NCBI GenBank assembly: GCA_964386095.1
Contig: CAYLQM010000001.1
Coordinates: 4,372-68,371 of the forward strand
Direction: 5' to 3'
DNA length: 64,000 nucleotides
Source: an uncultured Methanosarcinales archaeon
GTDB lineage: Archaea > Nanobdellota > Nanobdellia > Woesearchaeales > JASKKU01
The notes below the pieces were generated by a model. That model did no database searches. It saw only the letters and a program-made list of their open reading frames with translations, and was not told where the DNA came from. Of the stretch, positions 1-64,000 are shown piece after piece. Positions within the stretch are counted from its first letter, which is position 1; the number at the start of each line of letters is the position of its first letter. The position numbers and the translations under genes are program-made.

Positions 1-4
1 TCCA

Positions 5-634
5 ATGGGACCTTTTTCAGACAAATCTGAGGGAGAATTCCTTCAATGGTTGGATTTTCCATATTCCGGATTAGACTCTACAGAGCAATCGCTTTATATT
101 GTTGCAGAGCCACCTGAAGACATCTTTAATTCATCTTTATCTTCGGAATTTGGAAACGCTTATCCAAATTATGAATATAGACTGGCAATTTCAGATGATG
201 CTACAAGTGGAATAAACGGATTTTATTCCATGAAGCAGTTTACGGACATAAACAGTTTTTCTAAAACTGCCAAGGGGGAATATAAGTTTGTGATAACGCG
301 AGATTCTGACAACGATTTTAATTGGTTTCTTGTGTCGAATGAGACCGGAAACATTCTTACATATGCCTTAAAAACTGAGTATGAACCGATAACTTTTCTG
401 TTTGATGTGATTTTAGGTTTGCATTCTGAAGATTTTGTTCCTTACGGAAAGTATCCAGGTTACTCTTCTACACGACGTTATGACGACATTGTCAGTGGTT
501 GGTGGGAGCCTATTTTTCAAGGCATGGAACCGACTCCTGAAAACTTGGAAGAATTTTGTCCCGAGTTGACAAACACAATGAAAGATGAATTAGATTTTGC
601 AATCTCGTCAATTGAGGATTTTTTTTTCGAGTAA
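5..634 (+). CDS. Hypothetical protein (209 aa). The frame is open to the window edge, so it may be the C-terminal part of a longer protein.
   Basis: ORF 5..634 with no upstream stop before position 2. Asp/Glu-rich, with no recognisable motifs. Confidence 0.35.
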   Translation: MGPFSDKSEGEFLQWLDFPYSGLDSTEQSLYIVAEPPEDIFNSSLSSEFGNAYPNYEYRLAISDDATSGINGFYSMKQFTDINSFSKTAKGEYKFVITRDSDNDFNWFLVSNETGNILTYALKTEYEPITFLFDVILGLHSEDFVPYGKYPGYSSTRRYDDIVSGWWEPIFQGMEPTPENLEEFCPELTNTMKDELDFAISSIEDFFFE

Positions 635-890
635 TTCTTATTGATTTTTTTTCTGATTTTGTTAATGCTTTAAAATTTTAATTTTTTTGAATATATTTAA
701 TATAAATGTGCTTTATTTGAATGAAAAAATGCATTTTTTGTCTGTTTCATTACTCTCTTCTTTGTTCTTTTTTGTCATAAATCCGTTAAATCTTCTGAAA
801 ACACAATCCTGTTAAAAATAAATTATGTGCAAATAAATCAGATGTAGAAGTTATTTATTGTTCTTGGGATTGAATTTAAATTTTTAAAAA

Positions 891-906
891 TATTTATATT
901 TAAAAA
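891..906 (+). promoter_or_regulatory. Archaeal TATA-box-like element (TTTATATTTAAAAA) about 30 bp upstream of tRNA-Ala.
   Basis: AT-rich TATA-like octamer at the expected distance for a BRE/TATA promoter. Sequence-only call. Confidence 0.25.
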
Positions 907-929
907 GTGATTCCAATTAAAGAAATGAT

Positions 930-1001
930 GGGCCGGTAGCTCAGCGGTAGAGTGCTGCTCTCGCACAGCAGAAGCCGCGGGTTCAATTCCCGCCCGGTCC
1001 A
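930..1001 (+). tRNA. tRNA-Ala (anticodon CGC)
   Basis: GGGCCGGTAGCTCAGCGGTAGAGTGCTGCTCTCGCACAGCAGAAGCCGCGGGTTCAATTCCCGCCCGGTCCA. The 7-bp acceptor stem has the G3:U70 alanine identity pair. Anticodon loop is CTCGCAC, and the T-arm is GCGGG/TTCAATT/CCCGC. No CCA is encoded. Confidence 0.85.
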
Positions 1002-1009
1002 TTTCAGAA

Positions 1010-1708
1010 TTGTTAGTGAAAATTATGGCCATAAACACCAAAAAAATCCTGGACTTTTTTCATAAGGACCTTAATTATGAGGGTTATAAAATTTATTTTG
1101 AAACAGAGCGACCCGTGTCTTTACAAAAAGCAAAAGAAATTCAAGAAGATTATACTAAAAAAAATCTTAAACAGCCTTCTCTAGAAGAAATAATCTCTGT
1201 TTCTCAAAGGTTTTATTTTAAAGCCCTTGATGATGTGGAAGAAGTTGTTAAAAAGCAGGGTTTAGGGAAAAAATCTTATGTTCTTATGGGGGATAGGATC
1301 TTAGAGCATTTTAACAAATACACTAATTCTTATTCTAAATCTCTGAATCTGATTTTTGATTCTTTTAGTTTGGAGAACCGAGAGAAGTTTTACCCGCTGT
1401 TGCCGTTAGAAATGACCCGAAGATTTCAAAGTTTGTATTCTGAAAAAGAAACAGAAAACGGTGGTTACGATAAGATGCTTCATTATTTATTTTCCCAGTA
1501 CTTAACTGATAAATTGGGTCCATTGTGCTTATTAGTTCCATTGGAGAAGGTTTTTTCAATAAGTGAAGAACCAGTAACACATATTCTTATGGATATTAGT
1601 GCGGATTTTAGGGGCATGTTTAAATATTATCATGTTGTTTTGGGAAGGGAAAAATACTTGAAACCCAACCTTAGTTATGGTATTCATACTAATCAATGGT
1701 GGTGCTGA
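1010..1708 (+). CDS. Hypothetical protein (232 aa). The start could instead be the internal Met at 1025.
   Basis: Long ORF immediately 3' of the tRNA. No recognisable domain. Confidence 0.4.
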   Translation: MLVKIMAINTKKILDFFHKDLNYEGYKIYFETERPVSLQKAKEIQEDYTKKNLKQPSLEEIISVSQRFYFKALDDVEEVVKKQGLGKKSYVLMGDRILEHFNKYTNSYSKSLNLIFDSFSLENREKFYPLLPLEMTRRFQSLYSEKETENGGYDKMLHYLFSQYLTDKLGPLCLLVPLEKVFSISEEPVTHILMDISADFRGMFKYYHVVLGREKYLKPNLSYGIHTNQWWC

Positions 1709-1867
1709 TTGTAATTCCTTAAAAGATTATACAAAGATTAAAGTTAAAAATTCTAAGATTGTTCAAGCAGGCAGTTCTTTAAAGAAAATTTTATAAATCC
1801 AATCAGGAACCTTCATTTGAGGTGAATTCAAAGCGAATGTGGCTGATAAAGCTGAACGCTATAGAGG

Positions 1868-2422
1868 TTGATTGAAATGGGTTTTTATAAGTATGTTAGG
1901 CAAGTTTGGAAAAGACCAAAAGATTCTTTAGGTGAGTTGTACAAGGAAAGATTAGTTAAGTGGAGAAGAGAGCCGGCAGTAATCCGATTGGAACGACCTA
2001 CGAGGATTGATAGAGCAAGGGCTTTAGGTTATAAAGCCAAGCAGGGTTTTGTGATTGTTAGGGTGCGTGTTAAAAGGGGCACCAAAAAACGGGAGAAAAT
2101 TTCCGGCGGTCGAAGGTCCAAGACGAGCAGAAAATGGAAAACGCTTAAGGTTAATTATCGTTATGTTTGTGAGTTGAGGGCTCAGCGCAGGTATCCAAAC
2201 CTTGAAGTCCTGAATAGTTATTGGGTAGGTAAAGATGGCAAGCATTATTATTATGAAGTAATTTTGGTTGATAAGAATCATCCTGCCATTATGAACGACA
2301 AGGATATCTCATGGATTGCTAACAAGAAGAACGTTAGAAGAGTGTATAGGGGTTTAACTAGTGCGGCAAGAAAATTTAGAGGTCTGAGATGGAAAGGCAA
2401 GGGCGCTGAGAAAGCACGATAA
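1868..2422 (+). CDS. rpl15e: 50S ribosomal protein L15e
   Basis: The 184-aa basic protein is collinear with the L15e family. N-terminus is MGFYKYVRQVWKRP. Other matching stretches: ...RLERPTRIDRARALGYKAKQGFVIVRVRV..KRG and ...YWVGKDGKHYYYEVILVD. Confidence 0.9.
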   Translation: MIEMGFYKYVRQVWKRPKDSLGELYKERLVKWRREPAVIRLERPTRIDRARALGYKAKQGFVIVRVRVKRGTKKREKISGGRRSKTSRKWKTLKVNYRYVCELRAQRRYPNLEVLNSYWVGKDGKHYYYEVILVDKNHPAIMNDKDISWIANKKNVRRVYRGLTSAARKFRGLRWKGKGAEKAR

Positions 2423-2507
2423 ATTTATTTTTCTTTTTGCTATTTCTTTTATTTTAGGTAGTTTTATTTTAGATAGTTTTTTAAAACCTTTTTCTTTCTG
2501 AAAAACT

Positions 2508-3605
2508 ATGCCTGATTACTATGAGAAGATTAAGGAGTTAGAGAGAGAATTGTCTGAAACAAAGTATAACAAACGTACTCAGCATCATATTGGTTTAGTT
2601 AAAGCTAAGATTGCTCAACTTAGAGAGAAGATTGAACAGAGAACGAAATCTTCTTCCGGCGGTCAGGGTTATGCTGTTAGAAAGAGCGGTGATGGTACGG
2701 CAGTTCTGGTAGGTTATCCATCTACGGGTAAATCTACTCTCTTAAATGCTTTAACGAATGCAAATTCAGAAATCGGTGATTATGCGTTTACTACTTTGGA
2801 TGTGATTCCAGGTTTGCTTGAATACAAATTTGCAAAGATTCAAATTTTAGATGTTCCAGGTATTATTGATGGCGCAGCATTAGGGAGAGGTCGAGGTAAG
2901 GAAGTTCTTAGTGTTGTAAGGAATTGCGATTTAGTTATTATGGTTGTTGATGCAACTAATCTTAAGCAATTTGAGTCCCTTAAGAGAGAGCTTTTCTATG
3001 CAGGAGTTAGATTGAATAAACACAAACCAGATGTGATTATTAAACGTACAATGTCTAATGGAATAAAAATCCTTAAAACAGTTAAGCTCACGAAAATAGA
3101 TGTCTCAACCATAAAGACGATTCTTCATCAATTTCGGATTATGAATGCAGATGTTCTGATTAGGGAGAACATTAACGATGATGATTTGATTGATGTAATC
3201 GAGGGAAATAAAAGATATCTGCCAGCCATTACTGTTGTTAACAAGGTTGATTTGGTGAATGAACGAATTCTTAAGGAAACTAGAGAAAAAATAAACCCTG
3301 ACATCTTGATTTCTGCTAAAAACAAATTTCATATAGAAGAACTTAAGCAGTTAATCTATGATAAGTTCGGATTTATACATATCTTTATGAAGGAACCTAA
3401 CAAAGAGCCAGACTTGGAAGAGCCATTGATTATGAGGAAAGGTTGTACAATTGAGGATGTCTGCAATAAAATTCACAGGAGTTTTGTAAAAAATTTTAAA
3501 TACGCGCGGGTTTGGGGAAGAAGTGTAAAATTTCCAGGTCAGTTGAAAGGTTTAAAACACAAACTTTCCGAAGGAGATATTGTGGAATTGCATATCATTA
3601 ATTAA
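2508..3605 (+). CDS. drg: Drg-type (Obg family) GTP-binding protein with a C-terminal TGS domain
   Basis: G1 motif GYPSTGKST, G3 motif DVPG, G4 motif NKVD. The N-terminus is coiled-coil, and the C-terminal TGS-like region is KGCTIEDVCNKIH...VWGRSVKFPGQ. Confidence 0.85.
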   Translation: MPDYYEKIKELERELSETKYNKRTQHHIGLVKAKIAQLREKIEQRTKSSSGGQGYAVRKSGDGTAVLVGYPSTGKSTLLNALTNANSEIGDYAFTTLDVIPGLLEYKFAKIQILDVPGIIDGAALGRGRGKEVLSVVRNCDLVIMVVDATNLKQFESLKRELFYAGVRLNKHKPDVIIKRTMSNGIKILKTVKLTKIDVSTIKTILHQFRIMNADVLIRENINDDDLIDVIEGNKRYLPAITVVNKVDLVNERILKETREKINPDILISAKNKFHIEELKQLIYDKFGFIHIFMKEPNKEPDLEEPLIMRKGCTIEDVCNKIHRSFVKNFKYARVWGRSVKFPGQLKGLKHKLSEGDIVELHIIN

Positions 3606-3712
3606 TTGCAAGCATATTAAAAATATACCTTTTATTAAATCGCTAAACATAGATACAACTTAATTGAGTGGTTACAAATTGACTCTTTTTAATTCTTTTG
3701 AAAATCTTAAAT

Positions 3713-3856
3713 ATGGCAAAAACTCCTAATATAATTATGAGCGTGGATATCGAATGGGATGAGATGGTAATCCCTATGAGGAAGGGGTATATAAAATATG
3801 TACGGGAGTTTGTCAGGAATGAAGGTCGTGAAGACAACGAATCAATGGAAGAGTAA
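3713..3856 (+). CDS. Possible small protein (47 aa, MAKTPNIIMSVDIEWDEMVIPMRKGYIKYVREFVRNEGREDNESMEE). It is below the ORF-track size cut-off.
   Basis: Clean ATG..TAA ORF in an otherwise empty 300-bp gap, with non-low-complexity composition. No homology recognised. Confidence 0.2.
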   Translation: MAKTPNIIMSVDIEWDEMVIPMRKGYIKYVREFVRNEGREDNESMEE

Positions 3857-3919
3857 TTCAGTCTATTCTATGCTTTTCATTAAGATTTGGTTTGTTTGTG
3901 AGATGGGACTCTGTCCTTT

Positions 3920-4429
3920 TTATTCTCTTTTAACTTTGTACAGTCCTGTGGACATTAATAATTCGTATCTGTTTTTGAGTTCTAGGTAGATGGAATCCTT
4001 TTTTATTGAAGTGGCTTTTGGATAAACTTCGCTTAACAAGAAATCGTAAACTTTTCTGGCAGAGTTATACCGTTTTTCCTGAAAGTATTCGTCGAACAAT
4101 CCCAAACTCACATCGCATATTTCGTTAGAAAGGGCGTTTTTGTTTTCTTCAGAAAGTTTAGAATAATTCTCTTTTATGATATCGAAGAGTTTGATTGTTT
4201 TTGAAACTCTGTGCATGCTTATTAACTGCGAAATCTTTTCAACACATTTATTTATCTTTTTGAGGTAACGATTGTTCTTTTTTGTTTCGATTTTTATTCG
4301 TTTTAATTCTTCTTTTGTTTCTCTTTCCAATCTTGAGTTGATTCGTATTCTTTTGATGATAAGAGTAATCTTTGCAATTATTAATAATATGACGAAAGTA
4401 ATGCCTATGGATAATAAGTACCGATTCAT
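3920..4429 (-). CDS. Hypothetical membrane-anchored coiled-coil protein (169 aa)
   Basis: N-terminal TM helix (LLSIGITFVILLIIAKITLII) followed by a Lys/Glu-rich helical region. Lies downstream of rad50 on the same strand. Confidence 0.4.
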   Translation of the reverse strand: MNRYLLSIGITFVILLIIAKITLIIKRIRINSRLERETKEELKRIKIETKKNNRYLKKINKCVEKISQLISMHRVSKTIKLFDIIKENYSKLSEENKNALSNEICDVSLGLFDEYFQEKRYNSARKVYDFLLSEVYPKATSIKKDSIYLELKNRYELLMSTGLYKVKRE

Positions 4430-4517
4430 TTTTTATTTGATTTTTTGTTTGTTCACGAATTGGGTAAAACCAAATAAAATATTTGTTTATTACTTCCCAG
4501 TCAATTAAATTATGAAA

Positions 4518-6980
4518 TTATGCTTCCAAAACTCTGCTGATTGAGTTTTCTTTGTATATCCGGAATTTGTTGTCAACGAAGCTTTCTATTTTACTTTCGT
4601 GACTTACTAAAATTATCTGTTTAATATTTAATTCGTTTAAGACTTCTCTTACACGGTCCATCTGTTCGGTTGAGAATCCGTCGGTGGGTTCATCTAATAT
4701 AATTACATCCTTGGTTTTTATTTCAGATAAAAGATCGTTTATTACTTGATTAAGTGCTAATCTGTATGCCAAGGCAATGCTCGTTTTTTCGCCACCGGAT
4801 AGATCAAAGATTGAAGCATCATAACCGTTCTGTCTAACCCTTGGAGAAAACGATAAGTCCAAATCAACCTTAAGCGTTTCTTCATCAATAAGTTTAGATA
4901 ACCAGTTCTTAAACAGTTCATTAAATCGATGGTACACCCTTGCAAAAAGGTGTTTTTCAATGTTTTCAACCATGGGATTAAATACTTCGGATAACCAGCT
5001 TAAGATTTTATTCATTTCTTTTAGTTTTTTAATTGCAATTTCTTTCTCATTAATCTCTCTATTTAATTTGTCTATTTCTTTTTTGAGCTGATCCAGCATT
5101 TCGGTTTTCATAGATTGTTCAGATAAAAATCTGCTCAAATTCTCTTTAATTTTAAGGAATTCGTTCTCGACGGGTTTGAGTTCTTCGATTTCCTTTTCAA
5201 CAACTTTTTTCCTATCAGAACATTCTATTTGTTTATGATTTAACTCTTTTATTTTCTCTTTTAACTCCTGAATCCTTGAAATGTTTTCTTGCACCCTTTT
5301 TTCCCTTTCCTTTATGAGAAGCTGCTTTTTTTCTATTATGTTTATTGTTTCAATTTTTTCTTCAAGCCTGGTAAGATGTTTTCTTTTTTCTTCAATGTTT
5401 GTTGATGTGAGAATTTTTAATTTTGTTTTGATGTCTTTTTCTCTGCTTAACAATCCATCTTTGTGAATAATCTCTTTGCTGCCGTTTGAAATTTGTTTTT
5501 TTAGACTGGAAATCTGTTCAGAAACAATTAAAGACTTTTCATATCTTCTTTTCAATTTATCTAATTCTTTTTCAACAGATTTAATATTCTTTGAGATTTC
5601 TTCTATTTCTTTTGATAATTCCTGATTTTGTTCTTCAAGTTGCTTTATTTTAGAATTGTTGTCTGTTTGAATCTTTGTTTTATGCTCCTCATTGACTTTT
5701 TGTAAGCACATGGGACAAACCTTTAAATCCGAAACCTTGCTAATTATGCCTTGAAGTTCAACAATCTTGTGTTTGTTTGAATAAATTTTTTTCTCGATCT
5801 CCTGCTTTTCAAGGTTCAGTGTTGCTTTGACCTCCTCTTTTGTTTTAATTTGTTTTTTTAATATTTCGGGGGTTTCGATTGCACTCTTCTTCAATTCCCC
5901 GAGTTTTGATTTTAAGGATTTCAACTGTTCTTCATCGCGTTCAATTCTTTTTAATTGTGATTCAATGTTCTCAAGTTCTTTTCTTAGCGAGTTTATTTTT
6001 AGGCTATGTTGCGTTATTTCATCATTCAGTTTTTTGATTTCAGAAGAAATCTTGTCTTTGTTTTCTACGGATACTTTATAAGTTGAAATCTCATGCTTTA
6101 ACGACCCTAATTCTTTTTTCAGGGCTTCGTTTTCATGTTTTCTATTGATTGTTTCCCTGGCAACAAGCTCTGTTTCTGATTGAATCCTTGATGATAATTT
6201 CTCAAGCGTCATTAATTCCTTTTCTTTCTCGTTTAGCTTTTTTATTTTTTCATTGAGTTTTTCTTCCTGTTCTTTCAATTGTTTAATCGTGTTCTCAAGA
6301 CTTTTTATCGAAGAATTCAATTCTGAAAGATTTTTGTTCTTTTCTTTGAGTTCCTGTTTTTTATTATCAATATCAGAACAGTAACCTTCAAGATATTCTC
6401 TTTTCTCTTTAAGCAGTTGTTTTAATATTAGAGAATTGTCCCTGATTTTTTTGTATTTCTCAATCTGAAATATCTTTCTGAAAGTCTCTTTTCTTTCATC
6501 ATCGTTTATATTGAATATTTGCTTCATCTGTTCTTGAGGCGTGTACACAGTGAACCTGAAAATGGGAGATTTGGATTTACTTACAAGTTCTGATGGATAA
6601 TTTAAAAGACTGATAACTTTTTGTTTAAGTTCTGTGGGACTAAGAACGCTTTTTATTCCGTTGATTATGATGTAACTGTTTTCTTGTTTTATGCTATTTT
6701 TTAATCTCTTCAGATTTCTTCTAATAATGATTTTTTCATTGTTAATCATCAGAGTAAGTTCAACATACCCTGACGATTCTCCTCTTCTTAATAACGAGCT
6801 TGCTTTGAGGGAATCACCACTGGTGCCAGTCCCAAACAAAGCGAATTCAATAGCTTGAAGAATAGTGCTTTTGCCTGCCCCAATATCGCCCAAAAAAAGA
6901 GTTTTTCCTTTTGGAATTTCAATCTCGGTTGTGTCTTTATAGCTTCTAATGTTTTTAAGTTTAACAGATTTAATTATCAT
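4518..6980 (-). CDS. rad50: DNA double-strand break repair ATPase Rad50 (SbcC/SMC-like)
   Basis: N-terminal Walker A FLGDIGAGKSTIL. Long coiled coil with a central CxxC zinc hook (VCPMCLQKV). C-terminal ABC signature LSGGEKTSIALAYRLAL, Walker B IILDEPTDGFS and His-switch VSHE. Confidence 0.8.
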   Translation of the reverse strand: MIIKSVKLKNIRSYKDTTEIEIPKGKTLFLGDIGAGKSTILQAIEFALFGTGTSGDSLKASSLLRRGESSGYVELTLMINNEKIIIRRNLKRLKNSIKQENSYIIINGIKSVLSPTELKQKVISLLNYPSELVSKSKSPIFRFTVYTPQEQMKQIFNINDDERKETFRKIFQIEKYKKIRDNSLILKQLLKEKREYLEGYCSDIDNKKQELKEKNKNLSELNSSIKSLENTIKQLKEQEEKLNEKIKKLNEKEKELMTLEKLSSRIQSETELVARETINRKHENEALKKELGSLKHEISTYKVSVENKDKISSEIKKLNDEITQHSLKINSLRKELENIESQLKRIERDEEQLKSLKSKLGELKKSAIETPEILKKQIKTKEEVKATLNLEKQEIEKKIYSNKHKIVELQGIISKVSDLKVCPMCLQKVNEEHKTKIQTDNNSKIKQLEEQNQELSKEIEEISKNIKSVEKELDKLKRRYEKSLIVSEQISSLKKQISNGSKEIIHKDGLLSREKDIKTKLKILTSTNIEEKRKHLTRLEEKIETINIIEKKQLLIKEREKRVQENISRIQELKEKIKELNHKQIECSDRKKVVEKEIEELKPVENEFLKIKENLSRFLSEQSMKTEMLDQLKKEIDKLNREINEKEIAIKKLKEMNKILSWLSEVFNPMVENIEKHLFARVYHRFNELFKNWLSKLIDEETLKVDLDLSFSPRVRQNGYDASIFDLSGGEKTSIALAYRLALNQVINDLLSEIKTKDVIILDEPTDGFSTEQMDRVREVLNELNIKQIILVSHESKIESFVDNKFRIYKENSISRVLEA

Positions 6981-6995
6981 TATGGCTGGGTTGAT

Positions 6996-7643
6996 TTATT
7001 TCATATTTAAAATTTTGTTTAACAGTCCTGAAAGTTCCCTGATGGAACAAGCGTAACATTCTGGATTGTTATATATAATGTCCTCTTCTGTTGAGAACCC
7101 GTCGCAAATTCCTATTTTGATCAGGCCCCTGATTTTATTCCCGTATTCCAAATCATCAATCCCGTCAGTTATGAAGATGCATTCTTGTGATTTGAGCTTT
7201 CGTTTCTCTAATATTTTTCGGATTCGCTTGTCTTTGTGGGATGTTAATGAAAAGCCCTTTATTTCTTTAAAATACTTCAAGATGTCATGTTTTTTCAAAA
7301 TTCTTTTAATAATTGTTTTGAAATTGTTGGATACGATAATTAAATCAATTCCCTGTTTGTTTAATTTCTCAACAAGAGTTTTTATGCCGTGTTTTAATGG
7401 CGGATCAAAGTTCCTTGAGAACACCAAGAATGAATAGGTTAATATCGCAATCTTCTTTATGAAATTAGGATTCTTTTGTTTGAACAAATCCATAATTGTT
7501 TTTTTTCTTAAAGATTTAAATTCATTAATGTCTTTTAATGGTTTGATTTTGAATTTTTTAAGAATTTTATTGAGGTTCTCAAAAGCATAATTCAAAGAAT
7601 CAACAATCACGCCGTCAAAGTCGAATAAAACTGCCTTTATCAT
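6996..7643 (-). CDS. HAD-superfamily hydrolase (phosphatase-like)
   Basis: HAD motif I VLFDFDGVIVDS sits directly after an internal Met, which is the likely true start. The track ORF extends to 7721. Also motif II IVSNN and motif IV ITDGIDD. Confidence 0.7.
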   Translation of the reverse strand: MIKAVLFDFDGVIVDSLNYAFENLNKILKKFKIKPLKDINEFKSLRKKTIMDLFKQKNPNFIKKIAILTYSFLVFSRNFDPPLKHGIKTLVEKLNKQGIDLIIVSNNFKTIIKRILKKHDILKYFKEIKGFSLTSHKDKRIRKILEKRKLKSQECIFITDGIDDLEYGNKIRGLIKIGICDGFSTEEDIIYNNPECYACSIRELSGLLNKILNMK

Positions 7644-7769
7644 ACTTTTTTCGGCCGCTGGCGCATATTTAAAGGTATCGGTTTGCAGTCCTGAATTTTG
7701 GTTGATGCTGTTAAAATCCACAAAACAAAGAGATAGGACATTACGTTCAGAAGCGGTTGATTAAACAGT

Positions 7770-10682
7770 TTAATGTTTGACTTCCTTTAACCTGTTGACG
7801 AGGAACCTGACAAGTTTGGGATTTAATAAGTTTCCTTTGTTTTGAATGATATCGTAAACCCAAAGTATAAATTTCTCATCAAATTTGTTGTATCCATCAA
7901 TTAATTCCATCATTTTTCGTTTTTGATCCGCGGTTGCATTGATTTTGTCAGTTACTGCAATGAATTCAAGCTTCATCATTTCCCTGTTTTCTTCTTCTTC
8001 AAACTCTTTTTGCTCTTCCAATTCTTTCCAGAATTTATCGTAGGAAAAGCTTTCTTTCAATGTTTCCGCATCAATATTTTTATTCTTATATCTCCTGGAT
8101 ATGTCTGCTAGAATCTTTTGGTGCAATTCTTTGAGAAACTTTAAACGATCCTCCATTCTGAATATGTCTGTTTTACCCTCAAGGACCATCTTTGTTGCGA
8201 AAGGGCTTGGGAACGGAAGATTAACTTGTTCAATCTTAACTTTTCCATCTCGGATGCTTTTGAATACCTTGATAGCATTTTCAATGTCCATTAGGTCTTC
8301 AAGCACTTCTCGTTTGGCTTCCTTCAAGATAGGAAATCCGTTGAAATTCTCCATAAGATATCTCAATAATCTTTGAGAAGAGAACTGTTGCCTTGAAACG
8401 CTCTTAGTGCGTCCTTTGTAATTTCTTAGAATCATTAATCCCCTAACAGCGCAATTTCTGAATCTTCTCTTTAGCACTTCAGTGTTTTCTATAGCTTTCT
8501 CCATAAGTTTTCTTATGTTCTGCAAAGCAAGCGATTCAAGAGGTTTGCCCAAGTTGAGCTTTCTTTCTGAAGAAATGTAAAAACCGTTGTCTGTAATCCC
8601 TATGTTGAGCTTGGTTTTATTTTTTACATAGAGATAAAATGCGACTGCTCTGGAAAGAACATCATTGACCCTTCTTCCGTACATTGTGTGAAATACGGCA
8701 AAATGTTGTTGTTCGTCATTGAATGTTTCAACTATGATTCTTTTGTCGTGCGGTATCTTTGAGAACATGAACTGTTCATACATGTAACTGTATGTTGCAA
8801 AAGCGGCATTTTCATCAACATAAAGGTAATCTTTTATGAATTTCAGAATCTCCTTCTTGTCCTTCTTTTGTTCAAACAATTCAGTGATATACCTTCGGAA
8901 CTTTGAGATATCTAAAGCAATATCAAAGCTTAAGGGAAGCATTTCAGATATCCATGATGGAATTGTGGGTGGCCTACCTATGCTTGTTTTGACTACAGCA
9001 GTATTTCCCCGACTATACCTGAACTCATATGTGCTTCCTCCAAGAACAAAAACATCGCCGGGCCTCAATCTTTCCAGGAAAGCTTCATCAAGGTAACCTA
9101 TAACCCTGTTTCCAAGTTTAACCCTTATTCGCGCTTCATCTGGAATTGTTCCCACATTCGTCATGAAGAGGACTCTGGACAACATTCCTCTTGCTTTTAG
9201 ACTATTGTCCTCAAACCTGACTGCTTTTGCATAAACATTTCTCTCTTCCAAAGACAAACTTTCTCCTGTTAAATATCCTATAACTGAATTAAAATCTTCT
9301 CTTTTTAGTTTGTGATAACTGAAAGAACCCCTTATGATTTCGTAAAGTTGGTCCTGTAGGATGCTTTCATTTATTAAAAACCCGTAAACCATCTGGCTTA
9401 AAACATCTAACGCATTTGTTGGAATATGAATCTTGTCAATTTTCTTTTCAATTGCGTCTTTTAGGATGATGGAACATTCAATCAAATCATCTCTATCTAA
9501 GGTGACAAGTCTTCCTTTGGTTACATTATGCAATTGATGGCCACTCCTTCCGCATCTTTGCAATGCACGGGAAACTGATTTGGGACTGGATAATAAAACA
9601 ACGATGTCAATATAACCAATATCTATTCCGAGTTCTAAAGATGTGGAAGAAACAACGCATTTTAACTTTCCTTTTCTTAATTTGTCTTCAACATTTAATC
9701 TGATTTCTTTAGATAATGAACTGTGATGTGCGGCTATGGTATTGTCATTGTAATTTTGTGGGAACATTGTTTTGAGAGTGTCCACGACCCTTTCGGTTGA
9801 AGCTCGCGTATTGGTGAAAATTAGAGTTGTCTTATGTTCTTGAATTATGTTGTGGAGCAAATTATATAAGGCAGTGTGTTGGGTATGGTAATCTGTGTAG
9901 ATATAATCTTTTACGGGGCTAATTACTTTTAAGTCGAGTTGTTTTATGAACTGCACATCAACAATCTTGCAATCCCTTGGATTTTTTCCCTTAAAACCAA
10001 CCAGGTATTTGGCAACCTCTTCAATAGGGGAAACCGTAGCGGATAATCCCACGCGCGTTATGGAATAGTTGTTTAGCCGGTCTAAAAATTCAAGCGCTAA
10101 AGAGAGCATTGTGCCTCTTTTGTTCTCAGCTAAAGCGTGAATTTCATCAATAATTGCCCAGTCTATATTGGTCAGTTTTTCTCTAAATTTTTTTGAACTT
10201 AAAACAATGGAGAGGGTTTCGGGGGTAGTAATTAAAATGTGGGGCGGTTTTTTTAACATTCGCGATTTTTCTGAAGCGGAAGTGTCTCCGGTTCTGGTGG
10301 CTATTCTGATTTTCTGAATTTTTTTTGAATGCTTCTCGAAGAGTCCTTCAATTTCGTTAAGCGGTTGCTTTAAATTAAACTCAATATCATAATTTAATGC
10401 TCTTAATGGACTCACATAGATTGCGTAAATTTTGTCTTCAAGTATCCCCTTGTCGGCAGAATCAACAAGTTCATTGATTATCGAAAGAAATGCTGTAAGG
10501 GTCTTGGTGGCACCGGTTGGTGCTGAAATCAGTATGTTGTTTCGGGAATGCACTTCTAAGATTCCATACCTCTGGGGAAGTGAGAACTCCTTGAATTTAG
10601 AAAAGAACCATTCCTTAACAACAGGATGCAACACCCGAAGGATGTCCTCTTTTTTATCAGGATGTTTCTTTAAAATAACCAT
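7770..10682 (-). CDS. lhr: Lhr-like large ATP-dependent DEAD/DEAH-box helicase
   Basis: 970 aa. Q/motif I region ISAPTGATKTL, motif II DEIHAL, motif VI QRCGRSGH. There is a ~450-aa Lhr-core-type C-terminal extension after the two RecA domains. Confidence 0.75.
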   Translation of the reverse strand: MVILKKHPDKKEDILRVLHPVVKEWFFSKFKEFSLPQRYGILEVHSRNNILISAPTGATKTLTAFLSIINELVDSADKGILEDKIYAIYVSPLRALNYDIEFNLKQPLNEIEGLFEKHSKKIQKIRIATRTGDTSASEKSRMLKKPPHILITTPETLSIVLSSKKFREKLTNIDWAIIDEIHALAENKRGTMLSLALEFLDRLNNYSITRVGLSATVSPIEEVAKYLVGFKGKNPRDCKIVDVQFIKQLDLKVISPVKDYIYTDYHTQHTALYNLLHNIIQEHKTTLIFTNTRASTERVVDTLKTMFPQNYNDNTIAAHHSSLSKEIRLNVEDKLRKGKLKCVVSSTSLELGIDIGYIDIVVLLSSPKSVSRALQRCGRSGHQLHNVTKGRLVTLDRDDLIECSIILKDAIEKKIDKIHIPTNALDVLSQMVYGFLINESILQDQLYEIIRGSFSYHKLKREDFNSVIGYLTGESLSLEERNVYAKAVRFEDNSLKARGMLSRVLFMTNVGTIPDEARIRVKLGNRVIGYLDEAFLERLRPGDVFVLGGSTYEFRYSRGNTAVVKTSIGRPPTIPSWISEMLPLSFDIALDISKFRRYITELFEQKKDKKEILKFIKDYLYVDENAAFATYSYMYEQFMFSKIPHDKRIIVETFNDEQQHFAVFHTMYGRRVNDVLSRAVAFYLYVKNKTKLNIGITDNGFYISSERKLNLGKPLESLALQNIRKLMEKAIENTEVLKRRFRNCAVRGLMILRNYKGRTKSVSRQQFSSQRLLRYLMENFNGFPILKEAKREVLEDLMDIENAIKVFKSIRDGKVKIEQVNLPFPSPFATKMVLEGKTDIFRMEDRLKFLKELHQKILADISRRYKNKNIDAETLKESFSYDKFWKELEEQKEFEEEENREMMKLEFIAVTDKINATADQKRKMMELIDGYNKFDEKFILWVYDIIQNKGNLLNPKLVRFLVNRLKEVKH

Positions 10683-10760
10683 ATTTTGGGAGAAATGTTA
10701 TCTTCTTTAAAAAATTAATCAAGTATGCATATTGAACAAAAGTTTGAATTAAAGTAAATT

Positions 10761-11576
10761 CTAAATTAAAGCGAGTGGTTCAATCTTCACAGAATTGGGA
10801 AGCTCGCCAAAATCACAATCTTTGCAAGCAGCATCTAAGGGTATGTAACCATCTTTGTTTTCATATCTGGAAGGATTTTTCAGTTTAATTTCTATGAAGA
10901 TGTGATTCTTTAAAAGCAGGTATCTTGATTCTATGCCTATGTGGGTGAACAAGGAAGCTAAAAGGACGCTTATGCCGTCGCAGTCTGCGGAACCTGATTT
11001 AAGCGTTATTTGAGGCGGTTCAATAAATTCTGTTTTTACTGGATCAGGAATGTATTGGATATTGTCCCTGACAAAAAAGTATATTGCCTTGGCATAACAT
11101 AATTCATTGTTGCCTTTTTTATACGGGCAGACCTGTGAAGCAATGTAATCGGCAATTGTTTTCAGTTCTGGTGAAATTCGCGTTCGATGTATTAATAGCT
11201 GTTCAACGATGCTTTGATTTGTTAACAACGGTTTAATGCTTAGATTGCTTAGGAATCCTTTGTCGTTGAGTTCTTTTAATGTAGGGATTTTCAGGGGTTT
11301 GTTTTCAGGTTCAAATATAGAATTTGGAATTATGAAAAAAACAATTATGGAAACAGCAATCAGAATCGCAATTAATCTAACAAAGAACCCTTTGTTTTCA
11401 TCAAGCGTTTGAGAGTTTTCGCTGTCTTCTGGAAAAATGGGCGTACTTTCTTCGTAGATTATAGAGGTATCTTTTGGTGCTCTGATTTGATTGTTCTTTT
11501 CATTCAATCCCCTTTCTTTTGAATCTTTCATTTTTGGATTTTTGACAAGGAATAGTGTATTCTCATAAGTCCACAA
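10761..11576 (-). CDS. Membrane-anchored transglutaminase-like cysteine protease domain protein
   Basis: N-terminal TM (LIAILIAVSIIVFFII). Transglutaminase-core signature GSADCDGISVLLASLFTHIGIESRY, with downstream His and Asp candidates. Confidence 0.6.
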   Translation of the reverse strand: MWTYENTLFLVKNPKMKDSKERGLNEKNNQIRAPKDTSIIYEESTPIFPEDSENSQTLDENKGFFVRLIAILIAVSIIVFFIIPNSIFEPENKPLKIPTLKELNDKGFLSNLSIKPLLTNQSIVEQLLIHRTRISPELKTIADYIASQVCPYKKGNNELCYAKAIYFFVRDNIQYIPDPVKTEFIEPPQITLKSGSADCDGISVLLASLFTHIGIESRYLLLKNHIFIEIKLKNPSRYENKDGYIPLDAACKDCDFGELPNSVKIEPLALI

Positions 11577-12042
11577 AAATCTTTGCAGAATATCCGTTGT
11601 TTTTTTTATTTATTGAAAAATCGTGAAGCGTTATGGCCTTAACTAAATTCAGGCCTTTCTTCTGATTTTGATTTTCACCATAAGCTTCTGCTCTTAGCAG
11701 GAATTTCCTCTTTTCGTTTTTTGTGATCTGCACTTTGACCTTTGAGAAAAACAGTTCATTTATCTCAGATTCGGAGATTAAGGTTGATAAAAAATCATAT
11801 AACAAACCTTCGACGCTTTCATTCTCAAGCCTTATTTTAATCTCTCTTTGTTTTTTTATCTCTTTGATTTTTGCAATTAGCGACAATAATGCAGTGGCGC
11901 AATTCTCAAAAAGTTCGTTAATTGTTTCTCCAAAGGCAACAAACCCTGCATCAGAAGGCAAGTCGTCAAGATATTTAAACTTTGGATTATCTTTTTTATG
12001 CGTGTCCAAATCCTCTTTTTTTGTTCTTTTGGATTTTATCAT
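11563..12042 (-). CDS. Archease (RtcB tRNA-ligase cofactor family)
   Basis: FKYLDDLPSDAGFVAFGETINELFENCATALLSL matches the archease N-terminal region (cf. eHTADiG...G.t.EElFe.aA). C-terminal KAITLHDFSI matches the conserved archease tail. The canonical HTAD is replaced by PSDA. Confidence 0.6.
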   Translation of the reverse strand: MIKSKRTKKEDLDTHKKDNPKFKYLDDLPSDAGFVAFGETINELFENCATALLSLIAKIKEIKKQREIKIRLENESVEGLLYDFLSTLISESEINELFFSKVKVQITKNEKRKFLLRAEAYGENQNQKKGLNLVKAITLHDFSINKKNNGYSAKIFVDL

Positions 12043-12193
12043 CTTTTATGTGGTCTTTTGTCTGAGTTTGATATTGTTTTGTTTGATATTGTTTTAATAG
12101 TGAATTTTATATTTCTTGTCATTTTTTATCTTTCCATTTCCAAAAAGTTTTTATATATCTTTTTTTTCGAATTAAATTATTTAACATTCGCGG

Positions 12194-13288
12194 ATGGTAA
12201 CTATGAAAAAAAAAGAAATTAATTTTTACAAACCCTTGGCGTTTGTTTTGCTAATATTGATACTTTTAGAGTTGCAGTTTAAGTTTAATATATTCTCGGA
12301 CTTGAATGGGATTAAAAGAATGTTCGGTTCTCCTGAATCAGATAAGGTAATGGTTCTTGTAAACAGCGAGAAGATTTATCAGAGCGAGTTTAACGCAACA
12401 TATAACAGCTTGAAAATTGGAAATCCTGCTGTTGCCAAATCTGACGTTTTGCAGTTGTTGATAGAACAGAAGGTTCTCGTTTCCAAGGCGAAGTCTTTAG
12501 GCATTACCGTTAATGATTCTGAAGTGAAACAGTATCTTGACCAATATATTCAACAGGTTGGTGGAGAGCAACAGTTTGATTTTACTCTGAAATCTTTGAA
12601 TTTAAGCAAAGAGATGTTCGAAAATATGTTAAGAGAGCAAATATATATTCAGAAGCTGTTTGAACAATATTACTTTAATCAGATAGATATTGATGATAAC
12701 GAAGTTAATGATTTTGTTGAGCAACAGTTCGGTTCGGCGGATGCAGTAAACGATTCCGTTAAGCAAACTCTTAAGGAAGCGTTGCTTGCGCAAAAGAGAA
12801 TTATCTTTATCCAGGAAAAAGTTGATGAGCTTGTAAAGGAAGCCGACATCAGGTTTTTGGCAGATTTTGAAGATTATTCCGGGATGATTCCGTCTGATGT
12901 TGATGACTCAATTGCAATAAATGATAATTCCATTAAAGATGATAGCACTTTAAAAACGGTTCAAATTGATGTGCCTGAAGATAATTTGAGCATGCAGGGG
13001 AATCGGCAACTCAATTCAGATTTAAAAGAATGCGTGAAAAAGCAATCTGAAGATGTGGATTTTTTCATTATTTGTGATGATTGCGATATGTTCAAATCGT
13101 TTTTTGCTGACAAAGATAGGAAGGCATATATAGGAACTCCGGATGATGAAACTATTTCGTTGATTAAAAATTGTCTGTCCTCGGTTTATCAGGGTTATAT
13201 TCCGGAAGTTATCTGTTTGAATAACGGCAAGTCTTTGACAGATGATTTTGATTCAAAGCTGGAATCATTTTTTGAGGATTGTGTTTAG
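12194..13288 (+). CDS. Secreted SurA-N-terminal-domain-like chaperone with an acidic, Cys-containing C-terminal region
   Basis: Signal/TM LAFVLLILILL. VNSEKIYQSEF...LLIEQKVLVSKAKSLGITVNDSEV resembles the SurA/PpiD N-terminal chaperone domain. No PPIase motif. Confidence 0.4.
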   Translation: MVTMKKKEINFYKPLAFVLLILILLELQFKFNIFSDLNGIKRMFGSPESDKVMVLVNSEKIYQSEFNATYNSLKIGNPAVAKSDVLQLLIEQKVLVSKAKSLGITVNDSEVKQYLDQYIQQVGGEQQFDFTLKSLNLSKEMFENMLREQIYIQKLFEQYYFNQIDIDDNEVNDFVEQQFGSADAVNDSVKQTLKEALLAQKRIIFIQEKVDELVKEADIRFLADFEDYSGMIPSDVDDSIAINDNSIKDDSTLKTVQIDVPEDNLSMQGNRQLNSDLKECVKKQSEDVDFFIICDDCDMFKSFFADKDRKAYIGTPDDETISLIKNCLSSVYQGYIPEVICLNNGKSLTDDFDSKLESFFEDCV

Positions 13289-13360
13289 GAAACTTTGAAG
13301 ATGTTAATTTTTTGATATTGGAATATGCTCCTTGATTTTCAATGAGGGGTCCATCTTAAA

Positions 13361-15496
13361 ATGGGTGATAAAATGATAGAAGGGAAGAAACCTAGGATTA
13401 GATATAAGTCCAAGATCTTAAGGGAAAAAGGGAATAAAAAAGAAGTTGATCCGAAAGAACATTCTTCACAGGACCAAGGAAAAAACAAAAAAGAAAAACC
13501 TGTGACAGCAGAGCATAGAAAGAGTGAAATGAATAAAGAGCGGAATAAAGAGCATAAAACAACTCATTCATATCATGAATCAAAGAAAGAACGCAAATCT
13601 GAAGATGCTGAACAGCAGATATCAAAATCTGAACGCAGAAAAAGTAAGAAAACTAAGAAAACCAAGTTGAATGTGTGGGCAATTGTCTCTTTAATAGAGT
13701 TATTAATCCTGATATTCTTATTGGTATATCATCCTGGCGCTGCAAACAGTAATTCCGCAGGCAATAGGTCCTTAACAGGAGGAATAATAGGAATGGACAA
13801 CAATGAGAATATAAATATTGGTGAGACAAATAATAATGAAAAAAAGGCCGCGGTGGACTTTTATGTGATGGCTTATTGTCCTTTTGGGAATCAAGCAGAA
13901 GAATTCATTTATGATGTTTACAAAAGCATGAAAGATGCCGTAACTTTTAACCCAAGGTATGTTATTTATACTGACTATGCGGGCGGCAGCGAGGATTTTT
14001 GCATTGAAGACCCGGCAGATGGAAAAACTTATTGTTCTATGCACGGCATTCAAGAACTGCATCAGGATATTAGAGAACTTTGCGTGGCCAAATACTTTGG
14101 TATGGATGAATGGTTCGAGTTTGCAATTGCGATGAATGATAAATGCAACTCAGGAAATGCGGATACTTGTTGGGAAGGGGTTGCGAAAGACCTGAGTCTT
14201 GATGTTGGAAAAATAAAAAGTTGTGAGCAGGAGGAAGGGCTTGATTTGGTGAAGGAACAGTATGAACTGGATCAGGAGCATCAGGTTAGCGGTTCGCCAA
14301 CAATCTTTGTTAACGACGAACTTTATACGGGTTCAAGAAGTGCTGCCAGCATGATGACGGTTTTATGCAATTTAGATTCATTAAAACATTCAGATGCTTG
14401 TGAGGATATCCCAGTTTGCACTTCAGATTCTGATTGTCCTACAAAGGAAGGAAAGATAGCAAAATGTGAAAACCCAGGCACAAAGGAAGCTAAGTGTGTT
14501 TATACTGACGATGCAAAGGTAGAATTGATAGTGATTAATGATGACGAATGTCCAATTTGCGAAACCTCTGGAGTTATGATGACTAATCGGAGATACTTTT
14601 TGAATTTAGAGGTTAGAGAGGTTGAAGCAGATACAGCTGAAGGCAAAGAACTTATAGAGAAATATGGCATTGAACATTTGCCGGCTTACATTTTCAGTGA
14701 TAGTGTTACAAAGACAAATGCTTGGCAGGCGCAAGGTGTATCAAGATTCTTCAGGCAGTCCAAAGATAAGTATCTTTTAACTGATAAAGCCATAGGTTCA
14801 ACTTGGCCAGCAGACCCACAAGAAAGGCAGCAGTATCTAGATTTATTACAGAATTATGCTCAGCGCAACTTGGAAGTCTTGAACTACGGCTCAGGTAAAC
14901 CTAGATTGGATTACTTTGTTATGTCTTTTTGCCCTTATGGCAACCCTGCTGAAGAAGCTGCGGAGAAGATTTATTCTTTGTTGGGCGACAAAGTAGAGAT
15001 TGTTCCACATTATATCCTGTCCACAGATGGAAGCAGTTTGTCTTCGCTTCACGGGGTCCAAGAGGCCAATCAGGATGTAAGGGAGCTTTGCGCATTAGAC
15101 CTGTTTGGATTGAGAAAATTCTTTGATTTCGTTTTACAAGTTAATAAAGACTGCAATTCTGGAAATGCGGATACTTGTTGGGAAGATGCAGCTAAGAACG
15201 CGGGGCTTAGAAATGATGAAATTTCCCAGATAAAGAACTGCTTTGATACGAGAAAGTTTGAGATTGCAAAACAAGAGGCTGATTTGAACAATGAGCTGTA
15301 TACATTGTATGGAGGGCAACTTGTGCATCCTTCAGCATCCCCAACATTTTTGATAAATGGCGAAACTTATTCAGGCAGCAGGGATGCAAATGAAATAAAG
15401 AAAGAATTGTGCGCTCTATTTAACGACAACGATAAACCAACTGAATGCAGCGAAACAATTGAGACAACAGCATCATCACCATCAGGCACCTGTTAG
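13361..15496 (+). CDS. Membrane-anchored protein with two tandem DsbA-like thioredoxin-fold domains (CPxG variant) and a long basic N-terminal tail
   Basis: ~110-aa Lys-rich N-terminus, one TM (VWAIVSLIELLILIFLLVY), then two ~270-aa repeats. Each repeat has YCP(F/Y)GN, DKCNSGNADTCWE and a DsbA-type cis-Pro loop (GSPTIFVND / ASPTFLINGE). Confidence 0.55.
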   Translation: MGDKMIEGKKPRIRYKSKILREKGNKKEVDPKEHSSQDQGKNKKEKPVTAEHRKSEMNKERNKEHKTTHSYHESKKERKSEDAEQQISKSERRKSKKTKKTKLNVWAIVSLIELLILIFLLVYHPGAANSNSAGNRSLTGGIIGMDNNENINIGETNNNEKKAAVDFYVMAYCPFGNQAEEFIYDVYKSMKDAVTFNPRYVIYTDYAGGSEDFCIEDPADGKTYCSMHGIQELHQDIRELCVAKYFGMDEWFEFAIAMNDKCNSGNADTCWEGVAKDLSLDVGKIKSCEQEEGLDLVKEQYELDQEHQVSGSPTIFVNDELYTGSRSAASMMTVLCNLDSLKHSDACEDIPVCTSDSDCPTKEGKIAKCENPGTKEAKCVYTDDAKVELIVINDDECPICETSGVMMTNRRYFLNLEVREVEADTAEGKELIEKYGIEHLPAYIFSDSVTKTNAWQAQGVSRFFRQSKDKYLLTDKAIGSTWPADPQERQQYLDLLQNYAQRNLEVLNYGSGKPRLDYFVMSFCPYGNPAEEAAEKIYSLLGDKVEIVPHYILSTDGSSLSSLHGVQEANQDVRELCALDLFGLRKFFDFVLQVNKDCNSGNADTCWEDAAKNAGLRNDEISQIKNCFDTRKFEIAKQEADLNNELYTLYGGQLVHPSASPTFLINGETYSGSRDANEIKKELCALFNDNDKPTECSETIETTASSPSGTC

Positions 15497-15703
15497 ATTT
15501 TTTATTTTTATTTTTTATAGTTTTGAATTGTTCTTGTCTTTTGTTTCATCTTTTGTTCATATTTTATTTGAATTTGATGTTGCATAATGTTTTGACCTAA
15601 TGTAATTAAAGCAATAATTAAAGCAATAGATTAAAAACATTTTCACTCAACAAAAACAAAAAATATATAAATTATTGATTCATTCCTTTACAGTGGTGAT
15701 ATT

Positions 15704-17023
15704 ATGAAACCATCTTTAGAAAAAAAAGTTGAATCCGAGTATGACTTTTCAAGCGAGGAAAACCGTTCGAAAAATATTCTTAAGAAAGCTTTGCTTTGTG
15801 GAGCCGCAGCAGTTGCTCTTTCATCGTGTGGTGTCCGTCCAAACAACACCGCATTCAACCTTTATAACTTTAAAGTTGCCCAGTCAGGCGAGACAAATGA
15901 CAATATCTTTGTCGGTGATTCAATTCTTAGTTTTGATTTATCTTCGCCTGATGCTACAGAGGTTTATCTGCAAATCTACGGGAATGGTGAATTAATCCTG
16001 AAAGACACACTTAAGGCTTCGAGCAATGAAAATGAGGTTTATGCCAAAATTGAGGAGTATTTAGACCTTAGGGTTCCTGATATGAACCTTTTCCCTTACC
16101 AAATTTCAATCATAGCTACAACGCCTCAAAACCCTTCCATAAGTCTGGATTTCTCAACTGAATTAACAACTCCCATGCCAGTTTTTGGCAGAAAGCTTCC
16201 TGAATTGGTAAGTCGTTTGGATGATTTGCTGAATGAATATGTTTCAACAAAAGAACCTGAAGAAAGCCATTATTATTACTTTGTTGATAAAAGTGATGTT
16301 GAAGACGGTTATTATTTAAAAGCGCTTCTTTATGAGTCGTCCGATCTTTTTTTAAGAATTAGTGATGGACGGGGCGGAATTTTAATTTTAGAAGACTTCT
16401 TCCAGAAGCATTCACCTGATGCAACAATGATGCTGTATTCGGTGTGTGACTATCATCCATTTTTGCATTATGCTACAGCTACAGTTTCCGAAGCTTTAAC
16501 TTTGGCAAACATTGAACACATTATACTTGATTCATCACCTGATTTAAATCTTGTTGCTGCACCACTTCCTGAGGAGATTTTTAAATCTGTTAAAGAAAGT
16601 GACGACCCGACAGTTCATCCGTTGTCATCAGCAAAGTATTTCTCAGTTGGAAATAATAACAATGAACTTATCCTCTCTGAAAACTATTTCAAGGGAGAAA
16701 CTTTAAGCAAGGAAGTTCTTGAAAGATACACCTTTTTCAAGAATCGCGATGATTTTTTTGCGTTTAGCAACGAAACAGGCAACTTGTTAGCAATAGCAGT
16801 GGATATGCCATCGCCAAACTTGAGCAATGCTTCAGTGTTTTTGAATTCTCCTTATTTTTTCATAGGCTCTGTGCCTTCTTCAGAATTTTATCAGTCGCAG
16901 GAACAGATTCAGTTAGATGATGGCTCAATACTCAACTCTGTTTTGGATTTGCCTGTGGATTATAAGAATAAAATAAAGAACGCGTTGGATGAAGCTGAAG
17001 AAGACTTGAAAAAACTATTTTGA
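15704..17023 (+). CDS. Hypothetical secreted/lipoprotein-like protein (439 aa)
   Basis: N-terminal hydrophobic segment ending in a lipobox-like LSSCG. No recognisable domain. Confidence 0.45.
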   Translation: MKPSLEKKVESEYDFSSEENRSKNILKKALLCGAAAVALSSCGVRPNNTAFNLYNFKVAQSGETNDNIFVGDSILSFDLSSPDATEVYLQIYGNGELILKDTLKASSNENEVYAKIEEYLDLRVPDMNLFPYQISIIATTPQNPSISLDFSTELTTPMPVFGRKLPELVSRLDDLLNEYVSTKEPEESHYYYFVDKSDVEDGYYLKALLYESSDLFLRISDGRGGILILEDFFQKHSPDATMMLYSVCDYHPFLHYATATVSEALTLANIEHIILDSSPDLNLVAAPLPEEIFKSVKESDDPTVHPLSSAKYFSVGNNNNELILSENYFKGETLSKEVLERYTFFKNRDDFFAFSNETGNLLAIAVDMPSPNLSNASVFLNSPYFFIGSVPSSEFYQSQEQIQLDDGSILNSVLDLPVDYKNKIKNALDEAEEDLKKLF

Positions 17024-17140
17024 TTTTAATTTTATTCTCTTTGTTACCCTTTTTTGTTTAATTTCTTGAATTTAACGTCTTGGAAAGATTTATAAAACCA
17101 ATCCATCTCCTCGTAATTTCTTCGCGTTTTTAATGGTGAA

Positions 17141-18565
17141 ATGATGACTAACAAGACTGAATTGACAGATGGATCCATTGTAAAGGCAATTTTTAAGATT
17201 TTTATCCCGGTGCTTATTGCAAACTTGCTTCAGACAGCATATAATATTACAGATACTTTTTGGGTAGGTAAACTTGGTTCAAAAGCTATAGCTTCCGTTT
17301 CTTTGAGTTTCCCAATAAACTTTCTGTTATTCTCTTTGGTTAATGGTTTTGCTCTTGCAGGGAGTATTCTCGTTGCTCAGTATCAAGGTCAAAAAAACAA
17401 AAGAATGGTTAATTATATCTCGGCGCAGACGATAACTTTCTCAATAATTGGCTCTCTGTTTATAACATTAACAGGTTATTTTTTGACTCCTTATCTGATG
17501 CCCCTTTTTACATCTGATTCTTACATCTTGAACAATTCAACAGCTTATCTTAGAACGATTTTTTTAGGTTCGGTTTTTGTGTTTACCTTTGCAGTTTTTA
17601 ATTCTTTGATGAGAGGTGTGGGTACTCCCAAGATTCCTACAAGGATTTTCTTTATTTCAGTTTTGCTCAATCTTGTTTTTGATCCGCTGTTTATAAATGG
17701 CAGTTGGATATTCCCAGCAATGGGTGTAAAGGGGGCAGCTTTTGTTACTATTCTCACACAGGCCGTGGCTTCGTTAATTGCATTCCTGTTTTTGTGCACG
17801 AAAAGAGGAGAAATACAACTTCATTTCAAAGATTTGAAGCCGAATTTTAATCAAATGAGGCGCTTGGTAAAGATTGGTTATCCTGCTTCCTTGGAGCAAA
17901 TTGCAAGGTCTTTTGGCGGGATGTTGCTGATTTTTCTGGTTTCGAGATTTGATTCAAACGTGATTGCAGCATACGGCATTGGCATGAGATTGTTTAGTTT
18001 TGTGATAATTCCTTCTTTCGCGTTTTTTGTTGCCACATCAACTTTGGTCGGTCAGAATTTAGGCGCTGGCAAAAAAGAGAGGGCTAAGAAAACAACAAAG
18101 GTCAGCATGATTTTGGCTTTCTTAACTTTAACTATTGAGGGGGTCTTAACATTTGTTTTTGCTGAACAAATCATAGGATTTTTTGTGAGTGATCAAAATG
18201 TTATACAAATTGGTAAAATCTTTGTGAGATTAATTTCTTTTGCCTTTGGTTTCTTGGGCATTCAATTGATTATAGAAGGAGCAGCAAATGGTTCGGGTAA
18301 TACCAAATTGGCAATGTTCTTTGCATTTGTTTCGTTGTTTTTTGTAAGATTGCCTTTGGCATACCTTTTATCTTTAGTGTTTAATCTTAGGGAGTTAGGA
18401 ATTTGGCTTGCTTTTTTGATAGAAATCGTTTCTTTGAGTTTTGTTTATATGTACGTTTATAATAAGAGGAGTGATGTTTGGTTCTCCAGAAAGCTTACAG
18501 AAGAGGTTGTCTTGGAATCCAAAACTTTAGAAGCGGTGGAAACTATTGATTCCGAAAAGGATTGA
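17141..18565 (+). CDS. MATE-family multidrug/oligosaccharidyl-lipid efflux transporter
   Basis: 474 aa with ~12 predicted TM helices and MATE-like duplicated halves (GKLGSKAIASVSLSFPI... and GIGMRLFSF...LVGQNLGAGK). Confidence 0.75.
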   Translation: MMTNKTELTDGSIVKAIFKIFIPVLIANLLQTAYNITDTFWVGKLGSKAIASVSLSFPINFLLFSLVNGFALAGSILVAQYQGQKNKRMVNYISAQTITFSIIGSLFITLTGYFLTPYLMPLFTSDSYILNNSTAYLRTIFLGSVFVFTFAVFNSLMRGVGTPKIPTRIFFISVLLNLVFDPLFINGSWIFPAMGVKGAAFVTILTQAVASLIAFLFLCTKRGEIQLHFKDLKPNFNQMRRLVKIGYPASLEQIARSFGGMLLIFLVSRFDSNVIAAYGIGMRLFSFVIIPSFAFFVATSTLVGQNLGAGKKERAKKTTKVSMILAFLTLTIEGVLTFVFAEQIIGFFVSDQNVIQIGKIFVRLISFAFGFLGIQLIIEGAANGSGNTKLAMFFAFVSLFFVRLPLAYLLSLVFNLRELGIWLAFLIEIVSLSFVYMYVYNKRSDVWFSRKLTEEVVLESKTLEAVETIDSEKD

Positions 18566-18707
18566 GATTTTGTAATTATCAATTTTTTGATTAGTCTTTT
18601 CTTAATATTTATCTTAGGTTTTTGTGTAAGCTAAGGAAACATTTTTTAGTTTCTTTGGGTTAGTGTTTGTGAAAATCCTTATAAAGAATTGTTTTTTCTA
18701 AAAGATT

Positions 18708-19373
18708 ATGACTTCCCAAGAGATTATTAATAAAACCGTTGAGTTTGTTAAGCAAGAGCTTAAGGATAACGAATCTGGGCATGATTGGTGGCATGTTTAT
18801 CGTGTTTGGATGCTCACAAAAAAAATTATTGAGACTGAGAGTAAGAGTTATAAGGTAAATAAATTAGTTGCAGAACTTGGTGCGCTTTTGCATGATATTG
18901 CGGATTACAAATTTTTTGATGGCGATGAATCCATAGGACTAAAGAAAGCAGAGGATTTTCTTCAATCTTTAGGCGTTGATGCAGAAACTATTTGTGCTGT
19001 TGTGGATATAATTAAAGATATTTCTTTTAAGGGGCGCATCAAAAAAGTTAGGCAGAAACCGATTGAGTTTATGATTGTTCAGGATGCTGACAGATTAGAC
19101 GCAATTGGAGCGATAGGCATTGCCAGAACATTTAATTATGGCGGGTTCAAAAAACGCTCGATTTATGAACCTGGCCAAAAGCCAAGGGTTTATAATAGTA
19201 AAGAGGAATATCTTAACACTGATTCTTCAACAATAAATCATTTTTATGAAAAACTTCTGCTGTTGAAAGATTTGATGAACACTGAAACAGGAAAGAAACT
19301 TGCTGAACACAGACACAAATTTATGGAGCAGTTTTTGGATGAATTCTTTAAAGAATGGAACGGGTTATGTTAG
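18708..19373 (+). CDS. HD-domain phosphohydrolase
   Basis: H...HD motif (WWHVYRV ... LLHDIADYKF) and downstream VQDADRLDAIGAIGIARTF, typical of the HD superfamily. Confidence 0.7.
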   Translation: MTSQEIINKTVEFVKQELKDNESGHDWWHVYRVWMLTKKIIETESKSYKVNKLVAELGALLHDIADYKFFDGDESIGLKKAEDFLQSLGVDAETICAVVDIIKDISFKGRIKKVRQKPIEFMIVQDADRLDAIGAIGIARTFNYGGFKKRSIYEPGQKPRVYNSKEEYLNTDSSTINHFYEKLLLLKDLMNTETGKKLAEHRHKFMEQFLDEFFKEWNGLC

Positions 19374-19393
19374 ATGATATTAGGACATTGAAA

Positions 19394-19468
19394 TGCCTCG
19401 CTCGGGATTTGAACCCGAGTCTTCGGCTCGAGAGGCCGAAATGATTGGCCGGACTACACCAGCGAGGC
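19394..19468 (-). tRNA. tRNA-Glu (anticodon CUC)
   Basis: Minus-strand read: GCCTCGCTGGTGTAGTCCGGCCAATCATTTCGGCCTCTCGAGCCGAAGACTCGGGTTCAAATCCCGAGCGAGGCA. Acceptor GCCTCGC/GCGAGGC; anticodon stem TCGGC/GCCGA with loop CTCTCGA; T-arm TCGGG/CCCGA. The D-region GGTGTAGTCCGGCCAATCAT is typical of archaeal tRNA-Glu. Confidence 0.85.
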
Positions 19469-19574
19469 GTTATTTAAATTGGGTGAGTATTTGATTTTTA
19501 AAGTTTTTGCTAATTTGCACTCAGTTAATCTTGAAGCAATCTTAAAGAACAGGACCAAAGAAAATAAAGCAGTT

Positions 19575-20945
19575 TTACTTTCTTCTGTAAATGATATGAT
19601 TCGGAGTCATAATTCTGCGATTTGAATCGTTATTCATGGATACCTCGTAAGTGAAATTGTCAATTTTTTCTTCTATTTTGTGAAGAAATTGTGTTACCAT
19701 CTCAGATGCCATTACAATCGGGTCATCATATTTGTCATTTTCCAACATGCCCGTTTTTATAATTTCGTTGCCGATGTTTAATAAATTATATCGCTTGAAT
19801 GTATGATCGTATTCTTTAAAGATGTTTTTTAAAGTATTAACATCTATGCCGTCGTCATTAAACTTATCATAATTTAGATTTAGCATAATTAAATACGCTT
19901 TGTAACTTTTTTCAATTTGGTTCAAGAAGAAGGAAGCATTCTGGTTAACGGCGTAAAGTCTTTTTAGATATCTCTCAAGTTTTTCCTGTTCGCGGTCTTT
20001 TGCAATCTTGATTCTTTGACTTTCAATTTTCTTTTCTTTGTATCTTTTTTCGGCTTCAAGTATCCTAAGTTTTATTTTCTTTTGAACATTATTTATCTTG
20101 TTCTTGATTTCTGTATGTTTATCACGATTTTCCAGAAATATGTACCTGCTGAATTCAACAAACTTTTCACTTTCTTCTTTGTTGAAGTTCTTGGCTTCGA
20201 TTAAATATTGCTCAAAATAGGGGATTATTTTTTCAAGGGCGAATCTTTCATCATTGTCTTTGTCTCTATATTTTAAATTCAACATGCTGATATTGGATTT
20301 AAAGTGAGGCACAAATCTGCCATCGTACATTAAATTAAAGAAGCTCCTTTCGGGCCAGATGAAATTTGCATAGTTTGCATTAGAGATAACATCATCTAAA
20401 GAAAGTCTTTCTTTTGGGGCGATTTTATCAATTCTTTTATTGAACTCATCCAAAGAATCAGATGAATTTATGAGATGGTAAAATATTTGTTTTTGGGCCA
20501 TTTTTTCAAATAGAATATCGTTACGGATTATGTTTATAAACGGACCTTCAATCTTGCTGGTATCTTTATCGAGTTGAGCTAATGCCCGTTCATAAAACTT
20601 GGATGCAGTTTTCAGCTGTTTATTTTCTATCAGTTCTTTGAGAGGCGATTCATAAACGCTTGCAAAATTTAGATTTTGCCAAAATGAACGATTTATTAAA
20701 TCAAGGGATTGATTGTTATAGAATAATTTTGATCGGGTTAGAATCACTTTTTTGATGATGGAATCAATCTTTTTTTGCATTGCACTATTTTGCTTTTCAT
20801 AAAGATTTTTGTTTTGATTCATTGATTCTGAATTTTTTAAAATCTCATTTGTAATGCATCTCACAGCATCTTGTTTAGATTCTTCAATGAGCTCTTTAAG
20901 CGACTTAAAAGATTCTCCTTTTTCATCTGAATTTGACACAGCCAT
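19575..20945 (-). CDS. Hypothetical protein (456 aa, Lys/Glu-rich, partly coiled-coil)
   Basis: Long ORF with no recognisable catalytic motif. First gene of the ORFan block next to tRNA-Glu. Confidence 0.45.
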   Translation of the reverse strand: MAVSNSDEKGESFKSLKELIEESKQDAVRCITNEILKNSESMNQNKNLYEKQNSAMQKKIDSIIKKVILTRSKLFYNNQSLDLINRSFWQNLNFASVYESPLKELIENKQLKTASKFYERALAQLDKDTSKIEGPFINIIRNDILFEKMAQKQIFYHLINSSDSLDEFNKRIDKIAPKERLSLDDVISNANYANFIWPERSFFNLMYDGRFVPHFKSNISMLNLKYRDKDNDERFALEKIIPYFEQYLIEAKNFNKEESEKFVEFSRYIFLENRDKHTEIKNKINNVQKKIKLRILEAEKRYKEKKIESQRIKIAKDREQEKLERYLKRLYAVNQNASFFLNQIEKSYKAYLIMLNLNYDKFNDDGIDVNTLKNIFKEYDHTFKRYNLLNIGNEIIKTGMLENDKYDDPIVMASEMVTQFLHKIEEKIDNFTYEVSMNNDSNRRIMTPNHIIYRRK

Positions 20946-21077
20946 TTTATCACAGGGTAGTGATGAACATAAGTATTTAAAACTTTTGGTTTTTGCTTGC
21001 CATCCTTTATTGCTTTTTAAAAGGATTTTGCGATGTTTTAAAAAGATTTTTAAATTAAGGTTTTAAATATATGTTGT

Positions 21078-21641
21078 ATGGGCGAGCTTTATACAGTAAC
21101 AGTTGTCAAGGAGGAAGTTGTGCATAAGGGAAAGTATAATATTTTTTTGTTTTATGAAGCTCTCCATAGATGGTTTGTCGAGAATAAGTTTTTAGATGAC
21201 TCCGGAAGCGATAATTACCTTGAAACTTATTATTATGAGGACAGGGGCAGTGCTAAAGAAATATATTTCAGATGGAGAACAAAAAAAGGTAGCGATTCCA
21301 AATATTTTAATTATGCTTTGAATCTGGATGCGCATATTGTTGGTTTAAGAGAGGTGGAAACTGTAATTGACGGCAAAAAAATGACTTTGGACAGTGGAGA
21401 AATTACTTTGAATATTGAATCAAAAATGACCATGGATTTGGGAGATTTGCCTTCAAACCCGTTGGTTGGCTTTTTTTACAAGAAATTTTTGGATAGATGG
21501 TTAAAACCTAAATTTGAGTTTTATAAGGATGAGCTTAAGGACAAGACTCTTGGTCTCATAGGTTTCATAAAATCATACTTCCAGATGCCTGGAGCAAAGA
21601 TGGAACCTTCATTTACCCCCTCAAGAGGTGTAGGTGATTAA
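21078..21641 (+). CDS. Hypothetical protein (187 aa)
   Basis: ORF with no recognisable domain. Confidence 0.45.
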   Translation: MGELYTVTVVKEEVVHKGKYNIFLFYEALHRWFVENKFLDDSGSDNYLETYYYEDRGSAKEIYFRWRTKKGSDSKYFNYALNLDAHIVGLREVETVIDGKKMTLDSGEITLNIESKMTMDLGDLPSNPLVGFFYKKFLDRWLKPKFEFYKDELKDKTLGLIGFIKSYFQMPGAKMEPSFTPSRGVGD

Positions 21642-21803
21642 CTTTTCAATTTTTTGCAATTGTAATTTTGATAATCTTGATTTTTGAGAGATAGGTTTAT
21701 AAATGATGAAAATTGGATAAAATCCTTATTTGTTAATTTATTTTTGTTAGTTTGTGATATTTGGTTTATGATATTCAATATGCAAATCTGAAGAGGTGTT
21801 CCT

Positions 21804-22388
21804 ATGTTAGATTTTGAAAAAATTCAAAAAAAGGCAAATCTCGCTAAAGAGTTGGTTAGCAAGGGTATTGCTGTGGACTTGGAAGAAGCATATGAGATGA
21901 TTGAAAATGGTGGATTAGTTGATGCGCCGGAAGAGAATTCAAAGTTCTTTAAGAACATAAATTTAGGAAAATCAAAGATTAAAGAATCTTTAAAAAAGAA
22001 AGCTTCTAACGAAAAGTCGCAGAAAACGTCTTCATCCAAGACTTCTACAGAACAGGATTATAAAATTGAGGTTCTGAATGAAAAACTTATCAGGTTGCAG
22101 GAGAGGGTTTCGCATTTAAACAAGCATATTGAAAACTTGCAAGCATTCTTTGATACGAACTTGCAGGCGATAGAAAATAGACTTAAAGAACTTGAGCAGA
22201 AAATAGCAGACAGTGGAAAAACGAAATCGATTCCTGAGAATGATGTTAAGGATTCTGAGGAAATCAAAGAGTCGGTTAACGAAAATTTGAACGCGAATGA
22301 AAAGAGAGAGCATAACGAAGAACCAAAGACCGATTCAAACATTTCCATACAAAATATCTTTAACAATTCCCATAATCGGTTAGTTTAA
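21804..22388 (+). CDS. Hypothetical acidic coiled-coil protein (194 aa)
   Basis: GAGGTG Shine-Dalgarno-like sequence 7 bp upstream of the ATG. Heptad-like region IEVLNEKLIRLQERVSHLNKHIENLQAFF. Confidence 0.45.
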   Translation: MLDFEKIQKKANLAKELVSKGIAVDLEEAYEMIENGGLVDAPEENSKFFKNINLGKSKIKESLKKKASNEKSQKTSSSKTSTEQDYKIEVLNEKLIRLQERVSHLNKHIENLQAFFDTNLQAIENRLKELEQKIADSGKTKSIPENDVKDSEEIKESVNENLNANEKREHNEEPKTDSNISIQNIFNNSHNRLV

Positions 22389-22419
22389 TCAGATTTTCTG
22401 TTGCCTTATTTTTTTATTT

Positions 22420-23184
22420 TTACCAAATGTCTGAGTTTTGATTCTTGGGTCTTTTCTTATGATTTTTTGTTCTGTTCTTGTTAAAAGTTATTTCCTTCTT
22501 TTTTTCAGAAAGATTCTTTGCCGAGATGAACAAGAAAATAATGTAAAAAAGGAATTCAAGATACAACGTTTTTTTGAACAGATTGATAATTCGTCCAATT
22601 AGGATTATTGAAGTGTATCCCAGGGAAACCTGGAACACTTTTGAGAATCTTAACCAACGCTTCCTTGCCCTGAGAATTGAGAAAGAAACAATGCTTGCAA
22701 CAAGAGCAATAATTATCAATTTTCCAAGTCGCAAAAAGCTCTGGTAAATGATGTTTCCTATTGAAAAAAGGATGTAACTGTTTCTTATAAGAATATGAAA
22801 TTCCCTTGATGCGGTAATGTTTGCAGTTTCAACCCGCTGAAAACAAGTGCTGAGGCATATCGGATTCTTGATATAAATGATTGAACTGTTTACGAAGTTT
22901 TTGTTTGATATGTCGACTTTTAAAGATGAAATGTTGAAATCATCTGGAAGCAGTGCCCACTGTTTTGTGATGACCGGTTTATTCCCGAGGAACATTAAAT
23001 TTAAAGAGTAATCGTTGCTTTTTAGAAGCGTAGATAAATCTTGCCAATAGAGGAAAGCATTAAATATGCTTAAGATTGTAGAAAATATCAGGAGAATTAG
23101 GATTATGTTTATTGTTTTTATTGATGAAAGCTTCTTAGCTTTAAACGGGTTAATAGAATAAAAAAGCGTTTTGAATAACTTCAT
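22420..23184 (-). CDS. Hypothetical membrane protein (254 aa; N- and C-terminal TM helices with an extracytoplasmic middle domain)
   Basis: TM segments INIILILLIFSTILSIF and LIIIALVASIVSFSIL. Last gene of the minus-strand cluster 26884->22420. Confidence 0.45.
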   Translation of the reverse strand: MKLFKTLFYSINPFKAKKLSSIKTINIILILLIFSTILSIFNAFLYWQDLSTLLKSNDYSLNLMFLGNKPVITKQWALLPDDFNISSLKVDISNKNFVNSSIIYIKNPICLSTCFQRVETANITASREFHILIRNSYILFSIGNIIYQSFLRLGKLIIIALVASIVSFSILRARKRWLRFSKVFQVSLGYTSIILIGRIINLFKKTLYLEFLFYIIFLFISAKNLSEKKKEITFNKNRTKNHKKRPKNQNSDIW

Positions 23185-23204
23185 TTTTTACATCCCCCTG
23201 AATT

Positions 23205-25694
23205 TTATGTTGTATAACTGTCTCCTAAAATTACTGGATCATCGAATCCAAGTTTTGGAAGCGAGGCAAAATATGGTGAGTTAAGATAATAATTATACAC
23301 TTTCGATTGATAAAGATTTGCCTTTTCTAATACTTCCTTAAAGTAAGCCGCTGTTTCAAGAACCCTTCGTGGATAAAATCTGCTTTGATCGGGAATGTGA
23401 ATGTCTGCTGCTGCAGCTGCATTCTCCAATGTTTCTCCAAGCTTTTCCTTGTCCCTCGCTCCCGGATATTTTTCTAAGAAATTATCTACATTAGATGGTC
23501 CCCAGTTGTATGCGAGTAATGCAACACCTAAGTTGTTATTATATCTTTTTATTAAATTTTTTAGGTATCGCACTGCAACAACCATATTTGGTTCATATTT
23601 GTTCATATCCTCCCACTCGTATCCTTCACCAAAGTCTTCCCAAACTGCATCGGAAACTTGACAGACTCCCTTGATGTTTTTAAGTCCTTCTGAGTTAGTT
23701 ATTTTGATTTCTTTGCCGTTTTCTTTTTCACCCAAACGATGCTTCTGTTGGATGCCACCTTCAATTGTTGCCAAGCCCATGAGAAGTGCAGGATCAAAAT
23801 TATTTTCCTCTGCAACCTTCTGAGCTGTAGAATAAAGTATTGGATAATCACCGATCAATTCAGCATAGGTTTTGCTAACCTTGTTGTTAGAAAATTCTGT
23901 TTTTTCTATTTTTTCAACGAATTCTTCATCAGCCTTTGCTGAGAGAGTTTTTTTTTTAATTACTTTAACCGCGGGACTTGAGATTTCGTATTCATATTTT
24001 ATTTTGGTATATACTGGCAGTACGGCTTTATAACTTTCAGAAAGAATGTTGCTGTCAATAGTCATAATGCATGGCAAAATGTATTGGTCGCCTTGTTTTA
24101 TTAAGTTCACTTCCTCAATACTTTCGAAGCAATGATAAGCTCCTTGTAGTGTGCTTGTGTCGTCAAAACCGAAATCCGAGAAACAATTCTTTCCTGTTTC
24201 TTCAAGGCCACAATCTGATAGATGTATTTCTTTTGGAGCAAGTATCTTTACATTCTTAATCTCCTTAAATCTTCCACTTCCACTGTTTCTTACGGAAAGG
24301 ATAAACATGTGTTTGTTGTTTTTGGTTGAAATTTGAATGGGATATTCACTCATTTCCCCATTGGCAGATAATCCTACAACAACAGGACCTGAAGAACTCT
24401 TGGTTGATTGGGGTCCATTGAGAAAACCCGATTCTTCAAGATAAGGATTTTTGTTTTGAGCAATGTATTCATATAACTTTTGCTGTTGCATAAAGTAAAA
24501 TTCTCGACTTGCAAATGTGGAAAATTCATAAATTACGTTGGCCTTTAGGGAAGCTTGATAGCTCTTATCAAAAGATATAGCTTCTGAAGGGATCTCGCAA
24601 TTAAGGATTTGGTAACTTAAGGCATTTCTCAAAGGAGCTGGCTCGTCGCAATTAATGCTGTAGCCATTGTCAATGTCTCCAGAAATGGAGTCTATTCTAA
24701 TGGTGTACTTCTCGGTGTTATTAAGGATTTCTCTGGGAATTTGATTCTGACTAGCGCCCTTAAATGATGCACTTATTTTTAACTCAATTTTCTCATTTTC
24801 ATCTACATAAGGCGGCAAAGGTAATGCTGAGGTTATTTTCACTTCTAAAGCTTGTTGCTTGGCGTCATATTGTCCTCTGTCTGATTGGAATGGAGCAATT
24901 CTTTCATTGATCCAGCTTCCGTTTATTAGTCTCTTGATTGGATTAATTATTGAATTTTTAAAGGAACCCCAGAAAGCTTTTGAACCTTCTTTCAAGCGTT
25001 CTGTGATGCTTTTCATCGCAATTTTAGCTTGAATTTGTTCTCCAGGATTGAGCCCTGGAACAGATATCTGCGATGAAATCCTTTGAATATAAGGCCAGGA
25101 CATAAGTGCGAGGAATATTAAAAAAATGGCTATAATCTTTCTAACAAAAGGTGTTGTGGAAGGTCTCTTATAGCTTGAATACAATAGTGCGAACAAGGGC
25201 CATATTGGTAGTAATATCCTGTTCACCAAGAAATATGGATTATTAATCATTCTTGACAGAAGGGGAAAGAAATATACTTCAATCACAAGAATTAGACCAA
25301 AAGCAATGATGTTTCTAAACAGGGCTGTCAAAAAGCCTTCTCCTTCATTCCTCAAAATTGAAAAAATCATTACGAAAAATAGAGCTATCCAAAAATGAAT
25401 TGCATAAACTGAGGAAATGTAAGAATAACCAAACATGATCCCGTCGATGAAAATGTGCTGGAAAATCGTAATTAGAATGAACAGGTCGTAAACATCATAT
25501 GGAAAAAAAGAGCGCAAGAACGCGAACAATCCTTTCCCAACTTTCTTTCCCATTCCAAAACCAACCCCCCCAATTACTCCTGCTGCAAGCTGAGGGCTTA
25601 TCATTCGTGGTGTGTTGAGAAAACCTCCGATTTTTTTAAAAGCGCTACCAATTACGCTCCCAAGTCCTTTAAGAAGACTAGCCTTCTCGCTCAT
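23205..25694 (-). CDS. Large polytopic membrane protein (829 aa) with a C-terminal lytic-transglycosylase (SLT/GH23 lysozyme-like) domain
   Basis: ~7 N-terminal TM helices, a large non-cytoplasmic middle region, and a C-terminal SLT-like segment: LLMGLATIEGGIQQ...SEGLKNIKGVCQVSDAVWEDF...VAVRYLKNLIKRY...LLAYNWGPSNV. Compare the SLT signature ES...GLMQ...AYNaGpG. Confidence 0.5.
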   Translation of the reverse strand: MSEKASLLKGLGSVIGSAFKKIGGFLNTPRMISPQLAAGVIGGVGFGMGKKVGKGLFAFLRSFFPYDVYDLFILITIFQHIFIDGIMFGYSYISSVYAIHFWIALFFVMIFSILRNEGEGFLTALFRNIIAFGLILVIEVYFFPLLSRMINNPYFLVNRILLPIWPLFALLYSSYKRPSTTPFVRKIIAIFLIFLALMSWPYIQRISSQISVPGLNPGEQIQAKIAMKSITERLKEGSKAFWGSFKNSIINPIKRLINGSWINERIAPFQSDRGQYDAKQQALEVKITSALPLPPYVDENEKIELKISASFKGASQNQIPREILNNTEKYTIRIDSISGDIDNGYSINCDEPAPLRNALSYQILNCEIPSEAISFDKSYQASLKANVIYEFSTFASREFYFMQQQKLYEYIAQNKNPYLEESGFLNGPQSTKSSSGPVVVGLSANGEMSEYPIQISTKNNKHMFILSVRNSGSGRFKEIKNVKILAPKEIHLSDCGLEETGKNCFSDFGFDDTSTLQGAYHCFESIEEVNLIKQGDQYILPCIMTIDSNILSESYKAVLPVYTKIKYEYEISSPAVKVIKKKTLSAKADEEFVEKIEKTEFSNNKVSKTYAELIGDYPILYSTAQKVAEENNFDPALLMGLATIEGGIQQKHRLGEKENGKEIKITNSEGLKNIKGVCQVSDAVWEDFGEGYEWEDMNKYEPNMVVAVRYLKNLIKRYNNNLGVALLAYNWGPSNVDNFLEKYPGARDKEKLGETLENAAAAADIHIPDQSRFYPRRVLETAAYFKEVLEKANLYQSKVYNYYLNSPYFASLPKLGFDDPVILGDSYTT

Positions 25695-25705
25695 ACTTTT
25701 TTCAC

Positions 25706-26884
25706 CTAATTATCGGAGATGTATATCTCTAAATGCAGAATGTTCACTTCCTCTGAAACAGGTTCTATTTTTAAATAGTTATTTCCTTCTCTCAGAAATG
25801 AGTTTACTTTGTAAGTGTATATCCTGTCAGAAGTTTCAATATCTGTTTTTATGCCATTAATGTTAACAATAAGTCTTCTATTCTTCAAGTCATCAGGAAA
25901 CTCGACTTTGAGAATAGCATCTTTTGAATTGAGCGAATCAATCTGTTCTTTAGAAACCTGGAAGTAGTATAGTGGATAAGAGGCTTCTTTCAGTTTTGTG
26001 ACAAGTTTAAGCTCATCAATTTTTAAAACGCCTTTTTCAAGAGAGAATTCTAAGTTGTTTTCTCCTTCCAGTATCCTCGATTGACTGATTTCTATTACAT
26101 TAAGGTTGTTGCATGCAGGCGTGCTTTCGTGGACTATTTGATTGTTTAGTTTAATGGTGAGTTTGCCGACTTTGTTAATATCGCAAGTGGTAATGAAATA
26201 AAGTTTAGCAGACTTTAAATTATTAAATTCCTTCTCATAAAGCATAAAACCTGTTTTAGCTGTTAAACTGTCTTTTTTTAGGATGTTAGCTATGATCTTT
26301 AAGTCATTTAATTTAAGTTTGCTCTTGAAGAAAATGAATGGTTTGCCCAGTTTGAAAGCGAGCGTGTTTTCTTTTTGAAGATATTTTGCCGGAATTTCTA
26401 TCGGGTTAATGCTTCCAGAATGTAGTTTATCAGAATAAATCGTATAACCGTTGAGGATTATGTTAGTGATTCCTTTTGATTCATCCACTTTAAAACTAAG
26501 ATATGCTTTTTCTACTTCTTCAGGGTTATCTAGAAGGAACCTTACTTCATTGCTTTTTTCGGAAAAAAAGCTCCTGTCTGTGTAAAAAGAATTTAGGTAA
26601 AAAATCTCTTGGGGTAATGACTCCGCGCAGAGATACAACATGGGCATGGGATGTTCTATCGAATCTTGATCAATTTTGTTAATCTTGCCAGGACTTCTTG
26701 AAAGCAGAGTGTTTGAATTAACCGTTGAAACATTTGAGCTCGTTGTTTCATTATCAGAACCCAGAATTTCATCTCTCGCCTCTGGGGGAATTAAAAGGAG
26801 ATATGCTATGAACAAAAGAATAATTAACACGACAATCATTGATGGTTTTAACTCTTGACCTCTTTTGGAATTGGGCATTGACAT
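25706..26884 (-). CDS. Hypothetical secreted/membrane-anchored protein (392 aa)
   Basis: N-terminal signal-anchor MIVVLIILLFIAYLLLI, then a Ser/Thr-rich linker and a beta-rich domain. First gene of the cluster. Confidence 0.45.
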   Translation of the reverse strand: MSMPNSKRGQELKPSMIVVLIILLFIAYLLLIPPEARDEILGSDNETTSSNVSTVNSNTLLSRSPGKINKIDQDSIEHPMPMLYLCAESLPQEIFYLNSFYTDRSFFSEKSNEVRFLLDNPEEVEKAYLSFKVDESKGITNIILNGYTIYSDKLHSGSINPIEIPAKYLQKENTLAFKLGKPFIFFKSKLKLNDLKIIANILKKDSLTAKTGFMLYEKEFNNLKSAKLYFITTCDINKVGKLTIKLNNQIVHESTPACNNLNVIEISQSRILEGENNLEFSLEKGVLKIDELKLVTKLKEASYPLYYFQVSKEQIDSLNSKDAILKVEFPDDLKNRRLIVNINGIKTDIETSDRIYTYKVNSFLREGNNYLKIEPVSEEVNILHLEIYISDN

Positions 26885-26997
26885 TTTTTCACTTCTTTAT
26901 ATCTTGATTATATCTTGAAACTGCTTATTTTTAAATTTTTTTTATTTATACAATTTTCGTTTACTCCCTTTAAAAATAAAACAGTATACAAAAAAAC

Positions 26998-27019
26998 ACA
27001 ACCTTTAAATAAAGGTTGT
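26998..27019. promoter_or_regulatory. Perfect inverted repeat ACAACCTTTA-AA-TAAAGGTTGT (10-bp arms) 14 bp upstream of gene 27033
   Basis: Read directly from the sequence. Placed over the promoter/5'UTR of the first paralog. Confidence 0.45.
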
Positions 27020-27032
27020 TACCTTATTTTGC

Positions 27033-27479
27033 TTGAGAATGGTAATTTTATTTGATAAATTCAATTTGCCTGATGATATTTTGGATGTTATTTTCTCAAC
27101 CAATAATCAGAGAGCTGTCGCTAAGCTGCTTATGGAATACTTTAAGCAGAATGATGGGGTTCTTGATAAAAAGCAAATGTCCCTATTTGCTAATTCGCTT
27201 CATCTTGGCTTAATTTTTAAGGGGGATATTGAAGGCATTAAAAGTCATAAACCTTTGGTATATAATAAAAGGCAATTTTACGATAGAATTATTACCCCAA
27301 TGAAGAGCATGGGCCTAATTACTTATGATTTGTATGATAAAAAATATAAATTGGGCGGTGATTTTAAAACTCAAATGGCAAAGCTTGGCGAACTGTTTGA
27401 AAAGAAAATAAATGAAGAAAAGAAAGATATAAAGTTCTCTTTCTATCCTCCTGAAGAGATAAAACGAAAGTTACAATAA
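27033..27479 (+). CDS. Small winged-helix-like protein, paralog 1 (148 aa)
   Basis: ~50% identical to ORF 28258..28671 over ~120 aa. Shared blocks: MVILFD.(F/Y)NLP(D/E)DI..VIFST, MSLFA..LH, YNKRQFYDRI(I/L)TPMKSMG(L/M)I.YDLY.K.Y.L. Confidence 0.5.
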   Translation: MRMVILFDKFNLPDDILDVIFSTNNQRAVAKLLMEYFKQNDGVLDKKQMSLFANSLHLGLIFKGDIEGIKSHKPLVYNKRQFYDRIITPMKSMGLITYDLYDKKYKLGGDFKTQMAKLGELFEKKINEEKKDIKFSFYPPEEIKRKLQ

Positions 27480-27558
27480 CAAGGATATAATGGATAAGAG
27501 ATATTATGGGAAACACGAAGACAAGATTAATCCGTTTCCTTGGAAACTTTTGATAACT

Positions 27559-28077
27559 TTAAAAAAAGAGATTGAATATTCTCTCTGAAAGTTTCAGGGG
27601 TTTGCGTTTCTTGTTTTTTATAATTGGCGCTTTTATAAGTGTCAGGCTCTCATTTGTTTGTTTTGTAATCTGATTTTTCTCTTCAATAAGGTTTTTAATA
27701 GATTCACCATTACTATCTTCTTCTGATTCAAAATCCGATTTGCTTTTGACTGTAATCAAATCCCGTTTGCTGTCCCTATCCATTGAATCTAAGAAATACT
27801 GTAAACAGTCTCTTCCGCAGAAATATGCTCTTCTCCTAAAACTTAATTTTCCGAAGATTAATTCCAGGTATTCATCAGATAAAGCATTGCCGCATACAGA
27901 ACAAACTTTATGTTCTTTTCTGTTTATTTTGATAATCTGTTCTTTTATTTCATTTACAAGGAAATCATTATTTGTGGAAAGCAGCTTGTAAAGCTCGATT
28001 AAATCCTCTTCATAAAGCGAATCCAAAAATTTTTTTAATTTTTTCAGAGTCATTTTCGAAAAATATATAAATCCCAA
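27559..28077 (-). CDS. C4 zinc-finger protein (172 aa; start possibly the internal Met at 28053)
   Basis: CSVCGN...(20 aa)...YFCGRDC zinc-ribbon motif and an acidic C-terminal region. Lies between the two paralogs on the opposite strand. Confidence 0.45.
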   Translation of the reverse strand: MGFIYFSKMTLKKLKKFLDSLYEEDLIELYKLLSTNNDFLVNEIKEQIIKINRKEHKVCSVCGNALSDEYLELIFGKLSFRRRAYFCGRDCLQYFLDSMDRDSKRDLITVKSKSDFESEEDSNGESIKNLIEEKNQITKQTNESLTLIKAPIIKNKKRKPLKLSERIFNLFF

Positions 28078-28079
28078 AT

Positions 28080-28099
28080 AGTATAGTTTTAACTATACT
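28080..28099. promoter_or_regulatory. Inverted repeat AGTATAGTT-TT-AACTATACT (9-bp arms) in the divergent intergenic region between the Zn-finger gene and paralog 2
   Basis: Read directly. Same arm/2-bp-spacer architecture as the 26998 palindrome but a different sequence. A TATA-like AAATATATAAA lies just beside it. Confidence 0.45.
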
Positions 28100-28257
28100 G
28101 ATTGAGTTATGTGCTAATTAATATAAATATTTTTCCATTGATTGATGATTTTTATTAGTTTTTACTGTGAAGTGACATATCTTAGGAAAGCTTTATAAGA
28201 TGAGGGTGTTATACCCACTTATCAAAAGGTATTAAAAACTGTAAAGAGGGATACAAA

Positions 28258-28671
28258 ATGGTAATTTTGTTTGATATGTATAACCTGCCTGAGGATATCT
28301 TCGAAGTGATTTTTTCTACTAAACAACAGGCAATTGTTGCAAGGCAGTTGTTTAAAGAGTTTAAACACCATGGAGGAATTATGACTAAATCTGAGATGTC
28401 TCTTTTCGCTACGCAGCTCCACAATGGCGAATATGTTGCAAAAATAGATGAACCTCCATTCATTGGAAAGAAAGTAAAGTTATCATATAATAAGAGGCAG
28501 TTTTATGATAGAATATTAACGCCGATGAAAAGCATGGGGATGATTTATTACGACTTGTATAAAAAAACTTATTCGCTTTCGGACAATTTCAGCAAGCTTA
28601 TGCAGAAATTTGCAATCATGTGGAATCTGGAGTTAAAGAAACCATTGGGAAGTCCAATTAAGCGAGCATAA
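28258..28671 (+). CDS. Small winged-helix-like protein, paralog 2 (137 aa)
   Basis: Paralog of 27033..27479 (see that entry). Confidence 0.5.
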   Translation: MVILFDMYNLPEDIFEVIFSTKQQAIVARQLFKEFKHHGGIMTKSEMSLFATQLHNGEYVAKIDEPPFIGKKVKLSYNKRQFYDRILTPMKSMGMIYYDLYKKTYSLSDNFSKLMQKFAIMWNLELKKPLGSPIKRA

Positions 28672-28735
28672 TGTGTTTTTATAACGATTATATGACTGAT
28701 TATCAATAAATGAATGAATAAAAAAGTCAAATAAA

Positions 28736-29737
28736 ATGATTTCTGAAACTGAAGCCGTTTCCCTTCTTGAAAAATTTGCTAAAGACGGAGATTCTTTTAA
28801 TAAGATATTGTCCCATTCAAGAGAGGTTCAAAGAGTTGCTTTGTTAATAGCACAGGATTTCCTAGCCAACGGAGTTGAGGTTGATCTGGATTTAATCAAA
28901 ATCGGAAGCTTGCTTCATGACATTGGTCGGCTTACATGCTTCCATTTAAATCCTGAAAACTGCTCATTAATTCATGGTGTTGTCGGAGCTGAGATTATTC
29001 GAGAAGAACTTATGGACGAATCTTTAACTTTGATTTGTGAAAGGCACATTGGTTCAGGCATTCTTGAAGAAGAAGTTGAACTTTTAGAATTGCCTTTGCC
29101 AAAAAGGGATTACATGCCTGAATCCAATGAAGAAAAAATTATTACTTATGCGGATAATCTCGTTTTTGATGATGTCGTCAAAACTTTTGATGATGTTTTG
29201 ATCAGATTTCTTAATCAGCTCAGTTTTCTTGTTGTTGGACGATTCTTAAAATTGCACAATTTTATCATGCGGAATTCCGGAAAGAGTGATAGGGTCATAG
29301 ATGTTGCTAATTTTTCTTTACAATGGATGTCAGACTATCTTGATTTTCATAAACAATCTGAAGTTTTCACTAAACTTTTGAATAAAGTATATCTTTCAAA
29401 AAGCAATTTAAAAATCAAAATATTTTTAGATTCATTTATGCCTGAAGATTTTGTTTTGCTGGAAAAAGATACAAATTATGCTCTTTTTGTTTCAACATCC
29501 AAAGCAGATGTATTTAATTTATCCTTGGAAGGTCGTTTGCTTGAAGAAAAAGAATTTTCTGCTCTTCAGAAGAATTTCGTTACAATATCAGGGGAACGGA
29601 AATTGTTAGCTGAAATAATGTTTAAGTTTGATGATTTTGTTAAAAATCCAAAATCTTTTTTCAAATACTTTCGGAAACTTAAAGTGCCTGCATCATTTAA
29701 ATTTAAAGTTCTGCATTCCTTAATCGGCTTGATTTAA
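28736..29737 (+). CDS. HDIG/HD-domain protein with a ~170-aa C-terminal extension of unknown function
   Basis: HSREVQRVALL...IGSLLHDIGR...HGVVGAEII is an HD(IG) metal-dependent phosphohydrolase core. The C-terminal half has no match. Confidence 0.55.
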   Translation: MISETEAVSLLEKFAKDGDSFNKILSHSREVQRVALLIAQDFLANGVEVDLDLIKIGSLLHDIGRLTCFHLNPENCSLIHGVVGAEIIREELMDESLTLICERHIGSGILEEEVELLELPLPKRDYMPESNEEKIITYADNLVFDDVVKTFDDVLIRFLNQLSFLVVGRFLKLHNFIMRNSGKSDRVIDVANFSLQWMSDYLDFHKQSEVFTKLLNKVYLSKSNLKIKIFLDSFMPEDFVLLEKDTNYALFVSTSKADVFNLSLEGRLLEEKEFSALQKNFVTISGERKLLAEIMFKFDDFVKNPKSFFKYFRKLKVPASFKFKVLHSLIGLI

Positions 29738-29857
29738 TTAGGATTTAATTGACTTAATGAAAACTTAAACTGCGCAACTTATTTTTATCCAACATTGTTT
29801 AAATTCTTGACAAATTAAACAAAATTTATAAACTAAATCTTTGTAGTAGATGGAAAA

Positions 29858-31123
29858 ATGGGAGAAATTCTTAAAATAAAAGCACGGCAGGTTTTTGATT
29901 CTAGAGGCAATCCTACTGTTGAAACTGAAGTGATTACGAATAAGGGAATCTTTAGGGCAATGGTGCCGTCAGGTGCCTCCACTGGTTCACATGAAGCGTT
30001 GGAATTAAGAGATGGCGGGAAAGATTATTTGGGCAAGGGTGTTTTTAAAGCAGTTTCGAATGTTAACAAAATTATCGGACCAAAACTGGTGGGCTTAAGT
30101 CCGGAAAACCAGAGGGAAATTGATGAAATCATGTTGAAACTGGATGGCACCGAAAACAAGAGTAAGCTTGGTGCCAATGCAATTTTGTCTGTTTCTATGG
30201 CTGTTTGCAGGGCGGGCGCTGCTGAGAGAAATATTCCTTTATATCAATATATTGCAGAGCTCTCGAATCGGAGTTTACTGATGCCGATTCCTTTTTTTAA
30301 TGTAATCAATGGCGGTAAGCATGCTGGAAATGGGTTGGATATTCAGGAGTTTATGATAACTCCAGTAGGCGCCGAATCTTTTGCAGAAGCAATGAAGATG
30401 GGTACAGAGGTATATCATAACTTAAAACAAATTATCAAGAAAAAATACGGCAAGAATGCGATTAATGTTGGAGATGAGGGGGGGTTCGCTCCTCCTTTGG
30501 AGGATAATGAAGAACCACTCAAATTGTTGGTTGAGGCAATTGAAAGTTCAGGTTATGCAGGGAAAGTTAAGATAGCAATGGACGCCGCCGCCAGTGAATT
30601 TTTTGATGACAACCAATACGTATTTGGCGGGAAGAATTTATCGGCAGATGATTTGATTGAATTTTATAAATCAATTGTTAAGAACTATCCCATAATTTCC
30701 CTTGAAGACCCTTTAGCGGAGGATGATTGGGAAAAATTTGTTAAAATAACTGATGAATTGCACGGCAAAATTCAGATTGTAGGAGACGATCTGTTAGTAA
30801 CAAACCCAAAACGCATTGAAAAAGCAATTGAATTAAAGGCATGTAATGCTCTTTTGCTTAAGGTTAATCAAATAGGTAGTGTCAGCGAGGCAATCGAAGC
30901 GGCAAAACTCGCGGTAACAAATAATCTAAACGTGATGGTCAGTCATAGGAGCGGTGAGACCGAAGATAATTTTATTGCAGATTTAGTTGTGGGTTTAGGC
31001 GTTGGTCAAATTAAAAGCGGGGCACCTTGCCGGTCCGAGAGATTAGCTAAATACAATCAATTGTTAAGAATCGAAGAGAAGGGCATAGCATATAATACCC
31101 ATTTGAATACCCATTTGTTTTGA
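29858..31123 (+). CDS. eno: Enolase (phosphopyruvate hydratase)
   Basis: N-terminus [22 protein letters not shown]. Active-site regions SGETED and (I/L)[10 protein letters not shown](S/T)E. 421 aa. Confidence 0.95.
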
Positions 31124-31253
31124 AATAATTGATTTTAGATTTGAATCACGGATTTTTTGCTTTTTGAAGAAATTCGCATGCCTTTTTTATTGTTTGATTG
31201 AGAAGTGATGAAAAACCTTTAAAAATGTGTTTTGAATAATCTCGTTTAATCAA

Positions 31254-32531
31254 ATGAAAACCGATTTTTTCGAAGAAGGCAAGTCGCGTAGTCACTTTAC
31301 CAAATTTTCTGAGATTATTAAATTGAAGGATAAATTTATTATCAATGAATTTTTCATTAGGTTAATCCTTGTTTTTGTTTCTGCGCAGTTTATTAATCTT
31401 TTAGTTTATAATTACACAAGATCTTTCATGTATGTCTCTCTTGTAGCATTGTTTCAGGTATTACTTTCCTTCTTGTTCGCATCTTTTAATTACAACTATG
31501 AAATTAAAAAAAGCACTATTTTTCTTACTATGATTCTGTTATCGGTTTGCTTATTTGCTTTTGGTTATTTTTATGTTCTTCAGAAAGATTCTCTTTTGAT
31601 TTTTGCAGTTCTTATCCCGGCAGTTTTTAGTTTTGTGATGTCATCTTTGAACAGGTTCAAGAGTAATTTTTTGCCACACGAACAATTTTCTTTTGTTTTA
31701 AGGTCCATTAATCAAATCGGTCTTGTTCTTACTTCATTTTTGATGATTTTCTTTGGTTTTTTAATAGATATTCTTCCAACAAAACAGAGTTTAACTGCAA
31801 CATTTGACCTTGTCAGAATTCTTGCAGTCAATGATTTTTATCTTATTTATGTTCTTGGCGGAGCCGCTGCTTTGATTTATGCATTGTTTTTCTTTTTTAA
31901 TTCTAAAGACGCTTATAAGAAAACTGGAAAATTGGTTAATTTGAGTTCTTTTAGGAAGGATCCGTTGATTCTCATCTTTTCGCTCTTTAACTCAATAGTA
32001 AATGTCTCACTCATTTTTGTTGGGCCTTTTTTATACGAAAGTTTAAATTATTTGAAATATAGATTTACAGCAGTTACTCTGATTTTTTCTTTGGCAATGA
32101 TGTCTTCAGTTGTGTCCCCGAGAATTGTCTATAGTAATTTGCGAAGATATGGTGCGTTCTTTGTAGCACTCATTGGATTGCTTTTGTTCTTGTGTTTCCC
32201 TATTGCAATGCTATTCTTTGAGGATAATATTTTGTATATCGTGCTGGGAATATATTTAGGAACCTTGGGTGCATCAATGGCAACTTACTCTTTTGAATAC
32301 ACTCTTACTAAGAAATATTCTAAGGAAGATTTCGCGAAATCAAAGTTTTCGTTGCAAACTATGACAGCTTTTATTGAAACGCTTATATTGTTATTCTCGT
32401 CATTTAGTTTGATTGCTTTGCCTTTGGGTTTAATTTATAAACTTCTATTTGCTTTCACTATTTTTACCTCAGCGTTTTATGTGGTTTATAGCAAGTTCAT
32501 TTTTAGGAACCGCATGAAAAATATAGTTTAA
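31254..32531 (+). CDS. Hypothetical polytopic membrane protein (425 aa, ~10-12 TM)
   Basis: Hydrophobic throughout, with no recognisable transporter signature. Confidence 0.45.
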   Translation: MKTDFFEEGKSRSHFTKFSEIIKLKDKFIINEFFIRLILVFVSAQFINLLVYNYTRSFMYVSLVALFQVLLSFLFASFNYNYEIKKSTIFLTMILLSVCLFAFGYFYVLQKDSLLIFAVLIPAVFSFVMSSLNRFKSNFLPHEQFSFVLRSINQIGLVLTSFLMIFFGFLIDILPTKQSLTATFDLVRILAVNDFYLIYVLGGAAALIYALFFFFNSKDAYKKTGKLVNLSSFRKDPLILIFSLFNSIVNVSLIFVGPFLYESLNYLKYRFTAVTLIFSLAMMSSVVSPRIVYSNLRRYGAFFVALIGLLLFLCFPIAMLFFEDNILYIVLGIYLGTLGASMATYSFEYTLTKKYSKEDFAKSKFSLQTMTAFIETLILLFSSFSLIALPLGLIYKLLFAFTIFTSAFYVVYSKFIFRNRMKNIV

Positions 32532-32555
32532 ACACCTTTTAAATGAGTGGGATAA

Positions 32556-33053
32556 ATGATTATTAGAAACAATCAAAAGGGGATGTCACCTTTAATTGCG
32601 CTGATAGTATTAGTTTCGATAGCTGTATCTCTAGGAGTCCTGACGATAAATATAATAAATCTTCTTACTTCGGACGAATCCAGTTCTCCTGTATGCGGAT
32701 TAGTTGATTTTAATATAAAGAAATTCAAAGAGAATTATTTTCTTTGCATAACTGATTCAAACAAACTCTCATTCATTCTGGAAAATACCGGTAAACAGAA
32801 AATAGATGCTTTCAAGATTTCCGTAATTGGTTCTTCTAAGAGTTACTCTACAGAGCTTGAGGCAAATCTTGATGTCGGTGAGCTTTTAGATAAGAGGCAA
32901 TCACCGCTGCCTTTCGGGGTTATAGGAATTTTGTATGAAGTGAAGATTCTCCCAGAAGTGAAATCGGCTGAGAATGGCAAACATGTTCTTTGCACAGAAA
33001 AAGCAAAGAGCTTTGTGGACATTCCGAAGTGCACACAATTAGAAATATCTTAA
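32556..33053 (+). CDS. Archaeal type-IV-pilin-like protein with a class III signal peptide
   Basis: The N-terminal basic stretch ends in KG, followed by the hydrophobic stretch MSPLIALIVLVSIAVSLGVL. This is the PibD/FlaK-type prepilin cleavage context. Confidence 0.5.
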   Translation: MIIRNNQKGMSPLIALIVLVSIAVSLGVLTINIINLLTSDESSSPVCGLVDFNIKKFKENYFLCITDSNKLSFILENTGKQKIDAFKISVIGSSKSYSTELEANLDVGELLDKRQSPLPFGVIGILYEVKILPEVKSAENGKHVLCTEKAKSFVDIPKCTQLEIS

Positions 33054-33168
33054 AATAAACTGCGAAGCAATATAACAGTATTCGATTAAATAAGCTAATC
33101 TTTTCAAAATCTTTATAACTATGTGAGATCATCTTTATAAGGTATTATTTTAAGTTGATAATGTTAAA

Positions 33169-33960
33169 ATGATTGAAGCCAAACAGATTATTCAGTGGTT
33201 TAATGAGGATACATCTTTAAGCTGGCGGGATATTATTTACAAAATTGTTAAAGAGAAAAGTATTGACCCTTGGGATGTTGACGTTTCTTTGTTGGCAAAG
33301 GAGTATCTAAATACCTTAAAGGCTTTAAAGGAATTTAATTTTCAGATTTCTGGAGATGTTGTTCTAACTGCGGCAATACTTTTAAAATATAAATCTAAAA
33401 AGCTGATAGACGAGAAACTTAGGAATTTTGAGGATTTGCTGTCTTCAGCTGATGAAGAGGATGCTAATTTCTTTATGCCGGATTTCTTTGATGGGGCGGA
33501 TAATTTTGCAATTGATACATCCGATTTTGATTCTCTTGATGATTTGCCGACTAACCAAAAGGATTTCGTTCTGAGGCCCAGGGTTCCACAAGCTAGACAG
33601 AGAAGAGTTTATTTGAACGATTTGATTGATGCTTTAGAGAATGCTTTGAGTGTCAAGAAAAGACATTATTCTAAAATGCTTAACAAAGAGCCGAAGACGA
33701 CTTACGAGAAGAAATCCCTGTTTGATATAAGGGCTATCGTAAATCAAGTTTTTGAGAAGATATTGGATGCCTTTAAAAGATTCAAAACACGAAAGATAAG
33801 TTACGACATTCTGGCCACTGATTCAAAATCCGAAAAGATTCAAACTTTTGTGGCTTTAGTGCACTTAGATTTTCATCAAAAGGTAGAACTTCAGCAAAAT
33901 CAGAGTTTTGGCAATATTGACATTTACTTAAAAGATGCGGAAAACAATATCAGGATTTAA
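33169..33960 (+). CDS. scpA: Segregation and condensation protein A (ScpA, kleisin)
   Basis: SIDPWDVDVSLLAKEYLNTL...ISGDVVLTAAILLKYKSKKL parallels the ScpA N-terminal region (IDIYDIPVAKITEQYL...ASEYLVMAATLLSIKSRML). Acidic middle region and a basic C-terminal winged-helix region. Confidence 0.6.
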   Translation: MIEAKQIIQWFNEDTSLSWRDIIYKIVKEKSIDPWDVDVSLLAKEYLNTLKALKEFNFQISGDVVLTAAILLKYKSKKLIDEKLRNFEDLLSSADEEDANFFMPDFFDGADNFAIDTSDFDSLDDLPTNQKDFVLRPRVPQARQRRVYLNDLIDALENALSVKKRHYSKMLNKEPKTTYEKKSLFDIRAIVNQVFEKILDAFKRFKTRKISYDILATDSKSEKIQTFVALVHLDFHQKVELQQNQSFGNIDIYLKDAENNIRI

Positions 33961-33981
33961 GCGTTGGGATTTTATTAATAA

Positions 33982-34395
33982 TTAACAACAGTAAAACTCT
34001 TCTTGTTCTTTTTTGGTAACATCAAAAGGCACATCGTGTTTTTTCATATTTTCTATGAATTCCTTGTTTTCTTTAAGCTCAATTCCTTTTTTTACAAGAA
34101 TTGTCCTAATGGCTCTGAAAATAGTAGTGAGTTCAAGTTTGCTTGGACACAATTCCTCGCAGGCACCGCATAATGCGCATGCGTAAAATATTTTTGGTTC
34201 TATCTTTTTTGAATCAACGAGAATATTTTTCCCTCTGGGCGAGTAAGCTTCGTTTAGAAGAGTATTGAATACAGGGCAGATTTCTTTGCACAAACCGCAT
34301 CGCGAGCACAACTGCAACTTTTCCTGAAGTTCATTTAGCAGATTCTCAAGTTCTTCATCTTCAACTTCTGACAGGGATTTTGTTTCGGGTTCCAT
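33982..34395 (-). CDS. 2x[4Fe-4S] ferredoxin-domain subunit (GlcF N-half/HdrC-like)
   Basis: Two CxxCxxCxxxCP motifs (CSRCGLCKEICP, CALCGACEELCP). Confidence 0.65.
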   Translation of the reverse strand: MEPETKSLSEVEDEELENLLNELQEKLQLCSRCGLCKEICPVFNTLLNEAYSPRGKNILVDSKKIEPKIFYACALCGACEELCPSKLELTTIFRAIRTILVKKGIELKENKEFIENMKKHDVPFDVTKKEQEEFYCC

Positions 34396-34401
34396 TTTTT
34401 C

Positions 34402-35592
34402 TTAATTCTGACTGTTTAATTTTTCAGAGAGTGTGTTGAATAACTCTCTGTTGAATATGTTTTGAGGGTCGTATTTAAATTTTAAATTCGCAATATTTTC
34501 TAAGAAAATCTTATTGGCGAATTCAGCCTTCTTTAAACCGATTCCGTGTTCTCCCGACACTTTTCCGTTTAACTTTCCCACGAAAGAGTACATCTTTTTT
34601 ATGAGATCTTTTTGATTTTTCTTGAAACATGGATGAATTATGCCTGAACCAATATGACCAAAATAGGGTATATTATTTTTCTCAAGAAATCTTAAAAAAG
34701 GTTCAAGATTTTCTTCATCTATCTGCGGGTCTTCTATCAGGATAAAACCCTGCTCGGCAAGCGTGGGGTAAGCCTTTTCCCTTATTCTTAAAATTCTTTC
34801 GTATTCATCATCAGCGGTTTCATCTAATAATCCTGCAAGCAGTACAATTTTCTCACAGCCCAAGATTAATTGAGTGCTTTTTTTATCAATAACCTCGAGC
34901 ATAATGGTTTTGTCATTTTTCTTGTAGTGCTTCATATCTTTTAGCATGTCCTCTACATTTTCATATTCTTTTGATTCAATTTTTATGCGGGGTTTTTCAA
35001 TTAGCTTTAATTTTGCTTTAACAATTATGCCAAACGTCCCTTCAGAACCAATGATCTCCTTGGAAGCAATCCCGTTTCCATTCCCGTCTAAAAATAAAAC
35101 TTCATCAATCCAATTCTCTACTTTGCCGAATCTGAGACTCCAATTGCCTGCAGAATTGCAGTTAATCATACCACCGATGGTGCAAACTCTGTGAGATGAA
35201 GGAATTACAGGAAAAATAGTTCTCTTAAGCATTTCATTAAGGACATTGCATATAACACCAGGCTCAACAATTGCAAACTTTTCTTTTTCATTTATTTCTA
35301 TGATGTTGTTGAGTCTTGATAAGTCAGCAACAATTTCACTGCTTAAAGCATTTCCGACCAGATTTGTTCCGCTCCCTCTCGCAGTTATACTAACATTGTT
35401 GTTTTTACAAATTTTAATTATGTCTTTGAGTTGCTCTGCACTGGTAGGAAATACAACTATCTGAGGTTGAATAGAAATAGTGCTGGCATCCTGGCTGTAA
35501 GCATAAACCTCGATATCTTTGCTGAATTGTTTGAATTCTATTCTCTTTTTGTTGAATTCAATAGTTATTTTGGTTAATGTTTCTGAGTTCAT
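34402..35592 (-). CDS. FAD-binding oxidase subunit (GlcD/D-lactate dehydrogenase-like)
   Basis: FAD_binding_4-type N-terminus (PQIVVFPTSAEQLKDIIKICKNNNVSITARGSGTNLVGNA) and a C-terminal FAD-oxidase domain. Confidence 0.7.
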   Translation of the reverse strand: MNSETLTKITIEFNKKRIEFKQFSKDIEVYAYSQDASTISIQPQIVVFPTSAEQLKDIIKICKNNNVSITARGSGTNLVGNALSSEIVADLSRLNNIIEINEKEKFAIVEPGVICNVLNEMLKRTIFPVIPSSHRVCTIGGMINCNSAGNWSLRFGKVENWIDEVLFLDGNGNGIASKEIIGSEGTFGIIVKAKLKLIEKPRIKIESKEYENVEDMLKDMKHYKKNDKTIMLEVIDKKSTQLILGCEKIVLLAGLLDETADDEYERILRIREKAYPTLAEQGFILIEDPQIDEENLEPFLRFLEKNNIPYFGHIGSGIIHPCFKKNQKDLIKKMYSFVGKLNGKVSGEHGIGLKKAEFANKIFLENIANLKFKYDPQNIFNRELFNTLSEKLNSQN

Positions 35593-35598
35593 TTTTAA

Positions 35599-36351
35599 TT
35601 AAAGTCCTAATGCCCTAACTAATAATTGGGACAATTCTACGACAGGCAAGTTTTTTGAGTTTTCTTTTAGGTGAAGATAACAGAGAGGGCAACTTGTTAT
35701 CATTGCATCGACTTCCATTTCTTCAGCTTGCGACACTCTCTTTTGCGCAATTTTATTTGATAGGTCTTTATTAGTAGTTCTTACTCCTGCTCCCCCGCCA
35801 CAACAAAAAGAATTTTCTCTTGAGAAATTCATCTCTTTGAGTTCTTTTACGCATTTTAATATTATATTCCTTGGCTCATCATAAATGCTTGAATGTCTTC
35901 CGAGATGACATGGGTCATGATAAGTTACCTTTGCAAAGGGCATGTTTTTTACTTTCAATTTATATGACTGCTCGTTTAACAATTGTGTGAAATGTATTAC
36001 TTTGAAACCTTGCCTGTTCCAGTTTTCAAATTTTGAATATTCGTGATGGAATGTGTGATAACATGCAGGGCAATTAGTTAGGATGGTCTTAATACTTCTT
36101 GATGAAAAATATATGATGTTCTTTTCAATCTGATTTTTAAATACCTCTTCATACCCAGCATTGAATGCCGGGGACCCGCAACATTTGATTTCGTCTACAA
36201 CAATATAATCTAAATTAAGATAATCCAGAATCTTGATGTAATTTTGTTCGAGGTCCTTGCCAACATATCTGGTAAGACACCCGGGATAATATGCAAGATT
36301 CCCTGAGCTGGACCTTGAAAACAGGTTTTTGATGGAATCAATCAATTTCAT
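35599..36351 (-). CDS. CCG-domain subunit (GlcF C-half/HdrB/LutA-like)
   Basis: Two cysteine-rich CCG motifs (CCGSPAF and FCCGGGAG). Forms an operon with the FAD and Fe-S subunits. Confidence 0.65.
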   Translation of the reverse strand: MKLIDSIKNLFSRSSSGNLAYYPGCLTRYVGKDLEQNYIKILDYLNLDYIVVDEIKCCGSPAFNAGYEEVFKNQIEKNIIYFSSRSIKTILTNCPACYHTFHHEYSKFENWNRQGFKVIHFTQLLNEQSYKLKVKNMPFAKVTYHDPCHLGRHSSIYDEPRNIILKCVKELKEMNFSRENSFCCGGGAGVRTTNKDLSNKIAQKRVSQAEEMEVDAMITSCPLCYLHLKENSKNLPVVELSQLLVRALGL

Positions 36352-36412
36352 TTTTATTATCTTTTTATTGTGTAATGTTATATACTTTGTAAAAATATCT
36401 TGCTTTAAAAGT

Positions 36413-37672
36413 TTAAAGTATCATCTTAATTAGATAAATACCTAAACCTACCAAAACGATTCCCATAATTAATCTAAACCATTTTCGGTATTTTAATCTC
36501 GTAGCATTAACACTGCTAACGTCCCCGCCTTGTGTTATTGAATAAACTATGAATATTAATGGTAGGACAAATATGAAGTTATACACAATTAAAATAAAGA
36601 GGAGCCCGACAAAACTTATATTGTTAAGCATTAACAGCGAAATCAGGCCGGCATACATAATGCCCGAGCAGGGGAACTCAATGATGGTTATGATGATGCC
36701 CAATGCAATAATCGACGGCAACGAAAGTTTCTGAATTAATTCAGTGACTCTTTTCTTAGATTTGTCTGATAACGAAAAACTTATTCCCTTGCCGTATGCA
36801 AAGAAGTCTTTTATGTTAACAATTCCGGCGAAGATTACAATAATAGCGACTCCAAGCAGCACATAAAATCCAATAACACTGTTTACGGCTGTAGAAGTTT
36901 TGGTTAGAAACGCGTTAAGTCCCAGTGCTAAAAGCACACCTATTATGAAATATGAAACATAGATGGTCATAATGTATATCAAACTGTATTTTTTGATTCG
37001 TTTTTTGGCTTTGAACAGCATCAGTTGTGATATTAATAATGCGAGAACAGACATTATGCATGGATTGACTGAATCTGAAATAGCTGTAATAAACACTAAC
37101 CAGATTAATTTAAATGGGCTTAATTCAGATTTGTTATCTTGTAATAAGCTTAATTCAGACTTGTTATCTTGTGCTTTTTCCTCATTAACTTCTGCCATTC
37201 CTGAGTTTATGAAGTTTATTATTGGAGAATCGCCCTGGACAGTTATGCTGTTGGTTATGTTTGATAAATCGAGTTTAATTAATGTTGGTACGGCCCCATA
37301 GTAAAATTCTCTTTTGGATTTAAAGATATTGCAAAAACTCAGGAAGATTTCCCTGCCCGGCACATCATCAACTCCGAGTTTTATTACCTTATAACTTGAG
37401 TTAAGGGAATCCAGCACGCCGCTTTCAACAACCTTTTCGCAATGCGGACAGGTCCTTGAATAAAAAAACAGGATGTTTGTTTTTTCCGGTTCAATTTTTT
37501 CATCAAGAAAAGTTTGGCTTTCGTTAGACAATTCAGGAAGTTCAATTGAAAGAGCTATGCTTGAAGGCATAATTAAGGATATAGTTAACATTACTAAGAA
37601 AAGTGTTAAAGTAAAAAAAGTTGGCCCATTGAACTGCAAATTTTCCTTTTTGTTTGCTTTTTTCGTTTTCAT
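36413..37672 (-). CDS. Thioredoxin-fold domain fused to a CcdA/DsbD-type transmembrane thiol:disulfide electron-transfer domain
   Basis: N-terminal signal-anchor plus CPHC thioredoxin motif. C-terminal polytopic domain has the two conserved DsbD-core cysteines (SDSVNPCIMSVL and IEFPCSGIMYAGL). Confidence 0.6.
   Translation of the reverse strand: MKTKKANKKENLQFNGPTFFTLTLFLVMLTISLIMPSSIALSIELPELSNESQTFLDEKIEPEKTNILFFYSRTCPHCEKVVESGVLDSLNSSYKVIKLGVDDVPGREIFLSFCNIFKSKREFYYGAVPTLIKLDLSNITNSITVQGDSPIINFINSGMAEVNEEKAQDNKSELSLLQDNKSELSPFKLIWLVFITAISDSVNPCIMSVLALLISQLMLFKAKKRIKKYSLIYIMTIYVSYFIIGVLLALGLNAFLTKTSTAVNSVIGFYVLLGVAIIVIFAGIVNIKDFFAYGKGISFSLSDKSKKRVTELIQKLSLPSIIALGIIITIIEFPCSGIMYAGLISLLMLNNISFVGLLFILIVYNFIFVLPLIFIVYSITQGGDVSSVNATRLKYRKWFRLIMGIVLVGLGIYLIKMIL
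37118..37174. repeat. Near-perfect ~28-bp tandem duplication inside the Trx-CcdA gene, encoding QDNKSELSLL/QDNKSELSPF
   Basis: gcttaattcaga(t/c)ttgttatcttgt occurs twice, 30 bp apart. Confidence 0.6.
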
Positions 37673-37929
37673 GAAATCCCCCTTACAATTCTAATTTTTA
37701 CGAGCAAAGCGTTCTCTTAAATTTTTGATATTCTGTGAATCTGAATGTTTTTACTGTCTTTTTATTGCTCACTACTTCTTTATAAATTCCGAAACAATTT
37801 ATAAATGTTTGTTTCAAAAGATGAAACATGTTGATTTTAATTCAAATTGGAAGGATTATGCTTGAGGGAATTTTAACGTTTTTTTCATAATCTTTATAAA
37901 TTATCCTGAGTCTTACCTTTAGTGATATT

Positions 37930-39003
37930 ATGGCAAGATACAATGAAGATGACAAATTAAAAAAAGCGCATGATTATGTTTTCATAGAACCAACCGTGGA
38001 CCTTGCGGGATGGCCGGAGGTTAAAGGTTATGATTTTGAAAAAGGCTTTGATTTCTGGGATTTTTTGAAAAGTTATTATTGCACAGGATTTCAAGCGACC
38101 TCATTGTATAGAGCAATTACGCTTATAAGACAAATGCGCAGGGAGAAAGCAACTATTTTTTTGGGTTATACCTCAAACATGATTAGTTGCGGGGTCAGGG
38201 AACAAATAAAGTACTTAACGAAAAATAAATTTGTTAATGTTCTGGTTACCACAACGGGCGGTTTGGAGGAGGACATTATTAAAGCCAAAAAACCTTTTGT
38301 TCTGGGAAGTTATGATGCTGACGGCAGTTCTTTAAGGGAAAAGGGCATTAATAGAACAGGAAACCTTTTTATTCCTGATGACAGATATCTATTTTTTGAG
38401 GCTTTTATTAATGGATTGCTTAAAAGATTGTATGAATTAAAGAAAGTTTGGACCATATCCGAGTTTGTATATGAAATGGGTCGCGAGTTGGAGATGTTAG
38501 CAAAAAGTGATAAAGAAATAGATGTTGAAAGTTCTGTTACTTACTGGGCTTACAAGAATTCCATTCCTTATTTCGTTCTGCCTTTAGTGGACGGTTCCCT
38601 GGGGGATATCATTTATTTTTTTAAGAGAACTCACCCGGATTTTATGATTGATGAAACCAGTGTTATTATTCAAGTCAATAACATTGCGATGAATGCTGAA
38701 AAGTCAGGCGTTGTTGCTTTAGGTGGTTCTGTGCCAAAGCATTTGGTAGCTAATGCAAACCTGTTTAGAGAAGGTGCAGATTATGCTGTTTATGTAAATA
38801 CTGCTATGGAATACGAAGGTTCAAACGCTGGAGCGAATCCTGATGAGGCGGTTTCATGGGGCAAATTTAAAGCAAAAAGGAAAACAGTTAAAATCTATGC
38901 CGAAGCGAGTTTGGTCTTTCCATTGATTGTGGCAGGCGCTTTTTATCTTCCATTAACGGCTTCAGACCTAGATTTCAATGAAAAATCTGAAAAGAAAATT
39001 TAA
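37930..39003 (+). CDS. dys: Deoxyhypusine synthase
   Basis: GYTSNMISCGVREQIKYL...VNVLVTTTGGLEEDIIK...GINRTGNLFIPDD closely parallels the DHS NAD-/spermidine-binding core. Confidence 0.85.
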   Translation: MARYNEDDKLKKAHDYVFIEPTVDLAGWPEVKGYDFEKGFDFWDFLKSYYCTGFQATSLYRAITLIRQMRREKATIFLGYTSNMISCGVREQIKYLTKNKFVNVLVTTTGGLEEDIIKAKKPFVLGSYDADGSSLREKGINRTGNLFIPDDRYLFFEAFINGLLKRLYELKKVWTISEFVYEMGRELEMLAKSDKEIDVESSVTYWAYKNSIPYFVLPLVDGSLGDIIYFFKRTHPDFMIDETSVIIQVNNIAMNAEKSGVVALGGSVPKHLVANANLFREGADYAVYVNTAMEYEGSNAGANPDEAVSWGKFKAKRKTVKIYAEASLVFPLIVAGAFYLPLTASDLDFNEKSEKKI

Positions 39004-39120
39004 TTTTAAAGATTGTTTTTAAGCGTTTTATAGCGCTTTTTAATTTTTAAAAATCCAAATAATCCAAATAAATCCAAATGTCAGCATGATTTTATGAAAT
39101 AACCGGAAAGAGGGAATAAA

Positions 39121-39645
39121 ATGGCATTGAAACGAACAGAACAAATGGTTGAAAGCGAATACAACATACATTTAAAGAACATCATCTTAATGGTAGGATT
39201 GTTTACCGGATTTGTTTTCATAATCACTTTTTCAACGATTTATGTTTCAGACGCCATTAAAAACAATAATGCGTGCGGATGCGTAATTCCGATCCCAGTG
39301 ATGATTTTGATATTGTCTTCCTTGGGCGTGTTCGTGGGGGCGATAACCTCCTATCTTTTCCTAATTCGCTTATTCGCGGTTAGAGAGAATTTGGACAAAC
39401 AAAAACAATTAAGTTCCAAGCTTCTGTTCAGATTACTCGAACCAGATGAGCGCAAGGTTATAAAATTTCTTGTAAAAAACAACGGAACGGTTTATCAATC
39501 AAAGATTTCATCGCTTTTAGATGACCGAGTGAAAGCTTACAGGATTATTTCAAGGTTAAAGGACTCAGGTCTAATTAAGGTTGTTAAGGATCAAAAGACC
39601 AATTTAATCAGCATGGAAAAAGATTTAATAGAACTTCTTAAATGA
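39121..39645 (+). CDS. Membrane-anchored winged-helix (MarR/TrmB-like) protein
   Basis: Two TM helices, then ERKVIKFLVKNNGTVYQSKISSLL...RIISRLKDSGLIKV (wHTH-like). Confidence 0.4.
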   Translation: MALKRTEQMVESEYNIHLKNIILMVGLFTGFVFIITFSTIYVSDAIKNNNACGCVIPIPVMILILSSLGVFVGAITSYLFLIRLFAVRENLDKQKQLSSKLLFRLLEPDERKVIKFLVKNNGTVYQSKISSLLDDRVKAYRIISRLKDSGLIKVVKDQKTNLISMEKDLIELLK

Positions 39646-39738
39646 TTCATTAGGTTTTAAAGTGTTGTTTTCAACAAATCTTTTAGATTTCCTTTGAATT
39701 TTTCAAAATCTTTTTAAATCTCCAGTGTAGTACTGTTT

Positions 39739-42700
39739 TTGAGTGAGAAAATGCAAAATAGAAAATCTGTAACATTAAAGGTTAGTGGAGCCATTTCAGA
39801 CGATGTGAATAAAGGCATAGTTAGAATAGATGTTTCCTATTTGCGCGATATTGGGGCGAGGCCGGGCGACATTGTAGAAATTGAAGGCAAACGCACGACT
39901 GTGGCAATTGTTGATAGAGCTTACCCGAGCGATATTGGTTTAAACATCATAAGAATGGATGGTCCCACACGAAGGAATTGCCAAACGAGCATTGGCGAAT
40001 TTGTTAAGGTAAGGAAAGCTGATTTTAAGATTGCAGACAAGGTTATTATTGCCCCAGCTCAAGAAGGTGTGGTTATACAAGCTCCAAACTCATTTTTCAA
40101 GAGCGGATTAATTGGCAAACCTGTTGTTAAAGGAGATATTGTGTCTATTGGAGGAAGCAACTCAAGAACAAGAATCTTCTCGCAAAGCAGATTCTTTGAT
40201 GATTTGGATATATCCAGGATAATCAATCAGAACTTAAATAGATTTGGTTTTAGTGATTTAAAATTTGTAGTGGTTGATGTTAATCCTAAGGGAACTCCTG
40301 TTCTTATAACTGATACAACAGAGGTAGTCTTTAATCCAGAAGCCGTTCCAAAGGTTGAATCTAAGGCGTTGGATGTTACTTATGAAGACATTGGCGGTTT
40401 GAGTGAAGAGATTAGGAAAATTAGAGAAATGGTTGAATTGCCTTTGAGATATCCTGAACTTTTTGAAAGATTGGGAATTGATTCGCCAAAAGGCGTTCTT
40501 TTGCATGGTCCCCCAGGTACAGGTAAAACAATGCTGGCTAAAGCTGTAGCAAATGAGACAAATGCGCATTTTATCCTTATAAACGGCCCTGAAATTATGA
40601 GCAAATATTATGGTCAGAGCGAACAGAATCTTCGTCAGAAATTCGAGGAAGCTGAAAAGAATGCTCCAAGCATAATCTTTATTGATGAAATTGATGCAAT
40701 CGCTCCTAAGAGAGAAGAATCCAAGGGCGAGGTTGAGAGAAGAGTTGTTGCGCAACTCTTGGCATTGATGGACGGGTTGAAATCTCGTGGCAAGGTTATA
40801 GTTATTGCTGCAACCAACATCCCAAATCAAATAGACCCTGCATTAAGGAGACCTGGAAGATTCGATCGAGAGCTAGAGATTGGCGTCCCCGATATGAATG
40901 GGAGGAAACAGATTCTAAAGATTCATACGAGAAACATGCCAATACTTCCTCAAGTTGAATGGTTTGAACTTAAACCTGCTTTGAAAAGTAGAATCTCAGA
41001 GACGCTTAAAAAACTTAAACAGGATAAACGAGACGTGGAAGTTAAATTAAAAGAATGCGATAAAGAATTTAAGAAATATACTACTATGGTGCAAGAGATA
41101 ACTAAAAATATAAACGAACTCAATGAAAAAAGGTTTAACAGTGGGGAAGGCAAGTTTATTGAGCTTTCAAATAAGATTAAAGAGCGCACATCTGATAAGA
41201 AATTCTATGAAATGAGATTAGAGGAACTTAAACGGGATAAAGATAATTATACCTACAAACTTGAGCAAATTAAACAAAATTCTGAGCATTTATCAAACAT
41301 TCTTGAGCTTATAAAGAATGTTAAGTATGTTGATGGATTATTGTTGGGGCTGTCTTATGATGAGAACAACTTGTTAGAGAGCAAATTGAAGGATTATGTC
41401 CTGGGACTGTTGTCTAAGAATAATGCTGATATTAAGGATTTTAAGATAGCTCATTCATTCAGGAAGTTTAAAGATGAAATCTTGGAAAAAGTTCAAAGTT
41501 CCGTGTTGAAAAAGAAAATTTCAGCGTTGGAGTTTGGCGGCGGCAAGTTTAATAAGGAGACCTTAAAAATTCTGTTGGATTTAATTAATGATAAGGTGTT
41601 AAAAGGGAAATTAAAGATGTTTATAGAAATTGCTGATGATGATGCGGATTTAACCAAATTGATTACAGGAAACTATCTGCCATATGATCTTAAATCCTCA
41701 ATATTAAACGGGCTTAAGGAAAATATTTTAAATGAATTGGCCGAGAAGACTCACGGTTTTGTTGGGGCTGATTTGGCTGCGTTGGCTAAGGAAGCTGCAA
41801 TGGCTGCCGTTAGAAGAATTCTGCCGGACATTATGAAGACAGAGGAAGAAAGTGTTTCTGAAGACATTCTCAACAGCGTTTATGTAACCAATGAGGATTT
41901 TAGGGAAGCTTTGAGGGTTGTCAGACCAAGCGCTTTGAGGGAAGTTTTTGTAGAAGTTCCTAATGTTGCTTGGGAAGACATCGGTGGATTGGAGGATGTA
42001 AAACAAGAATTAAAAGAAGTTGTGGAGTGGCCGCTTAAGCATAAAGAGGCATTCAGAAGACTTTCAATAAAACCGCCTAAGGGAGTTTTGTTGTATGGTC
42101 CGCCTGGTACAGGCAAGACTTTGTTAGCTAAAGCAGTGGCAAGCGAAACCTCGTCAAACTTTATTCTTATTAAAGGTCCTGAGTTGATTAGTAAATGGGT
42201 TGGCGAGAGTGAAAGAGCAATTCGTGAAATCTTTAAGAAGGCGAGGCAGACATCTCCATGCGTGATTTTCTTTGATGAAATTGATGCAATTGCTTCAAGG
42301 AGGTCTTCATCTTCGCAAGACTCAAAAGTTAATGAAAGAGTTGTTAATCAACTTTTAACGGAAATGGATGGTGTTGAAGAGTTGAATGATGTAGTGATTA
42401 TCGCTGCAACCAACAGGCCTGATATTCTGGATACAGCACTTTTAAGACCGGGCAGGTTTGATAGAATTATTTTAACTCCTGCTCCGGATTTGAAATCCCG
42501 GCTTGAAATCTTTAAAGTACATACTAAGGGAATGCCTCTGGCTAAGGATGTTAGTTTGGATGAACTTGCCGAAAAAACTGAAGGGTATTCTGGTGCAGAT
42601 ATTGAAGCGATATGCAGGGAAGCAGCTATGCTTGCTTTAAGAGAAGATCTCAATGCAATGGAAGTAAAAATGGAACATTTTGAGGGTGCTCTTAAACGAG

Positions 42701-42813
42701 TTTATCCGTCCATAACTTCTGAAATTATGAAAGCTTATGCTGAACTCCAAAAGAAGTTTAGGGCAGCGAAGGGCGAGGAATTAAGATTAAACAAACCGTC
42801 GTATTATGGTTAA
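39739..42813 (+). CDS. cdc48: Cdc48/VCP-like AAA+ ATPase (N domain + D1 + D2) with a large insertion in the D1 lid
   Basis: N domain ([23 protein letters not shown]). Two Walker A motifs GPPGTGKT and two Walker B motifs (IIFIDEIDA / VIFFDEIDA). SRH regions ([21 protein letters not shown] / [21 protein letters not shown]). It is 1024 aa against a usual ~740. Confidence 0.85.
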
Positions 42814-42851
42814 TTCCATTTCCTTTTTTAATTTTTGATTACGGTGATGAA

Positions 42852-43061
42852 ATGAACGATTTTTTATTGTTTTATCTGGCAGTTGTTGGACTGCTTGCAT
42901 TGTATTGGGTTCTTTTTGGTGAGAAACGGTTTCAGAAGATGATTAAGAAAGATTGCAAATCTGATGAAAACTTAGATGAAAAAAGCGAGTATAAAATTAA
43001 CAGCAAAAAAATAAATACCAGTTCAAATAAGAAAATGGAGAAACAGGATAAAACCGCTTAA
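42852..43061 (+). CDS. Small membrane protein (69 aa)
   Basis: One TM (LLFYLAVVGLLALYWVLF) plus a Lys-rich tail. Its stop is 1 bp before the nif3 start. Confidence 0.3.
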   Translation: MNDFLLFYLAVVGLLALYWVLFGEKRFQKMIKKDCKSDENLDEKSEYKINSKKINTSSNKKMEKQDKTA

Positions 43062-43062
43062 A

Positions 43063-43833
43063 ATGATGCGAGACAAAATCATCAGGTTTTTGAACAATCA
43101 GTTGAACGTTAATGAAATAGATGACCAAAGCGTTAATGGAATTCAAGTTGACGGAAGCAGGTATGTGAACAGAGTTCTTACTGCTGTTGATGCTGACATT
43201 AATTCAATTAAAAGGGCCGTAGAATTGAATGTTAATTTGATGATAGTCCATCATGGCTTATTCTGGAAGAAGAATGAAGTTATTATTGGACCTTTGTATG
43301 AGAAGGTTGCTTTATTGATTAAACACAATGTCTCTTTGTATGCAGTTCATCTTCCTTTGGATATCCATGAAGAGTTTGGCAACAATATTCAGATTGTAAA
43401 AGCTCTTGCGTTAAGAAATATCTCAAAATTCGCAGAGTACCGTAACCTGTTTTTAGGCTATTCTGGCGAGGTGGAGTTGTCGAATATAGGGTCCTTTAAG
43501 AGTTTTGTTGAGGAATCTCTTAATACAAAAATTAAGCTATTTAATTTTGGTTCCAAAGAGGTAAAAAAAGTTGGGGTAGTGTCCGGAGCAGGCGGGTTTT
43601 CAGTTTCTCTTGCTCCTCAGTATGGAGTTGACACTATAATCACCGGTGAGGCGAGTTACCCTGAGATTCTTCTTGCCAGAGATTTAGGCATAAATCTTAT
43701 GCTTGCAGGTCATTACGAAACTGAGGTTTTTGGCGTTAGGGCTATTGCAAATAAACTGAACACTCTTTTTGGACCAGATGGGTTGAGTGTTGAGTTTTAT
43801 GAAAGTAATTCAAACAAGAATTTTCAAGTTTAA
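43063..43833 (+). CDS. Nif3-family dinuclear-metal-centre protein (GTP cyclohydrolase 1 type 2 homolog)
   Basis: NIF3 family hallmarks MIVHHGLFWK and LAGHYETE, and a ~250-aa size. Confidence 0.7.
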   Translation: MMRDKIIRFLNNQLNVNEIDDQSVNGIQVDGSRYVNRVLTAVDADINSIKRAVELNVNLMIVHHGLFWKKNEVIIGPLYEKVALLIKHNVSLYAVHLPLDIHEEFGNNIQIVKALALRNISKFAEYRNLFLGYSGEVELSNIGSFKSFVEESLNTKIKLFNFGSKEVKKVGVVSGAGGFSVSLAPQYGVDTIITGEASYPEILLARDLGINLMLAGHYETEVFGVRAIANKLNTLFGPDGLSVEFYESNSNKNFQV

Positions 43834-43882
43834 TTTTATAGTTGTTTGAGGCGGATGCTTAAAAACTTAATTTGCGGGGATT

Positions 43883-45238
43883 TTGATAAAAATGGGCGAT
43901 TTGAAACGGGTCAGGATAATTACAGATAAAGGTTCTTTTGAAGGCATACATTTAACCGATGTTGCCAAAGATAACAGGAAATTCTTGCTGCTTAAATTGG
44001 ACAACGGTTATAATATCGGAATTGCTTACGATAACATTAAAAAAAAGGAAGTGTTGTCTAAATTGTCTGAAACTGCTTGGCAAACAGGAGATGAAAGCAA
44101 AGCACAATCAATTGATTCACGAAATTGGGATTCTTCGCTGGTTATTATTCACACCGGAGGCACTATTGCATCCAAAATTGATTATGAAACCGGGGCGGTC
44201 AAGGCGCTATTTAATCCTGAAGAAATTGTTGGACTGTTCCCTGAAATAAAAGGAGATTACAATATAAAGTCAAAGCTGTTGTTGAACATATTTTCAGAAG
44301 ACCTTAATTTCAAAGTTTATAACCTAATACTTAAAGAGATTGAAAATCTGGTCAAAAGCAAAGAAAACATACGTGGAATTATTCTTACTCACGGTACAGA
44401 TACTCTGCATTACACAAGTGCCGCATTAAAATTCGCTCTTGAAAATTTACCATTTCCAATTGTGCTGGTTGGCGCGCAACGCAGCTCGGATAGACCTTCA
44501 ACGGATGCAAGATATAATTTAATTGCGGCAGCCAGTTTCATAAACTATGTTTATGAGAATCGCTTAAAATCCGATGTGTTTGTTTGTATGCACGGTTCTG
44601 TAAATGACGATTTTAATTATATATTTGATGCATTTAATGTTCGAAAGATGCACACTTCCAGGAGGGATGCTTTTAAGCAGATTAACGACGAACCTTTGGC
44701 GAAGGTTTTTAAGAATGGAGATGTTAAGATTATTAATGATAAATTGAAAAAAGCAGATTCTACTAAGACTAAAAAGAATTTTAAAGCAAAATATTACCGA
44801 GAATCGCTTAAGATAGGCGTTCTTTATGCCCATCCAAACCTGTTTCCGCAAGAGATTTTAGCTTTCAGCAGGTTTGATGGTCTAATTTTAGCTGGCACAG
44901 GGTTGGGCCATTTAGCTATAAATAAGTCGGAAGACAATGTTACTATTGATAACACCAAAAATCTTCAGGCATTAAAACAGCTTATTAATTCAGATACTCT
45001 TGTCGTGGTTGCACCGCAAACGATAAATGGAAGAATTAATCTTAATGTTTATTCCACAGGAAGATTGTTGAGGGAAGCAGGCGTTCTCGGAAATTTGTGC
45101 GATATGACGATTGAAACGGCTTTTATTAAACTTGCCTATCTGCTTTCGAATTATTCCGTTGAAAAAGCAAAAGAACTATACGAGAAAAACCTATGCGGCG
45201 AGATTAATGAGAGAAGCAGATATTTCCAGGACTTTTAG
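43883..45238 (+). CDS. gatD: Glutamyl-tRNA(Gln) amidotransferase subunit D
   Basis: Asparaginase-type motifs IIHTGGTIAS and ILTHGTDTLHYTSAAL, plus a GatD-type N-terminal extension. Confidence 0.9.
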   Translation: MIKMGDLKRVRIITDKGSFEGIHLTDVAKDNRKFLLLKLDNGYNIGIAYDNIKKKEVLSKLSETAWQTGDESKAQSIDSRNWDSSLVIIHTGGTIASKIDYETGAVKALFNPEEIVGLFPEIKGDYNIKSKLLLNIFSEDLNFKVYNLILKEIENLVKSKENIRGIILTHGTDTLHYTSAALKFALENLPFPIVLVGAQRSSDRPSTDARYNLIAAASFINYVYENRLKSDVFVCMHGSVNDDFNYIFDAFNVRKMHTSRRDAFKQINDEPLAKVFKNGDVKIINDKLKKADSTKTKKNFKAKYYRESLKIGVLYAHPNLFPQEILAFSRFDGLILAGTGLGHLAINKSEDNVTIDNTKNLQALKQLINSDTLVVVAPQTINGRINLNVYSTGRLLREAGVLGNLCDMTIETAFIKLAYLLSNYSVEKAKELYEKNLCGEINERSRYFQDF

Positions 45239-45270
45239 GACTTTTAGGAATTGTAATTGCGTGATAAAAA

Positions 45271-47157
45271 ATGATTAAAGTTGAAGAACTCAGGAAATCA
45301 TTAATCACATCAAAAGGCAAAATTGAGGGTCTGGATTATGCTAAGTTGGGTTTTAAATGCGGTTTAGAGATTCATCAGCAATTAAATGTTGGCAAGCTCT
45401 TTTGTGGTTGCGATTTTGACGAAGATGATTTAGTGATTGGCAAGGTTGCACGCGAGCTGACAGTTTCCAAGGGGGAAACTGGAGATATCGACGCTGCTGC
45501 ATCTTTTGAAAAATTAAAGGAATTGGAGATTAGATATAGTGTTGGTAAAAACAGTTCCTGTTTGGTTGAGCTTGATGAGGAACCACCGCACGAAGTTAAT
45601 CCAAGAGCTCTTTATGCAGCTTATCAGTTATCCATGTTATTTGATATGACGATTGTTGATATGATACAATTTATGAGGAAGATAGTAATTGATGGTTCTA
45701 ATACTACTGGATTTCAAAGAACTGCCTTAGTTGCTATGAATGGCAGAATTAAAACATCTTTGGGTGCGATTAATCTTGCGACAATGTGTTTAGAAGAAGA
45801 CGCCTGCAAAATCGAATCAAAGGACGGGTCTCAGGTTAAATACGATTTATCGAGACTAGGCGTTCCGTTAATAGAATTGGCAACCCAGCCGAACATAAAA
45901 AATCCCGAGCATGCAAAAGAAACTGCCGAAACAATAGGGCTTTTGTTGAGAAGCAGTGAATTCGTTAAGCGCGGTCTTGGAACTATCAGACAGGACTTGA
46001 ATGTTTCTATTGAAAACGGCGCGAGAGTTGAAATCAAAGGCGCGCAGGACCTTGAAAACATTCCAAATCTTTTAAGAAATGAAGTCATAAGGCAATTGAA
46101 TCTTGCAAAAGTAAGAGATTACTTAATCAAAAATGTAGACAGGTCTTTACTTAAATTAGAGATTGTGGATTTGAGCCATTGTTTTTCTAATAGCGGATCA
46201 AAGGTAATCAAAAGCGCGTTAAGTAAAAGAGGCAGGGTTTTGGGCATAAGGCTTCCTGGATTTTCAGGAGTTTTGGGGTTGGAATTAAACCCAAATAGAA
46301 GAGTAGGTACAGAGGTGGCTGATTATGCTAAACAAGTTTCAGGCGTTAAAGGATTGTTTCACTCAGATGAATTGCCAGGTTATGGCATTGCTGTTGATGA
46401 AGTGCAAAGAGTGAAAAAAGAACTCTCCTGTTCAAAGGATGATGCTTTTATTATGATTGCAGATATTGAAAAGAAAGCTAAGCTTGCTTTAAAAGCAGCT
46501 TTTAATCGCGTTTCGGCTTTGTTTGATAACATTCCGAAAGAAGTGAGACAGGCCAATCCTGACGGCACAACAAAGTTTTTGAGACCGATGCCTGGCAGTG
46601 CCAGGATGTACCCTGAAACAGATGTGCCTTACATAATCCCTAATTTGAGTTCGGTGAAAAAACCTAAATTAATAACGGAGAAGGTTAAAAAGCTTGTTAA
46701 ATTGGGACTTGACGAGAATTCCGGTAAGCAAATAATCAGGGAGGGTTATTACGACTTCTTTTTGCAGGCAGTCAGTAATTTTAAGGGATTGAAACCTTCT
46801 TTTATCTATTCAGTAATCATCTCAAAGATAAAGGAGCTGCGAAGAATGCATCCGGATTTCAATTACAATTTGTTGGATGAGGAGTTTTTTTCAAACTTGC
46901 TTTCTAATCTGAACGAAAAAAGAATTTCAAAACAAAGCGTTGATGATATTTTGTTGAAAAAAGGCTTGGGCAAACCTGTTGATTTTGAAAAATATGAAGT
47001 TCTTTCCGCGCATAAAATTGAAGAATTTGTTAAGAAAATTCGTGACAGAAATTCCAAGTTAAACTTTAAACAAGCAATGGGCGAAGTCATGAAAGAACTC
47101 CGAGGGAAAGCTGACGGTAAAACAATTGCCAAAATCGTAAGAAAGTATTTCAAGTAA
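45271..47157 (+). CDS. gatE: Glutamyl-tRNA(Gln) amidotransferase subunit E
   Basis: GatB/E core GLEIHQQLN and a C-terminal GatB/YqeY-like tail. 628 aa, immediately after gatD. Confidence 0.9.
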   Translation: MIKVEELRKSLITSKGKIEGLDYAKLGFKCGLEIHQQLNVGKLFCGCDFDEDDLVIGKVARELTVSKGETGDIDAAASFEKLKELEIRYSVGKNSSCLVELDEEPPHEVNPRALYAAYQLSMLFDMTIVDMIQFMRKIVIDGSNTTGFQRTALVAMNGRIKTSLGAINLATMCLEEDACKIESKDGSQVKYDLSRLGVPLIELATQPNIKNPEHAKETAETIGLLLRSSEFVKRGLGTIRQDLNVSIENGARVEIKGAQDLENIPNLLRNEVIRQLNLAKVRDYLIKNVDRSLLKLEIVDLSHCFSNSGSKVIKSALSKRGRVLGIRLPGFSGVLGLELNPNRRVGTEVADYAKQVSGVKGLFHSDELPGYGIAVDEVQRVKKELSCSKDDAFIMIADIEKKAKLALKAAFNRVSALFDNIPKEVRQANPDGTTKFLRPMPGSARMYPETDVPYIIPNLSSVKKPKLITEKVKKLVKLGLDENSGKQIIREGYYDFFLQAVSNFKGLKPSFIYSVIISKIKELRRMHPDFNYNLLDEEFFSNLLSNLNEKRISKQSVDDILLKKGLGKPVDFEKYEVLSAHKIEEFVKKIRDRNSKLNFKQAMGEVMKELRGKADGKTIAKIVRKYFK

Positions 47158-47196
47158 AATTTAATTTTTTAAAAATGAGAAACAATACTAAGATTT

Positions 47197-48021
47197 TTAT
47201 TTAAACAAACTCCTAAATAACGGCAGTTCGCTGATGTCTTTCGGTTTTCTCTTCTTTTTCGTTTGCCTCGACACGTTAAGATTTTTGTAGTTGTTTACAA
47301 CCTCTTCCCCATATAACAAGGACATTATCTCCAGAGTGTTGTTGTTTACCTCATTTAATTTTTGACAGATGTCTTCTTTTATTTTGCTATCTTGGTACTT
47401 TTCGCTGAGGGAGAACAAATCAATTAATTCAGAAATGTCATGACTCAATATTTCATAAGTAGTACCTTTTGAGCGATTGAAAAACTGCGACCCTGGAATT
47501 TTCAAGTATTCTTTTCTAGTATATTCCCCTTTGTTTCTTCTTATCGCATAAATGCCCTGGATTGTATCATAGCCTCTTTTAATGAGATCGTAAGGTGTAA
47601 TGCATTCCAAAACCTTTTCTTTGGTCAGACTTCTTTTTTCTGGATTATTATAATCTACAATCTTTTCCCATAAACCCGCAAAGAATGTAACTTTGAACCA
47701 ATTCAAGTCAAAATCAAGATTTTTGTTTGTTTTTATTTTGTATTCTTCAAAAGTTTTTTCAGTTAGTCTAGATAAATCATCAACGAATGCAGGAAAATCT
47801 GTATGGTCGTTGACGCAAAGAATGCCATAATAGGCTTTCTTCATTTCTTGTTTTGTGATTCCATTATATAACTTTAAGGTAAAATTAGGCCCTGATTTAA
47901 GATGTCTTGTGATGCTATGGACCATCTCGCCTTTGTAGTATCTCCGCATGTACAACAGATTTCGCGGTCGAGTCACATCCGAATGAGTTACATACTCCTT
48001 GATTTTCTCAACCAGGCTCAT
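47197..48021 (-). CDS. Hypothetical protein (274 aa)
   Basis: ORF with no recognisable domain. Confidence 0.4.
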   Translation of the reverse strand: MSLVEKIKEYVTHSDVTRPRNLLYMRRYYKGEMVHSITRHLKSGPNFTLKLYNGITKQEMKKAYYGILCVNDHTDFPAFVDDLSRLTEKTFEEYKIKTNKNLDFDLNWFKVTFFAGLWEKIVDYNNPEKRSLTKEKVLECITPYDLIKRGYDTIQGIYAIRRNKGEYTRKEYLKIPGSQFFNRSKGTTYEILSHDISELIDLFSLSEKYQDSKIKEDICQKLNEVNNNTLEIMSLLYGEEVVNNYKNLNVSRQTKKKRKPKDISELPLFRSLFK

Positions 48022-48082
48022 TATTTTGCTGAGAAATCAAACAGGTTTATAAATATTATGTTTTGTTACTATTGCGGGGATA

Positions 48083-48829
48083 TCAAACTTTCTTTTTTTC
48101 TTCTTCCTCTTCTGCGTAATATTGCTCGAATTCTTTACCTACATCAATCTTGAGTTGAACTGCCGAGTTAGTTGAATTCGCACTAACGTAAATTGATGGC
48201 GCAGAGACTCTAATGAATTCATTGTTGACTTTGAATACTGCAAAAGAACCAACTCTAACTCTTTTCGTACCGAACTTGTATGCGTTGGAAATGTTGATTA
48301 AAGTTAAATAGACATAATTGTATCCTGAATTGTTGTCATGAATAATATCGTCAATATTAATTGCAAGCCCTTTCAAATTGTATTGCTCTAAAGATACGTA
48401 ATTCCGGTTGTTTATTGGCGTTGTATCTTCTATAACTGAATCAAGGGTACATTTTCCCTCACTGCAATTATTTTCGCAGATGAAAGTTTTGTTCCTTAAA
48501 CTATTATTTTCACAGAACCATTCCAAAACAGTTTGATTATCCATGCAAACATCCTTTTTTTCAATTGAGAAGTTTTGCGATGGATACTGATAGATTAACT
48601 CAACATAAGTTTGTTCGTAAATATTCTTATAATTAAATTCGGGCTTTTCTCTGCAGATTGTTCCAATTAATGATTCGCAGGTTCCATTAATGCATTTTGA
48701 ATTGTTGGAGCAATCTGAGTCACAGGTGCAAATGTTGTCTTGAACTGTCTCCGGCAACTTAACAGTTAGGATTATTAAAGCGATTAAAAATATGGTAATT
48801 AAAGATACAAAGAGCTTGTGCTTCATCAT
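48083..48829 (-). CDS. Secreted cysteine-rich protein (248 aa)
   Basis: Signal peptide LFVSLITIFLIALIIL plus multiple CxxxC/CxC clusters. Confidence 0.45.
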   Translation of the reverse strand: MMKHKLFVSLITIFLIALIILTVKLPETVQDNICTCDSDCSNNSKCINGTCESLIGTICREKPEFNYKNIYEQTYVELIYQYPSQNFSIEKKDVCMDNQTVLEWFCENNSLRNKTFICENNCSEGKCTLDSVIEDTTPINNRNYVSLEQYNLKGLAINIDDIIHDNNSGYNYVYLTLINISNAYKFGTKRVRVGSFAVFKVNNEFIRVSAPSIYVSANSTNSAVQLKIDVGKEFEQYYAEEEEEKKKV

Positions 48830-48964
48830 TTTGCTGTGTTCAAACCAAAACTGTTTTTTTATTTTTAAACTTTTGTAATAATCTTAGAATAATACTCTTT
48901 GGTCAAACAGCAGACTGAAGTTTTCAAAATATTTATAATTGAATGCATAGTCTATATTTAAATC

Positions 48965-50644
48965 ATGAAACGGGAATTGCCTGATATCATTGAAAAATAT
49001 GCTCTTAAAAATGCCATAGAACATAATGGCAAAGCAAATCCAAAAGCGCTGATTGGGAAAGTGATTGCAGAATTTCCCGAATATAAAACCAAAATTCGCG
49101 AGATAATGCCTTTCATCGAACAAAAGGCATCCGAAATAAATGATTTATCTCTGGAAGAACAGAAGCAGATTGCCCAGGAAAAGCATCCTGAAATATTTGT
49201 GAAAGAGAAAAAGAAGAAGGACCTGCCGGAGTTGCCTAACGCAGTGAAAGGAAAGGTTGTTACAAGGATTCCCCCTGAACCGAGCAAGTACGCTCATATT
49301 GGCCATGCTTTATCCTTTCTCATAAATTACATCTATGCCAGGAGGTACGAAGGCAAGAGTATTCTCAGGTTTGAAGATACCAACCCTGAAAAATCTGCTC
49401 AAGAGTTTGTTGATGCAATGCTAAATGATGTGCAAAATTATTTGGGAATCAAGCCTGATAAGATTATGTTTGCATCGGATGACATGCCCAAGTTTATTGA
49501 AGCAGCTGTTGAATTGATTAAACGTGGAAAGGCTTATGTTTGTTTTTGTGATCAGCAAACAATGAAGGAAAATCGGCAGAAAGGTCTGGAGTGCAGTTGC
49601 CGCAGTAAAAGTGTTGAGAAAAACCTAAAAGATTGGCAAGGAATGACGAATGGAAAATACAGTGCTGGGAAATGCACTTTAAGATTGAAGATTGATATGA
49701 AACATAAAAATTATGTTATGAGAGACCCGGTAATCTTCAGGATAGTCGAGCATGAACATTACAAGCACGGGCAAAAATACCGCGTTTGGCCAATGTATGA
49801 TTTTGAGAATTCTTTAGAGGATGCGTGGAATGGCGTAACTCACATACTTAGGAGCAATGAATTTGGAAAAATGCGCGAGGAATTGCAGAATTATATTAAG
49901 GAATTGTTCGGTTATCCAAAACCTTTTGTTAAACAATACGGCAGATTTAATGTAATGGGTTCAACAACAAAAGGCAGAGAAATAAGAGAATTGATTGAAA
50001 AGGGAGAATTAATTGGATGGGATGATCCAAGATTGGTTACATTAAAAGCTTTGAAACGAAGGGGTATACAACGGGAAGCTCTTTATGAAATGGTTAAAAA
50101 GATCGGATTATCATCGCAAATAACTAACATTGATTGGAATTTCATAAGCGCTTTTAACCGCAGGATTGTTGATAAATGTGCCAAGAGATTTATGTTAATC
50201 AGAAATCCTGTTAAGATTAGAATTAAGGGGGCTGAACCTCACGAAATAAAGATAAGACTTCATCCTGATGTTGATTACGGGTTAAAAACTCTTAAGGTTA
50301 ATGAAGAATTTTACCTCGAGAAAGAAGACTTTGAAAGCATAAGAGACAACGAAGTTGTAAGATTAATGGAATGCTTAAACTTCTATAAAAAGGGCGATGA
50401 ATTTTATTTTCATTCTTACGATTATAATGGATTTAAAGGCAAGGGTAACAAGATTATACATTGGTTGCCTGTTGAGGATTCGCAAGTTTTAAAAGTTAAA
50501 ATAATGATGCCTGATGCAAAAAAGATTGATGCATTATGTGAATTTAATGTTAAAGATGTTAAAGTGGATGAAATCGTTCAATTTGAGAGGTTTGGATTTG
50601 CTCGAAAAGATTCTGAGTTGGAGTTTTGGTATTCGCACAAGTGA
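48965..50644 (+). CDS. gltX: Glutamyl-tRNA synthetase (archaeal/eukaryotic-type class I Glx-RS)
   Basis: HIGH motif HIGHALSF and a Glx-RS catalytic core (RFEDTNPE). 559 aa with an anticodon-binding beta-barrel C-terminus. Confidence 0.85.
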   Translation: MKRELPDIIEKYALKNAIEHNGKANPKALIGKVIAEFPEYKTKIREIMPFIEQKASEINDLSLEEQKQIAQEKHPEIFVKEKKKKDLPELPNAVKGKVVTRIPPEPSKYAHIGHALSFLINYIYARRYEGKSILRFEDTNPEKSAQEFVDAMLNDVQNYLGIKPDKIMFASDDMPKFIEAAVELIKRGKAYVCFCDQQTMKENRQKGLECSCRSKSVEKNLKDWQGMTNGKYSAGKCTLRLKIDMKHKNYVMRDPVIFRIVEHEHYKHGQKYRVWPMYDFENSLEDAWNGVTHILRSNEFGKMREELQNYIKELFGYPKPFVKQYGRFNVMGSTTKGREIRELIEKGELIGWDDPRLVTLKALKRRGIQREALYEMVKKIGLSSQITNIDWNFISAFNRRIVDKCAKRFMLIRNPVKIRIKGAEPHEIKIRLHPDVDYGLKTLKVNEEFYLEKEDFESIRDNEVVRLMECLNFYKKGDEFYFHSYDYNGFKGKGNKIIHWLPVEDSQVLKVKIMMPDAKKIDALCEFNVKDVKVDEIVQFERFGFARKDSELEFWYSHK

Positions 50645-51306
50645 AAATGTTAGCGAAAGTTTTTAAAGAAAATCTAAAGTCAATGCTCTCGGGGATTTTG
50701 CTTGGTTTGTTGGTGTTTATCTTTTTCATTTTATCTTCGTGTAGCCATGCTGATTTCAGTAATGATAATCCTAAACTGTTGAACGGTAAGAGGTGCGTTT
50801 TGATTATTGCTCCAGAAAATTTTAGGGATGAGGAGTTAACAGTCACCAAGGATGTATTAATTGAGAACGGAGCATATGTAGATGTTGCTTCAGTTAAGAA
50901 GGGAGTTGTTAAAGGGATGTTGGGTTACTCAATACAGGTTGATAAAACTGTTTCAGAACTTTCTGTTGATGACTTTGATTGCGTTGTTATTGTTGGAGGT
51001 TCTGGCGCTCCTGTTTTGCTTAAGCATGATGAAGTGCTTGATTTTGTTAAGAGAAGCAATGAGTTAAATAAGACTATCGGCGCGATTTGTTTAGGCCCCA
51101 TGGTTTTGGCAAAGGCAGGAGTTCTTGAAAGCAAAGATGCAACTGTTTTCAAGAGCAAAGAATCTCTTGATGTTTTTAAGGAGAATAATGTTAATTTCGT
51201 TGATAAGCCTTTGGTTGAAATCGGCAACATAATTACTGCAAATGGTCCGGATTATGCAGCAGATTTTGCGTATGCTTTGGTCAGATTGTTGAGCGAGAAT
51301 AATTAA
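50626..51306 (+). CDS. DJ-1/PfpI-family protein with an N-terminal signal/lipobox (start more likely the Met at 50647)
   Basis: Catalytic-Cys context IGAICLGPMVLAKAG. N-terminal hydrophobic region ends in LSSC (lipobox-like). Confidence 0.7.
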   Translation: MVFAQVKMLAKVFKENLKSMLSGILLGLLVFIFFILSSCSHADFSNDNPKLLNGKRCVLIIAPENFRDEELTVTKDVLIENGAYVDVASVKKGVVKGMLGYSIQVDKTVSELSVDDFDCVVIVGGSGAPVLLKHDEVLDFVKRSNELNKTIGAICLGPMVLAKAGVLESKDATVFKSKESLDVFKENNVNFVDKPLVEIGNIITANGPDYAADFAYALVRLLSENN

Positions 51307-51335
51307 GATAAAATTATGAAGACACAAAAAACCTG

Positions 51336-51653
51336 ATTGAAGATCAGCTTAATTCAAAAGGAAAACAAACACGAAATGTTTGGGCAATTCCACTTACACC
51401 AAAAAAGGAAAAATGGGCAGGAGAACATCCAACTCAAAAACCTGAAGAATTACTTAGGAGAGTTCTATTGGCATGCACTAATCCCGAAGATTTAGTTTTA
51501 GATCCGTTTTTGGGCTCTGGCACAACCTCAGCAGTCGCTATGAAACTAAGAGGAAACTCAATAGGCATTGAAAAAAATAAAAAATATTTGGAAATCATAA
51601 AAATTTGTAAACAAATTTTCTTAATATCTTTGAGGGGAGATGTTATCTCTTAA
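51336..51653 (+). pseudogene. C-terminal remnant of a beta-class N4/N6 DNA methyltransferase (motif I only; catalytic DPPY half absent)
   Basis: Open frame after a stop at 51333 encodes ...NVWAIPL...[58 protein letters not shown]. This is the HPTxKP + DPFxGSGTT + IGIE signature. No ATG is present and the listed start is TTG. Confidence 0.55.
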
Positions 51654-51753
51654 AAAACCATGCGAGGTGGTGCTGGAAAAAGATATTTCAACCAAAAACT
51701 TTTTATTTGCAATTCATCTAATTTAATCTAATGAATATGTTCCGGGTGAAAAA

Positions 51754-51936
51754 ATGATTGGCATAACTGAATTATTGATAATCTTGCTGATAATTTTAAT
51801 TCTTTTTGGGCCAAAGAGACTGCCTGAATTGGCAAGAGCTATAGGAAAATCGGTTCATGAATTCAAAAAGGCTTCGAGGGGAGAATACGCCGAAGATGAA
51901 AAGCCCAAAAAGAGAAACACAAAAAAGAAAAAGTAA
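51754..51936 (+). CDS. tatA: Twin-arginine translocase subunit TatA
   Basis: TM LLIILLIILILFGPKRLPELARAIGKSVHEFKKA matches the TatA/E consensus. Confidence 0.8.
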   Translation: MIGITELLIILLIILILFGPKRLPELARAIGKSVHEFKKASRGEYAEDEKPKKRNTKKKK

Positions 51937-52627
51937 TCTTATCAAGAGACCTCTCGCTGAACACTTGGAAGAGTTCAGATTTAGGATGCTCTTTTCCCTT
52001 TTTTTCTTTATGATAGTTTCACTAGTTTTATTTTTTGTCTCCCCTTATGTTTTAAAAAGAGTAATAAATGATTTCATAAATAATTCCGTGAAAATTGTTT
52101 CTTTAAGTCCAACGGAGGTAATACTGTCGGAAATAAGAATTGCTCTGTTTCTTTCTTTTATTGCATCACTGCCTGTGTTTATTTATCACTTATTCAAGTT
52201 CGTTAAGCCGGCAGTTAAAGATAATGAAAAACCTATGTTTGTTCTGTTCATTCTGTCCAGCCCTTTATTGTTTCTGCTTGGAAGCTGGTTTGCTTACTTT
52301 GTTGTATTGAAGTTTGCAATTGCCTTTTTTTCAAAAATCTCTTTGGTTGTAGTGAATTACAACTTGTGGAGTATTAAGGAATTGACCAAATTCATTCTGA
52401 ATTTTTGCTTCTCTTTTGGGCTCGTGTTTGAATTGCCTCTCATAATGTTCTTTTTAAATGCCTTAGGTTTGTTAAGTAAAGATGACTTTAAAAAATACCG
52501 ACCTTTTATTTATGTGATTATTTTTGTTCTCGCAGCCGTAATTACCCCGCCAGATGTTATCACCCAGTTGATTTTAGCTTTCCCGTTAATAATTCTTTAT
52601 GAGTTGTCCTTGCTTTTTATTAGATGA
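51857..52627 (+). CDS. tatC: Twin-arginine translocase subunit TatC (true start probably an internal Met, e.g. 51896)
   Basis: LAEHLEEFRFRM near the N-terminus and 6 TM helices. The track ORF overlaps tatA by 80 bp in another frame. Confidence 0.75.
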   Translation: MNSKRLRGENTPKMKSPKRETQKRKSNLIKRPLAEHLEEFRFRMLFSLFFFMIVSLVLFFVSPYVLKRVINDFINNSVKIVSLSPTEVILSEIRIALFLSFIASLPVFIYHLFKFVKPAVKDNEKPMFVLFILSSPLLFLLGSWFAYFVVLKFAIAFFSKISLVVVNYNLWSIKELTKFILNFCFSFGLVFELPLIMFFLNALGLLSKDDFKKYRPFIYVIIFVLAAVITPPDVITQLILAFPLIILYELSLLFIR

Positions 52628-52629
52628 TT

Positions 52630-54330
52630 TTATTTTTTATTTTCTGAGAAAACATGAGCCCTGTAAACATACACCTCTGTAGAGGAATCTTTCCAACAAT
52701 AAGGGTTCATGCCGCCTTTTATGCAAAGTTGGGTTAAAAACGATTCCTTATCAGGCAACTGCTCCCATACTTGAGGCAGGTAGGTGCTTTGCCTGAAACC
52801 TCTTTTCAATATTACGCCATGAACATTTGGAATAAGCTTGTTTTTCAAATCTTCGGGAGACGAAAATGTAAGTCTTGTTGGTACTGAGAGTGCAGAGATT
52901 TCTATGGTAATATCTTTTAATTCATCTGTTGAAACAGGGTTAAACCTGGGATCATTCACAGCGGCGTTTATTGCGTTGTCCATAACGCATTTATAGAGTT
53001 CTTCTTGAGGTAATATGTGCCCAATGCAACCTCTCAGCATTCCGTTCTTTTCAAGCGTTACAAAACAACCCATCTTTTGTTTTAATTTGTCAGATACCTG
53101 TGATTTATCTACTTTGGGTCTTCTCCCTGTTGCGAGATAAGTTTCAATGGTTTCACGGGCTAATTTCAGCAAAAATTCTTTTTCTTCAGGCGTTAATTCA
53201 ATAACACTATCTTCCGGGTTAGAGAATGCAATTGCCATGTAGCTCACCGAGTTTGTGAAATCGTTTAAGATGTTGCCAGATGCATCATATTTGATTAAGG
53301 TTGTATTTAATTGTTTGTCTTTTATTATGTTTAAAAGTAGGATTATTGGATTCCTGCCACAGATTGTATCTTGGGTTCTTTGGATGAAATTGTAAAAATT
53401 CAATGCGTCCTTGCTTTTAATACTTTCAAAAGCTTGCAAATCAAGTTTTTTAATGTTTTCCTTAACATTATCTGTAAATGGCAAATAACCATAATTTGCA
53501 CCGTAATGAGTGAAATCCGAGCTAACAACTATCAAACTATCATTATCGATGTATTCGTTTAGGGTTTTTGCAATCTCCTGCAAATCAGCATAACTGTTCA
53601 AGTTTCCAACCAACAAAGGAACGATTTCAAAGTCATTTAAACAGTACTGTAAGAAAGGAAGCTCTATTTCGATAGCATGTTCTTTTGAATGCATTTCAGG
53701 AACAAATGTGAAAAGAGGTTTTTTTAATAATTCTTTAACAATGTTTGAGACTTCAATTTTTCCGAGCGGGGTTCTGTAATGAGTAAAGTTTCCCACAGAA
53801 ATCCCCCGAAAGCTTGCATAATGAGATGGCGCCAAAATGAATACTTTCTGGTAGCTTTTATTGCAAATTGTGTTAAAAGCTGTTGAAGCGGTTTGACCGG
53901 AGAAACGCCAACCAGCATGAGGCACTATTATGGCAAAAATGTTTTCTTTTTTTAGTTTGCTGATTGTATTATTAATTTCTTGGATTTCCTTATTGTTTTT
54001 AAAGAAGGTTTCAATCTCGTTAATTACAGCTTCTTTTGTTCTGGGATACCATGAACCTGAGATTGCTGGTTCTCTTACAATTTCTTTAAACTTCGTTGTT
54101 TGTTTATTTGCCAAACCCGTTTCAGTTTTGTTGCCTAATTTCGTGCGAAATACAAGAATAGCAATAATTATGATTAATATCACAAGGGAAATTTTGAAAA
54201 TCGTTTTAATTTCTATAATTTGTTTTTTGCCTGATGTTTTGCTTTTATTCTTTCTTTTTGTCTTTTTGGCGGGTTTGCGAATTTTTGTCATCCTACCATC
54301 GCCCTGGAATTTCAGTATTGCAATATTCAC
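52630..54330 (-). CDS. Memo-like + AMMECR1 fusion protein with an N-terminal membrane anchor (AmmeMemoRadiSam components A+B fused)
   Basis: Basic N-terminal tail and one TM (ISLVILIIIIAILVF). Memo/UPF0103 motifs (SGSWYP..., IVPHAGWRFSGQTA). C-terminal AMMECR1 domain (MGCFVTLEKNGMLRGCIGHILP...VNDPRF). Confidence 0.75.
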   Translation of the reverse strand: MNIAILKFQGDGRMTKIRKPAKKTKRKNKSKTSGKKQIIEIKTIFKISLVILIIIIAILVFRTKLGNKTETGLANKQTTKFKEIVREPAISGSWYPRTKEAVINEIETFFKNNKEIQEINNTISKLKKENIFAIIVPHAGWRFSGQTASTAFNTICNKSYQKVFILAPSHYASFRGISVGNFTHYRTPLGKIEVSNIVKELLKKPLFTFVPEMHSKEHAIEIELPFLQYCLNDFEIVPLLVGNLNSYADLQEIAKTLNEYIDNDSLIVVSSDFTHYGANYGYLPFTDNVKENIKKLDLQAFESIKSKDALNFYNFIQRTQDTICGRNPIILLLNIIKDKQLNTTLIKYDASGNILNDFTNSVSYMAIAFSNPEDSVIELTPEEKEFLLKLARETIETYLATGRRPKVDKSQVSDKLKQKMGCFVTLEKNGMLRGCIGHILPQEELYKCVMDNAINAAVNDPRFNPVSTDELKDITIEISALSVPTRLTFSSPEDLKNKLIPNVHGVILKRGFRQSTYLPQVWEQLPDKESFLTQLCIKGGMNPYCWKDSSTEVYVYRAHVFSENKK

Positions 54331-55501
54331 ATTTTCCGTTTTTAATATGATTTTGAATTATGAGAAATCCTTTTCGTTCGATCAATAATTTGTTGCAATT
54401 TGGGCAATAAGTATGCTCGCCATCATGACCTGGCACATTTCCAATGTAAACAAATTTTAATCCTTGTTCTAAAGCAATCTTTCTCGCCCGGGTGAGAGTT
54501 TCAACAGGCGTGGGCGGTACATTTTGCAGTTTGTATTCTGGATGAAATCTGGAGAAATGTAAGGGGGTATTTTCAAACCCATTGTCATACAGCCATTTCG
54601 CCATCTTTTTAATCATATCAAGATCGTCAGTCCAATTTGGTATGATTAAATTGGTTATCTCTAACCAAACCCCTTCCTCATTTAACACTTTGAGCGTTCG
54701 TAAAACTGGGTCCAAGGTTCCGCCATTGAGCTTCTGATAGGTGCTGTTGCTAAAACTTTTCAAGTCAATATTGGCGGCGTCAAGAAACTTTGTTAGAGTT
54801 CTCAAAGGTTTTTCATTGATATATCCAGCGCTGATTAATACATTTTTAATCCCTTGTTCTCTTGCGAGTTTAGCAATATCGTAAGTGTATTCATAAAATA
54901 CAATGGGTTCAGAGTAAGTGTAGGCAATTGATGTGCAGTTGTTTTTCGCGGCTTCTTCAACAACTTGTTGTGACGAAAGATTATAGCTTTGCAGGTCTTC
55001 CGGATTTGATTGAGAAATCTCCCAATTCTGACAGTTTAAACATCTAAGATTGCAACCGGCAGTTGCTATTGAAAAGGCTGCGCTTTCAGGATAAAAATGA
55101 AACAACGGTTTTTTTTCAATGGGGTCAATATGCAATGCAACTGGTTTTCCATAAACTAAGGAATATAAGGTATTGTTGTGATTTTCTCTTACTCTGCAGA
55201 TTCCTCTACTGCCTTCCTGAAGAAAACATTCCCTTGGACATAACAAACATTTGACTCCAAAATCATATTTCTCATAAAACATTGCTTCTTTAAGAGAATC
55301 GAGTTTCATTTTGTCACTCTCTTTAGAAGTATTAGTTAAAAGACTATTTAAACTTTTAGAACCCAACAAGGAGTTAAACCCGTAAAGAGCCACGGCTAAA
55401 CTACCCAAACCAAGCACACTCTTTTTTATGAACTCTCTCCTGTCAACTTTTTTGGAGAGGATTTTTGGAATTCTGTTTTTAGATTTTTCTTTTTTGGGCA
55501 T
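54293..55501 (-). CDS. AmmeMemoRadiSam-system radical SAM enzyme with an N-terminal twin-arginine signal peptide
   Basis: CNLRCLNCQNWEIS is a CxxxCxxC radical-SAM motif. KCLLCPRECFLQEGSRGICRVREN is the family-typical N-terminal Cys cluster. The first ~50 aa read DRREFIKKSVLGLGSLAVALYGFNSLLGSKS, i.e. the Tat consensus S/T-R-R-x-F-L-K, then an h-region and an AxA-like site. Confidence 0.8.
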   Translation of the reverse strand: MPKKEKSKNRIPKILSKKVDRREFIKKSVLGLGSLAVALYGFNSLLGSKSLNSLLTNTSKESDKMKLDSLKEAMFYEKYDFGVKCLLCPRECFLQEGSRGICRVRENHNNTLYSLVYGKPVALHIDPIEKKPLFHFYPESAAFSIATAGCNLRCLNCQNWEISQSNPEDLQSYNLSSQQVVEEAAKNNCTSIAYTYSEPIVFYEYTYDIAKLAREQGIKNVLISAGYINEKPLRTLTKFLDAANIDLKSFSNSTYQKLNGGTLDPVLRTLKVLNEEGVWLEITNLIIPNWTDDLDMIKKMAKWLYDNGFENTPLHFSRFHPEYKLQNVPPTPVETLTRARKIALEQGLKFVYIGNVPGHDGEHTYCPNCNKLLIERKGFLIIQNHIKNGKCEYCNTEIPGRW

Positions 55502-55694
55502 ATTTTATTTTTTATGTGATTTGTTTTTAAAAATCTTATTGAACTTATGTAGGTTAAGGATGTTTAAGATAGATTGTTTTTCAGTTCTTTCGTAAGTGAA
55601 GGTATGTTGGAGTTTTAAGGATAGAAGAAATTAAGGTTAAGGTTTCCCCAGCTTTAACTGCTCTTCTACTGAAGTCATACCAGAAAATAGGGGA

Positions 55695-56447
55695 TTATTT
55701 TGTAAACTTTTTAACAGAGCAGCACCTTTTTAGCATTCTCCAGATTAAACCAACTGGACAAAAATGATTGCACCAAAATCTTGGAATTACCATTGAGAAC
55801 AATACCAATATGCCAATTATAACTGAGCCGAGTTTAACAGAGTAGGATGGCGTTAGGAAAATTCTTGTAATGAATTCGAGTTTCTGGGGGATAATGAGCA
55901 ATGAAAAGAATGCCAGCAGGAAAAATGTAAGAAAGATATAACCCATTGCATTTAAAATTAAACTTATTTTCTTGTTTTTATCAGGATTTATTTGTTTAAT
56001 TTTTAAACTTCTGCCAACAAGGTTTAAACTGTCTTGAACTTTTCCAACAGGGCACAAGTTGGAACACCATGTTCTTGATTCCAAGTTCATTAACACTGCG
56101 CTTGATAAAATGATATTCTGCATTTGGCCAAAAGGGCATTTTGCAGGACAAACCGAACAGAAAACATAAGGCATTTTAAACCTGCATTTAAACAGCGGGG
56201 CGGCAACAACAGGAATTAACAAGAATTGACCGAGGTTTCCGGTTTTATGCTTCAAATTCAATGCCTTTTTTGAAACTTTGAACATAAGAATTCCAAAGAC
56301 AAACAAGAATAGAATGAGGATTGTTAAATAAACACCTCTTTTGTAGAACAATCTGTTGATTGAGGCGTTTTTAAAGAAAAGAAGCAAGAGAATGAAAAAG
56401 AGAAGGTTGTAACTCAAACCCATCCAAAACTTTTTGTTATTAACCAT
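55695..56447 (-). CDS. Cys-rich polytopic membrane protein (3 x CxxxCP-type motifs), possible membrane redox/Fe-S protein
   Basis: CSVCPAKCPFG, CSNLCPVGK and CNHFCPVG between TM helices. 250 aa. Confidence 0.45.
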   Translation of the reverse strand: MVNNKKFWMGLSYNLLFFILLLLFFKNASINRLFYKRGVYLTILILFLFVFGILMFKVSKKALNLKHKTGNLGQFLLIPVVAAPLFKCRFKMPYVFCSVCPAKCPFGQMQNIILSSAVLMNLESRTWCSNLCPVGKVQDSLNLVGRSLKIKQINPDKNKKISLILNAMGYIFLTFFLLAFFSLLIIPQKLEFITRIFLTPSYSVKLGSVIIGILVLFSMVIPRFWCNHFCPVGLIWRMLKRCCSVKKFTK

Positions 56448-56467
56448 AATCTGCTAACTTTTGATTT

Positions 56468-58642
56468 TTAATTTTTAAACTTAACGAATAAAGTTGTGCA
56501 AAACTTTAATGCTGCCAAGATTAGACTTGTTTGCAATAAACCGAATAATGGGATTAAGATTAACGCTGTGATTATTGCTCCAAACAAGGCTCCCATAAAA
56601 TCCAAGCTGTATAATTCAGCCGAGGTTTTGGACTCGTTTTCAAAACTGATTTTAGCAACTGCGGGGAATTCAAGTCCTATAAGAAAATAAATTATAAACA
56701 AAGAAGACGAGAGAAGCAGTGTGGTTAGTGCTTGGGAATTAATGCTGCTTAATAACTTTATGATTAATGGCAGTAATATTAAAGCAATTGCGATTAAAAG
56801 CTCTGCATTTACGAGTGTTTTATTGTTTAATTTCTTCAGATTTCTGTATGCAAATAAACCGCCTGAAGTCATGCCGAGCAGAGCGGCTGAAATCAGCAAT
56901 CCTAAAGAGTAATACAATGTGCCGGCAATAATCTGAAATGAGAGGACTGCAACAATTTCAATGGCGGAAGCAACTATGCCTGATGAGAAGATAAGCACCC
57001 TTTTTGAATTGTTGCCCACAAACAAGATTAAATATCCTATGAATGAGCTGATAATTAGAAAAAACAAAACCCAGAATTTCAAACTAATCATCTGCAACCA
57101 GTTTAAAGAATAGAGAAAAAAAGCTCTTGGTTTAAAATTAAGATTTGGGGGTGTTTCCATATTTGTTTCTGAATTGAGCTGGGCAATTCTGTCGGGCGTT
57201 AATTGGCCTGTTAGATAGTATTCATTTACAAACAGATTAGAAATGTTTCTTTCTTTAACTTTGTTGATCAGTTGTACCGGCGATGTTGAAACATTGCTGT
57301 TTGAAGCAATAAAATAAACACGAGAACCAGGAATTAATTTTACAAATTTAAAGCAGGGATTTAAAGATTGTTTTATTGTTGAATAAAGCAGTTTTGTTTT
57401 CTCATTTAAGTAATTAGAGTAAACTCCTAAAGGAAATATTACTATGCTTCTGTTATTTGTTCTTTTTTTAAGCAAATGGAAGAATTCCTGCGAATAAAAT
57501 CTGTTGAATTCCAGGCTTGCAGGTTCGGGGAGATTTAATATGATCACATCAAAGGTTTTGTTCGTTTCTTTTAGAAATTGTAAGGCATCTCTTGAAATTG
57601 TTTGAATTTTGTCATTAGGTGTTAAGTTGAAATAAGTGTTTAGGATTTCAGTTAAGGTTTTGTCAGGTTCGATGATATAAACTTCCTTAATATTGTATTT
57701 GAGAACTTCATTAACCAAATCAGGATTGCCGTTCGGGACGGTGAATATTGTTTTAGGATTATCAAGCTGTAGCATAGCATAGTGCACAAGTTCTTCACTG
57801 CTTTGCTTGTCGTTTGATGAATAAATCAATTGACCGTTCTGATAAAGATTGTGTTGATTAATGATTTTAGTTAAAATGTAATTCCCAAACTTTGAGTTTT
57901 TTGTTAAAATTATCTGCTGGCCTGGGAACCCTTTTGACAGCGAAAAAGTTTCCAAATTTAGTCTAAGAAGCAAAATCGTTAAGAGTATTATGAAAGTAAT
58001 TAACAATACCTGTTTTGCTCTTTTTTTCAAATGAATCATTGAAATCATTATGAGATTAAGCGCTAGGGCGATTATAGTAATGGTTGTGTTATTCAACAAA
58101 TAACCCAAGAAAAAAGTAAAAATCAATGCGCCGAATACATTGCCCAAGTTATCAACATAGTAGCTTTTGGAAATTGACTTGTATCTTTGGTTAAGCGCTT
58201 TGGGAATGCAACTTAATAAACAGCCGTACAAAATGCAGAACGGAAACAAAATCAACAATGAAAACAAGAATAAACTTTGCAGGGCAACGAGAGTGCCGAT
58301 GGGGAACAAGAGGTTTCTTAACCATCTGATTGCAATGATTGTTGCTAATGGCAGAATGCCTAATGAAATATGAAAACTTAAAAGTTTCTTATCAGAAATC
58401 TTAAACCTTTTACATAGGTTTGCTCCGATTGAAAGCAAAATTAACCAGCTGACAAAAATGGTGATGTAAGAGAATTCATTGCCGTAAAAAGAATCCATAA
58501 GTTCTTTAATAATCAGAAGTTGCGTTAATGTTGCAGTTAAAGCTATAATGAATAAGGAAAAAATGTATTTCTTGTTTTTGTTTTTAATTAATACATGGTT
58601 TTGTCTTTTTTTTGGTTCCATAACTCGAAAGGTTTGAGACAT
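56468..58642 (-). CDS. Membrane protein with an embedded spermidine-synthase-like (aminopropyl/methyltransferase-fold) domain
   Basis: >12 TM helices flank a soluble segment: KEVYIIEPDKTLTEILNTYF...DKIQTISRDALQFLKETNKTFDVIILNLPEPASLEFNRFYSQEFFHLLKK (SpeE-like). The Gly-rich GGGDGG motif is degenerate (VPNGNPD). Confidence 0.55.
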   Translation of the reverse strand: MSQTFRVMEPKKRQNHVLIKNKNKKYIFSLFIIALTATLTQLLIIKELMDSFYGNEFSYITIFVSWLILLSIGANLCKRFKISDKKLLSFHISLGILPLATIIAIRWLRNLLFPIGTLVALQSLFLFSLLILFPFCILYGCLLSCIPKALNQRYKSISKSYYVDNLGNVFGALIFTFFLGYLLNNTTITIIALALNLIMISMIHLKKRAKQVLLITFIILLTILLLRLNLETFSLSKGFPGQQIILTKNSKFGNYILTKIINQHNLYQNGQLIYSSNDKQSSEELVHYAMLQLDNPKTIFTVPNGNPDLVNEVLKYNIKEVYIIEPDKTLTEILNTYFNLTPNDKIQTISRDALQFLKETNKTFDVIILNLPEPASLEFNRFYSQEFFHLLKKRTNNRSIVIFPLGVYSNYLNEKTKLLYSTIKQSLNPCFKFVKLIPGSRVYFIASNSNVSTSPVQLINKVKERNISNLFVNEYYLTGQLTPDRIAQLNSETNMETPPNLNFKPRAFFLYSLNWLQMISLKFWVLFFLIISSFIGYLILFVGNNSKRVLIFSSGIVASAIEIVAVLSFQIIAGTLYYSLGLLISAALLGMTSGGLFAYRNLKKLNNKTLVNAELLIAIALILLPLIIKLLSSINSQALTTLLLSSSLFIIYFLIGLEFPAVAKISFENESKTSAELYSLDFMGALFGAIITALILIPLFGLLQTSLILAALKFCTTLFVKFKN

Positions 58643-59076
58643 TCTTCTCTTGAAATCTGAGTGAATTTTATTTCACTTTCGTTCTCTAACGGGTTATTTT
58701 GTATGAATTCATAGATTCTCTTGTCGTCAAAACCTATCTCCTCAGCATCCTTGCTCGTACATCCAAAATAAACCTTTTTTATTCTGGCCCAGTAAATTGC
58801 TGACAAACACATTGGACACGGCTGGCATGTTGTGTATAAATCGCAGTCACTCAAGTCAAAGGTTTTTAGTTTTTTTGACGCTTTTCTTATGGCTGTAATC
58901 TCTGCATGCGCAGTGGGGTCTTTATTTTTTAACACCATGTTATGTGCTTTAACTATGATCTTTCCATCTTTGACAATAACGGCTCCAAATGGACCGCCAT
59001 GCCCTTTTTTTATGCCTTTTAAAGCTTCTTCTATGGCAATTTTCATGAATTCATTGTGATTAATCATCAAACGCAC
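58588..59076 (-). CDS. guaD: Guanine deaminase (CDA-fold, GuaD-type)
   Basis: GGPFGAVIVKDGKII, DPTAHAEITAIRKA, CQPCPMCLSAIYWAR, GFDD..IYEF and PFELW are almost residue-for-residue like Bacillus GuaD. The start is likely the internal MKIAIEEA. Confidence 0.75.
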   Translation of the reverse strand: MRLMINHNEFMKIAIEEALKGIKKGHGGPFGAVIVKDGKIIVKAHNMVLKNKDPTAHAEITAIRKASKKLKTFDLSDCDLYTTCQPCPMCLSAIYWARIKKVYFGCTSKDAEEIGFDDKRIYEFIQNNPLENESEIKFTQISREECLKPFELWNQKKDKTMY

Positions 59077-59093
59077 CTTTTAATGTATTTAGT

Positions 59094-60116
59094 TTAATTA
59101 AGATAAGCCTGCTTGTGAAGTTTCAACAGTTCTTTATTCTCTCTGAATCCTTTCAATAGATTAACGATTTCCCTTGCAACAGCGTTCTTTAAATCTAAAG
59201 GATGAAGTTTCTTAGCAATGAAATCTTTTTCAAGATGTTCATAAGTTGCATATTCAACATTACCGCCGAACTTTTCTGCTCTTTCAATCATAAAAGGTTC
59301 GTTCCTGTCCTGTTTTAAAATCATAATAAGATACTTTACTAATGACATGATACCATTGTTTGGGTCCCCTTCGGCGCATTCAGCTTTTCGGATTTTCCAT
59401 CTTACTGAATTTTCATCATCAAGCAAGTCAATTTTGCTGTATTCAACGCTGGAACTCATCTTTTCCCCAACAAGACCTCGAATCATTGGAGAAATCAATT
59501 CAATTTTGGCATTGTAATTAATCTTTGGGAGGAACTCTCTCGCGTAAACCATAATCTTTCTTTGATCCAAACCCCCGTATTGAATATCAACACCTAAATA
59601 AACCTCATCCAAGGCCTGCATTAAAGGATAGATAAGGTTAGCAAGTTTGGGGTTCTCCGTCATTTTCACGACTTCAGAAGCGGATTTTTTGCAGATTCTT
59701 ATGTTTGAAACGCTACTTAATCTGAGCACATCCCTAAAATAATCGCTATTCAATTCAATATCACTCCCCTTTACAAATTCCAACTTAGTTATGTCAACTT
59801 TGATGGTGTTAAGTATTTGGATTATGGCTTTTTTGTAGTATTCTGTTCTCTTTTCAAGTAAATTCCACGGCACGCCATCTAGAGCAGCATGCAAGTCTGC
59901 AAGTAGAATTTTTACTTTAAAGCCGGCTTTTAAGAAATCTGCAATCTTCAACATGGGAAAGAAGTAAGCTACCGAAATGCTGCCCGTAGGCATGGTCCCC
60001 CAATAAAGTGATGGAGTTTGCTTTGTTTTTAAAAGTTCCTTGAGTTCGTCTTCGGTTATAACCTCCTGCAGATTTCGGGTGACTAAATTGTATTTTGATT
60101 CAAGGTCCATTTTCAA
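59094..60116 (-). CDS. tyrS: Tyrosyl-tRNA synthetase (archaeal/eukaryotic type)
   Basis: YWGTMPTGSISVAYF...KAGFKVKILLADLHAALD, IYPLMQALDEVYLGVDIQYGGLDQRKI, KMSSS (KMSKS variant), ERAEKFGG and HPLDLKNAVA are collinear with M. jannaschii and human TyrRS. Confidence 0.85.
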   Translation of the reverse strand: MKMDLESKYNLVTRNLQEVITEDELKELLKTKQTPSLYWGTMPTGSISVAYFFPMLKIADFLKAGFKVKILLADLHAALDGVPWNLLEKRTEYYKKAIIQILNTIKVDITKLEFVKGSDIELNSDYFRDVLRLSSVSNIRICKKSASEVVKMTENPKLANLIYPLMQALDEVYLGVDIQYGGLDQRKIMVYAREFLPKINYNAKIELISPMIRGLVGEKMSSSVEYSKIDLLDDENSVRWKIRKAECAEGDPNNGIMSLVKYLIMILKQDRNEPFMIERAEKFGGNVEYATYEHLEKDFIAKKLHPLDLKNAVAREIVNLLKGFRENKELLKLHKQAYLN

Positions 60117-60198
60117 AAGTTATGGACAAATTCTGATTTATATGTTTATCTATTAATTGATAACAATAACTTTGAAAAAATGACCAATTAAAAATTGA

Positions 60199-60220
60199 GT
60201 TTGTGTGGCGTTTGTGTGGC
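60199..60220. repeat. Perfect 11-bp tandem duplication (GTTTGTGTGGC x2) in the tyrS/ppa divergent intergenic region
   Basis: Read directly. Three spaced AAAAT(C/T)AAAGA copies follow at 60247, 60262 and 60280. Confidence 0.5.
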
Positions 60221-60322
60221 ATTCCGTAAATTTTGCATAATTTAATAAAATCAAAGATAGTAAAATCAAAGAAATTAATAAAATTAAAGAAATCTTTAAA
60301 ACACTTTCTGTTTTGAAATGCT

Positions 60323-60880
60323 TTGATGGAGGTGATTGATATGGACCCCTGGAAGGATATTGAAACCGGAAGAAAAGTTCCAGAAATTGTTAATGCAATA
60401 GTTGAGATACCAATGGGCTCAAGGAACAAATATGAGTTTGATAAAAAAACAAGTTTAATCCGCTTGGATAGGGTAGTTTATAGCTCGGTTTCTTACCCTG
60501 GCGATTATGGTTTTATTCCTCAAACACTGTGGGAAGATGGTGACCCCTTGGATGTGTTAATTATAACGAGATTTCCGTCCCATCCTTTAGTAATTATGGA
60601 GGTTAGACCTATTGGGGTAATGAATTTAATTGACGACTCTGAGAGAGACGACAAAATAATTGCTGTTCCTGTAGGTGATCCTTTCTTTGAGAATATTAAA
60701 GATATTGATGAATTATCGCCTCATATCTTGGAAGAGATAACGAATTTTTTTGAGATATATAAACAGCTGCAAAAAAAAACTGTGAAAGTTGAGAGGTTGC
60801 TTAATAGGGAAGAGGCTTATAAAAGCATTGAACACGGAATGAAATTGTTTAAAGAAAGATTTGGAAATAAAAAAGAATAA
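60323..60880 (+). CDS. ppa: Inorganic pyrophosphatase (family I)
   Basis: EIPMGSRNKYEFDK, DYGFIPQTLWEDGDPLDVL and VPVGDP are the canonical family I PPase motifs. Confidence 0.9.
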   Translation: MMEVIDMDPWKDIETGRKVPEIVNAIVEIPMGSRNKYEFDKKTSLIRLDRVVYSSVSYPGDYGFIPQTLWEDGDPLDVLIITRFPSHPLVIMEVRPIGVMNLIDDSERDDKIIAVPVGDPFFENIKDIDELSPHILEEITNFFEIYKQLQKKTVKVERLLNREEAYKSIEHGMKLFKERFGNKKE

Positions 60881-60890
60881 TTATTTATTT

Positions 60891-62057
60891 TCAAATTTTG
60901 GCCCTTTCTTTTAGGACCTTGGCAAGGTCGGTTTTTTCCCAGGTAAATTCAGGTTCTTCCCTGCCAAAATGACCAAATGCAGCTGTTTTCTTGTAAATTG
61001 GTCTTTTAAGATTTAAATGGGCAATTATACCTTTAGGTGTTAATGGAAACAGGGTTCTAACTAAATAAGCAAGTTTTTGTTCATTGATTTTACCAGTGCC
61101 AAAAGTGTCAATGTAAATCCCTACGGGTTGCGCAATACCAATAGCATAAGCCAACTGAACCTCGCATTTCTCAGCAAGACCCGCTGCAACTATGTTTTTG
61201 GCGATGTATCTTGTCATATAAGCTCCGCTTCTATCAACTTTGCTGGGGTCTTTTCCTGAAAAAGCGCCACCGCCGTGCCTGCCCAAGCCTCCATAGGTGT
61301 CAACAATGATTTTTCTTCCAGTTAAGCCAGTATCAGCAGCAGGACCGCCTAAAACGAACCTACCGGTAGAATTTATATATGTTTGGGTGTCTTCTTTTAA
61401 GTATCTTTTAAGAACGGGTTTGATTACATGGGTTTTTATATCTTCCTGCAATTTTGCGTGCTTTATGTTTTCGTTATGTTGGGTTGCGATAACAACAGTT
61501 TTGACTTTGCAGGGCTTTTCATCAACATATTCCACAGTAACTTGACTTTTGCAGTCTGGTCCTAAATATTTTAAGATTCCTAATTCTCTCACTTCTTTTA
61601 ACTTCTGGGTTAATTTATGAGCCAACATAATAGGTAAAGGCATAAGCTCTTTAGTTTCATTTGTAGCATAACCGAACATCATTCCTTGATCTCCAGCGCC
61701 CTGTTCGTGATTTTCGTTTTCGTCAACTCCGCGAGCAATGTCTGGGCTTTGGGGTTGAACTGAAACGAGAATCCCGCAACTATTGTAATCAAGCCCCCAT
61801 TTAACATCATTATAACCAATTTCTTTTATGGTTTCTCTTGCAACTTTGTCGATATTTACCTGGGCCTTGCTCTTGATTTCGCCCGCAATTATAATGTATC
61901 CTTTGGTTGCCAATGCTTCCACAGCCACTCTTGATTCGGGGTCTTTCTCAAGAAAAGCATCCAGAACTGCATCTGAAATCTGATCACAAACTTTATCAGG
62001 ATGGCCTGCACCAACGCTCTCAGAAGTAATTAACCTTTTCATAAAATCACCTCGCAT
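60891..62057 (-). CDS. metK: S-adenosylmethionine synthetase, bacterial/eukaryotic type
   Basis: [55 protein letters not shown] and DTYGG are MetK hallmarks. Confidence 0.9.
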
Positions 62058-62199
62058 TAAAGCTCAAGAGATATCTTATCTCATTGCATCTTTTAAAATC
62101 GAAATATTTATGCGCAATTATTTATAACTTATTGTTAGAAATATTCCTATCGGAATTGTTTTAGAAACCTTTTTATTAAATCAGTTTTAAAATACTTTT

Positions 62200-62427
62200 A
62201 TGGCTGATAGTCATCACAAAAGAGAGAGCATTAAAGAATTGAAGATGAGAATAAAGACGCTTGAAGATGCTCTTGTCGAAAAGGATGAAAGAATTCAAGA
62301 ATTGATGAAAAAGAACCAGCTCCTGACAAAGCTTTCTTTAAGAATTGAAGAGAGAAACTTAGAGCTTCAAGGTTTAATTCGCGAATTAAGAAATAAAATT
62401 AAAAAATTTGATAAAAAAGAAGAATAA
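62200..62427 (+). CDS. Small coiled-coil protein (75 aa)
   Basis: Heptad-rich Lys/Glu sequence. Isolated ORF with its own intergenic spacing. Confidence 0.3.
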   Translation: MADSHHKRESIKELKMRIKTLEDALVEKDERIQELMKKNQLLTKLSLRIEERNLELQGLIRELRNKIKKFDKKEE

Positions 62428-62435
62428 GAATAAAT

Positions 62436-63044
62436 TCACTTTACGCAATTGTGGGGTTTTAAACCGGCAAATTCAGCTCTATCCTTGGATTCATAATATC
62501 TTTTCTTGATAAGTCTCTTAGCAACAGGACAACTTTCCACATGATACTGGTTTGAGAACTTTCCTGCAACATATCTTACCGGTTTATGCTCAGACTTCTT
62601 CTCAATGTTTTTTTTTGTTTTTTGCTTTTTCTTGCTACTTTTAAATTCGTTCTTTTTAACTTGTTCAGATTTTTTGTCGTTAATTTCCTTTTTTTGCAGA
62701 TTCTCGATGTAACGACTGCCTAACTTACCTAACCTTTTCTCGCGTTCTTCTAGTTCTAAACTTATTGAGGTGAATATTAGGCCCACGACGCTTACCAAAA
62801 AAGCAAGGGTGGTGTCTACTCCTCTAATGCCTGTTAAGAAAACTATTGTAATTAGCAGAAGATTTAAAGCATTGTGAATTAATATTAGATTATCTCTTTG
62901 CTTGCTGAAAGCTAAAACGCCCAACGAAAACACAGCTAATAGTGAAATCTCAAAAAAGAGAGGTGTATTAAACAAAGCTTTAATTATTAATCCCAAAAAA
63001 ACTAAAGAGAATAGTACTTGCCAGAGGAAGGTTTTTCGTTTCAT
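62436..63044 (-). CDS. Membrane protein with a C-terminal Cys/His zinc-binding motif (Ada-like YHxxxC...PxxC)
   Basis: Four TM helices, a Lys-rich linker, then YHVESCPVAKRL...AEFAGLKPHNC. Confidence 0.4.
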   Translation of the reverse strand: MKRKTFLWQVLFSLVFLGLIIKALFNTPLFFEISLLAVFSLGVLAFSKQRDNLILIHNALNLLLITIVFLTGIRGVDTTLAFLVSVVGLIFTSISLELEEREKRLGKLGSRYIENLQKKEINDKKSEQVKKNEFKSSKKKQKTKKNIEKKSEHKPVRYVAGKFSNQYHVESCPVAKRLIKKRYYESKDRAEFAGLKPHNCVK

Positions 63045-63097
63045 TTTTAAGAATAAACATCCAACAACTATTTAAATTTTTTCATTTTGGAGTAGTG

Positions 63098-63400
63098 TCA
63101 TCTGGCAAGCGTACGAATTATCCTATAAACTAAGACTGTTAAGAAACCGATTAACCAATTTCTAAATATGAGAATGAGCACAATTAGTAATACTATATTA
63201 ATGCCGAAAAGACCGTTAAAGAGCACATCAGCAATGAGAATGCCTATAAGAACATATAAAAGGAATTCGCTGGTTTTTTCTTTAACAGGAATTTGGGTAT
63301 AGGGAAGATTAAGAAAAGACAGATCTATGAATTGGTTAACTATAGCAAAACAAGCCGCGATTAATAGCAAGTCAACAAAGAATTTTATAATTCTGCCCAT
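63098..63400 (-). CDS. Small membrane protein (100 aa, 3 TM)
   Basis: Hydrophobic ORF. Confidence 0.35.
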   Translation of the reverse strand: MGRIIKFFVDLLLIAACFAIVNQFIDLSFLNLPYTQIPVKEKTSEFLLYVLIGILIADVLFNGLFGINIVLLIVLILIFRNWLIGFLTVLVYRIIRTLAR

Positions 63401-63453
63401 GATTTATTTTAGGATTCTTTAAGTTAAAAAATGTTTCTGTTAATTTTGCCACT

Positions 63454-64000
63454 TTAAATCTCTTCGAGTGGTTGGATATTCAGCAGTTCGAGCCCTTTTC
63501 CAAGCATGCTTTTAACTAAAAATGCTAACGCAATCCTTGTTTCTCTGTTTTCAGAGTTGATGATTGGCGTGCTGTGATAGTAACTATTAAATGCTTCAGC
63601 TAATCTTATGAGATAATTAGCAATGATATTGGGTTTCATTTGATCAGCACTGTTCATTACAATCAGAGGGAATTGCGCTAATAATGAAATCATCTCATTT
63701 TCTTTTGAGGTCAAGTCTTTAACAACGAGCCCCTTAAAATTTAATTTTCCAATTGACTTCTTATATTTTCTGATTAAACTGGCAATTCTTGCGTGCGTGT
63801 ATTGAATATAAACTCCGCTCTGGCCATCAAAAGAGAGCGATTCCTGGGGGTCAAATACAAAATCTTTCTTGGGGTCTATTTTGAGCATATGGAAATTTAT
63901 GGCCGAAAGCGCGATTTTCTCTGCAAGCTTCTCATCATCCCTGCCTCTTTTTAAGAGTTCTTCTAGGGCGAGTTGCTTGATTTCATCAAAGAAATCATCG
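63454..64000 (-). CDS. argS: Arginyl-tRNA synthetase, C-terminal part (DALR anticodon-binding domain). The 5' portion lies beyond the window edge.
   Basis: YIQYTHARIASLIRK (ArgRS hallmark) then DALR-domain helices, ending ...LNIQPLEEI. Reading frame is open upstream of the listed Met to position 64000 (…KLAEKIALSAINFHMLKID…). Confidence 0.8.
   Translation of the reverse strand, partial: DDFFDEIKQLALEELLKRGRDDEKLAEKIALSAINFHMLKIDPKKDFVFDPQESLSFDGQSGVYIQYTHARIASLIRKYKKSIGKLNFKGLVVKDLTSKENEMISLLAQFPLIVMNSADQMKPNIIANYLIRLAEAFNSYYHSTPIINSENRETRIALAFLVKSMLGKGLELLNIQPLEEI

Follow-up and report, generated by a model that had tools for sequence, protein, structure and literature searches.

A membrane-anchored protein family of predicted DsbA/GILT fold with CP[YF]G active-site positions and a cysteine-bearing C-terminal tail in DPANN archaea and CPR bacteria

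The main gene of this study (13361..15496, + strand) lies in a 64-kb window, the whole stretch of DNA that we analysed, and its ORF encodes a membrane-anchored three-domain thioredoxin-superfamily protein of 711 aa plus stop. An identical protein was found in one record (P0001), on a single 93-kb contig. We consider it likely that this protein is an extracytoplasmic thiol-disulfide oxidoreductase of the DsbA/GILT fold. Its relatives, with at least 592 motif-bearing loci confirmed in species-representative genomes, form a CP[YF]G family that, judging from sequence, is probably devoted to membrane-anchored, outward-facing disulfide handling; the family is common in ultra-small archaea and bacteria.

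Architecture and fold of the three-domain protein

The first 103 residues (13361..13669, +) form a Lys/Glu/Arg-rich tail with 27 Lys, 14 Glu and 8 Arg. It is longer than the N-terminal tails of homologues, and the positive-inside rule would place it in the cytoplasm. The hydropathy scan gave one hydrophobic segment, the putative transmembrane anchor NVWAIVSLIELLILIFLLVY (aa 104-123; 13670..13729, +). A preliminary description of this DNA had already proposed a Lys-rich N-terminal tail, one transmembrane segment and a location outside the membrane; the first two agree with our analysis, and an outward-facing placement is likewise what we predict.

Domain 1 (repeat 1, aa 161-347; 13841..14401, +) carries C173-P-F-G at the active-site position (nt 13877-13888, +; context AYCPFGN), the motif S-M-H-G-x-x-E and the cis-Pro loop G-S-P-T (GSPTIFVND). 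Domain 3 (repeat 2, aa 511-696; 14891..15448, +) has C524-P-Y-G at the same position (nt 14930-14941, +; context SFCPYGN), together with S-L-H-G-x-x-E-x5-R, W607 and the cis-Pro loop A-S-P-T (ASPTFLINGE); its invariant columns hold when it is aligned with 45 single-domain relatives. Both loops, as well as the extra Cys pair present in each repeat (DKCNSGNADTCWE and KDCNSGNADTCWE), read as originally reported. Structural pairs would be C214/C225, C241/C288, C262/C270 and C336/C347 in domain 1, and C577/C627, C598/C606 and C684/C696 in domain 3.

Homology of the two repeats, already recognised in the preliminary description, is borne out by their alignment (218 columns, 35% identity, E=7e-45), but the repeats measure ~190 aa instead of the proposed ~270 aa and do not follow each other directly. 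Between them lie a four-Cys beta-hairpin linker (aa 348-383; 14402..14509, +), domain 2 (aa 384-470; 14510..14770, +) and a helical linker. The hairpin is modelled by AF2 as two strands with pLDDT >90, and its cysteines C353, C359, C369 and C379 are invariant in 120/120 homologues of the closest-homologue alignment on which our conservation counts are based (n=120). Domain 2 is a small thioredoxin/PDO-like domain with a canonical CxxC, C397-P-I-C400 (nt 14549-14560, +), and a candidate cis-Pro, P441, all three residues again being invariant in 120/120 homologues. In the PDB, the main-gene sequence of this domain matched the thioredoxin 2lst (E=1.4e-3), and the family profile matched the Pyrococcus PDO structures 1j08 (E=4e-6) and 1a8l (E=7e-6). 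With the hairpin and the CPIC domain set between its repeats, the protein therefore does have one CxxC. Hairpin and CPIC domain had both been overlooked in the preliminary description, as had the invariant C711 on the disordered C-terminal tail.

In the AF2 model (pLDDT 94.3, pTM 0.83), domains 1 and 3 adopt a DsbA/GILT-type thioredoxin fold, i.e., a thioredoxin core with the inserted helical cap that marks DsbA proteins, as previously expected, and the CPxG Cys stands just before helix 1. The helix-1 CxxC typical of DsbA and GILT is replaced by CPFG and CPYG. The cis-Pro loops, located by sequence, stand before model strands 165-168 and 513-516, and their residues S312-P313-T314 and S660-P661 are invariant in 120/120 homologues. 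The closest structural neighbour of the repeats is the GILT-type fold. In line with this, the family profile matched GILT with E=5.6e-7, S-L-H-G-x-x-E being aligned over GILT's CQHGELEC. The whole GILT signature CQHGxxECxxNxxxxC is in register with the family counterpart S-[LM]-H-G-x-x-E-...-C241/C577, in which the His, the Gly, the first Glu and the last Cys are kept and the first two signature Cys are absent.

We compared the protein with the Pfam families of DsbA (PF01323 and PF13462), GILT (PF03227) and VSR_TRX (PF25011). It scored below the cut-offs of DSBA (16.8 vs 25.6 bits) and Thioredoxin_4 (20.3 vs 23.2 bits) and had no match to Pfam GILT. Homologues did exceed the DSBA cut-off (P0055 and P0007, 61.2 and 59.8 bits) and that of GILT (64.7 and 63.8 bits, cut-off 22.4), while single-domain relatives scored 22-28 bits with GILT. 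The sole above-threshold match of the main-gene protein was VSR_TRX, in two stretches (49.5 vs cut-off 27 bits), and VSR1 was the top sequence-profile match in the PDB (E=1.8e-12).

Conserved cysteines and the C-terminal tail

CP[YF]G occurs in 118/120 and 120/120 of the closest homologues at the two positions, and the cis-Pro loop is near-invariant in both repeats. This bears out the earlier assertion that CPxG replaces CxxC and is no sequencing slip. Since CPxG is conserved family-wide, we regard the main gene as neither degenerating nor a pseudogene.

The protein ends in a flexible tail, SETIETTASSPSGTC (15449..15493, +), that closes with an invariant G-x-C. C711 is conserved in 120/120 homologues and G709 in 109/120, and 352/357 relatives whose last domain is CPxG have a Cys within the last five residues. 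Family tails are 13-24 aa long, never shorter than 13, with 65% S/A/G/T and a glycine-flanked Cys, and average 16.8 aa in tandem and 14.5 aa in single-domain proteins. The tail also occurs in ~170 single-domain relatives that have no CxxC at all, and the smallest members of the family contain just six Cys, of which four make up two pairs and the others are the CPYG Cys and the tail Cys. Ectodomain Cys add up to an even number in 151/160 single-domain proteins and to an odd number in 140/154 tandem proteins. In the AF2 model the tail is disordered, pLDDT falling to 66 and to 37 in the two final ten-residue blocks (model residues 551-562), and it does not dock at the active site.

The constant G-x-C tail and the Cys parity speak for a two-cysteine system in repeat 2 whose resolving Cys has been relocated, and we lean slightly towards a pairing of the tail Cys with the CPxG Cys. 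The tail, being common to archaea and CPR bacteria, would be independent of domain-specific anchoring machinery. Given a single tail and two CPxG sites, domain 1 is left with no assigned partner Cys, and only repeat 1 looks truly monothiol. In a sub-lineage, a canonical DsbA domain with CPFC occupies the domain-1 slot, which suggests that this slot does thiol-disulfide chemistry. The initial picture of a plain duplicated monothiol domain does not hold, since an invariant CxxC domain separates the repeats and the terminal one always comes with a G-x-C tail.

Gene neighbourhoods and candidate partners

The gene upstream of the main gene (12194..13288, +) encodes a 364-aa protein that is anchored in the membrane near its N-terminus (aa ~13-31) and continues with a helical chaperone domain of SurA-N-like type (aa ~50-222) and a linker of low complexity. 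In its Cys-rich C-terminal domain of ~85 aa (nt 13025-13285), C280, C294, C297, C327, C341 and C363 are invariant in an alignment of 5 orthologues. The chaperone domain, already noticed in the preliminary description, matched Pfam SurA_N_3 (E=1.7e-13, 51.2 bits, cut-off 27.2) and SurA_N_2 (34.1 bits). The AF2 model reaches pLDDT 75-89 at aa 50-220 only, and Foldseek related this confident part to Cj1289/PEB4 (6.5e-5) and SurA (~1e-4 to 1e-3). No Rotamase family, indicative of a PPIase (parvulin) domain, matched the protein at E up to 0.1, and an NCBIfam PrsA-like model covered the chaperone part only, with 42.7 bits against a cut-off of 303. PpiD is likewise membrane-anchored and extracytoplasmic. 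The upstream protein shares its N-terminal helical chaperone domain with SurA, PpiD, PrsA and Cj1289 and differs from them by the missing parvulin domain, by its unique C-terminal 6-Cys domain and by its host, an archaeon with no outer membrane. The proposed "envelope folding pair" holds only for the closest clade (at least 46% identity), where the SurA-N neighbour is kept; this neighbour is missing next to more distant family members.

A candidate partner lies 21 kb from the main gene (36413..37672, - strand). Its translation comprises a signal-anchor, an exported thioredoxin domain with CPHC and a CcdA/DsbD-like membrane domain with ~8 hydrophobic segments and two membrane Cys in NPC and FPC motifs. 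SfLAP, a family that we take to belong to the LysE/DsbD clan, was its sole Pfam match (41.4 bits, cut-off 35), NCBIfam gave a weak DsbD-like match (E=1.8e-5), and a PDB sequence search returned no CcdA match. It had earlier been named a Trx-CcdA fusion, and the accompanying idea of a reductant supply gained support from a Woesearchaeota locus (L076). There, a tandem CPYG gene, a Trx-CcdA-like fusion homologous to 36413..37672 (E=1e-28) and a VKOR-type exported thioredoxin follow each other on one strand, with 48 nt before the fusion and zero between the last two genes. A Trx-CcdA-like gene directly downstream of a main-gene homologue favours a reductive or isomerase pathway.

Among the ~90 loci inspected, a Trx-CcdA-like gene is adjacent in one (L076) and within 3 kb in one more (L013, a Grx-CcdA-like fusion 3 kb upstream of the homologue). 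The VKOR-type exported thioredoxin (E=2.7e-25 against 3kp8) adjoins the gene or lies no more than 3 kb from the matched domain in nine loci. Small cytoplasmic Grx or Trx/TrxR genes stand near several single-domain members, which could reflect loose redox-gene clustering only. No partner gene is adjacent throughout, and many loci have unrelated housekeeping neighbours. No VKOR or DsbB membrane domain was recognised in the 64-kb window or the inspected flanks.

Proposed mechanism, alternatives and known systems

We propose that the main-gene protein is anchored N-in/C-out and works outside the cell as a thiol-disulfide oxidoreductase. Domains 1 and 3 would each use the nucleophilic Cys at the N-terminus of helix 1 (CP[YF]G) together with the cis-proline loop, the second Cys of CxxC being gone. 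In domain 3, the resolving Cys is probably the invariant last Cys (G-x-C) of the 13-24 residue flexible tail, which would fold back so that its Cys reaches the active-site groove and bonds reversibly, as a disulfide, to the CPYG Cys. Such a swinging arm could also pass redox equivalents to the monothiol domain 1 and to domain 2, the PDO-like one with CxxC. The three-domain assembly probably reduces or isomerises disulfides of exported proteins, and its reduced state may be upheld by the Trx-CcdA-like membrane electron shuttle (36413..37672), a task that small exported thioredoxins of the VKOR type may take on in other genomes. In the closest clade, the upstream SurA-N-like Cys-rich membrane protein may serve as a co-chaperone or dedicated client. 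We put the odds of a reductive or isomerising electron flow at about even, and taken together, fold, tail pairing and direction make this scheme the best explanation, one that we hold to be somewhat more probable than its negation.

One of two alternatives that we judge improbable is that both repeats are truly monothiol and form mixed disulfides with clients, in an ERp44-like retention or isomerase role or as a redox sensor, the terminal Cys acting between molecules only, in dimerisation or attachment to a surface protein. The family-wide Gly in place of the resolving Cys of either repeat, the missing candidate partner Cys of domain 1, the odd Cys count of tandem proteins and the undocked tail of the AF2 model would all fit. 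However, the tail Cys accompanies the terminal CPxG domain almost without exception, the Cys count of single-domain members is even, and a pure dimerisation Cys would need neither the invariant flanking Gly nor a spacer of >=13 aa; furthermore, the invariant CxxC domain and the Trx and CcdA-like neighbours point to an electron relay, not to static mixed disulfides. We give the same low credence to a DsbA-type oxidase, in which a disulfide between the CPxG and tail Cys (or that of the domain 2 CxxC) is donated to folding exported proteins and re-formed by an electron acceptor via the exported VKOR-type thioredoxins. Against it stand the failure to find a VKOR or DsbB membrane domain in the window or the inspected flanks and the nature of the adjacent membrane partner, which, where present, is CcdA/DsbD-like; CcdA/DsbD-like proteins of known systems export reducing power. 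Moreover, host-type organisms are mostly anaerobes lacking quinones, and GILT, the closest structural relative, is a reductase.

Three further readings appear much less probable still. The CPxG and tail Cys may serve to bind Cu(I) or to mend non-native disulfides that copper has induced, in the manner of the ScsC-type envelope proteins that protect against copper and heavy metals. Yet a supporting neighbour occurs in just 2 of the ~90 inspected loci, no metal-ATPase lies near the main gene in the window, and ScsC itself retains CxxC. About as improbable is a thiol peroxidase-like or sulfenate-handling role, with the CPxG Cys oxidised by peroxide or bearing a sulfenic acid or persulfide, the tail Cys resolving it, and domain 2 and the CcdA-like shuttle recycling it. 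2-Cys peroxiredoxins combine one nucleophilic Cys with a resolving Cys on a C-terminal arm, a layout which the CPxG Cys, the tail and the CxxC recycling domain parallel; the invariance of His, Glu, Arg and Trp around the motif and the presence of Trx, TrxR and Grx genes close by in several loci are also compatible with it. The fold, however, is that of DsbA/GILT with a helical cap and not that of Prx or GPx, neither the PxxxTxxC motif of Prx nor the tetrad of GPx is present, and profile searches gave no Prx or GPx family match. We attach the least weight to the view that the repeats are non-catalytic binding modules with purely structural Cys, comparable to the thioredoxin-like domain that plant vacuolar sorting receptors contain. 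The VSR_TRX and VSR1 matches speak for it, and a mosquito GILT with CxxS has no detectable reductase activity (PMC6060088), which makes a non-catalytic role possible for the CPxG family as well. Nevertheless, hundreds of distant sequences keep the helix-1 Cys and the Pro next to it, the cis-Pro loop and the His/Glu/Arg almost without change, and catalytic relays are typically fused to, or encoded beside, CxxC thioredoxin domains and CcdA-like proteins.

The split-active-site scheme that we prefer sets the family apart from the systems it resembles. GILT is eukaryotic and has CxxC, whereas the present family is prokaryotic (DPANN/CPR), has CP[YF]G and shows S-x-H-G-x-x-E in place of the signature CQHGxxEC with its Cys residues; in addition, the main-gene protein is membrane-anchored and multi-domain and bears a C-terminal Cys arm. 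We know of no GILT variant with CxxG. Animal GILTs do include CxxS variants (PMC6060088). Compared with the DsbA family (S. aureus DsbA, 3bci; B. subtilis BdbD, 3eu3), the main-gene protein has lost the second CxxC Cys, falls under the Pfam DSBA cut-off and has no DsbB/VKOR partner in the regions searched. The VSR thioredoxin-like domain (PF25011; PDB 8r4y and 9b1r) belongs to a cargo receptor, in which it has no catalytic role and precedes EGF repeats; in the CP[YF]G family, in contrast, neither the helix-1 Cys nor the cis-Pro varies, and a free tail Cys stands at the end. PDI, archaeal PDO and the proteins of the DsbC/DsbG-DsbD (CcdA) pathways also combine several thioredoxin-fold domains in one chain, and by analogy with the latter pathways the CcdA/DsbD-like membrane protein with its exported Trx domain is a likely electron donor. 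Unlike PDI, PDO and DsbC, the main-gene protein has the domain order GILT-like, hairpin, PDO-like, GILT-like, two of its three active sites are not CxxC, and it has no DsbC-type dimerisation domain.

FrnE (DR_0659), a DsbA-like reductase of Deinococcus radiodurans whose C-terminal tail bears a CxxxxC motif, offers a mechanistic precedent for the swinging arm. In FrnE crystals, the tail Cys244 forms a disulfide with the active-site Cys22, and regeneration requires the tail (PMC8945050). The likeness lies in the flexible Cys-bearing C-terminal tail on a DsbA fold: FrnE is cytoplasmic and has an intact CxxC and two tail Cys, whereas the main-gene protein has lost the second CxxC Cys, has one terminal tail Cys and is predicted to face outwards.

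Altogether, we tentatively suggest, as a joint reading which we hold to be somewhat less likely than not, that DPANN and CPR organisms possess a previously undescribed extracytoplasmic DsbA/GILT-fold module with a split active site, whose C-terminal arm Cys resolves and shuttles electrons between domains or to exported thioredoxins and a CcdA-like transporter. Among prokaryotic proteins, the family may then be the one most closely related to eukaryotic GILT and to the thioredoxin-like domain of plant VSRs.

Domain architecture and fold of the anchored protein

The open reading frame at 13361..15496 (+) encodes a protein of 711 aa, and an identical record (P0001) comes from a single 93-kb metagenomic contig. 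The protein starts with a Lys/Glu/Arg-rich N-tail (aa 1-103; 27 K, 14 E and 8 R), followed by its only strong hydrophobic segment (aa 104-123), and all of its cysteines (23/23) are located C-terminal of this segment. By the positive-inside rule, the N-tail would be cytoplasmic and the remainder of the protein would lie outside.

The preliminary description of this gene, which was largely correct overall, proposed two homologous repeats of ~270 aa in direct tandem. The homology is real, since aa 151-380 and aa 481-711 share 35% identity (BLASTP, E=7e-45), and the protein contains the motifs YCPFGN (C173), FCPYGN (C524), GSPTIFVND and ASPTFLINGE as well as the C-NSGNADT-C pairs. However, self-alignment and the structural model rule out a direct tandem and delimit two domains of ~190 aa each (repeat 1, aa 161-347; repeat 2, aa 511-696; hereafter domains 1 and 3). 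These are separated by a hairpin with four invariant cysteines (aa 348-383), by domain 2, which is a small third thioredoxin-like domain whose C397-P-I-C400 motif is canonical, and by a helical linker. The last 15 residues of the protein form a tail, SETIETTASSPSGTC, that terminates in a cysteine (C711). This tail cysteine and the CxxC domain are two key features that had previously been overlooked.

The AlphaFold2 model of aa 150-711, for which 117 sequences were aligned, reaches very high confidence (pLDDT 94.3, pTM 0.83), with pLDDT values <50 confined to the first six and the last four modelled residues. In this model, C173 and C524 directly precede helix 1 of their own domain, which is the canonical active-site position. 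VSR_TRX was the sole Pfam family passed by the protein (49.5 bits against a cut-off of 27); its homologues pass GILT, DSBA and Thioredoxin_4. GILT aligned with the family profile at E=5.6e-7, its signature CQHGELEC sitting under S-L-H-G-x-x-E and the cis-Pro loops in register, and Pyrococcus PDO units aligned to domain 2 (E about 5e-6). NCBIfam holds no curated model for the CPxG family and returned only weak sub-threshold matches. Based on the model and the profile evidence, we conclude that the repeats do adopt the DsbA/thioredoxin fold initially suggested for them.

Conservation of the CPxG site and the terminal cysteine

The replacement of the second active-site cysteine by glycine is family-wide. 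Among the 120 best homologues, mostly ~600-aa proteins from Woesearchaeota and Nanoarchaeota MAGs, the pattern [SA]-x-C-P-[YF]-G was found in repeat 1 of 118/120 and in repeat 2 of 120/120. Moreover, a scan of one genome per species with the pattern [FY][VT]M[SA][FY]CP[YF]G matched at least 600 stretches, 592 of which were confirmed as relatives. They belong to DPANN archaea (Woese-, Nano-, Pace-, Aenigmat-, Micr-, Iain-, Alti- and Parvarchaeota), to CPR/Patescibacteria (Moraniibacteria, Saccharibacteria, Microgenomates and Dojkabacteria) and to a few other archaeal MAGs. A pseudogene or a sequencing slip is therefore ruled out, CP[YF]G being kept in both repeats of the close homologues and at no fewer than 592 loci. 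No extra CPYG paralogues were found within the 64-kb window.

Seventeen cysteines, an odd number, are invariant (numbering of our protein: 173, 241, 288, 336, 347, 353, 359, 369, 379, 397, 400, 524, 577, 627, 684, 696 and 711). Others vary in pairs: C214+C225 and C262+C270 occur in the clade of our protein whereas the majority carries C257+C274, and C598+C606 is another variable pair. Likewise, two relatives lack both members of a pair, C577 and C627 in P0170 and C598 and C606 in P0209. This paired gain and loss marks these cysteines as structural disulfides.

An exhaustive HMMER search with domain 3 returned 1352 representatives at E<=1e-3, and about 100 of the best 150 of these matches were proteins with only one CPxG domain; 170 proteins of this type were present among all sequences collected. 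These single-domain relatives (215-400 aa) combine a Lys-rich N-terminus, a TM segment, a ~100-aa beta-rich ectodomain, one CP[YF]G domain and a tail of the same Ser/Ala/Gly/Thr type as in our protein, in which G-x-C is followed by 0-4 residues. Most of them are devoid of CxxC throughout, and the smallest members contain only six cysteines, namely the CPYG cysteine, two pairs and the terminal cysteine.

Across all 368 sequences collected, a cysteine lies within the final five residues of 352/357 proteins having CPxG as their last domain, with a glycine at position -2 in nearly all sequences. The conserved P-x-x-C is separated from the terminal cysteine by 13-24 aa (mode 14), 65% of which are S/A/G/T; the mean tail length is greater in tandem (16.8 aa) than in single-domain proteins (14.5 aa). 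Furthermore, most single-domain proteins (151/160) have an even number of ectodomain cysteines, and most tandem proteins (140/154) an odd number. Given the conservation of the tail and this cysteine parity, the simplest reading is that the terminal cysteine acts as the redox partner of the CPxG cysteine of the last domain, which would leave the CPxG cysteine of domain 1 as the odd one out. AlphaFold2 left the tail of our protein disordered. The same type of tail is found in both archaea and CPR bacteria, which makes it less likely that the tail serves a domain-specific anchoring pathway. A precedent for such a pairing is provided by FrnE, a DsbA-like protein of Deinococcus, whose C-terminal tail cysteine reaches the active site, forming a Cys244-Cys22 disulfide in crystals, and whose regeneration requires the tail (PMC8945050).

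Candidate redox partners and gene neighbourhood

The window carries a gene for a Trx-CcdA-like fusion (36413-37672, -), in which a signal-anchor and an exported thioredoxin domain (CPHC) are joined to a polytopic CcdA/DsbD-like domain of ~8 TM segments bearing NPC and FPC motifs; its sole above-threshold profile match was Pfam SfLAP. Three consecutive genes adjoin it (33982-36351, -), which by eye encode a 137-aa protein with two cysteine clusters that appears Fe-S-binding-like, a possible FAD-binding oxidase-like protein of 396 aa and a Cys-rich 250-aa protein with CC-G motifs; judged from these translations, the trio may resemble a GlcDEF- or Lld-type oxidoreductase set.

Related genes lie closer to family members elsewhere. 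At locus L076 (Woesearchaeota), the tandem CPYG gene at 1861-3597 is followed on its strand by a homologue of the fusion at 3646-4974 (E=1e-28), 48 nt away, and then, without any gap, by the gene of a small exported thioredoxin at 4975-5391. This thioredoxin belongs to the type that bacteria carry fused to VKOR (3kp8, E=2.7e-25), and VKOR-type exported thioredoxins adjoin the gene or lie <=3 kb from the matched domain in nine loci. At L013, a Grx-CcdA-like fusion lies 3 kb upstream of the CPYG-family gene. One sub-lineage has a canonical DsbA domain with DFQCPFC at the place of domain 1 (loci L015 and L020, about 1440-2430; proteins P0130, P0154, P0160, P0185 and P0204), so that this slot performs ordinary thiol-disulfide exchange. 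At both loci a VKOR-type Trx-like segment lies just upstream of this variant, and the two may be fused.

Taken together, the partner loci and the domain-1 slot favour a reductive relay, in which a cytoplasmic reductant would feed the CcdA-like protein, the latter would pass electrons to an exported thioredoxin or to domain 2, and these would hand them on to the CPxG/tail couple, with the client as the last acceptor. We thus favour the reductase or isomerase direction over that of an oxidase, in line with GILT being a reductase. Neither VKOR nor DsbB was found within the window, and the same holds for a VKOR-type thioredoxin and a small glutaredoxin; since this window spans only 64 kb, the protein may still be an oxidase.

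Two loci may also link the CPYG family to copper stress, although the signal is weak: a P1B-type heavy-metal ATPase (HMA plus E1-E2 ATPase) lies directly 5' of a single-domain CPYG gene at L011 (1695-3944) and about 3 kb 5' of another at L008 (1-1859). Small cytoplasmic Grx or Trx/TrxR genes at several loci are a similarly weak signal.

Directly upstream of the main gene, 12194..13288 (+) encodes a membrane anchor and a SurA-N-like helical domain (Pfam 51.2 bits; Foldseek matches to Cj1289/PEB4 and SurA) and lacks a PPIase domain. Its C-terminal ~85 aa (13025-13285, +) contain six invariant cysteines (C280, C294, C297, C327, C341 and C363) and match no Pfam family. The CDDC of this segment becomes CDEDC in one orthologue, leaving no strict CxxC. 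AlphaFold2 modelled this protein poorly outside the SurA-N part (pLDDT 54.6 overall, <50 in the C-terminal Cys domain).

The two genes had been described as an envelope folding pair. This pairing holds in the window and for the closest homologues of the main gene, at 56% (L004/L005) and 46% identity (L007), where a SurA-N gene lies immediately 5' in otherwise different neighbourhoods, and probably also on the contig of P0002/P0123. It is not found beside the more distant members L001, L003 and L006, nor at 80 further genome loci (tblastn, E<=1e-4), which rules out a universal pairing. We therefore consider the two genes a clade-specific module rather than a family feature, in which the SurA-N protein would be a co-chaperone or a client.

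Downstream of the main gene, 15704-17023 (+) encodes a 439-aa protein that matches neither Pfam nor NCBIfam and whose N-terminal hydrophobic stretch terminates in a lipobox-like ALSSCG. Apparently, two further outward-facing Cys-dependent enzymes are encoded in the window, an N-terminally anchored DJ-1/PfpI-family protein (50647-51306, +) and a membrane-anchored transglutaminase-core protein (10761-11576, -). A Memo-AMMECR1 fusion of 553 aa with an N-terminal hydrophobic segment adjoins a radical-SAM protein (52630-55501, -), which looks like the known AmmeMemoRadiSam trio with two members fused. A CDC48/VCP-like double AAA ATPase of ~1020 aa (39751-42813, +) shows by eye an apparent long Lys/Glu-rich, coiled-coil-like insertion between its ATPase modules (roughly aa 400-680). 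A 724-aa protein with ~15 hydrophobic segments (56468-58642, -) embeds a spermidine/spermine-synthase-like domain (Pfam 52.9 bits). Finally, two paralogous small ORFs without cysteine, 27039-27479 (+; 146 aa) and 28258-28671 (+; 137 aa), have nearly identical N-termini, MVILFDKFNLPDDILDVIFS and MVILFDMYNLPEDIFEVIFS, and flank an opposite-strand 164-aa ORF with CxxC.

Relation to known enzymes and significance

The protein passes the VSR_TRX profile but, strictly speaking, is neither a DsbA nor a GILT, since its CPxG domains lack the defining CxxC. Monothiol variants of this fold are known, such as the single-Cys DR2335 and the CxxS GILTs, of which the mosquito protein had no detectable reductase activity (PMC6060088). 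Our protein would function in the manner of a multi-domain PDI/DsbC-type enzyme assembled from GILT/DsbA-fold units. Literature searches on DPANN, DsbA and disulfide and on CPYG returned nothing on the CPxG family, and no account of CPxG occurring together with a conserved arm that ends in cysteine; the sole CPYG match, Sinorhizobium Grx3 (Grx-MauE architecture), is unrelated.

The gene product represents a known kind of enzyme in a variant that is real, conserved and taxonomically distinctive, and our mechanistic interpretation of it is plausible. If the arm model is true, the DsbA/GILT scaffold has a second route to an active site with two cysteines, with precedents in FrnE or in the C-terminal arm of thioredoxin reductase. 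The CPxG cysteine, the tail cysteine and the CxxC of domain 2 would then offer concrete mutable targets for biochemistry, and eukaryotic GILT and VSR-TRX domains would gain prokaryotic relatives.

DPANN archaea and CPR bacteria are ultra-small, host-attached organisms that have many Cys-rich surface proteins to fold, repair or remodel and that apparently lack DsbB- or VKOR-type machinery. With hundreds of members nearly restricted to DPANN and CPR and annotated only as 'DsbA family' or 'hypothetical', the CPxG family is therefore a prime candidate for the role of envelope thiol-disulfide enzyme in both lineages.

Follow-up and report, generated by a model that had tools for sequence, protein, structure and literature searches.

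An SLT lytic-transglycosylase module fused to a conserved membrane core in a DPANN archaeon

We report that B829, an 829-residue protein encoded in the 64-kb window (the whole stretch of DNA analysed here), is a fusion of a conserved DPANN membrane core with a C-terminal SLT module, and that it may well serve as a muralytic enzyme tethered to the cell surface. What is new is this architecture: the SLT is joined to a conserved, uncharacterised DPANN envelope core that travels with a partner gene, A392. Our analysis further showed the SLT to be an accessory addition to a core family that usually goes without one, which an earlier sequence-only reading of this DNA had overlooked. The three open reading frames of the locus proved to have exactly the coordinates and the tight, one-strand packing claimed by that reading; all are co-oriented, with 11 nt between A392 and B829 and 20 nt between B829 and C254. 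The features of the locus, read along the minus strand, are as follows.

26885..27032, minus strand: AT-rich intergenic sequence preceding A392; it contains TATA-like boxes and, ahead of the ATG, a purine-rich run, as read from the sequence; presumed promoter of a three-gene transcription unit
25706..26884, minus strand: A392, open reading frame of 392 aa
23205..25694, minus strand: B829, open reading frame of 829 aa; conserved DPANN membrane core fused to a C-terminal SLT module
25065..25550, minus strand: B829 residues 49-210, five-TM bundle plus amphipathic helix (hydropathy and AF2 helices)
24855..25064, minus strand: B829 residues 211-280, helical stalk of three long helices, of lower confidence (AF2 pLDDT 59-74)
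23949..24854, minus strand: B829 residues 281-582, two beta-sandwich (Ig-like/E-set) domains, the signature ectodomain of the core family
23310..23939, minus strand: B829 residues 586-795, SLT module, the catalytic module of a GH23 family-1 lytic transglycosylase
23760..23762, minus strand: codon of Glu645 (in TIEGG), predicted catalytic acid
22420..23184, minus strand: C254, open reading frame of 254 aa, polytopic membrane protein

The archaeal context of the locus was borne out by the gene content of the window, which encodes the archaeal markers GatD/GatE, L15e, archease, deoxyhypusine synthase, Rad50 and CDC48, together with TatC and transporters of the MFS and MATE types. The closest named relatives belong to Candidatus Woesearchaeota / Nanobdellota; for distant relatives, names and taxonomy are sparse (word-indexed protein searches gave 3, 1 and 3 matches). 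The SLT module is of archaeal lineage, and the origin of B829 is archaeal.

The SLT domain is real and looks catalytically competent. In an HMM search, residues 624-745 of B829 matched the Pfam SLT family PF01464 with E=1.9e-8 and 34.3 bits, exceeding the gathering score of 21.3, and the isolated module matched it with E=2e-9 and 37.5 bits. The same family matched 13 of 15 module homologues, and it was the sole Pfam family matched anywhere in B829. The motifs on which the SLT had originally been recognised (TIEGG, KGVCQVSDAVWED and AYNWGPSNV) are all found in B829, with TIEGG at 23754..23768. The Glu of TIEGG, singled out as catalytic by the sequence-only reading, fared equally well: Glu645 was invariant in the alignment of all 15 homologues, and a profile search of PDB sequences aligned it with the Glu of RQES in Slt70 (1qsa), the catalytic Glu478 of that enzyme. 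The substrate-site motifs GVCQV and AYNWG are also present. Among the 15 homologues, each of the two motifs has an invariant Gly and the Asn of AYNWG hardly varies; the Gln of GVCQ is kept in close homologues, not throughout the 15 sequences. B829 also carries an insertion of about 13 residues, which follows the catalytic Glu and precedes the GxxQ motif.

The AF2 model of B829 had a mean pLDDT of 83.8, mostly >90 in the SLT region, and gave this region the lysozyme-like, all-alpha fold that had been anticipated. The best sequence and structure matches of the module were all true family-1 lytic transglycosylases. The SLT is 52% identical between orthologues, on a par with the remaining ectodomain, and is therefore under constraint. 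A phmmer comparison of full-length B829 with PDB sequences gave no match, so that the module profile was needed, and the NCBIfam matches of B829 were sub-threshold only, to flagellar and Slt transglycosylases. Pfam detected no peptidoglycan-binding domain (LysM, SH3b, PG_binding) in B829, and no wall-binding domain (LysM, SH3b, PG_binding_1) in the 15 module homologues at E<=1e-3. The C-termini of some standalone SLT homologues resembled LysM by eye; this assignment was rejected, having no Pfam support at E<=1e-3.

The core is a conserved DPANN membrane protein of about 600 aa, built from five TM helices, a stalk of helices and a pair of Ig-like domains. About seven N-terminal TM helices had been counted previously; instead, hydropathy and the AF2 model gave five strongly hydrophobic helices (residues 68-87, 94-113, 121-150, 155-176 and 182-209) and one amphipathic helix (residues 44-63). 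The TM bundle is the best-conserved region of B829, with 73% identity to the related protein P0002 and 66% to P0003, and the family consensus shows the motif NRILxPxWPxFA and a near-invariant Pro163. This strong conservation, together with the conserved polar residues of the bundle, suggests that the core has a function beyond anchoring. The motifs YFM and GPVxxG characterize the ectodomain of the core family. We infer an N-in/C-out topology for B829, in which the SLT would face outward. The C-terminus is predicted to lie outside because the number of TM helices is odd (five) and the charges follow a positive-inside distribution, the N-tail and the TM4-TM5 loop being basic by hydropathy. Standalone SLT homologues bear N-terminal anchors or Tat-like RR signals, and TatC is among the window's gene products; we counted both toward the same orientation. 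Placing the SLT on a membrane protein was sound: the module is membrane-tethered and predicted to point away from the cell.

Fused, split and absent forms of the SLT were all found. The orthologue P0003 terminates exactly where the core ends and has no SLT. Its assembly, GCA_964416905.1, contains on another contig two tandem standalone SLT genes, P0007 and P0006, which sit between RtcB and form III RuBisCO and whose products are 49-51% identical to the fused SLT module; the resulting fission/fusion argument rests on the MAG binning of this assembly. An exhaustive search of 1.84 billion representatives recovered the B829-type fusion in B829 and P0002 only. These two proteins are 55-57% identical, and P0002 occurs on several contigs from four sequencing runs. 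In the core family, the SLT is carried by 7 of 28 members, and no other Pfam domain recurs among the 28. Because most core members are without SLT, the primary role of the core need not concern peptidoglycan. The five distant fused SLTs are only 19-22% identical to the module of the window, and in a rough NJ tree four of the five group with other generic SLTs and P0028 stands alone. The distant core members carry unrelated SLT subfamilies, and the rough tree and the pairwise identities therefore suggest independent fusions of SLT onto the core.

A392 is a conserved partner of the core. The gene directly preceding the core encodes a homologue of A392 in L001, L005, L009, L011, L012, L013, L014 and L016, that is, in 8/8 related loci having an upstream flank; L015 ends at a contig end. 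Identity to A392 is 69% in L001, 68% in L005, 41% in L016 (E 6e-106) and 30% in L009 (E 6e-47), and the upstream proteins of L011-L014 are 25-30% identical in family alignments. The protein has a short basic N-terminus (..KRGQ..), one hydrophobic anchor at about residues 16-33 and a beta-rich ectodomain with internal repeats, of which d1 and d2 match each other (hhalign probability 96.6%). It had been described as a secreted beta-rich protein; the beta-rich part of this description stands, but in place of an obvious secretory signal the protein has an N-terminal anchor that looks uncleaved. A392 is a possible archaeal class III (prepilin-type) signal peptide protein: a [KR][GA]Q motif is conserved in the family, with Gln invariant in the six sequences first aligned. 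In most members, 4-10 polar residues separate this motif from the hydrophobic stretch, which in a class III signal directly follows the motif, and the window showed no gene for a prepilin peptidase. A392 had no family match in Pfam, NCBIfam or PHROG, its profile had no match in the PDB, and its single-sequence AF2 model (pLDDT 40) was unusable. Three lipoprotein paralogues of the core ectodomain occur in other lineages, and the comparison of lipoprotein with core ectodomain gave an hhalign probability of 83%. One domain common to A392, the core ectodomain and the lipoproteins was considered and rejected, since hhalign backs the lipoprotein-core match only, not A392-core or A392-lipoprotein.

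C254 has three to four hydrophobic segments (at about residues 24-46, 150-172 and 185-225) and is therefore polytopic by hydropathy, not bitopic as previously described. It also has a conserved CxxxC in the first external loop and a basic C-tail. Orthologues were found in L001 and L005 only (49% and 45% identity), with no counterpart in L015, L016 or L009 and no family match in Pfam, NCBIfam or PHROG. C254 is a lineage-specific third gene, confined to the three closest genomes. Accordingly, the notion of a three-gene cluster holds for orientation and tight packing but not for an evolutionary unit, since only A392 and the core form a conserved pair.

We lean towards the reading that B829 is a surface-tethered muralytic enzyme acting on bacterial peptidoglycan, either in the wall of a host or prey or in debris. 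That the protein attacks or remodels the wall of a bacterial partner, as proposed from the sequence alone, is still the best reading, with the substrate deduced from family membership. From N- to C-terminus, a cytoplasmic N-tail would be followed by the five-TM bundle, an extracellular helical stalk, the two Ig-like domains and the distal SLT, which a stalk of perhaps 10-15 nm would display at the cell surface. In this position, the SLT would cut the MurNAc-GlcNAc glycan strands of bacterial peptidoglycan, either where the archaeon touches the wall of a bacterial host or prey, or in wall debris, and a wall-less, metabolically reduced archaeon could thereby reach the bacterial membrane or muropeptides. 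The complex of core and A392 would probably be a general DPANN envelope or contact scaffold, onto which different lineages appear to have recruited SLT effectors by gene fusion; elsewhere the SLT would act in trans as a small secreted protein. The absence of a recognised peptidoglycan-binding domain in B829 counts against this reading, and so do proposals that link Woesearchaeota to methanogens as well.

Several other explanations share part of this evidence. A tethered SLT might trim free peptidoglycan or dead sacculi, from which anhydromuropeptides would be imported for their amino sugars and amino acids. The enzyme evidence for such scavenging is identical, DPANN genomes are metabolically reduced, the peptidoglycan of dead cells has been put forward as something Pacearchaeota could draw on (PMC11537232), and the MFS and MATE transporters are encoded nearby. 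However, a membrane tether restricts the reach of the enzyme to insoluble sacculi, and none of AnmK, MurQ and NagZ was seen within the 64-kb window; we consider scavenging somewhat unlikely, although it is not truly exclusive of the muralytic reading. The lack of a peptidoglycan-binding module would also suit a glycan other than murein, such as chitin, chito-oligosaccharides, surface glycans of the archaeon itself or, with a methanogen as host, pseudomurein. This is very unlikely, as the top sequence and structure matches are all true family-1 lytic transglycosylases and the E / GxxQ / AYNxG set is that of Slt70-type enzymes. Moreover, the linkages of pseudomurein are beta-1,3, MurNAc is not among its components, and it is not a known substrate of any SLT. 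It is highly improbable that the fused SLT is mainly a glycan-binding adhesin module by which the cell adheres to bacterial walls, its catalysis being of minor importance or gone. An attachment role has been suggested for such proteins by Castelle et al. (PMC8204110) and the Ig-like stalk resembles adhesin architecture, but pure binding would not need the invariant catalytic Glu and the conserved AYNxG that are shared by fused and standalone homologues. A392 and the core, with lipoprotein paralogues elsewhere, might constitute an undescribed, vertically inherited DPANN envelope machine for host contact or uptake, with the highly conserved five-TM bundle as its channel or transducer heart and SLT modules, fused or encoded in trans, marking bacterial-host lineages. 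We regard this as unlikely; if true, the presence and type of SLT would predict the host domain of uncultured Woese- and Pacearchaeota from their genomes.

The neighbourhood of the locus bears on two further explanations. The sequence-only reading had offered a VirB1-like role in a trans-envelope apparatus. In such a role, the SLT would open the wall locally for a co-encoded T4SS, pilus or injection device. Fusion to a polytopic membrane protein superficially recalls the VirB6-like plus hydrolase pairing of monoderm conjugation systems, but the machine genes are missing from the window and the related loci. The Pfam scan, which covered 54 of the 58 listed window ORFs of at least 120 aa, found no secretion or pilus components; the eight related loci contain no ATPase, pilin or T4SS component, their flanks being syntenic housekeeping genes; and neither the window nor L001-L016 contains genes for ATPases of the VirB4/VirD4/FtsK or PilB types, for pilins or for a sheath or tube. 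In addition, the TM domain has no TrbL/VirB6 Pfam match, and the producing cell itself lacks a murein wall that would need opening, which leaves this role close to negligible. An artefact, be it bacterial contamination, a chimeric assembly or the insertion of a mobile element or virus, is effectively refuted. The SLT is typically a bacterial or phage domain and PHROG lysis and tail families match the SLT region, yet these matches are limited to the SLT domain (residues 625-784), the in-frame fusion recurs in the independent lineage of P0002 (several contigs, four runs), GC content is even across the region, the synteny of the flanks is conserved, and a scan of viral contigs (IMG/VR) gave no relatives. 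A phage lysin, tape-measure or tail-associated SLT was rejected in view of the PHROG matches in the SLT only, the nil result in IMG/VR and the housekeeping neighbours.

The locus bears on the ways in which ultra-small DPANN archaea may hold on to a host and feed from it, and on whether some live on bacteria and not on archaea; SLT genes are the main genomic hint of bacterial hosts. Our study reveals that the SLT in at least some Woesearchaeota is no free toxin; it sits on a conserved membrane scaffold whose partner is conserved too, and this link appears to have been made more than once in evolution. The locus offers a testable protein complex for the archaeon-bacterium interface, and residues 586-829 provide a small, defined catalytic domain for testing murein cleavage by archaeal SLTs.

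Reports of SLT proteins from Woese- and Pacearchaeota go back to 2013-2015. The presence of SLT/GH23 in Woesearchaeota and Pacearchaeota is documented and has been read as acting on bacterial walls (PMC8204110, PMC9723730, PMC10936187, PMC11537232, PMC12352652), so that calling such a function unusual for an archaeon was an overstatement. The same wall-targeting inference has been made for DPANN SLT proteins (PMC8204110, PMC9723730), and archaeal peptidoglycan hydrolases kill bacteria in another system (PMC12352652).

B829 shares with the Slt70-type GH23/PF01464 enzymes (E. coli Slt70, P. aeruginosa Slt, Neisseria LtgA and MltE) a single Glu at the same position and the GxxQ and AYNxG motifs; its SLT is predicted to be extracytoplasmic as well. 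In contrast, its host is an archaeon without murein, and B829 lacks the superhelical U/L domain and the lipoprotein anchor, its SLT instead forming the end of a chain made up of the five-TM core, the stalk and the pair of Ig-like domains. It also has Gly in place of Ser after the Glu (EGG), GVCQ in place of GLMQ, and the approximately 13-residue insertion after the catalytic helix. Its role would be heterologous attack or scavenging, whereas Slt70-type enzymes serve in autolysin turnover.

The large SLT proteins of DPANN (fam00969 of Castelle 2021, AR20 of Castelle 2015 and the GH23 proteins of Vigneron et al. 2022) come from the same phyla, have the same catalytic domain and were assigned the same proposed function, binding or degrading the walls of bacterial hosts or prey. 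By their published descriptions, these proteins are extracellular and of great size, reaching about 3,000 aa, whereas B829 has 829 aa and is polytopic. The accounts consulted make no mention of a polytopic membrane core, a conserved partner gene, split and fused forms or recurrent fusions. The modular peptidoglycan hydrolases of Strock et al. 2025 (for example Halogranum M23 'Woldo') resemble B829 in being archaeal, of bacterial type and predicted to be exported, with bacterial peptidoglycan as the target. They are soluble, secreted proteins that combine a catalytic with a recognised wall-binding domain and are often plasmid-borne and patchy; B829, on the other hand, is membrane-embedded, without a known wall-binding domain, and chromosomal in conserved synteny.

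The standalone SLTs of Woesearchaeota (P0004, P0006, P0007 and P0009; about 310-380 aa) are of the same archaeal lineage as B829. Their catalytic domains are 49-53% identical to the SLT of the window, and identity is 43-49% over the whole module of about 245 residues, including its characteristic N- and C-terminal extensions. Unlike the module of B829, they are encoded by separate genes, carry their own N-terminal anchor or signal and are unfused to the core.

The sequence-only reading had described an envelope cluster of three genes, the middle one encoding an 829-aa protein that ends in a lytic transglycosylase (SLT; Pfam PF01464/GH23) domain. The coordinates of all three open reading frames (ORFs), each on the minus strand, proved exact.

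Genes of the cluster
25706..26884, minus strand: A392, ORF of 392 aa
23205..25694, minus strand: B829, ORF of 829 aa, the SLT-ended protein
22420..23184, minus strand: C254, ORF of 254 aa

The gaps between these ORFs are 11 and 20 nt. A 148-nt AT-rich region with TATA-like boxes lies 5′ of A392, the 3′ neighbour of C254, 31 nt away, is convergent, and GC content is uniform across the region (~0.32–0.36). The genomic setting is archaeal, with genes in the window for GatD, GatE, ribosomal protein L15e, archease, deoxyhypusine synthase, Rad50, Lhr, CDC48, class-I GluRS and TatC, and the closest homologue bearing a name is annotated as Candidatus Woesearchaeota. Between A392 and the divergent gene at 27033..27479, a perfect-looking hairpin (aacaaccttta / taaaggttgt) followed by a T-run, as read on the minus strand, was observed at ~26990..27030. 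The genes at 27033..27479 (+) and 28258..28671 (+) encode small paralogues of 148 and 137 aa that share the N-terminus MVILFD..NLP.DI..VIFST, the latter matching a PHROG “transcriptional regulator” family (E 1.3e-4); the syntenic loci L001 and L005 carry similar-sized genes at the matching positions.

Our analysis revealed a PF01464 match at residues 624–745 of B829 (34.3 bits; gathering score 21.3), rising to 37.5 bits for the C-terminal module alone. A profile of 15 module homologues matched E. coli Slt70 (1qsa) at E 1.9e-7 and aligned the Glu of the TIEGG motif (Glu645, codon 23760..23762) with the catalytic Glu478 of Slt70, in that enzyme's RQES motif. Glu645, the Gly before CQ in GVCQ and the Gly of AYNWG are invariant in all 15 module sequences, and the Asn in the last of these motifs is almost so. 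The AlphaFold2 model of B829, built on a 30-sequence alignment, had a mean pLDDT of 83.8, with most of the SLT module above 90, and Foldseek agreed with the SLT identity (probability 1.0). The SLT claim therefore held, because the Pfam match is significant, the fold is confident and Glu645 is invariant. Judging from alignment and model, the domain is real and looks catalytically competent.

Hydropathy and the model together gave B829 about five transmembrane (TM) helices instead of the roughly seven proposed from the sequence alone.

Architecture of B829 (hydropathy and model)
Residues 1–48: disordered basic N-tail
Residues 44–63: amphipathic helix
Residues 68–87, 94–113, 121–150, 155–176 and 182–209: five hydrophobic helices
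Residues 217–269: helical stalk, modelled with lower confidence
Residues 284–580: two beta-sandwich domains, confidently modelled
Residues 586–791: SLT module

Basic residues are concentrated in the N-tail and the TM4–TM5 loop, so that the positive-inside rule predicts an N-in, C-out topology. The TM bundle, at 73% and 66% identity, is the part most conserved between orthologues. The SLT (52% identity) diverges at much the same rate as the beta domains (47–56%), indicating that the SLT is not decaying.

The SLT is accessory to the core, the conserved DPANN membrane part of B829 comprising TM bundle, stalk and beta-sandwich domains. With B829 as query, phmmer run exhaustively over 1.84 billion representatives returned 105 matches, which fall cleanly into two sets covering residues about 30–600 (core) or about 585–825 (SLT module). 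The nearest core relative, P0002 (814 aa), is fused to an SLT; the next-nearest, P0003, P0005, P0008 and P0010, are ~600 aa long and lack it. The end of P0003 coincides exactly with the start of the SLT extension, and the following gene begins 16 nt downstream. The nearest relatives of the SLT module are standalone proteins of 307–383 aa (P0004, P0006, P0007 and P0009), 49–53% identical to the catalytic domain of B829, equipped with N-terminal signals of their own (hydrophobic or Tat-like) and, where named, assigned to Woesearchaeota. Assembly GCA_964416905.1 holds the SLT-less P0003 on one contig and P0007 and P0006 in tandem on another, flanked by RtcB and form III RuBisCO. P0003 with P0006/P0007 versus B829 is a split-versus-fused “Rosetta stone” relationship, one that depends on MAG binning. 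The tandem genes (383 and 309 aa) lie at 4725..6930 of locus L017 (contig CAYQFL010000005.1); in L008 the RtcB–RuBisCO position is held by P0004, a third standalone variant.

A Pfam SLT follows the core in 7 of the 28 core-family members examined (B829, P0002, P0022, P0023, P0028, P0030 and P0085, the last annotated as Nanobdellota). No other Pfam domain recurs among the 28; P0028 has one sub-threshold Peptidase_M15 match. The SLTs of the five distant members (P0022, P0023, P0028, P0030 and P0085) are just 19–22% identical to that of B829. In a rough NJ tree, those of P0022, P0030, P0023 and P0085 cluster with other generic SLTs, that of P0028 stands alone, and that of B829 clusters with the standalone Woesearchaeota clade. 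This crude tree suggests that different SLT subfamilies were joined to one scaffold in at least two independent events. Two labels in the family look doubtful and may reflect mis-binning or taxonomy mapping: P0027 is called “Nitrospiraceae bacterium”, and “uncultured Methanosarcinales archaeon” is the title of L013 and L014, 30%-GC loci with a DPANN-like operon.

PheRS, TrmB, Pelota, RFC, Spt4 and S24e/S27e are encoded close by in the related core loci, which are archaeal. An A392 homologue lies directly 5′ of the core in every locus with upstream flank present; L015 is uninformative, its contig ending just upstream of the core. Identity is 69% and 68% in L001 and L005, 41% in L016 (E 6e-106), 30% in L009 (E 6e-47) and 25–30% in family alignments for L011, L012, L013 and L014. 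A392 and the core are therefore a deeply conserved pair. In contrast, C254 is only a lineage-specific third gene, and the proposed three-gene cluster stands as a conserved pair: C254 orthologues are limited to the two closest genomes (49% and 45% identity), L015 and L016 have no counterpart, and C254 is not similar to genes downstream of the core in distant loci. There the genes after the core encode two or three paralogous lipoproteins of ~300–370 aa with a lipobox Cys and the motif GT.GL.M.F...PP (L009 10724..12811; L011 9932..12786; L012 3975..7103; L013 5744..8803). By hhalign (probability 83%, E 8.6e-6), the second beta domain of the core is a probable homologue of their C-terminal half; no such lipoprotein was found in the window. 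Relative to the window, L001, the P0002 locus, has an additional GT2 glycosyltransferase immediately 5′ of the A392 homologue (5824..6627) and, downstream, an inserted block with TspO, Pyr_excise and a DpnII restriction-modification system (12905..16659).

A392 itself had no match in family databases or the PDB. Its N-terminus has a conserved [KR][GA]Q motif, 4–10 polar residues, a hydrophobic helix and then LIPP; this recalls an archaeal class III signal, although the polar spacer speaks against it. Two or more repeats in the ectodomain are homologous to one another (hhalign probability 96.6%).

We lean slightly towards a reading in which B829 is a surface-tethered muralytic device with A392 as its surface partner, although we infer its topology, substrate, complex formation and role. 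The five-TM bundle would anchor B829, and the stalk and two Ig-like domains would hold the SLT away from the membrane, with a reach of roughly 10–15 nm if extended, as estimated from domain sizes. The SLT would cut the glycan strands of bacteria, either at a site of contact or in wall debris, and A392 would be co-assembled with B829.

Other, less likely readings give B829 a part in scavenging, a non-murein substrate or an adhesin-only role. Most core-family members lack an SLT, which, together with the strong conservation of the TM bundle, indicates that the scaffold has a primary function of its own. A VirB1-like role in a trans-envelope apparatus, also proposed by the sequence-only reading, is not supported, and B829 does not belong to a secretion or pilus system, since neither the window nor any related locus contains a secretion/pilus ATPase, pilin, sheath or T4SS component. 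Phage origin was rejected, since PHROG matches of B829 are restricted to the SLT region and an IMG/VR scan returned no relatives of the core. Four sequencing runs yielded several contigs of an independent lineage with the same in-frame core–SLT fusion, which rules out an assembly artefact. Overall, the original observation is confirmed and its interpretation is supported just in part.

Other genes in the window were also recorded. The 1024-aa CDC48/VCP homologue (39739..42813, +) carries a ~280-aa Lys/Glu-rich, coiled-coil-looking insertion between the D1 AAA core (residues 253–382) and the lid (about residues 664–698), without a Pfam match and not intein-like in appearance. The S-adenosylmethionine synthetase (60891..62057, −) has the three-domain make-up of the bacterial/eukaryal type (S-AdoMet_synt_N/M/C), in a genome that is otherwise archaeal. 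A SurA-N-like protein (12194..13288, +) adjoins a 711-aa protein with thioredoxin-like (VSR_TRX) domains (13361..15496, +); the two may be extracytoplasmic folding factors, and the same pair neighbours the core gene in L015 (4286..7877). An FAD-linked oxidase, a CCG-domain protein and a 4Fe-4S ferredoxin-like protein are grouped at 34402..36351 (−) and 33982..34395 (−) and, in this reduced genome, resemble a glycolate/D-lactate dehydrogenase-type module.

Rinke 2013 and Castelle 2015, as PMC8204110 cites them, recorded SLT/GH23 proteins in three DPANN genomes. Such proteins also accompany a putative pore-forming toxin in Woesearchaeota MAGs described as “vampiristic” (PMC9723730), and further surveys list them too (PMC10936187; PMC11537232). 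According to Strock et al., ~5% of archaeal genomes, with Nanoarchaeota prominent among them, encode modular peptidoglycan hydrolases, and two haloarchaeal enzymes proved bactericidal (PMC12352652). The view that an SLT is unusual for an archaeon is therefore overstated; in a Woesearchaeote it is expected, being already known for the phylum. The cited DPANN SLT literature does not mention the polytopic membrane core, the conserved partner gene, the split and fused forms or the recurrent fusion of different SLT subfamilies. Set beside these reports and fam00969, a published cluster of large extracellular murein-like LT proteins in DPANN (Castelle 2021) compared here by description only, what is new is the architecture of B829 and its evolutionary pattern, for which a modest follow-up is worthwhile.

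Follow-up and report, generated by a model that had tools for sequence, protein, structure and literature searches.

Organization of the locus

The window analyzed here is a 64-kb stretch of DNA. Within it, two small plus-strand genes (paralogs 1 and 2) flank a minus-strand zinc-finger gene, and a gene for an HD-domain protein follows paralog 2. The genes and features of the locus are listed below; all TATA-like elements are predictions.

26983..27011, plus strand: paralog-1 promoter module, typical of the lineage, with AGTATAC at 26983-26989, an A-run and a BRE-like ACAACC, and a TATA box, TTTAAATA, at 27004-27011
26998..27019, no strand: palindrome 1, ACAACCTTTA-AA-TAAAGGTTGT, perfect, overlapping the BRE/TATA core of the paralog-1 promoter module
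27039..27479, plus strand: paralog 1, a 146-aa winged-helix protein (predicted fold) of a small divergent subclade, pI 9.3
27559..28053, minus strand: C4 zinc-finger gene, 164 aa, starting at ATG 28053 and not at TTG 28077
28064..28071, plus strand: predicted TATA-like TATATAAA to the left of palindrome 2, with CGAAAAA upstream; kept in L003 to L005
28080..28099, no strand: palindrome 2, AGTATAGTT-TT-AACTATACT (AGTATAG-TTTTAA-CTATACT), perfect, a candidate operator
28120..28127, minus strand: predicted TATA-like TTTATATT, with a purine-rich BRE-like GGAAAAA upstream
28192..28199, plus strand: predicted proximal TATA-like TTTATAAG for paralog 2; kept in L003 to L005
28258..28671, plus strand: paralog 2, 137 aa, a canonical member of the Woesearchaeota-wide winged-helix family, pI 9.6
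28736..29737, plus strand: HD/HDIG phosphohydrolase gene, 333 aa, with the N-terminal ∼160 to 180 aa TIGR00295-like

Much of what an earlier, sequence-only reading of this DNA had described was recovered. The two small genes, put at ∼50% identity, are paralogs (52% identity over 122 aa; E value of 3e-39), the C4 zinc-finger gene lies between them on the opposite strand as claimed, and the protein encoded after paralog 2 matched HD/HDIG families and has a C-terminal half without a family, in agreement with its description as an HDIG protein with a novel C-terminal half. Both perfect palindromes are likewise present, at 26998-27019 and 28080-28099. Their existence proves nothing by itself, because the number of perfect palindromes in the window (arms of at least 9 nt and spacers of at most 4 nt) was at the chance level (3 observed versus 2.5 ± 1.3 in local Markov simulations). 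The start of paralog 1 was assigned to ATG 27039 rather than TTG 27033 because MVILFD opens every homolog.

A conserved family of predicted winged-helix proteins

The paralogs had been assigned to an "ORFan block," an assignment that did not survive the family search. Clustering at 90% identity divides the family, which was found in at least 588 species genomes, into 4139 clusters, and at 50% identity all of these merged into essentially one. In Woesearchaeota (GTDB Nanoarchaeota/Woesearchaeales), the family is near-universal, and its evolution is very slow. Between the window and its closest relative (L003), the winged-helix protein retained 91% identity and enolase 76%. Conservation above that of enolase is unusual for a specific regulator and is a better fit to an abundant architectural or general factor.

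The predicted fold of these small, basic proteins (16 to 17 kDa) is a winged helix, as the earlier reading had proposed, with the order H1-b1-H2-H3-b2-wing-b3 and H3 as the recognition helix. A long C-terminal helix is predicted at residues 110 to 127, after the winged-helix core, and a 22-residue beta-hairpin, atypical of the classic helix-turn-helix, lies between helix 2 and helix 3. Helix 3 (YNKRQFYDRILTPMKSMG) is rich in K, R, Q, and Y and is invariant over thousands of sequences, which suggests base-specific reading. Searches for named relatives of the family were negative. The paralogs had no match in Pfam or NCBIfam at an E value of ≤0.1 and no significant profile match to the winged-helix families PadR, MarR, ArsR, TrmB, Lrp/AsnC, IclR, and GntR. 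A profile search against PDB sequences gave 0 matches at an E value of ≤10, and one of 1.84 billion representative proteins recovered the family alone. Foldseek against PDB gave no significant neighbor (the best matches, LmrR/PadR, were nonsignificant, with an E value of 0.12 and TM scores of 0.36 to 0.45), and neither the family nor the AGTATA motif was found described in literature searches.

Paralog 1 has few close orthologs (91% identity in L003 and 61 to 63% in P0122 and P0123). Compared with L003, its dN was 0.065 and its synonymous sites were saturated; despite this saturation, the intergenic regions at both winged-helix loci retained 86 to 87% identity. The helix YNKRQFYDRI(L/I)TPMKSMG is the same in the paralog-1 clade and the canonical clade, while the beta-hairpin insert, wing tip, and C-terminal tail diverge. 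In related genomes, paralog 1 is found at an unrelated locus, between the SecDF and DUF5652 genes. We regard paralog 1 as an older duplicate that has evolved faster than the canonical paralog 2. Because the recognition helix was kept and the hairpin insert, wing tip, and C-terminal helix were altered, we infer that paralog 1 has changed partner or dimer properties and the same DNA specificity.

Palindrome 1 coincides with the core of a shared promoter module

The promoter of paralog 1 has the form AGTATAC-N12-TTTATATA(CT), a module of ∼34 bp. The center of its TATA box lies ∼31 nt 5′ of the paralog-1 ATG, which predicts a near-leaderless mRNA. AGTATAC occurs a single time in the 64-kb window; the 120 nt upstream of family genes contained it at 3.6 per kb, compared with 0.07 per kb elsewhere. 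The motif is also phased with the promoter, at a fixed distance of 12 nt from the TATA box: RRTATAS was found 11 to 14 nt 5′ of TATA in 40 of 73 family-gene promoters, compared with 8 of 452 other TATA matches (Fisher P = 8e-32).

In metagenome contigs of relatives, the same module was present upstream of other genes as well, with a tally of ∼33 ftsZ, ∼32 hairpin-RNA, 3 pilin, and 28 winged-helix genes; ribosomal-protein and translation-factor genes were absent from the 114 evaluable module matches. These occurrences overturned an interpretation of the AGTATAC-TATA block as private to the winged-helix gene and hence as proof of autoregulation.

Palindrome 1 had been proposed as an operator of paralog 1. 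In L003, it has one mismatch in an arm and lies within a near-identical block of ∼100 nt. The paralog-1-type genes of L083 and L085 lack it and have CAGTATAG-N13-TTTAAATACTAT upstream instead. In the window, palindrome 1 coincides with the BRE/TATA of a module common to other genes. Comparative evidence therefore did not bear out the proposal, and palindrome 1 is probably an incidental symmetry of the BRE/TATA core and no separate operator. The related idea that each paralog has its own operator was not supported either, given the same absence in L083 and L085 and the recognition helix shared by the two clades.

Palindrome 2 is an inverted repeat of fixed spacing

Palindrome 2 consists of inverted AGTATA half-sites with an 8-nt gap (AGTATA-N8-TATACT; 20 bp) and is located 27 nt 5′ of the zinc-finger ATG and 159 nt 5′ of the paralog-2 ATG. 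Its significance derives from comparative data, namely, the rarity of the motif in the window and its recurrence upstream of orthologs. AGTATA-N(4-22)-TATACT was seen once in the window, with 0.03 occurrences expected. When one mismatch was tolerated, the 260 nt upstream of family genes yielded 15 copies of AGTATA-N8-TATACT, compared with 10 in the other ∼1 Mb of sequence (0.66 versus 0.010 per kb, or ∼66-fold enrichment). The enrichment was confined to spacer 8; spacers of 4 to 7 and 9 to 12 gave 0 to 3 upstream matches each. At least 10 independent lineages show the same combination of half-sites and spacer, and an inverted repeat of fixed spacing is conserved in the family's own promoters across orthologs. 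These data agree with the operator-like behavior that had been proposed for palindrome 2.

Individual lineages gave further detail. L089 and L104 have AGTATAC-TTTTAA-GTATACT, and the candidate operator of L089 (AGTATACTTTTAAGTATACT) is palindrome 2 with a symmetric G/C swap. In L003, both hexamers are intact and all 4 substitutions are located within the 8-nt spacer, an outcome with a probability of 0.014 by our own count, C(8,4)/C(20,4). In type II promoters (L041, L056, L057, L065, and L068), the repeat lies directly 3′ of the TATA box. Among module-type promoters, the spacer-8 repeat was present at 4 of the 28 winged-helix genes but at none of the 33 ftsZ or 32 hairpin-RNA genes. In the divergent family members P0266 and P0309, no comparable motif was found upstream, and a search there for covariation between operator and recognition helix yielded nothing interpretable.

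The predicted promoter elements around palindrome 2 place it near transcript starts. Rightward firing of the TATA-like element at 28064..28071 would start transcription inside the palindrome, and the zinc-finger transcript from the opposed element at 28120..28127, where TATAWAWATTTTTYCATT is kept in L003 to L007, is predicted to start at the palindrome edge. Downstream of the proximal element TTTATAAG, a Shine-Dalgarno-like GAGGG at 28246-28250 precedes paralog 2.

Gene neighborhoods and the zinc-finger and HD proteins

At least 8 lineages (L003 to L007, L009, L212, and L213) share the zinc-finger/winged-helix/HD arrangement, and in each of them a zinc-finger homolog is divergent from and 5′ of the canonical winged-helix gene. 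The HD gene of L212 and L213 abuts or overlaps the winged-helix gene, which implies an operon there. These partners accompany the winged-helix gene in this subclade but not in the family overall, whose neighbors are variable: in neighborhood clustering, the zinc-finger gene was upstream of the winged-helix gene at 7 of 71 loci and the HD gene was downstream at 9 of 79, and an HD gene was counted directly 3′ at ∼10 of 82 loci. A conserved operon or module was rejected because of this variability. A defense or toxin-antitoxin module was also rejected; PADLOC returned nothing for the paralogs and only noise (E > 3e-3) for the zinc-finger and HD proteins, and paralog 1 is unlinked in relatives. 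The locus had been described as self-contained and immunity-like, and these same observations speak against that description.

In the zinc-finger protein, an N-terminal helical part is accompanied by C-x2-C-G-x22-24-FCGxDC, a basic tail, and ..FSLFF, which is conserved at the C terminus; its own cysteine motif is C-x2-C-x24-C-x3-C. A word-indexed homolog search returned the self-match alone, and homologs were collected by tblastn on fetched loci. The four Cys residues are invariant in 7 homologs, with a spacing of 22 to 24. Profile matches were all subthreshold (DUF7576 in 5 of 7 members, with a best E value of 1.3e-3, and Arc_trans_TRASH in 2 of 7, with a best E value of 6e-3), Zn_Ribbon_1 and A2L_zn_ribbon matched faintly in single members, and the single-sequence AF2 model (pLDDT of 48) was too poor for use. 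From its motif, the finger looks TRASH/zf-FCS-like.

The HD protein matched Pfam HD (6e-14; 52.8 bits, with a cutoff of 22) and TIGR00277 HDIG (5e-12; 45.6 bits, with a cutoff of 27.6). Its match to TIGR00295 (1.3e-33; 116 bits) was under the 172-bit equivalog cutoff. By these profile scores, it is an HD superfamily member, TIGR00295-like but without equivalog status. The C-terminal ∼150 aa had no family match in Pfam or NCBIfam.

A putative autoregulated DNA-binding protein and alternative explanations

We suggest, with a probability of about 0.5, that the paralogs represent a winged-helix DNA-binding protein that regulates its own gene and has zinc-finger and HD partners specific to certain lineages. 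Paralog 2 would be the canonical gene and, in this sublineage, would form a unit with the divergent TRASH-like zinc-finger gene and the downstream HD gene. A dimer of the protein would bind AGTATA(C/G) half-sites. Palindrome 2, between two opposed TATA elements and at the predicted starts of the zinc-finger and distal paralog-2 transcripts, would block initiation when occupied, resulting in negative autoregulation and coregulation of the zinc-finger gene. The single AGTATAC 12 to 14 nt 5′ of TATA (26983-26989 for paralog 1) would be part of the module that in relatives may also drive ftsZ, the hairpin RNA, and pilins. The putative link between the protein and the AGTATA motif is one of guilt by association, and the half-site centers are 14 bp apart, longer than for most winged-helix dimers, which is a point against this reading.

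Since the module is common to ftsZ, hairpin-RNA, and pilin genes, the winged-helix protein may be a global regulator of a small gene set; given the same usage, the module could instead represent a consensus for strong promoters or be bound by another factor. It is rather unlikely that the protein is the master regulator of a small, order-wide Woesearchaeota regulon (its own gene, ftsZ, pilins, and the ∼60-nt hairpin RNA, whose C-rich loop is anti-Shine-Dalgarno-like) that shuts itself off via AGTATA-N8-TATACT. Such a regulator would act via AGTATAC held 12 nt 5′ of the TATA box and would be modulated, in particular lineages, by the paralog-1 clade and the TRASH-like zinc-finger protein.

A possible, if doubtful, alternative is that the protein acts as an abundant general or architectural (nucleoid-associated) factor rather than as a sequence-specific regulator, that the module, used by highly expressed genes, marks the strongest promoter class or the site of another factor, and that palindrome 2 is a by-product of duplicated promoter pieces. 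The small size and basic character of the protein, its conservation beyond that of enolase (essentially one cluster at 50% identity from 4139), neighborhoods as variable as those of a stand-alone housekeeping gene, and the presence of the module at the ftsZ, hairpin-RNA, and pilin genes tallied above are all consistent with this explanation. However, a generic strong promoter leaves unexplained why the spacer-8 repeat is spacing specific and enriched at family promoters only; moreover, ribosomal-protein and translation-factor genes are missing from the 114 evaluable module matches, and the invariant helix 3 points to base-specific reading. We consider it very unlikely that the protein is instead an RNA-binding partner of the linked C-rich-loop hairpin RNA, exerting posttranscriptional control to which the DNA palindromes are irrelevant. 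RNA binding is known for some winged-helix domains, and ROQ and eS19 appeared in the fold lists; at 13 of 86 loci, the hairpin, which consists of GGCTCCC..(ACCCCC loop)..GGGAGCC and a T-run, follows the stop of the winged-helix gene immediately or is adjacent to that gene, and elsewhere it has a module promoter of its own, with compensatory stem changes in 5 of 7 pairs and a loop complement that includes GGGGGTG, the Shine-Dalgarno-like motif of many winged-helix mRNAs. Yet the hairpin was not found in the window or at most family loci and may be a plain terminator, and this reading offers no explanation for the spacer-8 DNA repeat of family promoters. Rfam had no family for this RNA at the gathering threshold.

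That both palindromes are chance symmetries or terminators in AT-rich intergenic DNA, with no operator role, is highly improbable, although for palindrome 1 alone this is essentially our own view. The window-wide palindrome count equals expectation, and a terminator scan flagged palindrome 1 on both strands (stem plus T-rich tail). The terminator reading, which had been raised as the alternative to operators, was rejected because both palindromes sit between divergent gene starts and no gene ends at either one; chance is opposed by the recurrence of the palindrome-2 pattern across lineages and by substitutions in L003 that spare its half-sites. The original picture, a self-contained regulatory or immunity-like module in which each paralog has a private palindrome, drew on two paralogs with two differing perfect palindromes of similar geometry close to zinc-finger and HD genes, an arrangement preserved in L003. 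It now appears extremely unlikely: the recognition helices are identical, palindrome 1 is unconserved in its clade and coincides with BRE/TATA, paralog 1 of relatives lies at the SecDF/DUF5652 locus, the family is an order-wide core gene, PADLOC gave no matches of note, and the palindrome count is at chance.

Relation to known systems and significance

Archaeal regulators of the PadR-like, MarR-like, Sso10a, and STIV F93 types combine a small winged helix with a C-terminal dimerization helix and have palindromic operators overlapping BRE/TATA or the start. The family described here resembles them in its predicted winged-helix core followed by a long C-terminal helix, its palindromic element in its own promoter region, and its basic, ∼16-kDa proteins. 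In contrast, it lacks a Pfam/NCBIfam winged-helix or PDB sequence match, has the 22-residue beta-hairpin insert and half-sites 14 bp apart, and is conserved far above typical specific regulators; its dimerization and DNA binding are putative. CdrS (Halobacteria) and aCcr1 (Sulfolobales) are small archaeal transcription regulators of cell division and the cell cycle with a ribbon-helix-helix fold. Like them, the family is a small predicted DNA-binding protein with a promoter motif in common with the ftsZ promoter of relatives, which suggests a small regulon including a division gene; unlike them, it is a predicted winged helix, and the link to a regulon comes from promoter sequence alone. ftsZ was not found in the 64-kb window.

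DPANN archaea are not cultivable alone, and to our knowledge, almost nothing is known of their gene regulation. The locus draws attention to an uncharacterized predicted winged-helix protein, one of the best-conserved proteins of Woesearchaeota, and AGTATA-N8-TATACT and the AGTATAC-BRE-TATA module are concrete motifs that recombinant protein and synthetic DNA would make testable. Should the link between protein and motif be true, it would provide a first handle on the control of ftsZ, pili, and small RNA in these reduced cells; were the master-regulator reading true, a new transcription factor family would preside over cell division and the cell surface in DPANN archaea. If the link is false, the protein would still be a candidate abundant chromatin or general factor that deserves a family definition. 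The locus also illustrates that perfect palindromes in AT-rich archaeal intergenic DNA often fall on the quasi-symmetric BRE/TATA core and need comparative support.

The two partner proteins each depart from their nearest known families. The zinc-finger protein shares C-x2-C-G...(F/Y)FCGxDC...F with the TRASH/zf-FCS/Arc_trans_TRASH pattern (C-x2-C-x19-22-C-x3-C), but its spacing is 24 rather than 19 to 22, all matches are under curated thresholds, and the protein stands alone rather than being fused to a helix-turn-helix, its finger being accompanied by an N-terminal helical part and a basic tail. The N-terminal 160 residues of the HD protein match the archaeal TIGR00295 HD proteins, from which it differs by the extra C-terminal domain of ∼150 aa, confined to the zinc-finger-linked subclade.

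A conserved family of predicted winged-helix proteins

The locus contains the following features:
26998-27019, palindrome 1
27039..27479, plus strand, paralog 1
27559..28053, minus strand, zinc-finger gene
28080-28099, palindrome 2
28258..28671, plus strand, paralog 2, the canonical copy
28736..29737, plus strand, HD gene

The two small open reading frames are true paralogs, as the sequence-only reading had proposed (52% identity over 122 aa; E, 3e-39). Because all homologs begin with MVILFD, paralog 1 starts at ATG 27039 and not at TTG 27033. Neither paralog matched Pfam, NCBIfam, PDB sequences, or PADLOC. Neither is anything like an orphan: a search with paralog 2 retrieved 4,139 clusters at 90% identity, most of them 63 to 72% identical to the query, and a back-translated pattern scan found the gene in at least 588 species-representative genomes, all Woesearchaeota/Nanoarchaeota (a few MAGs being mislabeled). 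A profile search of 1.84 billion representative proteins returned only 80 entries, most of them fragments of the family itself and none with a known domain; the family is thus isolated and very slowly evolving. This conservation is extreme. Between the window and its closest relative, L003, both paralogs are 91% identical (dN, 0.05 to 0.065, with synonymous sites saturated), compared with 76% for enolase, 66% for the MFS transporter, 56% for the HD protein, and 45% for the zinc-finger protein. No description of the family or its motif was found in the literature searched, and it constitutes a new family within a known kind, belonging by sequence to no named family. Distant members of 200 to 330 aa (P0291, P0292, and P0310) have a divergent helix 3 and long N- and C-terminal extensions without known domains.

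An AlphaFold2 model built on a 31-sequence alignment (pLDDT, 82; pTM, 0.72) predicts a winged-helix fold, in support of the earlier guess. The modeled elements are helix 22-37, strand 41-43, helix 44-55, beta-hairpin 59-75, helix 79-92, wing strands 96-99 and 104-107, and C-terminal helix 110-127. Helix 3, the recognition helix of winged-helix proteins, is formed in the model by the invariant block YNKRQFYDRILTPMKSMG. The 22-residue insert between helices 2 and 3 is unusual, as is the lack of a close structural relative. Both paralogs are basic (pI, 9.3 to 9.6).

Paralog 2 clusters with the canonical clade. The clade of paralog 1 is small and long-branched and is made up of the window, L003, and P0122/P0123 (the last at 61 to 63%). 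SecDF and a DUF5652 gene flank the paralog-1-type gene in the genomes of P0122/P0123, where it is apart from the canonical copy; thus, adjacency of the copies is not conserved. In other genomes, two copies of the canonical type lie far from each other (L028/L056, L032/L077, and L024/L079). Helix 3 is identical between the two clades; most of what distinguishes them maps to the hairpin insert, the wing tip, and the C-terminal region (helix and tail). This pattern argues for paralogs with the same DNA specificity and altered protein contacts.

Palindrome 1 and the promoter module

Both perfect palindromes were found where the sequence-only reading placed them. With arms of at least 9 nt and a spacer of at most 4 nt, the window holds three such palindromes, compared with 2.5 ± 1.3 in local first-order Markov simulations. 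Taken alone, the palindromes are therefore not beyond chance, and any claim must rest on comparative evidence. The third (51600-51619; AAAATTTGT-AA-ACAAATTTT, 9+2+9) lies upstream of ORF 51857..52627.

When the upstream regions of about 80 family genes were lined up, a strikingly conserved block emerged: (C/T)CAGTATAC-AAAAA-CGTAACA-TTTATATA-CTAGT. In 40 of 73 family promoters, the TATA box is preceded by the half-site RRTATAS at a distance of 11 to 14 nt; for other TATA matches in the flanks, the figure is only 8 of 452 (Fisher P, 8e-32). AGTATAC occurs once in the 64-kb window. The paralog 1 promoter is a variant of the block (CAGTATAC at 26982-26989, AAAAAAA, CACAACC, and TTTAAATA at 27004-27011), so palindrome 1 (ACAACC-TTTAAATAAA-GGTTGT) resolves into a BRE/TATA core plus six fortuitously complementary bases. 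One arm is mismatched in L003, and the ACAACC/GGTTGT symmetry is absent at the paralog-1-type genes of L083 and L085, which keep the block CAGTATAG-N13-TTTAAATACTAT. Since the TATA center lies ~31 nt from the ATG, the paralog 1 mRNA is probably near-leaderless.

A metagenome scan for AGTATACAAAAANNNAANATTTATATA yielded at least 120 loci. Among the matches listed, what followed the ~34-bp module was a winged-helix family member at 28 loci, ftsZ at about 33, a short hairpin RNA at about 32, a pilin-like gene at 3, and something else at 18; none was a ribosomal or translation gene. The module therefore belongs to a small gene set and represents either a regulon or a strong-promoter class. The notion that it is private to the winged-helix gene, and hence proof of autoregulation, was overturned by the FtsZ, hairpin-RNA, and pilin-like loci. 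The form CCAGTATACAAAAACGTAACATTTATATACT(A/G)G is almost identical before different genes in many Woesearchaeota (metagenome contigs L087-L206; also L024, L035, and L045 around 7861-7887).

Palindrome 2 and the divergent promoters

Palindrome 2 is an inverted pair of AGTATA hexamers separated by 8 nt, the only AGTATA-N(4-22)-TATACT of the window (0.03 expected). A search of ~1 Mb of family loci that tolerated up to one mismatch located AGTATA-N8-TATACT 15 times in the 260 nt preceding family genes and 10 times elsewhere (0.66 versus 0.010 per kb); one of those 10, in L006, is also upstream of a family gene. The repeat is spacing specific: spacers of 4 to 7 and 9 to 12 gave 0 to 3 upstream matches each. 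It is present in several clades, lying directly downstream of the TATA box (L041, L056, L065, and L068), upstream of the module (L028, L043, L054, L066, L081, L089, and L104), or in the zinc-finger/winged-helix intergenic region (the window and L003-L006). At module-bearing promoters among the matches listed, it accompanied 4 of 28 winged-helix genes and none of the 33 ftsZ, 32 hairpin-RNA, or 3 pilin promoters. L089 and L104 have AGTATAC-TTTTAA-GTATACT, one symmetric G/C exchange from the AGTATAG-TTTTAA-CTATACT of the window. All four substitutions between the window and L003 20-mers fall in the central 8 nt, leaving both hexamers intact (probability by our combinatorial estimate, C(8,4)/C(20,4) = 0.014).

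Palindrome 2 sits 27 nt 5' of the zinc-finger ATG. On either side of it is a TATA-like element, the two facing each other and both kept in L003-L007. The elements of the region are as follows:
28064-28071, rightward, TATA-like TATATAAA, CGAAAAA upstream
28127-28120, minus strand, leftward, TATA-like TTTATATT, GGAAAAA upstream
28192-28199, proximal TATA-like element
28246-28250, GAGGG Shine-Dalgarno

The archaeal TATA-to-start distance is usually about 26 nt, which would place the starts predicted from both opposed elements in or at palindrome 2. The proximal element and GAGGG probably serve paralog 2 as well. GTATACT(G/A)A occurs 16 to 55 nt upstream of the zinc-finger ATG in all zinc-finger-linked loci. 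The entire palindrome 2 intergenic region is 87% identical to that of L003 despite saturated synonymous sites, which indicates constraint on the region as a whole. Both 26885-27038 and 28057-28257 are 86 to 87% identical to L003 (flanking genes, 80% coding nucleotide identity with synonymous sites saturated), with a near-identical ~100-nt block at 26920-27025 and a conserved TATAAATATTTTTCCATTG(A/T)TGAGTG at about 28122-28150; constraint extends beyond the palindromes.

Zinc-finger and HD partners

The antisense gene between the paralogs encodes a 164-aa protein with four invariant cysteines, C-x2-C-G-x22-24-(F/Y)FCGxDC; the finger is TRASH/FCS-like, with every family match below threshold. 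In L003-L007, L009, L212, and L213, which form one monophyletic subclade, homologs precede the canonical gene in divergent orientation. Their hydrophobic C-terminal end, (E/Q)(K/R)(I/M)(F/Y/K)SLFF (27559-27600 in the window), is conserved and preceded by a variable, very basic low-complexity linker.

The gene at 28736 encodes, as first described, an HD/HDIG protein with a novel C-terminal half, its last 150 residues lacking any match; this extension occurs only in the zinc-finger subclade. About 10 of 82 loci, from more than one clade, have an HD gene 3' of the winged-helix gene; in L212 and L213 the two abut or overlap, indicating an operon there. Neighbors otherwise vary widely. The triad is thus a lineage-specific elaboration rather than a fixed module.

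Proposed mechanism and alternatives

We propose that a dimer of the winged-helix protein binds AGTATA half-sites and that palindrome 2 serves as an operator where divergent promoters overlap; its occupancy would confer negative autoregulation and coregulation of the zinc-finger gene. The lone AGTATAC preceding the BRE may be an activating or coregulatory site common to the ftsZ, hairpin-RNA, and pilin promoters. For this mechanism as a whole, we estimate a probability of about 0.5. Functionally it would resemble small archaeal and bacterial winged-helix autoregulators of the PadR, MarR, F93, and Sso10a types, with palindromic operators at the core promoter; by sequence, the locus belongs to none of them. 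Its significance would be greater if the ftsZ/pilin/small-RNA regulon link were confirmed.

The main rival, which we consider rather unlikely, sees the protein as an abundant architectural or general factor and attributes the motifs to another factor or to promoter strength; a strong-promoter class of module would suit it, and the spacing-specific repeat at family genes speaks for the AGTATA-binding dimer. Less likely than either is that the protein binds RNA as a partner of the linked hairpin RNA, which is absent from the window; we regard this as improbable. Lower still stands the original suggestion of a self-contained module in which each paralog has its own operator: the palindromes do differ in sequence, and the identical helix 3, with differences elsewhere, argues against it, making it very improbable.

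Hairpin RNA and neighborhood

The hairpin RNA is a conserved ~60-nt element with a 7- to 9-bp G/C stem (GGCTCCC/GGGAGCC; compensatory variants include GGGTTCC and GGGGCCC), a C-rich loop (TTCTACCACCCTCACCCCCTC), and a T-run (L007:7044-7113, L009:7285-7352, L012:8406-8473, L214:58-121, L093:1349-1413 on the minus strand, and about 30 more). It had no Rfam match at the gathering threshold. It follows its own module promoter or, in 13 of 86 family loci, comes immediately 3' of the stop codon of the winged-helix gene. The Shine-Dalgarno-like motif found in many winged-helix mRNAs, GGGGGTG/GAGGGTG, is present in the complement of the loop. Module and hairpin adjoin without an intervening winged-helix ORF at L073:741-945 (minus strand), where they precede an HD gene, and at L007:6994-7113, L009:7236-7352, and L213:2700-2815, just beyond the zinc-finger gene 3' end, the position of paralog 1 in the window. 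Such a unit is either an independent small-RNA gene or what remains of a winged-helix copy since deleted.

A different hairpin, GTTTCC-TT-GGAAAC followed by TTTT (27534-27551), lies where paralog 1 and the zinc-finger gene converge, within the 80 nt that separate their 3' ends, and is a possible bidirectional terminator.

The window (35% GC; AT-rich archaeal DNA) encodes enolase, an MFS transporter, archaeal-type pilin-like genes, and two tRNAs. It is collinear with L003 over the entire 22- to 34-kb stretch (22420-26884 and 29858-33960), so the supposed ORFan neighbors are conserved lineage genes. Besides enolase, MFS, and a pilin-like gene, the stretch encodes a secreted protein of 392 aa and a membrane protein of 829 aa carrying an SLT lytic-transglycosylase domain at its C terminus. 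The closest relatives of the window are MAGs labeled Candidatus Woesearchaeota or Nanoarchaeota. Many contigs with the Woesearchaeota-specific winged-helix gene (L003, L005, L007, L008, and others) were deposited as "uncultured Methanosarcinales archaeon" (binchicken coassemblies) and that of P0010 as "Nitrospiraceae bacterium"; these labels are probably taxonomic mislabels or bin contamination.
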